Assembly (NCBI RefSeq): GCF_000392435.1
Contig: NC_021219.1
Coordinates: forward strand, 450,001-482,000
Direction of reading: 5' to 3'
Length of the DNA: 32,000 nt
Source: Candidatus Saccharimonas aalborgensis
GTDB taxonomy: Bacteria; Patescibacteriota; Saccharimonadia; Saccharimonadales; Saccharimonadaceae
The notes beneath the pieces are model-generated. The model saw only the letters and a program-made list of their open reading frames with translations. It had not been told where the DNA came from and made no database searches. The translations under genes were made by a program, and so were the position numbers. How positions within the stretch are numbered: position 1 is the first letter of the stretch; each line of letters opens with the position of its first letter. This document shows, piece by piece, positions 1-32,000 of the stretch.

Positions 1-708
1 TTCATCAATGCTTGTGTCATAACGATGCTGGCTCATGTAGCGATCCACATCTTCGCGACTCACCCACTGCAAAGCCCGTTCGAGATATTCTTGGCGACGT
101 ATATCGCCTGCGATGTACGAACTCCACTTTTGGACATTGCTATTGTTTGGGTTGCTGAACTCTTCGCGCGCCAGTGTTACAAATGGTCCGCTATACACGG
201 CATTCAAAATCTCTTGCTCATTGAGCGCCACGCCTGCGATGTTGATGGTCTTGAACCAGTCTTTTATTTCCGATTCCTCACCCTCGCAGATATACACAAG
301 CAGTGGCGTTTCCATGATACGACGCTGCATGTCTGCCGCTAGACCGCTAAAATATTGTTGATTTCCGTTGGTATCTTTTGCGGCAAAGAGTCCGCGTACA
401 AACCTTCCTATCGTCGTGATACGCTGCTGGCCATCAAGTACTTCATAGTCGTCATCACCGACTTTGCTAAAGTACAATAGGCCGATCGGATAGCCCTTGA
501 GTAGACTATCGATCACCGCGACGTCCTTCCTGCCGTCACCATAGATGTATCGGCGTTGATACTCCGGCTGGATCGTCAGTCGGCCGTCGAGTCCAAAGAG
601 TCCTTTTTCGTCAAGCTCATTGTACTCAAAACCTTCGACGATATCAGCAACAGTGATGCCTTGCCCAGCATCGGCTTCATCTCGCCTTACCCATAGTGTT
701 GTTTTCAT
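1..708 (-). CDS. DUF262 (GmrSD / ParB-nuclease-like N-terminal domain) protein; C-terminus runs off the window start
   Basis: Absent from the ORF track because it is open at the window edge. My minus-strand translation from ATG 708 reads [27 protein letters not shown]...[16 protein letters not shown]...[16 protein letters not shown]... The xQR..y and DGQQR motifs are the DUF262 signature. Its ATG overlaps the methylase stop (ATGA at 705-708). Confidence 0.8.
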
Positions 709-1889
709 ACAGCCGCCTTTCTGTGTCGGATTAAGATGCGTTGATAGGGAACGATAGCTTTGCCATCGGTGTCGACGTAGACGGGGTTAATCCAGCCCTG
801 TCGTATCGCTCCTTTGTTACCTTGCTTATAGTAAAGATCGACAAATTCTTTTGTTACACCCCTCCAACCTTTTGGCAGGATATTTGACTGAGGATGACCC
901 ACGATCTCAAATTGCTCCGGCGAGTATTTGTCGAGGAAACTGATGGGTACTCCCATAACGCCATTGTAATCACTGGGAATTGCATCGCTAAACGGCACTT
1001 CAATGGCATCGTAATTGTCGTATTTATCATAAGCATCTCTACCCTGCATTTTTTTGTTGTGTTTCAAATTTTCGGCCATCGTCATGAGTTGCAATGGTTG
1101 GTGACGACGTGCGTGGTCAATGTTTGTGAACCAATTTACATTGCGAAACTTCACGAGTCCCGTCTGTTCATCAAACACTCCTGAGGCAAAATCACGAACA
1201 TTTTCAGAAGGTACCGAAAAATATGCGTTTCCCGCATTAAAACCGTTGCCGAGCCAAATCTTATCTTCCTTGATTAGGGGAAATATTTCTTTATACGTAA
1301 TAGCGTTCATGCTACCAATAATCACAAATTTCTTTTTGTATTCGACGAGCTGCCCTACGTACTCGCGAAACAAACTAAACGGCGGATTTGTCACCACGAT
1401 ATCCGACTGCTCGAGTAGCTCTACACACTCAACACTGCGAAAATCACCGTCGCCCTCGAGCGGGGTCCACTCGTTATGCTTATTTGCTTTGAGTTGCTGA
1501 GCCACGTCCTCGAGATTGAATTGCCCATCGTCATCATAGTCACCCACATCGCTAATGACAAACTTGTTTGCCGTTACCTTTGGCCTGCCTTTTGCTGGAG
1601 TGACGGTGACATCATCGCCAAACAGTCCGAGTTGTGTATTTGCAACGGGGCTTGGCTTGTAGCTCGTCGTGATTAGCTTTTTCAATCCCAGTCGCTTGAA
1701 GTTGAGCACAAAGTATTTGAAAAAGTTGCTCTCAAATGGGTCATCGCAGTTACAATAGACTACTTTGTCACGAAACGTATCGGGATTATACATAAGATAC
1801 GCCCCGATTTCCTTTTGGATGTCGGGATACTGCGTATAAAACTCATCATTTTTGGCCTTTTTGGCGCTAGTGAGGTTTGAGTTCGCCAT
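705..1889 (-). CDS. N6-adenine DNA methyltransferase, EcoRI-methylase family
   Basis: 394 aa. The N-terminal [12 protein letters not shown]...[18 protein letters not shown] block is typical of the EcoRI_methylase family. The catalytic NPPF motif is present ([10 protein letters not shown]). Confidence 0.8.
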
Positions 1890-1900
1890 AAACTGTAATT

Positions 1901-1909
1901 ATTATAGCA
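1901..1909 (-). promoter_or_regulatory. Extended -10 promoter element TGCTATAAT, 11 nt upstream of the methylase ATG
   Basis: The minus strand reads TGCTATAAT-aattacagttt-ATG. No Shine-Dalgarno fits in the 11-nt gap. Confidence 0.4.
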
Positions 1910-1937
1910 ACAGTGTTTGTTTTTGGTGAGACCTTAG

Positions 1938-2207
1938 TTAATAAGCAAATTGTTCGGATATGTGACCGTCGTTACCGAGCACATAAACGCTTGAGCGCTG
2001 GTTTTTAGCAATTGTTTTAGCCCTTGCTATTGCTTCGCGTTTGGTGTTATATACGCCAGTTGCTTTTTGAGCATGAAGTCGCCTAACACGCCACCCGTCA
2101 TGACTTTTAGCCACAAAATGTGCATTCATACCCGCGCGTGCTGCATCGACATATTCCTGTACCTGCGGATTATTCGTTGTGGATACCTGTGGAACTATTG
2201 GTAACAT
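1938..2207 (-). CDS. DUF2188 domain protein
   Basis: MNAHFVAKSHDGWRVRR...TKREAIARAKTIAKNQRSSVYVLGNDGHI matches the DUF2188 pattern (GW.V...a.r....t.t.eAi..A...A......v.vH..dG.i). The conserved part starts at the internal ATG 2129 (63 aa). The longer start at 2207 would overlap the upstream gene by 38 nt. Confidence 0.6.
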   Translation of the reverse strand: MLPIVPQVSTTNNPQVQEYVDAARAGMNAHFVAKSHDGWRVRRLHAQKATGVYNTKREAIARAKTIAKNQRSSVYVLGNDGHISEQFAY

Positions 2208-2850
2208 AATCTAATATCTCGTTTCTTATCTGTTGTTCAGTATATTGAATACCGCATAAAAACTCAAGTAACATCTGCCTATTAACAAATTTATGATATT
2301 TGAACTCCATTGTGCCACCTTCACGAAACTCCACATACTTGCTGCTAATAACTCTAACTTTAATATCTTCGTGACATTGCACAATTTCGTAGGCAGTTTG
2401 GCGAGAACTAGAGTGAGTACGATAAAAGTGGCTAATATCGTATTTACGCTGACGGTTAAGAAACACTCCGAACGCAACAATCAAACTCTCGGGTAACACA
2501 AGATGTAATTCGATCTTTTTTTGCTGCTTGATCGCTTTTTCGATTTTTATTTCGGCACCTCTCGTTGTTGGTAGTGTTCCGTCTAGGATTATCGCGCGAG
2601 TGGACGTAAGGTATGTCGCGACATACTCACTTTTTCCTGATGCAGCGCCGCCCGCAAGTAGAATGACTTTTCTTTCAGAGCGACGTTTAACGGCTTCATC
2701 ATACATTTTGTCCGCCATTTTTGCGGAAGCTTGATGAAACTGATCCGAATGCGCTGGGTCATATCCCTCAATATCCTTTTTTATTTCATCGGCTGCGATA
2801 ACATACGCCACGGATTTACTCACTCTCGTCCATGCGTCGACGACGCTCAT
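2170..2850 (-). CDS. P-loop NTPase, zeta-toxin / AAA_33-like kinase fold
   Basis: Walker A VILLAGGAASGKSEY follows an N-terminal helical segment, as in zeta-toxin family kinases. I prefer ATG 2850 (or GTG 2823) over the track start 2961, which lies deep inside the GIY-YIG gene. Confidence 0.55.
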   Translation of the reverse strand: MSVVDAWTRVSKSVAYVIAADEIKKDIEGYDPAHSDQFHQASAKMADKMYDEAVKRRSERKVILLAGGAASGKSEYVATYLTSTRAIILDGTLPTTRGAEIKIEKAIKQQKKIELHLVLPESLIVAFGVFLNRQRKYDISHFYRTHSSSRQTAYEIVQCHEDIKVRVISSKYVEFREGGTMEFKYHKFVNRQMLLEFLCGIQYTEQQIRNEILDYVTNSSTGIHNE

Positions 2851-3427
2851 CAAGAGTTTCCCCCTCGTATGACCAATGCGCAGTGCCCGATACAACATTG
2901 CGGTAGCCAAGCACTTCCTGTGCGGCGGCAGAAAGACTCGTTGGGCGACCGTTGAACTCAATACTTTCTGAACCTGTGCGGCCGATCACGCGCGCGGTAA
3001 TCGTATTATCGCGGCTGAAATGCAACTCAGCGCCAAGGGGAATATTTACCATGTCAAAATTAAATCGACCGCGCCGCTCACGGGCTTCGTCGAGAGCACG
3101 TTGGTCTTCGGGTGAATCAACGATGTCGTGACCAGGCGTAATGTCTTCGATCTGTGCAAGCTTGAGGGCCGCTACCACGCGTTCTGGGTCGATCGCAAAA
3201 AACTCGCGTTTCGGATTGACACGATTGTCACCAAACGCATCATGCAACTGCCGCTCCACAAATGTCGCATTAGCAACGGTACATGCATAATGAGGGGTGA
3301 ATGGCATCGGTACACTCGTCGATGCGCTCAGCTCGCGGATTCGCTGCTCAAGATTAGTGCTTGTCTTGCCGATCTTTACATACCCCGGCATTGCTTCATT
3401 TGTTAATACATAGATAATATCGCTCAT
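2816..3427 (-). CDS. GIY-YIG nuclease family protein (T5orf172/MUG113-like N-terminus, DUF4357-like C-terminus)
   Basis: MSDIIYVLTNEAMPGYVKIGKTS.NLEQRIRELS...REFF is the GIY-YIG-like T5orf172 pattern. The C-terminal half (FNFDMVNIPLGAELHF...SLSAAAQEVLGY...GTAHWSYEGETL) resembles DUF4357. Confidence 0.7.
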   Translation of the reverse strand: MSDIIYVLTNEAMPGYVKIGKTSTNLEQRIRELSASTSVPMPFTPHYACTVANATFVERQLHDAFGDNRVNPKREFFAIDPERVVAALKLAQIEDITPGHDIVDSPEDQRALDEARERRGRFNFDMVNIPLGAELHFSRDNTITARVIGRTGSESIEFNGRPTSLSAAAQEVLGYRNVVSGTAHWSYEGETLDERRRRMDESE

Positions 3428-3435
3428 ATGTTTTC

Positions 3436-3441
3436 AGTATA
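3436..3441 (-). promoter_or_regulatory. -10-like hexamer TATACT, 8 nt upstream of the GIY-YIG ATG
   Basis: The minus strand reads TATACT-gaaaacat-ATG, with no SD. Confidence 0.3.
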
Positions 3442-3496
3442 CTGCGCTACGAACACATTTGATATCATTGCGTCACCAAACAGATTCGGCAATCAC

Positions 3497-3505
3497 TGCT
3501 ACAAT
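3497..3505 (+). promoter_or_regulatory. Extended -10 TGCTACAAT exactly 6 nt upstream of ATG 3512 (leaderless architecture)
   Basis: The sequence reads TGCTACAAT-atctct-ATG. No SD is possible. Confidence 0.45.
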
Positions 3506-3511
3506 ATCTCT

Positions 3512-3826
3512 ATGATGCAAACTCGCGTTTCTAGCGGAACAGTTCACCAACTTACTCCCGATATACAAAAGGTGCTGTTAAGCAATACCCGTGCGCTCGC
3601 AGCATGGCAAGACATCACCCCACTCGCGCGCAATGAATTCATCTGCTGGATTACCGATGCTAAAAAGCCCGAAACTCGTGCTAAGCGCATCCGTGTAGCA
3701 ATCGATAAACTCTCACGCGGCGAGCGCCGACCATGCTGCTGGATTGGCTGTACTCACCGTACCGACAAGCCGATGAGCCCTACCCAAAAATGGGCTCTCG
3801 ATAAGACACGTTCGCCAAAGAAGTAA
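3512..3826 (+). CDS. YdeI/OmpD-associated family protein (DUF1801-related)
   Basis: ALAAWQDITPLARNEFICWITDAKKPETRAKRIRVAIDKLSRGERRPCCW is the YdeI_or_OmpD-associated C-terminal signature. I prefer ATG 3512 to the track start 3428. Confidence 0.7.
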   Translation: MMQTRVSSGTVHQLTPDIQKVLLSNTRALAAWQDITPLARNEFICWITDAKKPETRAKRIRVAIDKLSRGERRPCCWIGCTHRTDKPMSPTQKWALDKTRSPKK

Positions 3827-3849
3827 GAACTTTATTAACACACGGCTAG

Positions 3850-4620
3850 CTATGTCTTGCTCTCAAAATTTTGCCCCATAACCTCATGTACATCGCTGAT
3901 AACTACAAAAGCGCGTGGGTCACAAGTGGCAACCACTGCTTTTAGTTTTTGTTCTTCGATGCGAGTAATCACCGACAAAATCACGCCATTTGATACAATT
4001 CCATCAACGCTACGACCGTTGACATACGTTACTTTTCTACCGAGTTCTTGTCGTATAGCCTCACCGATTTCCAAGTATTTATTGCTCACTATCCAGACCG
4101 ACTTTGACTGGTCGAGTCCCTCTGCCGTGATATCCATGGCTTTGTAGGCAACGGCATATGCGACCAATGAGTACATAGCTCTATCCCAACCGAACACAAA
4201 TCCTGCGACTCCAAGAATAAGCAAATTCATAGCCATTATCAGTTCACCTACGGAAAATGGAGATTTTTTCTCCGCCAATATTGCGACGATTTCTGTGCCA
4301 TCCAGCGTGCCCCCATAACGAATAACGACGCCCGACCCTATCCCGATAGCTAACCCGCCAAAGATAGCCGCAAGTATGGGTTCAGTTGTTGCGGCTGAAC
4401 TACTATGAAATAGGCCGGTCATAAGTGACATAAATAGTAAACCCACACTCGACGAGATAGCAAATATGCTGCCTAACTTTTTATAGCCTAAATATATGAA
4501 AGGTGCGTTTAGACAGAGTAGGAAAAAGCCGATGGGCAGCCCAGTAACATGTGTAGCAATAATTGAAATGCCGACAACCCCACCATCAGTCAGGTGATTT
4601 GGTATCAAGAACGCCTGCAA
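3850..4620 (-). CDS. YitT family membrane protein (DUF161 repeats + DUF2179 C-terminal domain); 5' end probably displaced by a frame break
   Basis: FLIPNHLTDGGVVGISII..., multiple TM helices and a soluble C-terminal domain (WIVSNKYLEIGEAIRQELGRKVTYVNGRS...) are typical of YitT. The frame stays open upstream to 4740 and encodes the expected basic N-terminus, but with no canonical start codon (see finding). Confidence 0.8.
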   Translation of the reverse strand: MQAFLIPNHLTDGGVVGISIIATHVTGLPIGFFLLCLNAPFIYLGYKKLGSIFAISSSVGLLFMSLMTGLFHSSSAATTEPILAAIFGGLAIGIGSGVVIRYGGTLDGTEIVAILAEKKSPFSVGELIMAMNLLILGVAGFVFGWDRAMYSLVAYAVAYKAMDITAEGLDQSKSVWIVSNKYLEIGEAIRQELGRKVTYVNGRSVDGIVSNGVILSVITRIEEQKLKAVVATCDPRAFVVISDVHEVMGQNFESKT

Positions 4621-4697
4621 TCCCAGAGTAGCAACAGCTGCGCCCGATGCGATACTGGCGCTACGTCTTACTATCTTGCCTATATCTCGATGTGCAA

Positions 4698-4754
4698 TTA
4701 CTGCTTCTCTTTTTTTGGCTTTTTGATTTCTTTTCTTCCTTTATCTTTTGCCAT
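4698..4754 (-). other. SD-preceded 18-codon ORF (MAKDKGRKEIKKPKKEKQ*); probably the true 5' end of the YitT gene, out of frame by 1 nt at an A7 run
   Basis: aaAGGAGaaatcATG at 4754 is the best SD in the region. The A7 tract lies at 4710-4716. A -1 shift there joins it to the YitT frame. Confidence 0.5.
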
Positions 4755-4772
4755 GATTTCTCCTTTGGTTAG

Positions 4773-5267
4773 TTAATACGGACATTCTTTGGTCACACTA
4801 GACATTTCCAGCCGCTGGTCTCCGTAGACGACGGCATGGGTTGTCCAGTACGGTTTGCTTTCGGGTATCTCGGTGGAGCTACCTGGCCTTGGGGGACGCA
4901 AGCGACCGATCCACATATCGGTAAGATCATAACTCCCATCCTGATTCCAGATAAGCTGTATCGACAGGTAATGAGTTGTCTCTGGCTTGGCGTTTTTGAC
5001 TAAACGTGTAAAGATATCGTCTTTGAAAAGACGTCCGTAGAAAACAGTACTTTCATCTGTCGTTGCGATGACAGTACTATACCCTATCGACCTTTGCATA
5101 TTATATTCCATGGCAGTATCCGTGCTGGGTGGTGCTAGGTATGCAAGCATTTCCTTTGCCAAAAAATAGAGGTGGGGTTGATATGCGATTTGCTTGCCTG
5201 CTTCTGAGCCTATCAGCTCAACGTATACTTCTCTGCCACTAGCAGTCTGCCCTATGAGATGCTTCAT
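4773..5267 (-). CDS. Hypothetical protein (164 aa), no recognised domain
   Basis: Long ORF with SD aaaGGGGAtaaccATG, packed 14-18 nt from its neighbours on the same strand. Confidence 0.5.
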   Translation of the reverse strand: MKHLIGQTASGREVYVELIGSEAGKQIAYQPHLYFLAKEMLAYLAPPSTDTAMEYNMQRSIGYSTVIATTDESTVFYGRLFKDDIFTRLVKNAKPETTHYLSIQLIWNQDGSYDLTDMWIGRLRPPRPGSSTEIPESKPYWTTHAVVYGDQRLEMSSVTKECPY

Positions 5268-5281
5268 GGTTATCCCCTTTC

Positions 5282-6073
5282 TTACGTCCGTACATGAGAA
5301 GCGGCTGGCGAGCCAGCTGCCGTAGAAGTTTCAGCACGCCTATCATCCAACATCGCCCGCAAAAATAGATGCGCAACATCCACCACCGGCCCGCTGGTTG
5401 GCGCATGAAACCATTTCATCCCCGGAGAGCTATTTACTTCCAGAATACGTGCTTTTCCGTCCGGCCCGACGATGAAATCAATTGCAGCAAACCGCAAACC
5501 AAACACTTTCGCGATCTCGATAGATAAAGAGACTAACGTACGATCCCACTTGCTATGAGAGTACGATATCCTTTTCAGAGGGCGGTCCTCTGCGACAGAC
5601 TGACCATACTGGCTCTCATGAACTCCGATAATCTCACCGTTCAGAAGCAAATAGCGTAGTTCTCTACCGGGTGCATATTCTTCTAGTATATATTTTCCGA
5701 TGTCAAAGGTATCCAGCTGTTTGGATGACTCTACGATATGCACGTCACGTGAATTGCTGCCTTTGATAGGCTTAACGACAATTTTTTTGTGCGTTGCTAA
5801 GAAAGTTTGGGCACCTGTCCGGTCTGTCGGAACAAGGTGAGACATAGTTGGAAAACCCCTGCGCGCCAGCACGAGCCTCGCAGCGTTTTTGTTGCCAACC
5901 ATACTACTGCTCAACTGTGAATTCATAGAACTAATCGAGTAATTGATGTACCGTTCACTGCCGTCGACTTGGATAGCAAATATTGAGCCGTCTTCAAGCC
6001 ACTCTGGATGCAGGCTCATCTTTTCAGCTGCCCTAAACAATAGCTCAGCAGAGCAAAGCTTCTTACTATTCAT
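5282..6073 (-). CDS. ATP-grasp domain protein (RimK / glutathione-synthetase-like ligase)
   Basis: KKIVVKPIKGSNSRDVHIV...YILEEYAPGRELRYLLLNGEIIGV...FAAIDFIVGPDGKARILEVNSSPG is the ATP-grasp core pattern. Confidence 0.75.
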   Translation of the reverse strand: MNSKKLCSAELLFRAAEKMSLHPEWLEDGSIFAIQVDGSERYINYSISSMNSQLSSSMVGNKNAARLVLARRGFPTMSHLVPTDRTGAQTFLATHKKIVVKPIKGSNSRDVHIVESSKQLDTFDIGKYILEEYAPGRELRYLLLNGEIIGVHESQYGQSVAEDRPLKRISYSHSKWDRTLVSLSIEIAKVFGLRFAAIDFIVGPDGKARILEVNSSPGMKWFHAPTSGPVVDVAHLFLRAMLDDRRAETSTAAGSPAASHVRT

Positions 6074-6090
6074 ATATGTCTTTCTATTAG

Positions 6091-6396
6091 TTAGCGACGA
6101 CCAAAGCCACCACGATAGTTTCCGCCACCCTGTGGACGTGGGCGATCTTCGCGCGGCTTCGCGACATTCACCACAATGGTACGCTCTTCAAAGTCTTTGC
6201 CGTCGAGTGTTTCGATCGCTTTTTGCGCGTCGGCATCGTTTTCCATTTCGACGAATCCAAACCCGCGCGAGCGGCCAGTTTCTCGATCAGTAGCGACTTC
6301 CGCACTCACCACGGTGCCAAACTGCGCGAACAGCGCGTTTAAGCTGTCGTTGGTGGTATTGAAAGACAATTTGCCTACATATAATTTTGTTGCCAT
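6091..6396 (-). CDS. RRM-type RNA-binding protein with Gly/Arg-rich tail
   Basis: RNP-2 LYVGKL, RNP-1 RGFGFVEM, and a C-terminal GGGNYRGGFGRR tail. Confidence 0.9.
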   Translation of the reverse strand: MATKLYVGKLSFNTTNDSLNALFAQFGTVVSAEVATDRETGRSRGFGFVEMENDADAQKAIETLDGKDFEERTIVVNVAKPREDRPRPQGGGNYRGGFGRR

Positions 6397-6522
6397 GAGT
6401 ACATGAACCTTTCTATCAGCTAATATTGTGCGAGATAGGGTCTAGTGCAGTAGCCGAGAATAAAATGAGTTTGGTGCCACACTTGTACGCTTGGTTAAGG
6501 AGTAGAATAACTTGCTATCACT

Positions 6523-6531
6523 AGTATATCA
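6523..6531 (-). promoter_or_regulatory. Extended -10 TGATATACT about 125 nt upstream of the RRM gene (implies a long 5' UTR)
   Basis: The minus strand reads TGATATACT. The RRM ATG has its own SD (gaaagg). Confidence 0.3.
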
Positions 6532-6572
6532 GACAATCGAAAAATATGCTATGTCAACAACTTGCTAGACTA

Positions 6573-7343
6573 TTAGTTCGGGATTAGCGTGTTGGCAAAG
6601 ATCTGAATCGCCAGTGCTGCTTTGGCAGTGAAGCTTAGTACGATATACGCACGCTCACCGCGCAAATAGTCTTTCCACTTTCCGAGTGCTCGGTACTGCT
6701 TGTACTGAACCAGTGCGAATGAATTAAACAGAAGGAATATCGACACAATAATACCGTAGACAAATGCTGGCGGTGTGGCGTCAGACGGCGAGTTGGGCGA
6801 TAGTACCGAAATAAGCACGATAAGCCACGGCACGATTCCTGCAATACAACCAAATATAAAGGGCAGCCATTCACGTGAGCCTGGACGCGTATACTTTTCT
6901 TGCAGCCAGCCGAACAAGATCATCGATACATTTACCCCAGCTATGCCGAGAAGCGCGCCATAATCACTAATCCCCGTAATCTGCGCGATAAGCAAAATCA
7001 TCAGTGTCGAGCTGATCGAATATTCGACCCAACGAAACACGTTGATCGTGTTACCAAGACCTTTGATATAGCGCTGGAAAAACACTTTCGACGCGACCAG
7101 CACGTGGAAAAGCGCCGACAATCCTAGGAACAGCGCCACGGCGTAACCTACCCGCACATTAAACAACGTGATTGGGTCTGTAAACACCGACCCCGGGGGT
7201 CCCGCTAAGTACGTCGCTGTCACAGGCAACGAAAATGAGTTTGAATAATACAGCACAAACAGCGCCAGCGCCAGATGAAACGCCGCTGCCGCAATATTTA
7301 GTTTTCGAAGTGACTGTTTTGATGCATGTGAGATGTTCGTCAT
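6573..7343 (-). CDS. Heliorhodopsin
   Basis: 256 aa with 7 TM helices. Family-typical blocks are present: LPVTATYLAGPPG, ALFLGLSALFH, FRWVEYSISS, SMILFGWLQEKYT, LPFIFGCIAGIVPW, FVYGIIVSIFLLFNSFALVQY, LRGERAYIVLSFTAKAALAIQIF. Glu107 and Lys241 sit where I recall the counterion and Schiff-base lysine of the prototype. Confidence 0.85.
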   Translation of the reverse strand: MTNISHASKQSLRKLNIAAAAFHLALALFVLYYSNSFSLPVTATYLAGPPGSVFTDPITLFNVRVGYAVALFLGLSALFHVLVASKVFFQRYIKGLGNTINVFRWVEYSISSTLMILLIAQITGISDYGALLGIAGVNVSMILFGWLQEKYTRPGSREWLPFIFGCIAGIVPWLIVLISVLSPNSPSDATPPAFVYGIIVSIFLLFNSFALVQYKQYRALGKWKDYLRGERAYIVLSFTAKAALAIQIFANTLIPN

Positions 7344-7349
7344 GATCTA

Positions 7350-7358
7350 ATAATAGCA
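7350..7358 (-). promoter_or_regulatory. Extended -10 TGCTATTAT exactly 6 nt upstream of the heliorhodopsin ATG (leaderless architecture)
   Basis: The minus strand reads TGCTATTAT-tagatc-ATG. Confidence 0.45.
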
Positions 7359-7502
7359 TAAACTATTTGTTGCACCGACTATGCAACCATGGCTGGAGCG
7401 CGGCGAACATACGCCTTGCATATGCTTTTCGCGATACAATTGGCTACCCGTATTCTATTGCTCCAGACTTAGAGTATAGATTCTGTAATATCATAGTATG
7501 CG

Positions 7503-8129
7503 TTAGCACATATCGCGAAATTTAGCGTATTGTCTAAACGTAAAATCTGCCTTGCAATGGCCGGTGTCTACAGATAGCACATTAAGTCCCCTTAGCGCCA
7601 ATATGTCCGCAGCTTTGCCGAGTTTGCGTTGATAGTGCGAGAGAAAGAATGGCGAATTAAATCCCCAAAACTCTTCACCCACAACACCGGAACGCTGGCG
7701 TTCACGTATGCGCTGTCCAATTATCGCATCAGCGGCAAACACATGAACAATAATGTCAGGCACCACACCGTTCTTTGTTTCATCGTTTAGCCACTGATCG
7801 ACGATCGTATGAGTAGCTGTGTAGGGTTCGCCAATACATTGACGCATAGCACCGTGAGACAATAACGTAATAAGCAGCGAATTTGTGGTGATAAGGTTAC
7901 CTTTGATAGAGGCTTGCGCTTGTTGCTCAGCGCGCTCTAGCGACAAGTAGAACGCTTCGCGATCGTTAATAAATGGCGCGTCGATGACTCTGCCCGTATT
8001 TGCTTGCTTAAAGGCAAGTGCCTCAACCGCAGTGCTTGATTCTACAGTATAATCGCCATACTTTTCGTAGATAGCCCGAACAAGCGTCGACTTGCCAGAG
8101 GCATCACAACCCATCACAAGAGTCTTCAC
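7503..8129 (-). CDS. P-loop nucleoside/nucleotide kinase-like protein (Tmk/dNK-like)
   Basis: Walker A MGCDASGKSTL resembles the thymidylate-kinase GxDGxGKST motif. There is an Arg-rich lid-like segment, QRIRERQRSG. The GTG start overlaps the HAD stop (GTGA at 8126-8129). Confidence 0.55.
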   Translation of the reverse strand: MKTLVMGCDASGKSTLVRAIYEKYGDYTVESSTAVEALAFKQANTGRVIDAPFINDREAFYLSLERAEQQAQASIKGNLITTNSLLITLLSHGAMRQCIGEPYTATHTIVDQWLNDETKNGVVPDIIVHVFAADAIIGQRIRERQRSGVVGEEFWGFNSPFFLSHYQRKLGKAADILALRGLNVLSVDTGHCKADFTFRQYAKFRDMC

Positions 8130-8740
8130 CGTCCCTCGTCCACGCCATCTAGCAAGTGATTGATTTGTGCAACTACTGCACCGGGGTTACCAGTATATAA
8201 AATTGCCCGTACGCCCGCTTTCAATGCGTTATCAATATCCATTTCCTGGTTGTCACCTATATGAACAATCTCATTTGGTTTTACGCCCCACTCCCTAGCG
8301 ATCGCGCCAAAGACATCGGCGGTTTTCCCTCCAGTCGAAAAATCGTCAACGCAGGAATATATTTTATTAAAGTACTGCTTGTTCAGCCCAAGCTCGTAAT
8401 CTATGAACCGGTTCGTCGTTGTCGAAAGTAGCACAACCGGCAGTGAAAGGCCTGCAATATATTCAATAAGCAGTTTCTCTACGCGAGGCTGCGGCACTAT
8501 ATGCGTTATGATATCGGCTGTTGAAAATCCTAGCTCGGCCCCCCAATATGCGTCATCGTAGTAGCGTAGGTCGTACTTGCCCATCGCTTTGAACATATCT
8601 CCCAGCGATCGTTTTGCTACCGCAACATCAACATTGTGCCTTTTCGCATATAGTTTTGGTAGCTCTTCCAACCAAAATGTATCCGAAAACGTTGCGTCAG
8701 ATACCACGCCCTGCAAGTCAAAGCTAATCAACCGTATCAT
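8126..8740 (-). CDS. HAD-superfamily hydrolase with atypical motif I (DxQ instead of DxD)
   Basis: Motif I is LISFDLQGVV. The other motifs are LLSTTTN and HIGDNQEMDIDNALKAG. Confidence 0.7.
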   Translation of the reverse strand: MIRLISFDLQGVVSDATFSDTFWLEELPKLYAKRHNVDVAVAKRSLGDMFKAMGKYDLRYYDDAYWGAELGFSTADIITHIVPQPRVEKLLIEYIAGLSLPVVLLSTTTNRFIDYELGLNKQYFNKIYSCVDDFSTGGKTADVFGAIAREWGVKPNEIVHIGDNQEMDIDNALKAGVRAILYTGNPGAVVAQINHLLDGVDEGR

Positions 8741-9260
8741 ACTTTTTTCTTATCCTTACCAGTGACAGTATGTCGTAGCCTGCAAGCTCTTCGCGACCGC
8801 CAAGATATTCGAGCTCAGTGACATATGCGAGGCCAGCCACAACACCACCACTCTTTTCGATAAGTGAAATAGCCGCCTTACTCGCTCCGCTACCCGCCAT
8901 AATGTCATATACCACCACTATCCGCTCCTTTGGCAACACTGCATCGGCCTTAATCACATATTCGCCCGTACCATATTCCTTGACAAATTCTTGGCTGTAA
9001 ACCTCGCCAGGTACCAGATTGGGCTTTCGAATAAGGACCATCGGGACCTGTAGCTCGTGGGCTAATATGGCACCCAAAGTGAAACCCTTTGATTCAATAG
9101 CGGCGATTGCATCAATTTTCTTATCACGCAAAAACTCTTTTATTTCTTGGATGGCAGTATTCCTGGCATGAACGTCTTTCAGCAAATAGCTAAAATCCCA
9201 GAATAGCACCCCTTCCTTTGGAAAATCTGGGTAACATCTCACCAAGGACCTGTAGTTCAT
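8724..9260 (-). CDS. apt: Adenine phosphoribosyltransferase-like protein with a divergent PRPP loop
   Basis: YPDFPKEGVLFWDFSYLL, IESKGFTLGA, VLIRKPNLVPGEVYSQEFVKEYGTGEYVI are collinear with Apt. The PRPP loop reads VVVYDIMAGSGAS rather than the usual VVDDLLATGGT. Confidence 0.65.
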   Translation of the reverse strand: MNYRSLVRCYPDFPKEGVLFWDFSYLLKDVHARNTAIQEIKEFLRDKKIDAIAAIESKGFTLGAILAHELQVPMVLIRKPNLVPGEVYSQEFVKEYGTGEYVIKADAVLPKERIVVVYDIMAGSGASKAAISLIEKSGGVVAGLAYVTELEYLGGREELAGYDILSLVRIRKKYDTVD

Positions 9261-9880
9261 AACGTTGCTCCCTCCAGCAAAATAGCGCGTGCTGGTGCAC
9301 CATCAATGCCCGTCACCTTAATCGGCAAACACACTAACGTATAGTGGCCAGCCGGAGCGTCAGCCAGCCGCAGGTTATCGAGCGAAATGATGTCCCGTTC
9401 CATATATATTCGATGAATCACATTTGCACCATCGCGTTCGAAGCTCTGATAATCAAACCCTATTAGTGTGATACCTAGATCACGTAAATAACATGCTGCC
9501 GCCTCACTCAAAGCAACATGGTTTGGATTGTACGACTTCATAGTGTCGTAAGAATTCTTTGTTTTAAGTAGAATGCGCTTACTGGTAATGTCATGTTTCT
9601 TAAGATCTGATATTTCAATGTAATCGCTCACGCCTGTGACATCAACTACCTGGCATTCGCCCATTAAGATGTCGAGGGGTATTTCATCAGACTTCCACTT
9701 ATCAGTGAACAAGTAATACGGTGCATCAACATGAGTGCCGGCATGCGAACCAAAGTCAAGCCACGTGAAGTTAACGGGAGCCTCTGGTTGTCGAGCAACT
9801 GGTATGAGCTTTGGCTGCTGATCCTCGACCCACACTACGGTTTGCTCATTTAAATCCATTGAGATATCAATTAACTTCAT
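9257..9880 (-). CDS. Cyclase-family protein (kynurenine formamidase / isatin hydrolase fold, PF04199-like)
   Basis: FGSHAGTHVDAPYY matches HxGTHxDxPxH, with Tyr in place of the last His. I prefer ATG 9880 (SD AAGGAGAAGG; ATGA overlap with the upstream stop) to the track start 9922. Confidence 0.7.
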   Translation of the reverse strand: MKLIDISMDLNEQTVVWVEDQQPKLIPVARQPEAPVNFTWLDFGSHAGTHVDAPYYLFTDKWKSDEIPLDILMGECQVVDVTGVSDYIEISDLKKHDITSKRILLKTKNSYDTMKSYNPNHVALSEAAACYLRDLGITLIGFDYQSFERDGANVIHRIYMERDIISLDNLRLADAPAGHYTLVCLPIKVTGIDGAPARAILLEGATL

Positions 9881-11136
9881 ACCTTCTCCTTTTCTAATAG
9901 TGTCGCTATCCGCTCTTCCCAAGACGCTCGATTCGACTCGAGACGTTCTATAATATCGGCAACAATACCACTGCGATACTGTTTGTAGAGCGGTAATAGT
10001 TGTCTAGTAAGCGGGATTATTTTACTATCAATCAGTGCAAATCCATTCCAATAGTCTAAGTGATTTGCTACTGGCATGGGAGACCAAGCGGGTGCATGTA
10101 GCTCGAACATTTGATCAAGCAGGTCCCACGTCTCTGTTTGCCCACCACTGGCATACTCTAACTTCTTCATAAGATACCGCGCAATATCATGATTGCTCAC
10201 ATAGTCGCGTACCTGTACTTCATGTAATGCGGATTGCAACATTGTTAAAGCGTTTGACTGCTGAATCGCTACGGACAGCCTTTCATAAAATGGCGCGGTG
10301 CTCTGGCGGTGCATCCTCACATCGCGTATACGTACCCTTCTAAAGTTATGTTTTGTCACGAAGTAGTAGTAGCCGATTATATCTATGCGGTTTTCATAGG
10401 GATACGCGCCCGCTGCGTAGCACTCTAGCTCAGTTCGTTTATCGTAGAGCGCAAAAGCAATCTTCTCATACTTATCAGAGTTATCTACAAATATACAATA
10501 GGCCGAAACGCTATACTGCGGCGTCGCGGTAAACAGCCTGGTCATCGTATTAAACGTTCGCAGTACTGTTCCGGAGTTAATATATTCGTCAAACAGTAAA
10601 AACGGTTCACAGAATACTGATGCAAGCTGAGTACCTGAAACAATTGTGCGCAGAGCCTGCACGGCAACATCATTATAGATTGCATGGTCAGCAATGCTGT
10701 CATATACCGACGGATTTTCTGGCGAACTTAGAACGACATTTTGCAATATTGGTTTTGCGCATTCTGCTTTTAACGCTTCGCGCCGTGTCATGTTACCGCT
10801 TTTATATATAACAGTTTCGTCGAGTTCTTCTGGTGACAGATACGCGTAAAACCACTCCAGCAGGCTAAACTCAGTATCGCGCGGAATCTTAATCTGGTGA
10901 ATTGTAACACCACTCTTTTCAAACTCCTGCAAACGACGCAGTATGTAAATGAGTGGTGCGGTGCCACTTTCAATGACGATTACTCTTTTGTGGCCACTTT
11001 CAATGATTTTTTTGAGCACCCGCCTTGCGAGCACTATGGCTTCACTATCATTCATGTAGTGGAACCGGCGTCTGAACGCAGGGTGCGTGAAACCGCGCAG
11101 AGTATCAATTGGCTGGTCATAAGGATTACTGCTCAT
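9877..11136 (-). CDS. Type-I phosphoribosyltransferase-like protein with an unrecognised helical C-terminal half
   Basis: The PRPP-binding loop FLLFDEYINSGTVL is canonical (4 hydrophobic, 2 acidic, 2 hydrophobic, xSGT). The rest of the 419 aa shows no motif I recognise. Confidence 0.45.
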   Translation of the reverse strand: MSSNPYDQPIDTLRGFTHPAFRRRFHYMNDSEAIVLARRVLKKIIESGHKRVIVIESGTAPLIYILRRLQEFEKSGVTIHQIKIPRDTEFSLLEWFYAYLSPEELDETVIYKSGNMTRREALKAECAKPILQNVVLSSPENPSVYDSIADHAIYNDVAVQALRTIVSGTQLASVFCEPFLLFDEYINSGTVLRTFNTMTRLFTATPQYSVSAYCIFVDNSDKYEKIAFALYDKRTELECYAAGAYPYENRIDIIGYYYFVTKHNFRRVRIRDVRMHRQSTAPFYERLSVAIQQSNALTMLQSALHEVQVRDYVSNHDIARYLMKKLEYASGGQTETWDLLDQMFELHAPAWSPMPVANHLDYWNGFALIDSKIIPLTRQLLPLYKQYRSGIVADIIERLESNRASWEERIATLLEKEKV

Positions 11137-11794
11137 CAAACGCCTTTGATATTCTTATAAACTCTGCGATTTTAGACAGATCTTTACGGTCTTTTCTTAA
11201 ATATGAATCACTGTAGCAGCTCACTCCTGTTGAAACATCGGTTCCATACGGCTTTGTCAGTACCATTGCAGCCTCGACATTGTCTGGGCGCAGACCGCCG
11301 GCAATAAACACAGGCTTACTTGTGCGTTTTATAAGCTCCGCACACGCCCGCCAGTCGTTCTCACCGCCAGTACCTCCTGTATACCCCGCCACGCGCGAGT
11401 CAAGTAGGAAGAAATCGCAATAGGGCTCGTAGATTGTGAGTTTGCGCGTCGCTTCTGGGTCACTTGTAACAATTGTCTTTATGATCTTACGTTCTGTGCC
11501 CTTACGTACCGCTGCCATTTCATTCTCATCAATATCTTCCGACACTTGAATGCCACTCGACTGTATGTAGTTGGCCAAGCTTAAAATATCATCTGCTTCC
11601 GTAAGGTGTGTCACCAAAAAACTATCGACACCCTCCGGGAACTTTTTGATGATTTGGCGGACATGTTGGGCATAGGGCTCTACTTCAACGGGCAATACCC
11701 TCCCGCCCATGACAAAACCAATCGCGTCTGCGCCAAGCCCAACTGCACTCAAGGCGTCGACTTCGTTGCTGATGCCACAAATCTTTACTTGCAT
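11126..11794 (-). CDS. trpF: Phosphoribosylanthranilate isomerase (TrpF)-like TIM-barrel Amadori isomerase
   Basis: MQVKICGIS...GADAIGFVMG...FLLDSRVAGYTGGTGGENDW...PVFIAGGLRPDNV...PYGTDVSTGVS is collinear with TrpF. No other trp genes are in the window. Confidence 0.75.
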   Translation of the reverse strand: MQVKICGISNEVDALSAVGLGADAIGFVMGGRVLPVEVEPYAQHVRQIIKKFPEGVDSFLVTHLTEADDILSLANYIQSSGIQVSEDIDENEMAAVRKGTERKIIKTIVTSDPEATRKLTIYEPYCDFFLLDSRVAGYTGGTGGENDWRACAELIKRTSKPVFIAGGLRPDNVEAAMVLTKPYGTDVSTGVSCYSDSYLRKDRKDLSKIAEFIRISKAFDEQ

Positions 11795-12903
11795 GTCTCA
11801 TTTTCCTTCCCTGAAATTACTCGCGCTATTTCTTCTCGCACACGCCTGTAGTCTTCCGCAAATGTCATAAGCTCACCATTGATGTCTAGGTGATGAAACT
11901 CCATGCCACGCTCATGCGCCTCAACCGCACCAGCAACGTTTACCGCTCCGATGCTTTTAACCCTAGTAACGTCATATCCGAATCGTTCCATTTGCGCAAT
12001 CTTAAGCGGGTTGTTAGTGAGCATGATGACACTTTTATTAACTGCTAAGTAGTCAAGAATAACTGGTGTAATTTTATAGCCTACACCATCGTTTTCGCCC
12101 CGCGGGTCACCGTTAATGCCGATCGTCGTAAACCCTCCGTACATACTTGTACGATAGGTTTGTTCAGACGTATATTCACCTCGGTGACGCATAGAGGCGC
12201 GCTCCGCAAGGTCAATCACAAACTCACCTTCCGTATACCCGCTTCCCATACCGTTCTGAGAATCAACATGTAGCATTACAAACCCAACCCGACCCGGCTG
12301 TTGGCAAGTGTGCTTACCGTCACGAACCACAAACTGATCCTGCACCCAACGCTCAAACTCATCACCCGCTACTGTATCTGGTGGTGTAACCGTGTTAAAC
12401 GAGGCCGCTAATTCACGAACATTCTGCCATTGATGATGACAGTTGCACCGCTGTGAGCCGAACAGGAAAGAAGGAGTACATGCCGATTCAGCGCGGAGTA
12501 CAAATTGATCGTCGTACACGTTACCAACAATCCCAGCGTTTGCATATTCCATACCGACGCCAGGCATATACACACACGATCCTACATGGCGAGTGATATT
12601 CGGGATTTCTTTCGATGTCAACGAAAATAGTGTCGCGCCCTTATTGGCAATGATCAACGCCTTTGTCGGAATATGTAATGCGACATCATATATATTCATC
12701 AAGTCACCCTCAGCAAGCTGTTGATTTAGTGCGGTGACAAACGTGCCAATAACCGACTCAAATAGCTGGCGGTCTGTAATTCGGTATACCGTATCACCGC
12801 CTTCAGTAGGAGCCGTATCCAACACCCGTGCATACACAGCATCGTACCGCTGTATGCGCTCTATCGCTTTTTGCAAGCCATTGGTTAGTGGGGTCGCTGT
12901 CAT
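11785..12903 (-). CDS. GTP cyclohydrolase II (RibA)-like protein with a ~120-aa N-terminal extension
   Basis: The zinc triad has RibA spacing, C-x10-C-x-C ([15 protein letters not shown]). The C-terminal block is [21 protein letters not shown] (RibA: LLTNNPxK...G). [16 protein letters not shown] corresponds to the RibA GILLYhrqEGRgiG region. Confidence 0.65.
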
Positions 12904-13709
12904 GATAGTTTCTCCTCTCTTCTGTGATATGTATATAGTTCCGATGGTCTATGTCCGCCCGTACGCACCGTGTTACCTGTTTTTTGAACTTTCTTGGCAA
13001 TCGTCCGGCGAAATGCGGGTGTCCAGACTTCACGACCCAGGATTGCTTCATAGACCTGCTGAAGCTCTCCAAGCGTAAACTGCTGCGGCATCATGTTAAA
13101 TACAATGTCAGAAGACACGGTTTTTTGGCGCAACAATTGCAGCCCAAACAAAATCATCTGGCAATGGTCAAAGGCAACGCCATTATTTTGAACAATCTCA
13201 TAACCATACAGCGACGATGTAGGATGTAGCTTCAGTTGCTTGGCTGAAAATGCCACGGTCATCGTACCATCTGTTAAGCTAACATGGATACTATTCTTGC
13301 GTTGCTTCACAGCAAGCTTCATCCACAATGCACCGTCACTCAGTGACTCGTTGCCCATCGTTTTGTCAACAAGCGACATAAACACCGTGCTAATTACTCT
13401 ACCTCGCGGGTCGCGGTCAACGCTGCTAAATGTATGTATCTGTTCGCTATAAATATTGTGAAGACCCGTTTCTCGCTCCAACACCCTGTCTGTCGCGTCA
13501 CGCAGTGTTTCGTTATTGCGCACAAAACCACCCGGCAGACTCCAGCTACCTGCAAATGGGGCCTTGTCCCTTTTGACCAACAGGATACTGATGTCCTTTG
13601 TCGGTGATCGACGTAGTTCTGTAGACGGCGTCGTGGCAACTGAAAACAACAGCGTGTCAACGGCAACCAATATTGTTTGTTCTTTGACTGACTTACTTAT
13701 CATTATCAT
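12900..13709 (-). CDS. NrtR-like Nudix-related transcriptional regulator (degenerate Nudix domain + C-terminal winged helix)
   Basis: The Nudix box [23 protein letters not shown] has REUxEE degraded to [15 protein letters not shown] is present. The C-terminus ([18 protein letters not shown]...[18 protein letters not shown]...FRRTI...GGHRPSELY) matches the NrtR wHTH pattern. Confidence 0.65.
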
Positions 13710-13722
13710 CTTTCTCCACTTA

Positions 13723-13756
13723 TTAACATTCTATTACTAAGTGCACGGAATGTCAA
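13723..13756. promoter_or_regulatory. Imperfect inverted repeat (TTGACATTC-N16-GAATGTTAA, 8/9) spanning the -35 and -10 boxes; candidate operator
   Basis: The arms lie at 13723-13731 and 13748-13756, enclosing the promoter. Confidence 0.35.
13728..13756 (-). promoter_or_regulatory. Sigma70-type promoter TTGACA-N17-TAGAAT of the eight-gene operon
   Basis: The minus strand reads TTGACAttccgtgcacttagtaaTAGAAT. About 18 nt further downstream lies the SD GGAGAA, then ATG 13709. Confidence 0.55.
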
Positions 13757-13850
13757 TATTTATTTTTCGCAGTACTTTCAGCCCCACTATTGTGCTATTG
13801 CTAATCGTTCATCGTATGGTCGACATAGCCAACGAGCAATGTGATAATCC

Positions 13851-14369
13851 TCAATCTGTAAAAGATTTAACTTCTTGTAACATCACGTTGACAATATGTT
13901 CAATGCTCATGTCTTTGCTGAGCACCTTTTCGCCCGGCACACCCAAATAATCTTTTTCGTTCCACCACTCGCGCATTTCTTTTTCTCCAAATTCGTGGGC
14001 ATTTGGTTTAGTGGCGTGCCTACATAGCGTCTCCTCAAATGGTATATCAAAGTAATAGACGTACACTTCGTCAAACCTATTTGCTAGGCGGCGAAGCATT
14101 GGACCATACTTTTTTGTAGCAAGTATGCCTTCGAGTATCACAGTACGCCGTTGCTGACGGCCAAACTCCACCACCAGTTCTATTAACTCAATCACCGAGC
14201 GTTTCTCTAGCATATCGCGCTCTCGCAGCATGTCACGTCGCAGCACATCTTGCTGGACGAGCAGGGTATTGTCACTTAGACTGTCACCAATTCTGCTACG
14301 CAGTTCTTTGGCAACGGTCGTTTTCCCGCTACCCGAATTTCCGCGAATGATGATGAGTGTTGAGGACAT
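13851..14369 (-). CDS. P-loop kinase-like protein (AAA_33 / zeta-like family)
   Basis: Walker A IIIRGNSGSGKTTVAKEL, then VILEG (Walker B-like). Small 172-aa single-domain protein. Confidence 0.6.
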   Translation of the reverse strand: MSSTLIIIRGNSGSGKTTVAKELRSRIGDSLSDNTLLVQQDVLRRDMLRERDMLEKRSVIELIELVVEFGRQQRRTVILEGILATKKYGPMLRRLANRFDEVYVYYFDIPFEETLCRHATKPNAHEFGEKEMREWWNEKDYLGVPGEKVLSKDMSIEHIVNVMLQEVKSFTD

Positions 14370-14396
14370 ATCGATATTCTCTAAAATGATATGCCT

Positions 14397-14831
14397 TTAG
14401 CCATCAATCTTATGTATATCGCCGTTCAGTACGATCGGTTCGAGTCCCAAAATCTCATCAAGCAGCGGAGACTCATCCGGTATGCCATTGAGAATATAAA
14501 TGGGTTTATGTAGGAAAAAGGCAACCGACATTTCCATCAGCACATTTGGGCCTATGTAGTTACTACTGCCATGCTTTTCGTAATTCATGACGAGAATTGC
14601 ATCACTTTTTGCTATTTCTTCGAAGTGCTCGCGTATCAGCACTGCCTTACCATGGTAACCTTGGGGTGACGCCTGCCAATCAGTGGTCGCTTCGTCGTTT
14701 TCTCTGCCCTCTGCTCGCATTGTTGCGGCTGTTTTTGGTAGTACGACCGTAAACCCCATCGCCTCCAGCTTGGGGCAAAACGCAATTACTTCGTTATAGA
14801 AACTCGCACTCGCACATAAAGCCAAGATCAT
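14397..14831 (-). CDS. Nucleoside 2-deoxyribosyltransferase-like (flavodoxin-like fold) protein
   Basis: MILALCASASFYNE...SDAILVMNYEKHGSSNYIGPNVLMEMSVAFFLHKPIYIL resembles the Nuc_deoxyrib_tr-like family pattern. I prefer ATG 14831 to the TTG at 14900 because of the extended -10 placed 6 nt upstream. Confidence 0.4.
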   Translation of the reverse strand: MILALCASASFYNEVIAFCPKLEAMGFTVVLPKTAATMRAEGRENDEATTDWQASPQGYHGKAVLIREHFEEIAKSDAILVMNYEKHGSSNYIGPNVLMEMSVAFFLHKPIYILNGIPDESPLLDEILGLEPIVLNGDIHKIDG

Positions 14832-14837
14832 AAATCT

Positions 14838-14846
14838 ATCATACCA
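14838..14846 (-). promoter_or_regulatory. Extended -10 TGGTATGAT exactly 6 nt upstream of ATG 14831
   Basis: The minus strand reads TGGTATGAT-agattt-ATG. Confidence 0.4.
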
Positions 14847-15029
14847 AGAATTGGGAAAAGTCCCACCAGCATATAGACGATAACTGTTTATCAAATCCAA
14901 AATGGGATATAGAATATAGGGTTAATCCCTATTAGGTGTTATTAATTGCTTCTTTGCTTGGCCCACAACGATAGAGAAAGCTATAACTGAGGTAAAAGAA
15001 GATTGCAGCTCAGTCAGCAAGCAGGTTAA

Positions 15030-15038
15030 TGCTAAAAT
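15030..15038 (+). promoter_or_regulatory. Extended -10 TGCTAAAAT exactly 6 nt upstream of ATG 15045
   Basis: The sequence reads TGCTAAAAT-acttgt-ATG. Confidence 0.45.
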
Positions 15039-15044
15039 ACTTGT

Positions 15045-15779
15045 ATGAAGATAATGTCACTCAATATGTGGCAGGGACGTCTAGAGCGTGTTCTGCTAAA
15101 ACATCTAGAAAATTCGGGCGTAGACTTTGCCTGTATGCAGGAAGCAGTTGACTACGATGGACAGTCGTTAGGACTAATCACTTCCTACCAAAAAGTAGGA
15201 AAGAGCCTGGGCTTACATGAGCAATTTTTCTCGAAACTAATTTCAAGCAAATTAGGCGATAAAGAACTGGCATTTGGAAACGCAATTTATTCCAATATCC
15301 CTTTTATGCAGACGAGCACGGTATTTACTAGGGGTGAGTATAAAAACGATTTTAATTTTGACGAGGACGATTACAACATTCGCGCCTTCCAACATGTTCA
15401 GGTAGTAATAGGCGGCAAAAAGCTGAATATCTTAAATCACCATGGGCACCATATTGACTCACATAAGCTGGGCGACGAAGAAACGATGCGTCAGGTTAAG
15501 CAGTTATGCGATTACATAAAAGGCCTTGACGGTTCGGTGATACTCTGTGGCGACTTCAACCTTGCGCCCGAAAGCGAATCAATAAAACTTATTGATTCGT
15601 GTCTAGATAATCTTTCAGTGAAGCATTCGCTCAAAACTACTCGCTCAAAACTAACATACAAAAATGAGGTGTGCGACTATATTTTTGCTAGTAGTGATAT
15701 CAAAGTAAACAGCTTTATGATGGATGAAACGATCATTTCTGATCACAATGCGTTAATACTTGACTTTGATTTGGTGTAA
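15045..15779 (+). CDS. Endonuclease/exonuclease/phosphatase (EEP) family protein
   Basis: MSLNMW...FACMQEA...ILNHH...LCGDFNLAPES...ISDHNALILDF are the EEP catalytic motifs. Confidence 0.8.
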   Translation: MKIMSLNMWQGRLERVLLKHLENSGVDFACMQEAVDYDGQSLGLITSYQKVGKSLGLHEQFFSKLISSKLGDKELAFGNAIYSNIPFMQTSTVFTRGEYKNDFNFDEDDYNIRAFQHVQVVIGGKKLNILNHHGHHIDSHKLGDEETMRQVKQLCDYIKGLDGSVILCGDFNLAPESESIKLIDSCLDNLSVKHSLKTTRSKLTYKNEVCDYIFASSDIKVNSFMMDETIISDHNALILDFDLV

Positions 15780-16123
15780 ACGGTTTCAATTCTAGTCTGG
15801 GGTATGAAAAAGTCAGAATCTTATTACAGTTCTCACTTTGTCTTTTACGGCTTGGCTCGCACTGGCAAACGAACTGCGAACGGCAAGTATGGGCTATGCC
15901 GACAGCGAAGTTCGTAATATAAAAGGCTTGTTGCTAGGCGTGGCATAGCCCCCCTATGCCTTGACCCTGATATTTTCGGAAGCCCGTAAACGCACTACCT
16001 ACCTAAATTATCGTGGCTAACAAAAAATCGTATGTTTTCCGTTTAGCCCAACAATTCAGCAAGTCTAACAGTGGTCAGGTTGTTAGGAAAGATTGTTGGC
16101 TTCAACCTGTGTTGATACGGCTG

Positions 16124-16129
16124 TAAAAT
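16124..16129 (+). promoter_or_regulatory. -10 hexamer TAAAAT (preceded directly by TG) exactly 6 nt upstream of ATG 16136
   Basis: The sequence reads cTGTAAAAT-agcaat-ATG. Confidence 0.4.
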
Positions 16130-16135
16130 AGCAAT

Positions 16136-17086
16136 ATGACAAAGCAGATAACAAAGAAACAACACTTCGCACCACGCTTTTACTTCAAGCGGTTTGCGGT
16201 TGATAATATGTTACAGACTTTAGATATTCAAAAAGGCAAACTCATAAAACCACGACCTTATAGCGGTGTCTGTTATGCCGACTTTTACTACGCCGTTGAA
16301 ACTGGAAAAGAAGACGAAACAAGCCAAGTGTTTGAGCAGTTTTTCGGCGAGATTGAAGATAAGTTTGCCAAAGAATACGACAACATCATTGACGCAATAT
16401 GGAATTATAGACCACTGACAGACCAACAGTTAGATACTCTTGCGTGGTTTATGGCGTCCTTGTGGATTAGAAGCCCGCATATGCGAAACCAAGTGAATAA
16501 GACTATGGCTGACGGTATGAAACAAATGACTACAATGATGGCTTCGCACCCGAACTTTACCGAAGGTGCTAAAAAGGCTATGGAAGAAGAAGGACATCAA
16601 GTAACCGATGAACAAATTGAAGACGCCAGAAAAACATTTGTAAGTGGCGAATACGAACTGACTTTTGATAATAACGTCAACCACCTAAACCTGATTGCCC
16701 ACTGCGAAGAGTTTTACAGATGGTTTCTTATAAAAAACTGGCGGTTCTATCTAGCCAAAGGCTCAAAAAAGTTCGTAACTACGGACACGCCAGTGATTGA
16801 AGTTTTCAATAACACTGGTAAGACAATGGTTGAAAAAATGTACAGCAACCACATCGCCCAAAGACGACACTACCTTGCCCTGACACCTGAAATACTTATT
16901 GAACTTATAGACCCTCTAAAGTCTGGTAAAAAGCAGAAACGCCACGCTATAACAAATGATGAAATGATAATTCAGAGTAACTTACTACTTGTGCGTTGGT
17001 CTAAAGACTACGCATATGCCAACAACAAAGAGTATCTGGAAGACTTATTGCCCTTCTATACAGGCGTACCGACAGAAGTGATATAA
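16136..17086 (+). CDS. DUF4238 domain protein
   Basis: The N-terminal KKQHFAPRFYFKRF matches the DUF4238 HyvPqfyLk.F signature. 316 aa. Confidence 0.6.
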   Translation: MTKQITKKQHFAPRFYFKRFAVDNMLQTLDIQKGKLIKPRPYSGVCYADFYYAVETGKEDETSQVFEQFFGEIEDKFAKEYDNIIDAIWNYRPLTDQQLDTLAWFMASLWIRSPHMRNQVNKTMADGMKQMTTMMASHPNFTEGAKKAMEEEGHQVTDEQIEDARKTFVSGEYELTFDNNVNHLNLIAHCEEFYRWFLIKNWRFYLAKGSKKFVTTDTPVIEVFNNTGKTMVEKMYSNHIAQRRHYLALTPEILIELIDPLKSGKKQKRHAITNDEMIIQSNLLLVRWSKDYAYANNKEYLEDLLPFYTGVPTEVI

Positions 17087-17098
17087 GGTTGGAAAAGG

Positions 17099-17290
17099 TT
17101 ACTTATTGGCGTTATGTCGCTTGGAAATACGTAGATACACAAACAATAACGGCACGAACACAACTATCGCCACGACAGTAGTTACAAGCAGGTTAGTACC
17201 TTCTGGGTCATTGGGATTGGCAAGCCATAGGACTAGTCTTGAAGTGGCAAAAGACACTATCACAAGTATGAGCAAGGTAACGTATTTCAT
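17099..17290 (-). CDS. Small membrane protein (63 aa, two predicted TM helices)
   Basis: VTLLILVIVSFATSRLVLWLA and LLVTTVVAIVVFVPLLFVYL, with a basic tail. Confidence 0.4.
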   Translation of the reverse strand: MKYVTLLILVIVSFATSRLVLWLANPNDPEGTNLLVTTVVAIVVFVPLLFVYLRISKRHNANK

Positions 17291-17296
17291 AATTGG

Positions 17297-18151
17297 CTAC
17301 TTTATCTCTCGTGCATACAGTGCTTTTACAAACTCTGGGTCATCGTGATTGACGAACAGACCCTTGTTTTCGTCCAGCCCAGCAATAGCGGTCATATCTT
17401 CGTCTGACAACTCAAAGTCAAACACATTGAAGTTTTCAACTATACGCTCTTTATGCGTTGATTTTGGTATGGCTACCACACCACGCTGTATATTCCAACG
17501 TAACACAACCTGCCCGACAGACTTGCCGTGTGCCTTTGCGATACGAGCCAGCGTTTCGTTAGTGAATAAGTCTTGCCTGCCTTCCGCAAAAGGTGCCCAG
17601 CCTTCGTGAATAATGCCATATTCGTCCAAAATCTTACGTGCTTCTGCTTGCTGATTGAAGGGGTGTGTTTCAATCTGATTGACCATTGGCTTGATTTTAT
17701 TGTTCAGCACAAAATCAACCACCTTCACACTAGTAAAGTTAGACACGCCGATGGCTTTTACTTTACCTGCCTCATACAATTCTTCCATCGCTCGCCACGC
17801 ACCGAATACGTCATTATATGGTTGGTGTATCAGATATAAATCAACGTATTCTACGCCAAGTTTATCTAGTGAACGTTGAAAAGCCTCTTTTGTCTTTTCG
17901 TAGGTAGCGTCAGCGAGCCACAATTTAGTTGTCAGAAAAATATCTTCTCGTGGCACACCACTACGCTTGATACCACGACCAACGGCTTCTTCATTTTGAT
18001 ACGACTGTGCGGTGTCTATAAGGCGATACCCAGCCTGTAATGCGTCATAGACGCTCTGTTCGGCTTCTTCGTTAGTCATCTGAAAAACACCAAAGCCAAG
18101 AGCGGGCATTTGGACACCGTTATATAGGGTAACTGTCGGAACTTTTGTCAT
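17297..18151 (-). CDS. Aldo/keto reductase (2,5-diketo-D-gluconate reductase-like)
   Basis: PALGFGVFQM..., GYRLIDTAQSYQNEEAVG, LDLYLIHQP, IGVSNF, IPKS...RI.ENF are the classic AKR motifs. SD aaaaGGAcgtaATG. Confidence 0.9.
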   Translation of the reverse strand: MTKVPTVTLYNGVQMPALGFGVFQMTNEEAEQSVYDALQAGYRLIDTAQSYQNEEAVGRGIKRSGVPREDIFLTTKLWLADATYEKTKEAFQRSLDKLGVEYVDLYLIHQPYNDVFGAWRAMEELYEAGKVKAIGVSNFTSVKVVDFVLNNKIKPMVNQIETHPFNQQAEARKILDEYGIIHEGWAPFAEGRQDLFTNETLARIAKAHGKSVGQVVLRWNIQRGVVAIPKSTHKERIVENFNVFDFELSDEDMTAIAGLDENKGLFVNHDDPEFVKALYAREIK

Positions 18152-18287
18152 TACGTCCTTTTCTATAAATACTTTATATCTCTATTATACGCCCCGCCGA
18201 TAGGGGGGTAGTCGCCCTTTGTTTCGCCGTTTGACACTCCGCTATATGAAATGCCGATTTTTTGGGGGTCATTTTGCCAAGCGTTTT

Positions 18288-21116
18288 TTAGGCAAGCAAC
18301 TTACTCTCAAAATCTAGGGCAAACTCGCTTTCAGGGCGTGGGTCAGTGTTATAGAACTTTATACCGATTGGCTTTATTTCTTTGTAGCCGTGCTTACTCA
18401 TTTCAGCCAGATAGTCTTTGTATGCCTGCTTATCGTTTTCGTTGGTATCAAACACAACTTCACTGTCATCGTTTAGGCTTATCAAGGCTTCTTCTTTCCA
18501 AGCGTCTTGTTCAAGTATATGTCCGCCCTTTGGCTCAATAATGACTTGATAATACAACTGTTGATTGACCACATCGTTGATAATAAGCATATAGTCTGGG
18601 CTAAACCTGCGACCATCTTTTAGGCTATATAGCCAGTAGTCTAGTTCGTTACGAATAAGGTATATTTCCGAACCTTTGTATTTGGTGTGTAAGTCTTCAA
18701 TCTGGCTCGCAAGATATTTCACAAAGCGTTTTTCTTCGCTCGTACCGTAGTTTTCGCTATACGCATACCAGTCAGCACCTTCTACGTTGAACTGTAAGTC
18801 AGGATTGTCGTGGTCGCTTTGGGCTTTGGCTCGCTCGTCAGTGCTAATAAACACCTTCTCGCCAGTAGCAGGGTCAATGGACGGAAATGACATAAGGTAT
18901 ATGTTCTTTTCCCTACCGAACACCTGCGATAACGACACTGGGCGAAACTTGTTACTGCCTGCTTCTCTTGGCATAAAAATGTCTATACGTCTACGAACTT
19001 CTGGCAATATCGCACCAACAAGCAATTGTAGTTTTTCCTGTGCGTTCAGTAAGCCAATGTCTTTGCCGTCTTCGTAAGTGTAGGTAATCTCGTATTTAGG
19101 CAGATACTTCTCAATCAGCTCATCAACCGTCTTCAAGTCAGGTATATGCTGAACCAAGTTGTTGTAGCGGAAAAAGTTTGCTTCGGCTGAAACTAACGCT
19201 TTGCGAATAATAGGCTCAGCAAAAAACTCATCGGTAATGCGAATAACTTTTGTTTTCTGGCTCGCAATTTGTTGGTTTTGCTCGTAGTCAGACAAGCCCC
19301 TTGCTCGCAGATTATACAAGCCTGCCTTTATAGTGCGGTTGAAAGTAGTGTCTATTTCATCATCGGTTGTTTTGGTTCGCTTGACTGTATGATTGACCAG
19401 CACAAAGCCTTTCTTGTAGGTTTCGCTTTCAAGAAACTTCTGTTTGAGCGTAATGGTCTTTCGCTCAACACCTTCGTTTATAATGCCTTCGCCAAGCAAA
19501 TCACGCTGTAAGTTTTCTAGAAACATACCAGTCTTTACAAAGTGATACACAAAGGTTTCTAGCACACGCCCACGCTCAAAAGGTGCGTTATCAAACTTTC
19601 GGCGGTCTTTATCAAACTCTAAATTGCGTTGCGTAAAGTCCAGTGCGAGCCTACCGTCATCGGCGTCAGGTTTATACGAGCGTGGCAGTTCATACGGAAA
19701 ATACCTAGCCCCACGACCAATCAACTGAATATCTTGTAGCGACACCTTTTTGGCTTCGCTAATATCAAAGTGGATTATGTCGTAAAGGCTCAATACGTCC
19801 CAGCCTTCGTTCAAGGCATTGACGCTAAATATGGCACGAATAGTATTACGTGGGCTGTCCAGTAACGGCAACAGTTCGGCTTTTTCTTTCTTCTGGCTGT
19901 TGTATATCAGCGTATTATCGTGGGCAAAACTGGCTCGTATTTCACTGACGAACTTGTTCAAACCTTCCCAGTCGCCTTGCGAAACCATACCGTTTTTAGG
20001 CTCACGAAGCCAATCAAACATATCCTTCAATATCTCGTGTTCGTGATTGTGATTTTCTTTGCCAAGTTCCTGTAAGCGTTTCAAGTCATCTGGTCGTAGA
20101 CTAGAAACTACCGTATCAAAGAACGCACGGTCTTCTTCGCTCTGGGCAATCTTTACGGACTTTACCAGCACAATCGGTTTCATATCTACGCCCATTTCAC
20201 GCTCGGCTAAAAGTCTACGGTATTCACTCAAAGCAACAGCGTTTATTATCAGCAGACGCTTTTGGTCTTCGGTATGAACTTCCTTGTTGTATAGGAACTT
20301 CACATCTTTGCTATACCCATCACGGTTGAATTGTAAAAAGTCGTAACGATGAACAAGTTTATCTTTATACTTTTCGTGTATGGCTTGATTGGCTAAATCA
20401 ACCGTTGCCGTGTATTCAAGTAACAGGTTTTCTTCACGAGCCTTGACCGCCGATAATACGGCAGTTTCCCAGTTTCGCACTTCTTCAACATCAGCCTTCT
20501 TTTTGCTTCGTGTATCTACGTTCAGCCTGTGTGCCTCATCAGCAATAACAACTACATTATTATCTACAAAGTCTTGGGCTGTCAGTCCGTTTTCACGGTC
20601 TTCAAGCAGACGGTTATAAAGTAGCGAGGTGCTGAAAAACATAAAGTTGATAGCGTTGCGGTCAGCGTCCGCTATGCTTTTTGTTTCTTTTACGGCTACG
20701 TTACGCCCATTTACACGAACGCCTTTTGGATTGAACAAATACTTCTCAAACTTATAGTCGGTAAAGTTTTTTAGTGCTTGGTCTTTGATTTGTATTTGAT
20801 GAACTAGAAACAAGAAGTTGCGGTAGCCTTGTGCGTAAAGATAAAGCACCACAGACGCCATTACAAGCGTTTTTCCTGTGCCAGTCGCCATATTGAACAA
20901 CAAGTGTTTGGCGTTGGCTCTGTCGGTTTCGTATAGCCAAATAAAGTGCTTCAAGGCTACTACTTGGTATTCACGCAGGGTCTTGCTCAAATTGTCGGTA
21001 ACGTATTCGGGAATAGTGTAATCGGCTTGCCACGCTATATAGGCAGGGTCGTTTTCTATCTGGTTGAACAGAAAGTCATTGAGCGTAGCATTTATTTTAG
21101 TTTTCGTTTTCGCCAT
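18288..21116 (-). CDS. res: Type III restriction enzyme, Res subunit (SF2 helicase + endonuclease)
   Basis: Motif I is LFNMATGTGKTLVMA and motif II is VIADEAHRL. 942 aa, overlapping the mod gene end by 20 nt. Confidence 0.9.
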   Translation of the reverse strand: MAKTKTKINATLNDFLFNQIENDPAYIAWQADYTIPEYVTDNLSKTLREYQVVALKHFIWLYETDRANAKHLLFNMATGTGKTLVMASVVLYLYAQGYRNFLFLVHQIQIKDQALKNFTDYKFEKYLFNPKGVRVNGRNVAVKETKSIADADRNAINFMFFSTSLLYNRLLEDRENGLTAQDFVDNNVVVIADEAHRLNVDTRSKKKADVEEVRNWETAVLSAVKAREENLLLEYTATVDLANQAIHEKYKDKLVHRYDFLQFNRDGYSKDVKFLYNKEVHTEDQKRLLIINAVALSEYRRLLAEREMGVDMKPIVLVKSVKIAQSEEDRAFFDTVVSSLRPDDLKRLQELGKENHNHEHEILKDMFDWLREPKNGMVSQGDWEGLNKFVSEIRASFAHDNTLIYNSQKKEKAELLPLLDSPRNTIRAIFSVNALNEGWDVLSLYDIIHFDISEAKKVSLQDIQLIGRGARYFPYELPRSYKPDADDGRLALDFTQRNLEFDKDRRKFDNAPFERGRVLETFVYHFVKTGMFLENLQRDLLGEGIINEGVERKTITLKQKFLESETYKKGFVLVNHTVKRTKTTDDEIDTTFNRTIKAGLYNLRARGLSDYEQNQQIASQKTKVIRITDEFFAEPIIRKALVSAEANFFRYNNLVQHIPDLKTVDELIEKYLPKYEITYTYEDGKDIGLLNAQEKLQLLVGAILPEVRRRIDIFMPREAGSNKFRPVSLSQVFGREKNIYLMSFPSIDPATGEKVFISTDERAKAQSDHDNPDLQFNVEGADWYAYSENYGTSEEKRFVKYLASQIEDLHTKYKGSEIYLIRNELDYWLYSLKDGRRFSPDYMLIINDVVNQQLYYQVIIEPKGGHILEQDAWKEEALISLNDDSEVVFDTNENDKQAYKDYLAEMSKHGYKEIKPIGIKFYNTDPRPESEFALDFESKLLA

Positions 21117-22806
21117 AGAACTTGTCCGTTAGTGCCTTTTCGTCTGCTGACACTGTATGCCGTGTGTCGTTCATATCGGCGTAGTTTAGGTATAGTTGGT
21201 TTTCGTCCAGTATGTCGGCAAGTGCCTGCTTGCGACCATCTAAATCTTTGTTTCGGAAGTTTTCGTCTTTCTCAAACTCGGCACGGTCAAACCAAAACTT
21301 CAAGAAGGCGTTGTTACGCATATCAACATACAAGTCTTCCAGTTCCTTTATGCTCGTGGCTTCCATAATGGCGTCAAGGTATTCTTGGTTGTATTTCTTC
21401 AACTCAAAATACACAAACGAAGTGTCGCCGTAATACTTCTTTATGGCGTTCTCTAAACGCTTGAAAGTAACATTGTTTACGTAGTTCATTTGCTCAATCA
21501 AGATAAACTTACGGCTACCCCCATCTTCGGCATTTTGAGCCATTACAGCCTGTGCGGTAGTGCCTGAACCACCAAAGAAGTCCAGCACGATGTCATTAGG
21601 CTCTGTGCTGATTTGTATGCTGTCTTTTACTAACGCTACTGCCTTCGGGTAACTAAAAGCCTTTTCGCCAAGCAAGTCTTTCAGACTTCCTGTGCCAGAC
21701 GCACCAGAGTATTCAGGCTTGAACCAAACCGTTTTAGGCTTTTCGCCTTTCATACGGTCTTTGGTAAATAGTCTATATTCGCTATCAACCTTTCGTGCTT
21801 CTATCTCTGTTTGCCACTTTTCTTCAACCATAGCCTTACCCCAACGCCATCGTCTTTCAACACCGTTGGTGTCAATAGGCAGTATCTCTACGTAGCCATC
21901 AGATGACGGCTTACTTGTTGTAATGTCCTGCGTGTCTGGGTTGTAGAAAATAGGGTAAAACATCGTGGGTCGGTCTTCACGCAAAGAACCATCGCCACTA
22001 CGCTGTAAGGCACGTCTTTTGTATCTACCTAGTTCGTCTTCAAGTTGGAAGCGGTCTGAATTATCAAGTACCAACTCTTTTATCTCTGCCTTTTCAGCAT
22101 TTTTGGCATACACAATCTTATTTTCGTGTGCCTGTGAAAAGAACTTGTTGAAACGTCCGCCAAGATTGTTTACTACCGCCAAAACACCAATTCTATTCTC
22201 AAAGCCAAAAATCTCATCAGCCAAAACGCCCAGATAAAATAGTTCGTAGTGGTCAATGTCTATAAAAATCATACCGTCTTCGGTAAGTAGTTCTTTGGCA
22301 ACTTCCAGCCTGTTACGCATAAAAGTAAGCCACGAACTGTGATTGAAGTTATTGTTGTAGGCAAACGTATTGGCGTCTGTGCGTGTGTTGTAAGGCGGGT
22401 CAATGTAAATGAACTTCACTTTGCCAGCCAACTTCTCACGCAGAGTATAGAGTGCCAAAAGGTTATTGCCCTTGATAAGCAGGTTTTGCGTCAGGTTGCC
22501 GTCATCGTCAAAGAACGAAACATCGCTACTCGCAGTTAGCGGTCTTTCGCCGTCCTTATCAACATAGCGGAAGTCAGTCAGCACCTTTGGTTCTTCAAGC
22601 GTGTCTATATCTTTGGTGTCTAACTCTTGATGTAAAAAGCGTTCATCACGCCCCACATCTTCTTTACTCATACCTGCTTCCAGCACGGTGTCCTTGAACG
22701 GAAAAGACAATACAACGTCATTATCGTTCTTTATGAAACTGCCCCTGCTAGTGCTGTATAAGCCAATTTTATTCGGTAATTCGGTATATCTGCCTTTTTG
22801 TGCCAT
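21097..22806 (-). CDS. mod: Type III R-M Mod subunit (N6-adenine DNA methyltransferase, beta class)
   Basis: Catalytic FIYIDPPYNT and the AdoMet motif DFFGGSGTTAQAV in Type III/beta order. SD AAGGAAG. Confidence 0.9.
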   Translation of the reverse strand: MAQKGRYTELPNKIGLYSTSRGSFIKNDNDVVLSFPFKDTVLEAGMSKEDVGRDERFLHQELDTKDIDTLEEPKVLTDFRYVDKDGERPLTASSDVSFFDDDGNLTQNLLIKGNNLLALYTLREKLAGKVKFIYIDPPYNTRTDANTFAYNNNFNHSSWLTFMRNRLEVAKELLTEDGMIFIDIDHYELFYLGVLADEIFGFENRIGVLAVVNNLGGRFNKFFSQAHENKIVYAKNAEKAEIKELVLDNSDRFQLEDELGRYKRRALQRSGDGSLREDRPTMFYPIFYNPDTQDITTSKPSSDGYVEILPIDTNGVERRWRWGKAMVEEKWQTEIEARKVDSEYRLFTKDRMKGEKPKTVWFKPEYSGASGTGSLKDLLGEKAFSYPKAVALVKDSIQISTEPNDIVLDFFGGSGTTAQAVMAQNAEDGGSRKFILIEQMNYVNNVTFKRLENAIKKYYGDTSFVYFELKKYNQEYLDAIMEATSIKELEDLYVDMRNNAFLKFWFDRAEFEKDENFRNKDLDGRKQALADILDENQLYLNYADMNDTRHTVSADEKALTDKFYGENEN

Positions 22807-22827
22807 TTGTCGCTACTTCCTTATATG

Positions 22828-22846
22828 TGCTAACACTTCGTTAGCA
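22828..22846. promoter_or_regulatory. Perfect inverted repeat TGCTAAC-N5-GTTAGCA (operator candidate, mod-proximal)
   Basis: tgctaac acttc gttagca, 22-40 nt upstream of the mod ATG. Confidence 0.5.
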
Positions 22847-22885
22847 AACCATCTGTTATCAAATATAACAAATTATCACTTGTTT

Positions 22886-22904
22886 TGCTAACTCTCTGTT
22901 AGTA
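22886..22904. promoter_or_regulatory. Second copy of the same inverted repeat, TGCTAAC-N5-GTTAGTA (13/14), XRE-proximal
   Basis: tgctaac tctct gttagta, 32-50 nt upstream of the XRE ATG. Its centre is 58 bp from that of the first copy. Confidence 0.5.
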
Positions 22905-22935
22905 GTGTTTGACATCTTTGACAGCGAAAATAACT

Positions 22936-23172
22936 ATGATGGCATACGCTAATAAAGCATTTGACGCCTTCACTGTAAAACTTGGTCGTAAGATACAGGA
23001 ACTTCGTGAAGCCAAAGGTTACTCGCAAGAAAAACTTGCGTATTTGTCCGATTTGGACAGAGTTTCAATTGGCTATATTGAGCAGGGTCGTAGAAGCCCA
23101 AAACTCTCTACCTTGTTCGTATTGGCAAAGCAGTTAGATGTTAGCGTTGCGGACTTCTTTACTGGTTTATAG
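22936..23172 (+). CDS. XRE-family helix-turn-helix regulator (possible controller/C-like protein or element repressor)
   Basis: LGRKIQELREAKGYSQEKLAYLSDLDRVSIGYIEQGRRSPKLSTLFVLAKQLDVSVADFF is the HTH_3/XRE pattern. I prefer ATG 22936 to TTG 22909. Confidence 0.8.
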   Translation: MMAYANKAFDAFTVKLGRKIQELREAKGYSQEKLAYLSDLDRVSIGYIEQGRRSPKLSTLFVLAKQLDVSVADFFTGL

Positions 23173-23179
23173 TTGTTGG

Positions 23180-23368
23180 TTAGTTTGATTTTTCAATAAA
23201 CTTTATTAAGTCGGCTTTTTTGTATCGCATAGCCTTGCGTGTTCCAAGACGGAACGCCTTCAATGTACCGTTTCTGTCCCAATTACGAAGCGTTGGCTGA
23301 CTGACTTGTAGAAACTTGCTCGCTTGGGCAAGCGTCAGGTATTCAGGTTCGTCATTTTTAGCGTTCAT
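23180..23368 (-). CDS. Excisionase-family / MerR-like HTH DNA-binding protein (HTH_17)
   Basis: YLTLAQASKFLQVSQPTLRNWDRNGTLKAFRLGTRKAMRYKKADLIKFI is typical of Xis/AlpA-like HTH_17. Confidence 0.7.
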   Translation of the reverse strand: MNAKNDEPEYLTLAQASKFLQVSQPTLRNWDRNGTLKAFRLGTRKAMRYKKADLIKFIEKSN

Positions 23369-23381
23369 ACTACCAATATCA

Positions 23382-23409
23382 TATAATAAGTACCAAATAC
23401 TTGGAAGTA
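23382..23409 (+). promoter_or_regulatory. TATAAT box followed by an AAGTA-N5-TACTT-N2-AAGTA repeat cluster, upstream of the 23429 operon
   Basis: TATAAT lies at 23382-23387. The inverted and direct AAGTA repeats at 23388-23409 overlap the expected transcription start. Confidence 0.35.
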
Positions 23410-23428
23410 TTGGGAAAGACGTAGCGAA

Positions 23429-24178
23429 ATGGCAGATGACAAAAGTAGTAAAGAAGTTTCACTAAACCTAGATGACCCGAAATATAGTAAGGGGCTGTCT
23501 GTTGGCGAGTGGCAAAAACTTTCCAAGCAAGACCCAACTACGCTGACCCCTTCACAACAAAAATCACTTACGCAAGCAAACGATAGTTTTAGAGAAGCCA
23601 CAAAGGGGCTATCTGCTCAACTGGCTAATATGACCAAAGGTATTTCAATACCTGGCATACGCTCGCTTATACCCGATATTCCAAAGGCGTCAGTCTTGTC
23701 TATGTCAGACTTCTCACTACCGCCAATTGAAACATACCAGCCTAACTTTGATGAGATAGACTTTACGCCCGATACAACAATGGTTGATAACCAAATCAAA
23801 CAGACCGCTTTATTAGAACGCCTGCTTGAAGTCCAAAGCCAACAGCAACAAAATAGCGATTTGATGAAACTGATTGAGCCTCGCTATGACCGCAAGAAAC
23901 GAGTTATTACGTTTGCCAATACCCAAGTACGACTAACTGCCGACAGCGACAATGAAATTATATGTAAGAAGTTATTCTGGGACGGACGCCCCGTAAGACG
24001 CCCTGTTGAAAAAGGCGACATTATGGAACTGCTAGGTACTACCGACAAGAAGGCTTTCTATAACAAAGTCGCTTCACTGAACAAAACCGTTGAAAAAGCG
24101 ACAGGTGTTGAAAAGTTATTTGATTTTGTTGATAAAAAACTCTGGTTCAATACCAAATACGTAGAATTACCTCTGTAA
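23429..24178 (+). CDS. Hypothetical protein (249 aa), no recognised domain
   Basis: Long ORF and first gene of the plus-strand element operon, with a Gln-rich central linker. Confidence 0.5.
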   Translation: MADDKSSKEVSLNLDDPKYSKGLSVGEWQKLSKQDPTTLTPSQQKSLTQANDSFREATKGLSAQLANMTKGISIPGIRSLIPDIPKASVLSMSDFSLPPIETYQPNFDEIDFTPDTTMVDNQIKQTALLERLLEVQSQQQQNSDLMKLIEPRYDRKKRVITFANTQVRLTADSDNEIICKKLFWDGRPVRRPVEKGDIMELLGTTDKKAFYNKVASLNKTVEKATGVEKLFDFVDKKLWFNTKYVELPL

Positions 24179-24214
24179 GACGTCTGCGGACACCTACTTT
24201 CACATACTGGAAGT

Positions 24215-24427
24215 ATGGACAACCAAATAGAGCCAAAGCCAAATACAGCCGTTATTGACGAGCCTGAATTGGTATTAGACGAAGACGAGCAATTTCAACT
24301 CGCCAAGTTTCTTGACGCTCTTTTGGAAGCCGATATGACCAACAAAAGTAACGAAAGGAAGCAAAGTAGTGAAAGCGTTTTATCACACAATAGCAGTAGC
24401 AACTTTTCATTTGAGCCGATGGGCTAA
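24215..24427 (+). CDS. Small acidic hypothetical protein (70 aa)
   Basis: ORF in operon context. It contains the helix ELVLDEDEQFQLAKFLDALLEADM, which recurs in a degenerate copy at 27540-27610. Confidence 0.4.
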   Translation: MDNQIEPKPNTAVIDEPELVLDEDEQFQLAKFLDALLEADMTNKSNERKQSSESVLSHNSSSNFSFEPMG

Positions 24428-24511
24428 CAGCCTAGCCTACGGTCTTGCCGTTGCCTGTAAGTGGGCAACAAACAAAGACATTGAAAAAGATTTAGAAAGG
24501 CAACGCAAGCG

Positions 24512-24811
24512 ATGGTCGTAAGCGAAGTCAATGTAACACCAGTCAAGCCAAACAACGGCTTGATAGCCATAGCCAGTGTAGTTTTAGACGATAGTATCTA
24601 CCTAAACTCTATTGCCGTTTATACCAAACTGGACGGCTCGTATCGCCTACTATACCCGACTAAACAAGTGGGCAATAAGTCAGTTGGCTATCACTACCCA
24701 ATCAACCGACTAACTAGCAGGCTCATAGAAGACGCCGTATTCAAGAAATGTAGCGAACTGTTTGAAGGAAGTAGCAATGATAGACACGGTAAAAATACTC
24801 CTGACTTATAG
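24512..24811 (+). CDS. SpoVG-like DNA/RNA-binding protein
   Basis: VNVTPVKPNNGLIAIASVVLDDSIYLNSIAVYTKLDGSYRLLYPTK...YHYPINRLTSRLIEDAV is collinear with the SpoVG family pattern. Confidence 0.65.
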   Translation: MVVSEVNVTPVKPNNGLIAIASVVLDDSIYLNSIAVYTKLDGSYRLLYPTKQVGNKSVGYHYPINRLTSRLIEDAVFKKCSELFEGSSNDRHGKNTPDL

Positions 24812-25901
24812 CAGTCAGCCGAAATGGGTAACGGAAGCCAAACTATTCACTAACGTAGACGCCACCAAAGGTGTCTTCGTGGCATACAACAACCCAAGTA
24901 GCACCTATAAGAAACTAGGCATTTACCAACCACGCCTTACCTACACCGAAAGACCAAGAGGTAGACATATCAAGTCGTATCAACTAGCGATTGAGTTTTC
25001 TGCCCCAAAACTACTATTCAGCAACAACTTCACGGAACTAGCGGACACTGACTTTGACGCTGTTATTGCCAAACTGTCGGAAGTGCTACGCACGACTTAT
25101 GGCGTATGGGCATTTCCACACCTATTGGCTAACGCCCAAGTGGGCAAAATAGACTACTCAAAGAACATCGTGTTTGATGACCGCACACCAGTTTCAACTA
25201 TCACTGAAATACTGCGTAAAGCCGACATATCACGCCGTTACGATGTTCAGCACACCAACTTCAGGAATGGCGGACACGTTTACCACATACACACTAACGC
25301 TCTTGATATTGCCTTCTATGACAAAGTTGCCGACTTACGTCAAAACAAAGTCAGCGAAAAACGCAGTTACGAAAAAGGCGGTTATACGCAATTGAGCCTA
25401 CTAGACGAATTGGAAAAGCAAAAGACTGTCAGCGTTGCTCGTTTTGAGATACGACTAAATGGCGTTGCTAAACTACGCAAAGAACTAAAAGTTATTGGCG
25501 TTGATAGCACTGACATTACCTTTCGCACACTATTCAAGACCGACATATCACGCAAGGTGCTACTACGGCACTGGAAGAACATATTTGATGAACTGCCCAA
25601 AGCACCGTTTGCCGTGCTAGACAGTGCCGAGCAAAATCTTATTTCATACAAGCAGTCATACCCATACGCAAAGCCAGCCGAAACAGCCTTTGCCGTAATG
25701 CTCGCTATGATACGCAAAGACCACGATGACGAACGCTATGTCCGTAATGTCATAGAAGAATTGTTTGGCAAGCACACATACTACCGATACAAACGTAACG
25801 GACGCTCGCCACCGACCAAGACCCAGCTCAAAACTTTACTACATATAGAAGCCACGCTGACAGAAATGAAACCTGTGAGTATTGACGACTATACGCTGTA
25901 A
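24777..25901 (+). CDS. Putative replication initiation protein (phage/plasmid gpII/Rep-like)
   Basis: The MIDTVKILL start and the SAPKLLFSNNF block are typical of phage/plasmid replication-initiator families. There is an H-U-H-like VYHIHTN motif and Tyr clusters (YYRYK). I prefer ATG 24777 (SD GAAGGAAG) to TTG 24762. The assignment is tentative. Confidence 0.4.
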   Translation: MIDTVKILLTYSSQPKWVTEAKLFTNVDATKGVFVAYNNPSSTYKKLGIYQPRLTYTERPRGRHIKSYQLAIEFSAPKLLFSNNFTELADTDFDAVIAKLSEVLRTTYGVWAFPHLLANAQVGKIDYSKNIVFDDRTPVSTITEILRKADISRRYDVQHTNFRNGGHVYHIHTNALDIAFYDKVADLRQNKVSEKRSYEKGGYTQLSLLDELEKQKTVSVARFEIRLNGVAKLRKELKVIGVDSTDITFRTLFKTDISRKVLLRHWKNIFDELPKAPFAVLDSAEQNLISYKQSYPYAKPAETAFAVMLAMIRKDHDDERYVRNVIEELFGKHTYYRYKRNGRSPPTKTQLKTLLHIEATLTEMKPVSIDDYTL

Positions 25902-25970
25902 ATTATAAAGTATTATTAGCAAATATCATCAAATAGCACTATAATTCAACTATGATAAGGAAAAGCCACT

Positions 25971-27494
25971 ATGAAAAACGAAGTAACCGACTACGAAGGC
26001 GTCAAAGCCTTCAACATTGCTCGTGTATCAGACCCACGACAGACTGACGCCCTACCAGCACAAAAACTACGCCTAGACGCTTACAGCAACAGGCTCAAAC
26101 TAAATAGCGAATACTACGCTTTTGACGAAACCGCCTATAAGGAAGACCGCCAAAAGTTTCGTGAGATTGTTGATAATATCAAAAAATACCCGAACTTCTG
26201 TATCGTGGTATTTGATAAGATTGACCGCTTTACAAGGGACGCTTCTAGCGACATCGTTCAAACAATGAAAGGCTTGGTCAAAGAAGGCAAGATTGAACTA
26301 CACTTTCCATCTGACAACCTGATTTACCACAAAAACTCGCCTGCCAGCGACAAAACACGGCTTGGTATGGGTATGGTCTTCGGCGAATACTACTCATCGG
26401 CTATTAGCGACAACGTAAAACGCCGTCAGGAACAGAAGGTAGCCATTGGCGAGTTTCCTGGCAAAGCACCAGTCGGTTACAAGAATATCAACATCACGGA
26501 CGCCAACGGCAACATTATCAGCAAAGATATTGTGCCTGACCCTGTTCGTAGCAAGTATATTGTCAAAGCCTACGAAATGCGTCTTGATGGTAAATCGTTC
26601 CGCACCATCGCCAAACAACTCAAAGAGGACGGCTTACGAGCCAACACAAAAGGACAAGGTATTGTTTCCCAAAGTCAGATACAGACTATGCTTATGAACC
26701 CCTTCTATTACGGCGTAATGCGGTATAACGGCAAAGAATACCCACATAAGTATCAACCAATCATTGAAAAGCGATTGTTTGATAAGGTTCAGTTTCTCAA
26801 CGAAGACCGTAACAATAACAGCCACAAGACCCTGACACGCCAAGTCTTTACGTTTAGTGGCATTGTTCGTTGTGCTACCTGCGGTTGCTCATACTCATCT
26901 TACGAAAAGAAAGGGCGTGTTTATATGCGTTGCTCAAAAGCAAGACGAGATACGATTGACTGTAACCAACCGCCAGTACCAGAAGCCGAACTTTTACCGC
27001 AGGTTGATGACTTGCTGAAACAATTGTCTATTAGCGAAAGTATCGTCAATCAGGTGTTGGACGTCTTGAAGGGCGAACACGACAATATACAGTTGTATTA
27101 CCGTAACGCTATCAAAGAAACCAAAGACAAGGTTGACGTTATAGACAAGCGACTAGAAACGCTATACGAAGACCGCCTGGACGGACGTATTACTACGCCT
27201 GACTATGACAAATACGTAACTAGGTACAAAGCAGAAAAGGAAGAATTAGAATATAGGCTCGTTGAATATACCAACAACGATAAAAGTTTCATTTTGACCG
27301 CTTCACATCTGTTAGAACTAGCCCAAAACGCTCGTAGTATCTTCCAAAGTTCGCAACCTGCCCAAAAGAACAAAATCTTGAAGGCTCTACTTGCGAACTG
27401 CCAAATCAACGAAAAAAGGCTTCAACTCAATCTGTTGAAACCTTTCTCGGTACTTGTTGACAGCACTCTTTCACAAAATTGGCTCCCGCTATAG
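25971..27494 (+). CDS. Large serine recombinase (resolvase domain + recombinase domain + zinc ribbon + coiled coil)
   Basis: The N-terminal AFNIARVSDPRQ carries the catalytic Ser. Other elements are VVFDKIDRFTRD, the recombinase domain YGVMRYNGKEY, the zinc ribbon CATCGCSYSS...YMRCSK and a coiled-coil tail. SD AAGGAAAAG. Confidence 0.9.
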   Translation: MKNEVTDYEGVKAFNIARVSDPRQTDALPAQKLRLDAYSNRLKLNSEYYAFDETAYKEDRQKFREIVDNIKKYPNFCIVVFDKIDRFTRDASSDIVQTMKGLVKEGKIELHFPSDNLIYHKNSPASDKTRLGMGMVFGEYYSSAISDNVKRRQEQKVAIGEFPGKAPVGYKNINITDANGNIISKDIVPDPVRSKYIVKAYEMRLDGKSFRTIAKQLKEDGLRANTKGQGIVSQSQIQTMLMNPFYYGVMRYNGKEYPHKYQPIIEKRLFDKVQFLNEDRNNNSHKTLTRQVFTFSGIVRCATCGCSYSSYEKKGRVYMRCSKARRDTIDCNQPPVPEAELLPQVDDLLKQLSISESIVNQVLDVLKGEHDNIQLYYRNAIKETKDKVDVIDKRLETLYEDRLDGRITTPDYDKYVTRYKAEKEELEYRLVEYTNNDKSFILTASHLLELAQNARSIFQSSQPAQKNKILKALLANCQINEKRLQLNLLKPFSVLVDSTLSQNWLPL

Positions 27495-27647
27495 GTCTCG
27501 AACACTGCATCAGGGGTAAACGCTACAAATGGGACACGAAAACTGGTACTGTCCGATGAAGAAAAACGACGGCTTGTTCAGTACCTTTCGTTACTTATTG
27601 AGATGGATTTAGTAATTAAGAGAGGATTTTCTATGAATTTCAAATAA
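27495..27647 (+). pseudogene. 50 sense codons in frame directly after the recombinase TAG; degenerate paralogue of the 24215 small acidic protein, with no canonical start
   Basis: Translation is VSNTASGVNATNGTRKLVLSDEEKRRLVQYLSLLIEMDLVIKRGFSMNFK*. KLVLSDEEKRRLVQYLSLLIEMDL versus ELVLDEDEQFQLAKFLDALLEADM gives 9/24 identities plus conservative matches. Confidence 0.3.
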
Positions 27648-27707
27648 CCCTTTCTGTGTACCTTGCGTAAGGGGTATAGTTATTGTGGGAGATGTTTATT
27701 AAAGGAC

Positions 27708-30700
27708 ATGGTAGACTCACAGAAACAGAATAGCCGACTGAACACCGCTATCAGTAATGCCGGTCGACGCTACAACACTGAAGTTAACCTACAGATCCAT
27801 AATATCTTAGGCAGTCTCTATGCCTTAAATCGTGATTCTCGGTATATTACCGACCTACTGAAGTTAGCTTATAAATTAAAGCATCAAGTCGCATACCGTA
27901 TCGCCGACCACAAAGATAAGAATGCAGAAATAGTCAAGCTTAAAAGAGACATAGATAATCTAGTGGCAAGTCTAATAGCTATTAAGAACAAAAATAAAAA
28001 TCAAAACATACGTTGGAAAAGCATTCTAACAAAACTCGATGATACGGCCAGTGCTATGTATGAGCTATATAGATTCCTTAAAGATCTTCAAGATGAAGAG
28101 CGAAAAGGAGATCCATATGCAAAAACTACGGTAGAAACCGGAAATACTTGGTCAGCGTATCAAGCGTTAAATGACATTAAAGAGTTCTTAAGCGACAAAA
28201 GAACGAGGTTATTCAATACACCACGCATGATTCTACGTGGCGATGCCGGTATTGGAAAAACACATTTATTATGCGACTATGCCAAGTCACGCATAGATAC
28301 AGGCAAACCCACATTAATATTCCTGGCACACGAACTATCCGCATCTACTAGTACCGATCCAATAGAGTGTATGGCTTCGTTGCTGCAGTGCAGGACTAAG
28401 AAAGCTTTTCTGGATGACTTACAAAAATTGACAACAAAATCTATGGATAGAGTCTGCATAATAATTGATGCTGTCAATGAGGCAGATCAAATGGACTGGT
28501 CGGCACTTAAACAACTATTTTCTATAAGTAATCTCTCTGTCGTCGTCAGTGTACGCAATGGATATGAGAGTGTTATCAAGAATACCAATCAATACACAAC
28601 AATTGAGCACTACGGATTTGCTGATATGGAGTGGGAGGCTATAGATACCTTCTTCAAGCATCACAAGATGAAACTTCCAGAGATACCAATTGTAGATCCA
28701 GAGTTCAGAAATCCTCTATTCTTATCTATATTCTGTGAATCCTATGCTGGTAAAAAAGATAAAACGCCGAGGGGTCATGGGGCTACCCATGTTTTTGAGA
28801 TATATGTGGAAACTCAATCGAAAAAGATTTTGGAAGAGATTGGGCTAGATAAATTACCTAAAGACTATCTGTGGAAGAATGTCATCAAGAAGATGGGCAT
28901 CCTTATGGGCAACAGCGGCAACCCTCATGTCACAAAAACGGAACTATTAAGCATTATTCGTAATGATACAAAACTGATATCACACGACGATAAGCTTATT
29001 CCGCTGATGGAGCACCATGGACTAGTTATGAAGTATCCAAAATATAATAAAAATTATAAGCGAAACGGCTATTACTATGGATTCACCTACAACCGGTTTA
29101 GTGACCACCTAATAGTACGTTCTATACTCACAGAGAATAAAATTGATACAAGAGAAAAGGCCGAGAGATTCTTCAAAGACGGTAAATTTCTAGACAATAA
29201 CCTTTTTAATGTTGGCCTGCTTGAAGCATTGTCTATCCAGCTACCCGAAAGGTGCAATAAAACAGAGTTGGTATGGGCGGTACCAAAGAAATACCGTGAC
29301 AGCAGCAGTGTAAAAACAGCCTTTCTGGGTGGAGTTAAATGGCGTGATGTAGATTCAATTGACAAGAAGACTGGGGGTCTAAAATTCATAGACGAAACGC
29401 AGGTCATAAAATACATGAACGATTTTTTCACACACTCACGATATGACTTTAATAATGTTATGGATTGCATATTGGACGTATGCGCTATACCATCACACCC
29501 ACTCAACGCCCTACGATTACATAAAATACTAAGCAAGCATACCCTCCCTCATAGAGACGCGTGGTTACAAGAGTTTTTGCTGCATAGATCATACGAAGAT
29601 GGAAACGCAATAAACAGATTACAGTCTTGGAGTCTTAGTAGTCTAGTAAGTCATGCTAGTGTCGAATCTACTGAGCTAGCCAGCAACGGCGCAAGTCGGA
29701 CAGAGTCTGGCTACATCATCGATACCACCTCACCCGTGGTGACAATTACCGCACCTGCTGCCATCACGCTCGCAAACCAGTCCTCCTACCCGCTTGCTGG
29801 TTCCTGCACAAATGGTGATGGGGATGTGTCGGTCGTGATAAATGGCATCACTCACACCACTGCCTGTAGCGGCGGTAGCTGGTTGCTGACGCTTGACATG
29901 TCCTCGCTTCCAGATGCTTCTCCGGCTCTCACGGTGACAGCCAGCCAAACAGATGCAGCGGGCAATACGGGCAACGCCGGACCTCAAACAGCCCTCAAAG
30001 ATACTGTTGCGCCAACTGCCAGCATAACTCCACTCCTCAGCAACTCGGGCTCACCAGCCCTCTCTGGCGCTGTCTCAGACCCATCAGCGACGGTTACCGT
30101 AACTGTCAATGGTACGACATACACCGCTACCAACAACGGCGACGGCACCTGGAGTCTGCCAGCTGGTACGATAGCACCAGCACTTGCCGACGGGCCCTAT
30201 GACATCGTCATAACGGCAACTGACGGCGTGGGCAATACGGGTACCGACAGCACAGCCGACGAGCTAACGATAGACAAAACTGCTCCAACCGGTTCGCTTG
30301 CTCCGGTGGCTCCGGGTATTACCAACAGCCCAGCCCTCTCTGGCACCGTTTCAGATCCTTCGGCGATTGTCACCGTGACTGTCGATGGCACGACATACAC
30401 CGCTACCAACAACGGCGACGGCACCTGGAGTCTGCCAGCTGGCACGATAGCACCGGCACTGAACCCTGGCACGTACGATGTGGTTGTTTCATTCACAGAC
30501 ACCGCCGGTAACACGTCAACCGACCCGACAACCAATGAGCTGGTTATCCAGCGTAGCGATGCCGACCTCCCAACGGTGAATCCACTCAGCGCCTCAGGCG
30601 GCCAGCCGATTATTACCGGAACCTATGACGCCGAAAACAGCCAAAGCCTGTCAGTCACCGTCAATGGTGTTGCGTACGTGCTCGGGGTTGCAACACAGCT

Positions 30701-30968
30701 TACGGTCAGCGGCAATACCTGGAGGCTCGATCTTAGTTCGCTGAGCCCAGCACTTCCTGCTGGCGCTTATGACGTGAAGGTAGCAGTTACGACACGAGGA
30801 GGAGCGGTGCTTGGCGATAGTACAGCAGCAGAGCTAGTACTGAGTGCGCCAGCAAACCCCCTAGCCAGTACTGGATTATCCATCATTGTGCCGACAGTCT
30901 TCGGACTGGCACTCATTGTCACGAGCATGGTGCTTATATATCGCGCGAAACAACACAATAAGTTCTAG
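27708..30968 (+). CDS. Composite ORF: NACHT/STAND-like P-loop NTPase (to ~29690) fused in frame to an Ig-like-repeat, LAXTG-anchored surface-protein C-terminus
   Basis: Walker A GDAGIGKTHLL (28239-28262), Walker B VCIIIDAVNEA (28452-28484), NACHT-like FRNPLFLSIFCE. From ~29700 there are four Ig-like modules, then LASTG plus a hydrophobic stretch and YRAKQHNKF. There is no N-terminal signal peptide. GC jumps at the junction. Confidence 0.6.
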   Translation: MVDSQKQNSRLNTAISNAGRRYNTEVNLQIHNILGSLYALNRDSRYITDLLKLAYKLKHQVAYRIADHKDKNAEIVKLKRDIDNLVASLIAIKNKNKNQNIRWKSILTKLDDTASAMYELYRFLKDLQDEERKGDPYAKTTVETGNTWSAYQALNDIKEFLSDKRTRLFNTPRMILRGDAGIGKTHLLCDYAKSRIDTGKPTLIFLAHELSASTSTDPIECMASLLQCRTKKAFLDDLQKLTTKSMDRVCIIIDAVNEADQMDWSALKQLFSISNLSVVVSVRNGYESVIKNTNQYTTIEHYGFADMEWEAIDTFFKHHKMKLPEIPIVDPEFRNPLFLSIFCESYAGKKDKTPRGHGATHVFEIYVETQSKKILEEIGLDKLPKDYLWKNVIKKMGILMGNSGNPHVTKTELLSIIRNDTKLISHDDKLIPLMEHHGLVMKYPKYNKNYKRNGYYYGFTYNRFSDHLIVRSILTENKIDTREKAERFFKDGKFLDNNLFNVGLLEALSIQLPERCNKTELVWAVPKKYRDSSSVKTAFLGGVKWRDVDSIDKKTGGLKFIDETQVIKYMNDFFTHSRYDFNNVMDCILDVCAIPSHPLNALRLHKILSKHTLPHRDAWLQEFLLHRSYEDGNAINRLQSWSLSSLVSHASVESTELASNGASRTESGYIIDTTSPVVTITAPAAITLANQSSYPLAGSCTNGDGDVSVVINGITHTTACSGGSWLLTLDMSSLPDASPALTVTASQTDAAGNTGNAGPQTALKDTVAPTASITPLLSNSGSPALSGAVSDPSATVTVTVNGTTYTATNNGDGTWSLPAGTIAPALADGPYDIVITATDGVGNTGTDSTADELTIDKTAPTGSLAPVAPGITNSPALSGTVSDPSAIVTVTVDGTTYTATNNGDGTWSLPAGTIAPALNPGTYDVVVSFTDTAGNTSTDPTTNELVIQRSDADLPTVNPLSASGGQPIITGTYDAENSQSLSVTVNGVAYVLGVATQLTVSGNTWRLDLSSLSPALPAGAYDVKVAVTTRGGAVLGDSTAAELVLSAPANPLASTGLSIIVPTVFGLALIVTSMVLIYRAKQHNKF
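30055..30606 (+). repeat. Tandem 276-bp (92-aa) coding repeat, two well-conserved Ig-like modules
   Basis: 30114-30166 and 30390-30442 are identical 53-mers (acgacatacaccgctaccaacaacggcgacggcacctggagtctgccagctgg). Peptide: SPALSG.VSDPSA.VTVTV.GTTYTATNNGDGTWSLPAGTIAPAL. More diverged modules flank on both sides (29740-30850). Confidence 0.85.
30861..30965 (+). other. C-terminal cell-wall sorting signal, LAXTG type (LASTG + TM + basic tail)
   Basis: NPLASTG-LSIIVPTVFGLALIVTSMVLIY-RAKQHNKF. LAXTG is the motif associated with class E sortases. Confidence 0.6.
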
Positions 30969-31046
30969 TAGGGCCTCATCAATCTTTCCTCCCTTTATGT
31001 TGTCGTGTAGCTCTGTAGTGCATCGTAGCACTGAATGGAAAATTGC

Positions 31047-31442
31047 CTATTTCTCAGTGACGTTGACTGTAACGGTTTGTTCACCGCGACCATATTTACT
31101 GTCGCAAGTAAGATGAAAAGTGTACGGCCTTACATCATTCAGGCGTCCAGTACTAGCACTTCCCGTCGAAGTTTTCTCGCCGCTCCAGTCTCCATCCGCC
31201 TTACAACTTTGTGCCGCTCCAACAACAGACCAATTAAGTACACTATACTGTCCAACCACCTGCTGTTGTGGTTCGACGGACAATGTGATGACAGGAGGAG
31301 TACCTTGTGCTCCCGATGTTACAACAACCGAGCTATCATTAACATTGTTAATCTTTGAGAAAAACACCCCCTTCACCAAGATAAGACCCGTAACAGCCAT
31401 TGTTACAATTATCACAACACCGACAGTTCTCTTTATCCACAT
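31047..31442 (-). CDS. Membrane-anchored secreted protein with a small beta-sandwich-like domain
   Basis: N-terminal TM helix VGVVIIVTMAVTGLILV. The LNWSVVGAAQSCKADGDWSGEKTSTGSASTG...YTFHLTC pattern has paired Cys. SD GGAGGA. Confidence 0.5.
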   Translation of the reverse strand: MWIKRTVGVVIIVTMAVTGLILVKGVFFSKINNVNDSSVVVTSGAQGTPPVITLSVEPQQQVVGQYSVLNWSVVGAAQSCKADGDWSGEKTSTGSASTGRLNDVRPYTFHLTCDSKYGRGEQTVTVNVTEK

Positions 31443-31454
31443 ATATCCTCCATA

Positions 31455-32000
31455 TTACATTGAAAATTCTTCGCTATGTATACTAGTACGGGGAACGCCC
31501 CTGTCTTGAAGTTGCACTTTCAGCGCTCGCATCATGCTAGGAGGACCGCATAAGTACACGTCTCGTCCCACAATGGTTCCTGAAACTCTCTCTATATAAT
31601 CAAGGTCAAGTAATGACCCTTGTTCATCCCCGATAAAGGGCACAACACAAAGGACATCTCTTCTGAGGGCCACCTCACTCGCAAGGAGCTCCCAGTCAAT
31701 TATTTCGCTCCTGGTCTTAACTGAATAGAACAAATATACCCTGTACCCGACCGAAGGCAAATCTTTGATCATCGAAATGAACGGAGTGATTCCTATACCT
31801 CCGGCGATCCACACCTGATCCCTGTTGTCATAGTTGGCATAGTTGAATTTTCCGTACGCACCCTCAACTTCTGCGATTGTGCCGGGCTGTACCTGCAAGA
31901 GCCTACTTGTGTAATCGCCTAAGGACTTAATTGACAATTGCAAATCCGAGTCTACCTGTGAGGATGATGATATTGAAAAAGGGTGCCACTCCCGGCCAAC
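31455..32000 (-). CDS. Ferredoxin-reductase-type FAD/NAD(P)-binding oxidoreductase domain (ferric-reductase/NOX-like); N-terminus beyond the window end
   Basis: The frame stays open to base 32000 (VGREWHPFSISSS...). HPFSIS is the FAD-binding motif. IAGGIGITPF and LCGPPSMM are the NAD(P)-binding motifs. Confidence 0.75.
   Translation of the reverse strand, partial: VGREWHPFSISSSSQVDSDLQLSIKSLGDYTSRLLQVQPGTIAEVEGAYGKFNYANYDNRDQVWIAGGIGITPFISMIKDLPSVGYRVYLFYSVKTRSEIIDWELLASEVALRRDVLCVVPFIGDEQGSLLDLDYIERVSGTIVGRDVYLCGPPSMMRALKVQLQDRGVPRTSIHSEEFSM

Follow-up and report, generated by a model that had tools for sequence, protein, structure and literature searches.

Work on Chlamydia has shown that RibA and TrpF acting together yield dihydroneopterin monophosphate from GTP in vitro, and that the chlamydial trpF gene by itself can complement an E. 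coli strain deleted for folE (Adams et al. 2014, PMC4161248). Separate formamidases for 2-amino-5-formylamino-6-ribosylamino-4(3H)-pyrimidinone 5'-phosphate (AFRPP), namely ArfB and BrbF, exist in archaea and Rhizobiales (PMC9478397). The operon analyzed here lies in a 32,000-nucleotide window (the whole stretch of DNA that was analyzed) of a Saccharibacteria (TM7) genome. In our best model, the products of its genes g2, g5, and g3 would make up a dedicated form of that published chlamydial bypass, with purine salvage providing the input and a regulator controlling it. A sequence-only reading of this DNA had proposed ring opening, deformylation, and a TrpF-type Amadori step, and this logic is still the best-supported one, in which the three proteins together would carry out the chemistry of GTP cyclohydrolase I (a 'split GTP cyclohydrolase I'). 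The fuller proposal, that the operon is a self-regulated cassette in which three separate enzymes lead from a guanine nucleotide to a product of pterin type or to the open-chain ribulosylaminopyrimidine that precedes it, is a tentative one, at slightly under an even chance. The same reading had stated that no described pathway matches; the RibA plus TrpF route is in fact known, but we found no paper in the literature describing a dedicated, regulated cassette with these extra genes as a pathway.

Eight overlapping genes, g1 to g8, run from 13709 to 7503 on the minus strand, and all the open reading frames are present at the following coordinates:

13728 to 13756, minus strand: sigma-70-type promoter TTGACA-N17-TAGAAT (11 of 12; top site in 7300 to 14100)
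13717 to 13743, no strand assigned: putative operator of the g1 regulator, a 27-bp palindrome CACTTAGTAA-N7-TTAATAAGTG over the -10 box
12900 to 13709, minus strand: g1, NrtR/AraR-family regulator with a degenerate Nudix domain and a winged helix (PF21906, PF00293)
11785 to 12903, minus strand: g2, divergent GTP-cyclohydrolase-II-fold enzyme of 372 aa (AF2, Foldseek, and hhalign)
11126 to 11794, minus strand: g3, TrpF-type Amadori isomerase (PF00697, 63 bits, above the gathering score)
9877 to 11136, minus strand: g4, new family with an HGPRT-like type-I PRT fold and a C-terminal helical domain (AF2, Foldseek)
9257 to 9880, minus strand: g5, metal hydrolase of the cyclase/kynurenine-formamidase fold, proposed formamidase (PF04199, E 4e-19)
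8724 to 9260, minus strand: g6, divergent APRT-like type-I PRTase (NF002636, 158.5 bits, above the cut-off of 125)
8126 to 8740, minus strand: g7, HAD-IA superfamily hydrolase (PF00702 and PF13419, above the gathering score)
7503 to 8129, minus strand: g8, P-loop (AAA_33) kinase, in Saccharibacteria versions only (PF13671, E 3.8e-7)

Direct reading of the sequence bore out the earlier claim that every junction of the eight frames overlaps: g1/g2 by ATGA (12900-12903), g2/g3 by 10 nt (11785-11794), g3/g4 by 11 nt (11126-11136), g4/g5 by ATGA (9877-9880), g5/g6 by ATGA (9257-9260), g6/g7 by 17 nt (8724-8740), and g7/g8 by GTGA (8126-8129). Both g4 and g5 start with ATG, their longest open reading frames running from TTG at 11139 and 9922, respectively; public gene calls give g5 207 or 200 aa, and its PDB alignments start at the methionine of the 207-aa form. 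A purine-rich, Shine-Dalgarno-like stretch lies 5' of most of the eight starts. Seven of the eight products matched the expected Pfam families above the gathering score, and g4 had no match among Pfam or NCBIfam models. Profile and fold searches upheld the gene-by-gene fold calls made previously, with the family of g8 corrected, and the motifs then listed were all found (C-x10-C-x-C and LTNNPLK in g2, FLLFDEYINSGT in g4, HAGTHVDAP in g5). Around the operon, the window carries restriction-modification systems, T5orf172, DUF4238, a STAND NTPase, and a serine recombinase, with a strain-variable segment adjoining.

The promoter reported ahead of the genes is present and is the best match of the region, and gut Clostridia loci show the same promoter architecture. 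The palindrome over its -10 box is an inverted repeat with 10-nt arms that are 90% complementary; as ACTTANTAA-N7-TTANTAAGT, it is the sole exact match in the window, with a chance expectation of 0.26 at three or fewer mismatches, and sites almost identical to it are found at the corresponding place in the promoters of Clostridia loci L012-L016 and L042. The g1 protein matched PF21906 (E 1.8e-17) and PF00293 (E 1.9e-11), with RVLERE as its Nudix box in place of REUxEE, and its best solved relatives are AraR 5bs6 (8e-32) and NrtR 3gz5. The earlier assignment to the NrtR family stood, whereas ADP-ribose as effector is an assumption, since AraR is the closest solved structure. Sitting on the palindrome, g1 would keep the promoter repressed until a ribose-containing effector, assumed to be ADP-ribose, binds.

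The sequence-only reading had proposed looking for the cluster in relatives, and it is indeed conserved: complete loci that keep the order g2 to g7 number at least 16 and span various phyla as well as both domains (five further loci, cut by a contig end or holding part of the core only, fall outside this count). Its hosts are Saccharibacteria (TM7), other CPR bacteria, DPANN archaea, Melainabacteria, and gut Clostridia, and the recurrence in such unrelated lineages shows that the gene set is not due to chance. The spread is patchy and cross-domain, with 50-70% identity, and g2 to g7 form a six-gene cassette that has spread horizontally, the window operon carrying one copy of it. An NrtR-family regulator is adjacent in most loci, and many loci add a viperin-like radical-SAM protein, a Tmk-like kinase, an active Nudix protein, an aminotransferase, or Prs. 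In L031, prs and an active Nudix gene lie upstream of g2, and gut Clostridia loci have NadE convergently downstream of the cassette. Most relatives carry such extra genes, and what the window contains is therefore a cut-down form of a larger module whose composition varies.

The AF2 model of g2 (pLDDT 83.6, pTM 0.87) gave GTP cyclohydrolase II 4rl4 as its top Foldseek match (E 5.7e-5, TM 0.66 on target) and UTP cyclohydrolase as the second. Its zinc triad reads C142-x10-C153-x-C155, and in hhalign Cys54, Cys65, and Cys67 of E. coli RibA fall on these three cysteines, the nucleophile Arg128 on R268, and Lys154 on K301, the Lys of LTNNPxK, all aligned catalytic residues being invariant in the g2 family. 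Identity to RibA is about 19% over the structural alignment, with large extra segments in g2, and the proposal of a RibA-like protein with a zinc triad is confirmed by both fold and aligned ligands. In the same alignment, which is weak (probability 65%), RibA Tyr105 lies opposite Ile/Phe in the g2 family. Work in S. coelicolor reportedly found that RibA requires a Tyr for deformylation, and as it is not conserved, g2 probably stops at the formylated stage, although the argument is soft given the weak alignment. With fold and ligands in place, g2 would free pyrophosphate from GTP and open the imidazole ring, probably yielding AFRPP. We infer the substrate from one gene neighborhood, that of Methanobrevibacter, where the gene immediately after a g2 homologue of 58% identity encodes the DARP reductase ArfC (TIGR01508 score 218 bits, cut-off 186). 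This neighbor points to a place for g2 upstream of a ribosylaminopyrimidine and, ArfC being the archaeal riboflavin reductase, to GTP as the likely substrate.

ArfC beside g2 could also mean that the cassette has a role in providing precursors of flavins or deazaflavins or, as an NrtR-type regulator would suggest, in NAD metabolism, and the regulator next to most loci, NadE in gut Clostridia, and prs in L031 fit this idea. We consider it highly improbable, as the conserved core contains none of ribB, ribD, ribH, ribE, or the NAD-salvage genes nadV, pncB, nadD, and nadM, and neither riboflavin nor NAD synthesis has room for an Amadori step of the TrpF type. Moreover, the closest solved relative of the regulator is the arabinose sensor AraR, and family membership does not imply NAD.

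In the split GTP cyclohydrolase I reading, g5 would then remove the aryl-formyl group of AFRPP to leave the 2,5-diamino compound (DARP). The PDB matches of g5 are 8hmo, 1r61, and KynB 4cob (4e-21), and its closest relatives are bacterial aryl-formamidases, its score with the TIGR03035 arylformamidase model being 118.6 bits, under the cut-off of 223. The HAGTHxDAP motif is retained, but where the KynB motif has its fourth His, g5 has Tyr, and this missing ligand of the KynB metal site counts against the formamidase model. The following protein in the route, g3, aligns with T. maritima TrpF 1lbm (E 5e-19) at the catalytic Cys (KICG) and Asp (LLDS), and both motifs are kept in 22 orthologues. It would perform the Amadori rearrangement, and ring closure of the product can then give 7,8-dihydroneopterin monophosphate. 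None of the loci examined contains folB, folK, folP, queD, or sepiapterin-reductase-type genes, which leaves a neopterin-type product with no evident use.

The g4 family is rare, with only 111 representatives among 1.84 billion proteins. Its AF2 model (pLDDT 93) gave top Foldseek matches that are all 6-oxopurine PRTases (probability 0.97-0.99, E ~0.02-0.1), ESGTxPL and FDEYINxGT are invariant in the family, and a g4 paralogue adjoins IMP dehydrogenase. For g6, all the other APRT models scored under their cut-offs, and compared with E. coli Apt, the whole family has FWD for FRD and YDIMAGSGA for DDLLATGGT, leaving Y-D in place of D-D in the PRPP loop. The two PRTases called previously are PRT-fold proteins, whereas we only infer a base-to-ribotide role: from PRPP and salvaged purine bases, g4 and g6 would form ribotides, which g8 would help to raise to the triphosphate. 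An invariant APRT-like g6 is left unexplained by a GTP-only route and speaks against it.

These two invariant PRT-fold genes are compatible with a pathway analogous to the fungal URC one that breaks down or interconverts purines as ribotides, serving formate, nitrogen, or ribose release or the disposal of unwanted purines. A base would be phosphoribosylated (g4, g6), phosphorylated (g8), opened (g2), and deformylated (g5), and the ribosylamine processed by g3 and g7. PRTase, kinase, and RibA-family cyclohydrolase follow URC gene logic, structure searches with g2 rank UTP cyclohydrolase second, and CPR and DPANN hosts depend on salvage. We nevertheless judge this reading improbable, since an Amadori step makes the C-N bond to the sugar non-hydrolyzable, which fits biosynthesis better, the optional aminotransferase and radical-SAM proteins resemble tailoring enzymes, and no downstream amidohydrolases, ureases, or sugar-utilization genes accompany the cassette as conserved neighbors.

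The invariant APRT-like gene could instead indicate an adenine start, resembling early histidine or coformycin chemistry. Here g6 would make AMP, g4 would act like HisG in attaching another phosphoribosyl group, a Nudix protein or g2 would act like HisIE in pyrophosphate removal and ring opening, and g3 would isomerize like HisA, with g5 then processing the product. PRTase, cyclohydrolase, TrpF/HisA-superfamily isomerase, optional aminotransferase, and HAD protein do mirror HisG/IE/A/C/B, and Nudix-g2 fusions recall the HisIE fusion. However, g2 has the RibA fold and catalytic set rather than the HisI fold, g3 fits TrpF models rather than HisA, and the Methanobrevibacter g2 homologue adjoins a reductase of GTP-derived riboflavin synthesis, making this route very unlikely.

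Returning to the pterin-type reading, its weakest step is the last, in which g7 may dephosphorylate or otherwise process the product, because motif I of g7 is atypical. It reads FDLQG, that is, D-x-Q against the D-x-D of phosphatases, and 17 orthologues all have this Q. Motifs II-IV are there as well, and the lack of the second Asp typical of HAD phosphatases weighs against a phosphatase step. The last protein, g8, had been called a Tmk-like kinase; it is a kinase, but it had no Tmk match and is AAA_33/VakA-like, with E 4.2e-6 to the PADLOC model of the viperin-associated kinase VakA. Orthologues occur in L017 and L043, and searches by sequence gave g8 no solved relative.

In most other lineages, the viperin-like radical-SAM protein, kinases, Nudix proteins, and aminotransferase may tailor the same scaffold. 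In 14 loci the radical-SAM gene comes immediately after g2, and in one more (L029) the two are fused. The radical-SAM protein matches pVip models (PADLOC E 3e-32; NCBIfam viperin_w_prok E 7e-32) at a score of 110, under the NCBIfam cut-off of 180. With such a neighbor, a modified nucleotide (for example 3'-deoxy-3',4'-didehydro), and not plain GTP, may be the substrate or product of the ancestral cassette. A chemical-defense module producing an antiviral or antimicrobial nucleotide or nucleoside analogue is accordingly the rival that we take most seriously, though we regard it as unlikely: the viperin-like protein and kinases would make a didehydro-NTP on which g2, g5, and g3 then act, the NrtR-type repressor would turn the module on as ADP-ribose rises, and the window copy would have lost the radical-SAM gene. 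Besides the pVip matches, the VakA match of g8, the Tmk/Cmk-like kinase and Nudix genes that accompany the cassette, its patchy cross-domain distribution at such identity, and the restriction-modification and other genes and strain-variable segment described above are in line with defense. Conversely, PADLOC models had no match among core proteins g2 to g7, the viperin-like score is below the cut-off, and neither the window nor the versions in Melainabacteria, Parcubacteria, and Sungbacteria contain the gene. Viral contigs and plasmids yielded no g2 or g4 relatives, and the Methanobrevibacter context resembles housekeeping riboflavin synthesis.

Set against known systems, the operon resembles the NrtR/AraR Nudix-related regulons in its degenerate Nudix plus NrtR winged-helix regulator, in the putative palindromic operator overlapping the promoter, and in the prs and Nudix genes of related loci, but its genes are not for NAD synthesis or pentose utilization. 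With pVip plus kinase antiviral modules, most related loci share viperin-like radical-SAM and Tmk/Cmk-like kinase genes, and g8 resembles the viperin-associated kinase; unlike them, the window has no radical-SAM gene, and the viperin-like proteins of relatives are under the curated cut-off. We know of no cyclohydrolase, TrpF, or formamidase genes as members of pVip systems.

The URC systems (URC1 UTP cyclohydrolase and URC6 UPRT) of fungi and bacteria likewise combine a PRTase with a RibA-family cyclohydrolase at the nucleotide level, and UTP cyclohydrolase is a structural neighbor of g2, but the operon has no URC4-, URC8-, or urea-amidolyase-type genes, its PRT-fold proteins look purine-type (HGPRT-like and APRT-like), and it includes TrpF and a formamidase. 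FolE also performs ring opening, deformylation, Amadori rearrangement, and ring closure, yet as a single enzyme of unrelated fold with a triphosphate product, whereas the operon would use three polypeptides and be expected to give a monophosphate, because RibA-type enzymes release pyrophosphate.

The Chlamydia RibA plus TrpF(CtL2) bypass of FolE/FolQ shares GCH-II-fold ring opening followed by a TrpF-fold Amadori step. Its two enzymes are housekeeping, promiscuous, and unlinked, whereas g2 and g3 are dedicated, adjacent, translationally coupled, and co-transferred, and the operon adds a separate formamidase, two PRT-fold proteins, a HAD protein, and a regulator, with no folate genes nearby. 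Finally, archaeal ArfA (GCH III) with ArfB, or bacterial BrbF, also divides AFRPP formation and deformylation to DARP between separate proteins. Unlike g2, ArfA is not RibA-fold, and where ArfB and BrbF are creatininase-family members, g5 is of the cyclase/kynurenine-formamidase fold; if our model is true, g5 would be a third, unrelated type of AFRPP formamidase.

The eight minus-strand ORFs that the sequence-only reading had placed between 13709 and 7503 are all present, and each of the seven overlaps claimed for them was seen when the junctions were read directly in the sequence. In transcription order, they encode a regulator (g1), a RibA-like protein (g2), a TrpF-like protein (g3), a phosphoribosyltransferase (PRT)-fold protein (g4), a formamidase-fold protein (g5), an APRT-like protein (g6), a HAD protein (g7), and a kinase (g8), with g2-g7 as the core of the cassette. 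A purine-rich ribosome-binding stretch lies 5′ of most gene starts. The longest ORFs of g4 and g5 start at TTG (11139 and 9922), and the ATG starts chosen in that reading (11136 and 9880) are better supported, as the first agrees with a public gene call of 419 aa and homolog and PDB alignments of g5 begin at the Met of the 207-aa protein, which public calls give as 207 or 200 aa. Public gene starts conflict for g4 (392 or 419 aa), g5 (200 or 207 aa), and g8 (203 or 208 aa), so some of the overlaps are hidden by automated annotation; g2 is given as only 276 aa in one public record.

The RibA fold claimed for g2 was borne out by an AF2 model (29 homologs; pTM 0.87), which best matches Helicobacter pylori GCH II (4rl4; Foldseek E 5.7e-5, probability 1.00, TM 0.66 on target). 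This is the only significant PDB match of the model, with UTP cyclohydrolase next. PF00925 scores 34 bits against a gathering score of 23.3, covering only profile positions 95-162 in the C-terminal third of g2, and the NCBIfam RibA matches, confined to the C-terminal 60-70 residues, are below their cut-offs (TIGR00505, 31 bits versus 206; NF001591, 33 versus 148). The zinc triad was recovered with hhalign at an alignment probability of 65%, where Cys54, Cys65, and Cys67 of E. coli RibA pair with C142, C153, and C155 of g2, and the nucleophile Arg128 and the LTNNPxK Lys154 pair with R268 and K301; these g2 residues are invariant in 29 homologs. The position of E. coli Tyr105 is I230 in g2 and mostly Phe across the family, with the same alignment probability of only 65%. 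Spoonamore and Bandarian are said to have found in 2008 that Tyr105 of RibA is required for formate release.

The strongest clue to the g2 substrate comes from uncultured Methanobrevibacter (L007, L008, and L020), where a lone g2 homolog, 58% identical to the bacterial protein, adjoins an MFS transporter and ArfC, the archaeal 2,5-diamino-6-ribosylamino-4(3H)-pyrimidinone 5′-phosphate reductase, which scores above its equivalog cut-off. Finding ArfC after the g2 homolog points to g2 as the first enzyme of a ribosylaminopyrimidine route from GTP, and the arrangement suggests cross-domain transfer with possible replacement of GTP cyclohydrolase III. In the Chlamydiae loci, g2 stands alone among apparently unrelated housekeeping-type genes (translated neighbors read by eye, with no HMM search), so that those loci give no functional clue. 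In L011 (8001-12183) and L009 (7308-10880), g2 occurs without the rest of the core but with the NrtR-type regulator retained. One of these loci encodes a Nudix-g2 fusion, then a P-loop protein and a PF13528 glycosyltransferase, along with a second similar-looking ORF; in the other, the genes after g2 are for a 227-aa protein that has an NDK-like "IKPDG" motif but no profile match and for a Maf nucleotide pyrophosphatase.

The TrpF-like assignment of g3 also stands, with PF00697 at 63 bits against a gathering score of 22.7; the best NCBIfam TrpF score is 121 bits (cut-off 215). The Cys of its KICG and the Asp of its LLDS motif align with the catalytic residues of Thermotoga maritima TrpF, the general base Cys7 and the general acid Asp126, and both are kept in 22 orthologs. 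Neither the window nor any related locus has trpA-E genes. The cyclase/formamidase fold proposed for g5 agrees with the Pfam cyclase domain PF04199 (69.5 bits versus 23.1); its score against kynurenine formamidase TIGR03035 is 118.6 bits (cut-off 223), and the last His of the KynB metal motif HxGTHxDxPxH is replaced by Tyr in HAGTHVDAPYY, a change kept across the g5 family. Among APRT models, g6 passes NF002636 (158.5 versus 125) and is under the cut-off for TIGR01090 (151 versus 186), NF002633 (156 versus 224), and others. Its PRPP loop, VVYDIMAGSGAS, has Y-D in place of the acidic pair, conserved in 18 sequences, compared with the canonical VVDDLLATGGT loop of the E. coli enzyme. For g7 (HAD-IA), fold-level Pfam matches and the presence of motifs II-IV uphold the HAD identity, and motif I reads FDLQG, where the Gln is invariant, giving D-x-Q instead of the D-x-D of HAD phosphatases. 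In the phosphatase motif, DxDx(T/V), the second Asp is the general acid/base. g8 is an AAA_33 P-loop kinase confined to Saccharibacteria, and its only match in the defense library is the viperin-associated kinase VakA.

The description of g4 as a type-I PRT with PPi and PRPP loops is borne out by the fold of the model; no sequence-profile match to PF00156 was found. In the AF2 model (pLDDT 93), a type-I PRT fold nearest to the 6-oxopurine PRTases is followed by a helical domain without a match, and at least 30 top Foldseek hits are all HGPRT/HGXPRT (probability 0.9-0.99, though with E only ~0.02-0.1 and TM ~0.4 on target). ESGTxPL and FDEYINxGT are invariant. Profile searches gave no match to g4 in Pfam, NCBIfam, or PDB, and a per-member Pfam scan of the family at E up to 1 returned only noise; searched against 1.84 billion representatives, the g4 profile found only 111 proteins, with no bridge to a named family. 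In L045 (3419-6307), the protein P0246 fuses a g4-family domain to an FkbH/HAD-IIIC domain; the genes on its flanks encode an acyl carrier protein, a glyoxalase-fold protein, and IMP dehydrogenase. FkbH/HAD-IIIC domains load glyceryl units onto carrier proteins in polyketide pathways, and P0246 represents a second, different context for the family. The position of this paralog beside IMP dehydrogenase is a further, weak link to 6-oxopurine nucleotides.

For the survey of the cassette, one genome per GTDB species was used, and loci were translated and compared with the window proteins. A g2 relative was found in 33 loci, and the operon is conserved, with the order g2-g3-g4-g5-g6-g7 complete in 16 copies; contig ends truncate four more loci, and one locus from Coxiellaceae has only g2, g3, and an aminotransferase. 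The core order occurs in uncultured gut Clostridia, other Saccharibacteria, Parcubacteria, Sungbacteria, Obscuribacterales, and DPANN/Woesearchaeota, as well as in MAGs labeled Methanosarcinales and Muribaculaceae. Identity to the window proteins is 50-75% for g2, g3, and g5, even in archaea, and only 26-50% for g4, a pattern consistent with a functional unit having been transferred horizontally more than once. An NrtR-family gene adjoins the cassette in most loci, co-directional or divergent.

Several accessory genes accompany the core in relatives, which makes the window operon a reduced form of a larger, variable module. A viperin-like radical-SAM gene comes immediately 3′ of g2 in 14 loci, and in a 15th (L029) the two genes are fused. 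In seven archaeal loci, a Tmk-like kinase follows the viperin-like gene. Archaea also have an active small Nudix gene 5′ of g2, and several proteins are Nudix-g2 fusions. A class-III aminotransferase gene separates g3 from g4 in three loci and comes immediately 3′ of g3 in the partial locus from Coxiellaceae, the Clostridia have an IDI-like Nudix or a Cmk-like kinase after g7, and one locus has a ribose-phosphate diphosphokinase upstream of the cassette. In one gut Clostridia locus (L012), the viperin-like gene (11115-11970) is broken into ORFs of 156 and 130 aa, reflecting either a frameshift/pseudogene or an assembly error, and it is intact in L013, L014, and L016. L012-L014 also have a glutamine-dependent NAD synthetase convergently downstream (CN_hydrolase plus NAD_synthase, HMM-checked on L013), and an NMT1/THI5 (ThiY-like) ABC substrate-binding protein is encoded upstream of the regulator in L012, L014, and L016 (HMM-checked on L012).

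The regulator g1 matches PF00293 (Nudix-like, N-terminal) and PF21906 (NrtR winged helix), both above the gathering score, with a degenerate Nudix box and a score of 106 bits against NF050029 (cut-off 400). Its nearest solved relatives are AraR of Bacteroides (5bs6) and NrtR of Shewanella (3gz5). The genes controlled downstream of g1 are not NAD genes, and we regard a role in flavin- or NAD-related supply as very improbable. The proposed TTGACA-N17-TAGAAT promoter (13756-13728) outscored all other promoter-like sites in a scan of 6.8 kb, matching at 11/12 positions, and a 27-bp palindrome, CACTTAGTAA-N7-TTAATAAGTG, spans its −10 box. The operator pattern derived from this palindrome has a single exact match in the window. 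In the gut Clostridia loci, where the regulator shares 46-48% identity with g1, the promoter is laid out in the same way, with a near-identical site, AACTTTTTAATAAAATGTTAATAAGT, and a second site upstream, and the archaeal loci, with a more distant regulator, have repeated TTACGT-N7-ACGTAA boxes in place of that palindrome. Autoregulated repression at the operon promoter through this putative operator is the straightforward reading. A copy of the pattern with two mismatches (27593-27617) lies 46 bp upstream of an ORF (27663-30968) for a 1101-aa STAND (NACHT/AAA_16) protein with Ig-like domains, and with a chance expectation of 0.26 for such matches in the window, it may be a coincidence. Searches of the whole window found no Rfam family at gathering score, including riboswitches such as FMN or THF, and a tRNA scan found no tRNA.

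Defense and mobility genes are abundant in the window at 15045-30968 and 705-3427, and the following could be placed:

Defense and mobility features in the window
705-1889, EcoRI-type methylase
2816-3427, T5orf172
16136-17086, DUF4238
18288-22806, type III restriction-modification (R-M) system
25971-27494, large serine recombinase

The segment past the upstream neighbors varies among otherwise identical contigs (L002-L004 compared with L001, L005, and L006), and in the variant contigs a beta-lactamase-like gene and one for a 1326-aa AAA_16 protein take the place of the R-M block, a variation that fits a mobile or defense-island setting. The operon could be a factory of analogues for chemical defense, as its place among the type III R-M system, EcoRI-type methylase, T5orf172, DUF4238, a STAND NTPase, and the large serine recombinase would suggest; however, PADLOC run on all eight proteins gave no match for g2-g7, and g2 and g4 have no relatives in IMG/VR viral contigs or, by tblastn, in PLSDB plasmids, and we consider this explanation unlikely. 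A viperin-family radical-SAM gene is absent from the window and present in 15 related loci. Downstream of g8 by 160 bp and on the same strand is a heliorhodopsin gene (PF18761, 6573-7343, minus strand), with no terminator-like site found between the two, an adjacency observed in no contigs other than the near-identical L001-L006. Two nucleotide-related genes (13851-14369 and 14397-14900, minus strand) come just upstream of the promoter and are kept in close relatives only; one encodes a PRK06762-family P-loop kinase (NF005255, 180 bits versus 140) and the other a 167-aa protein with a faint resemblance to nucleoside 2-deoxyribosyltransferase (E 0.15).

Taken together, we tentatively favor a dedicated route from GTP to a pterin-type product. 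In this route, g2 would open GTP, probably stopping at the formyl stage, a soft argument drawn from the lack of conservation at Tyr105; g5, an aryl-formamidase homolog, would take off the formyl group; and g3 would carry out an Amadori rearrangement to a dihydroneopterin-phosphate-type product. The nucleotide could be supplied from salvaged bases by g4 (HGPRT-like), g6 (APRT-like), and g8, and in some relatives by prs. The organisms that host the cassette probably lack de novo purine synthesis. Several points weaken the pterin-type model: the APRT-like gene, found in every copy, is unexplained by a GTP-only route; g5 and g7 depart from the catalytic motifs of their families; the alignment of g2 with RibA has a probability of only 65%; no users of a neopterin-type product (folB/K/P, queD, or sepiapterin reductase) were found in any locus; and the viperin-like enzyme adjoining or fused to g2 suggests that the full cassette has a substrate or product with a modified ribose. 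Purine catabolism at the ribotide level seems to us improbable, and a histidine-like route based on adenine would be a long shot.

Three other assignments were set aside: 7-deazapurine synthesis, as the accessory radical-SAM protein is viperin/MoaA-like and not QueE-like and queD and queC are absent; riboflavin or F420 synthesis in the window organism, as there are no rib genes; and tryptophan or kynurenine/NAD de novo synthesis, as there are no trp genes, TDO, KMO, or kynureninase.

The pterin-type chemistry has been obtained elsewhere. E. coli RibA and Chlamydia TrpF together convert GTP through the diaminopyrimidine ribotide to dihydroneopterin monophosphate, and an E. coli folE deletion mutant is complemented by chlamydial trpF on its own, by way of the host RibA (PMC4161248). 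Archaea and Rhizobiales use two separate proteins for ring opening and deformylation, with formamidases of the creatininase family (PMC9478397). The earlier statement that no described pathway matches the operon was therefore too strong, as FolE (GTP cyclohydrolase I), the Chlamydia RibA and TrpF pair, and ArfA/ArfB/BrbF are clear precedents for the chemistry, although the combination found in the cassette was not found described. Searches of about 8 million full texts gave no description of this combination: a dedicated, regulated, and widely transferred cassette, the g4 family, a cyclase-fold formamidase acting on 2-amino-5-formylamino-6-ribosylamino-4(3H)-pyrimidinone 5′-phosphate (AFRPP), and a link to viperin-like enzymes.

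It is possible, if rather doubtful, that g2-g7 form an undescribed mobile pathway making a new small molecule from GTP, either a pterin with a modified side chain or a nucleotide analogue of the ribulosylaminopyrimidine type, and that the full form of this pathway also carries the viperin-like radical-SAM enzyme, kinases, Nudix, and aminotransferase. If so, g4 would be a new enzyme family, g5 a third type of AFRPP formamidase, and g3 a dedicated TrpF-type pterin-forming isomerase, and the product would serve the ultra-small CPR/DPANN symbionts and the gut anaerobes as a cofactor, signal, or antiviral compound under a Nudix-type sensor. The viperin-like enzymes may represent viperin chemistry used for metabolite tailoring, or pterin-type chemistry used in antiviral defense.

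Should the pterin-type model hold, it would add a new type of formamidase for the formylaminopyrimidine intermediate, a new family of PRT-fold proteins, and a divergent RibA clade, so far seen only in uncultured lineages. It would also give a biosynthetic capacity to CPR/DPANN organisms, which are usually portrayed as unable to make cofactors and nucleotides. The reaction of GTP cyclohydrolase I would then have been rebuilt from three unrelated, separately encoded enzymes, and this as a dedicated mobile operon rather than just by the kind of chance patchwork known from Chlamydia.
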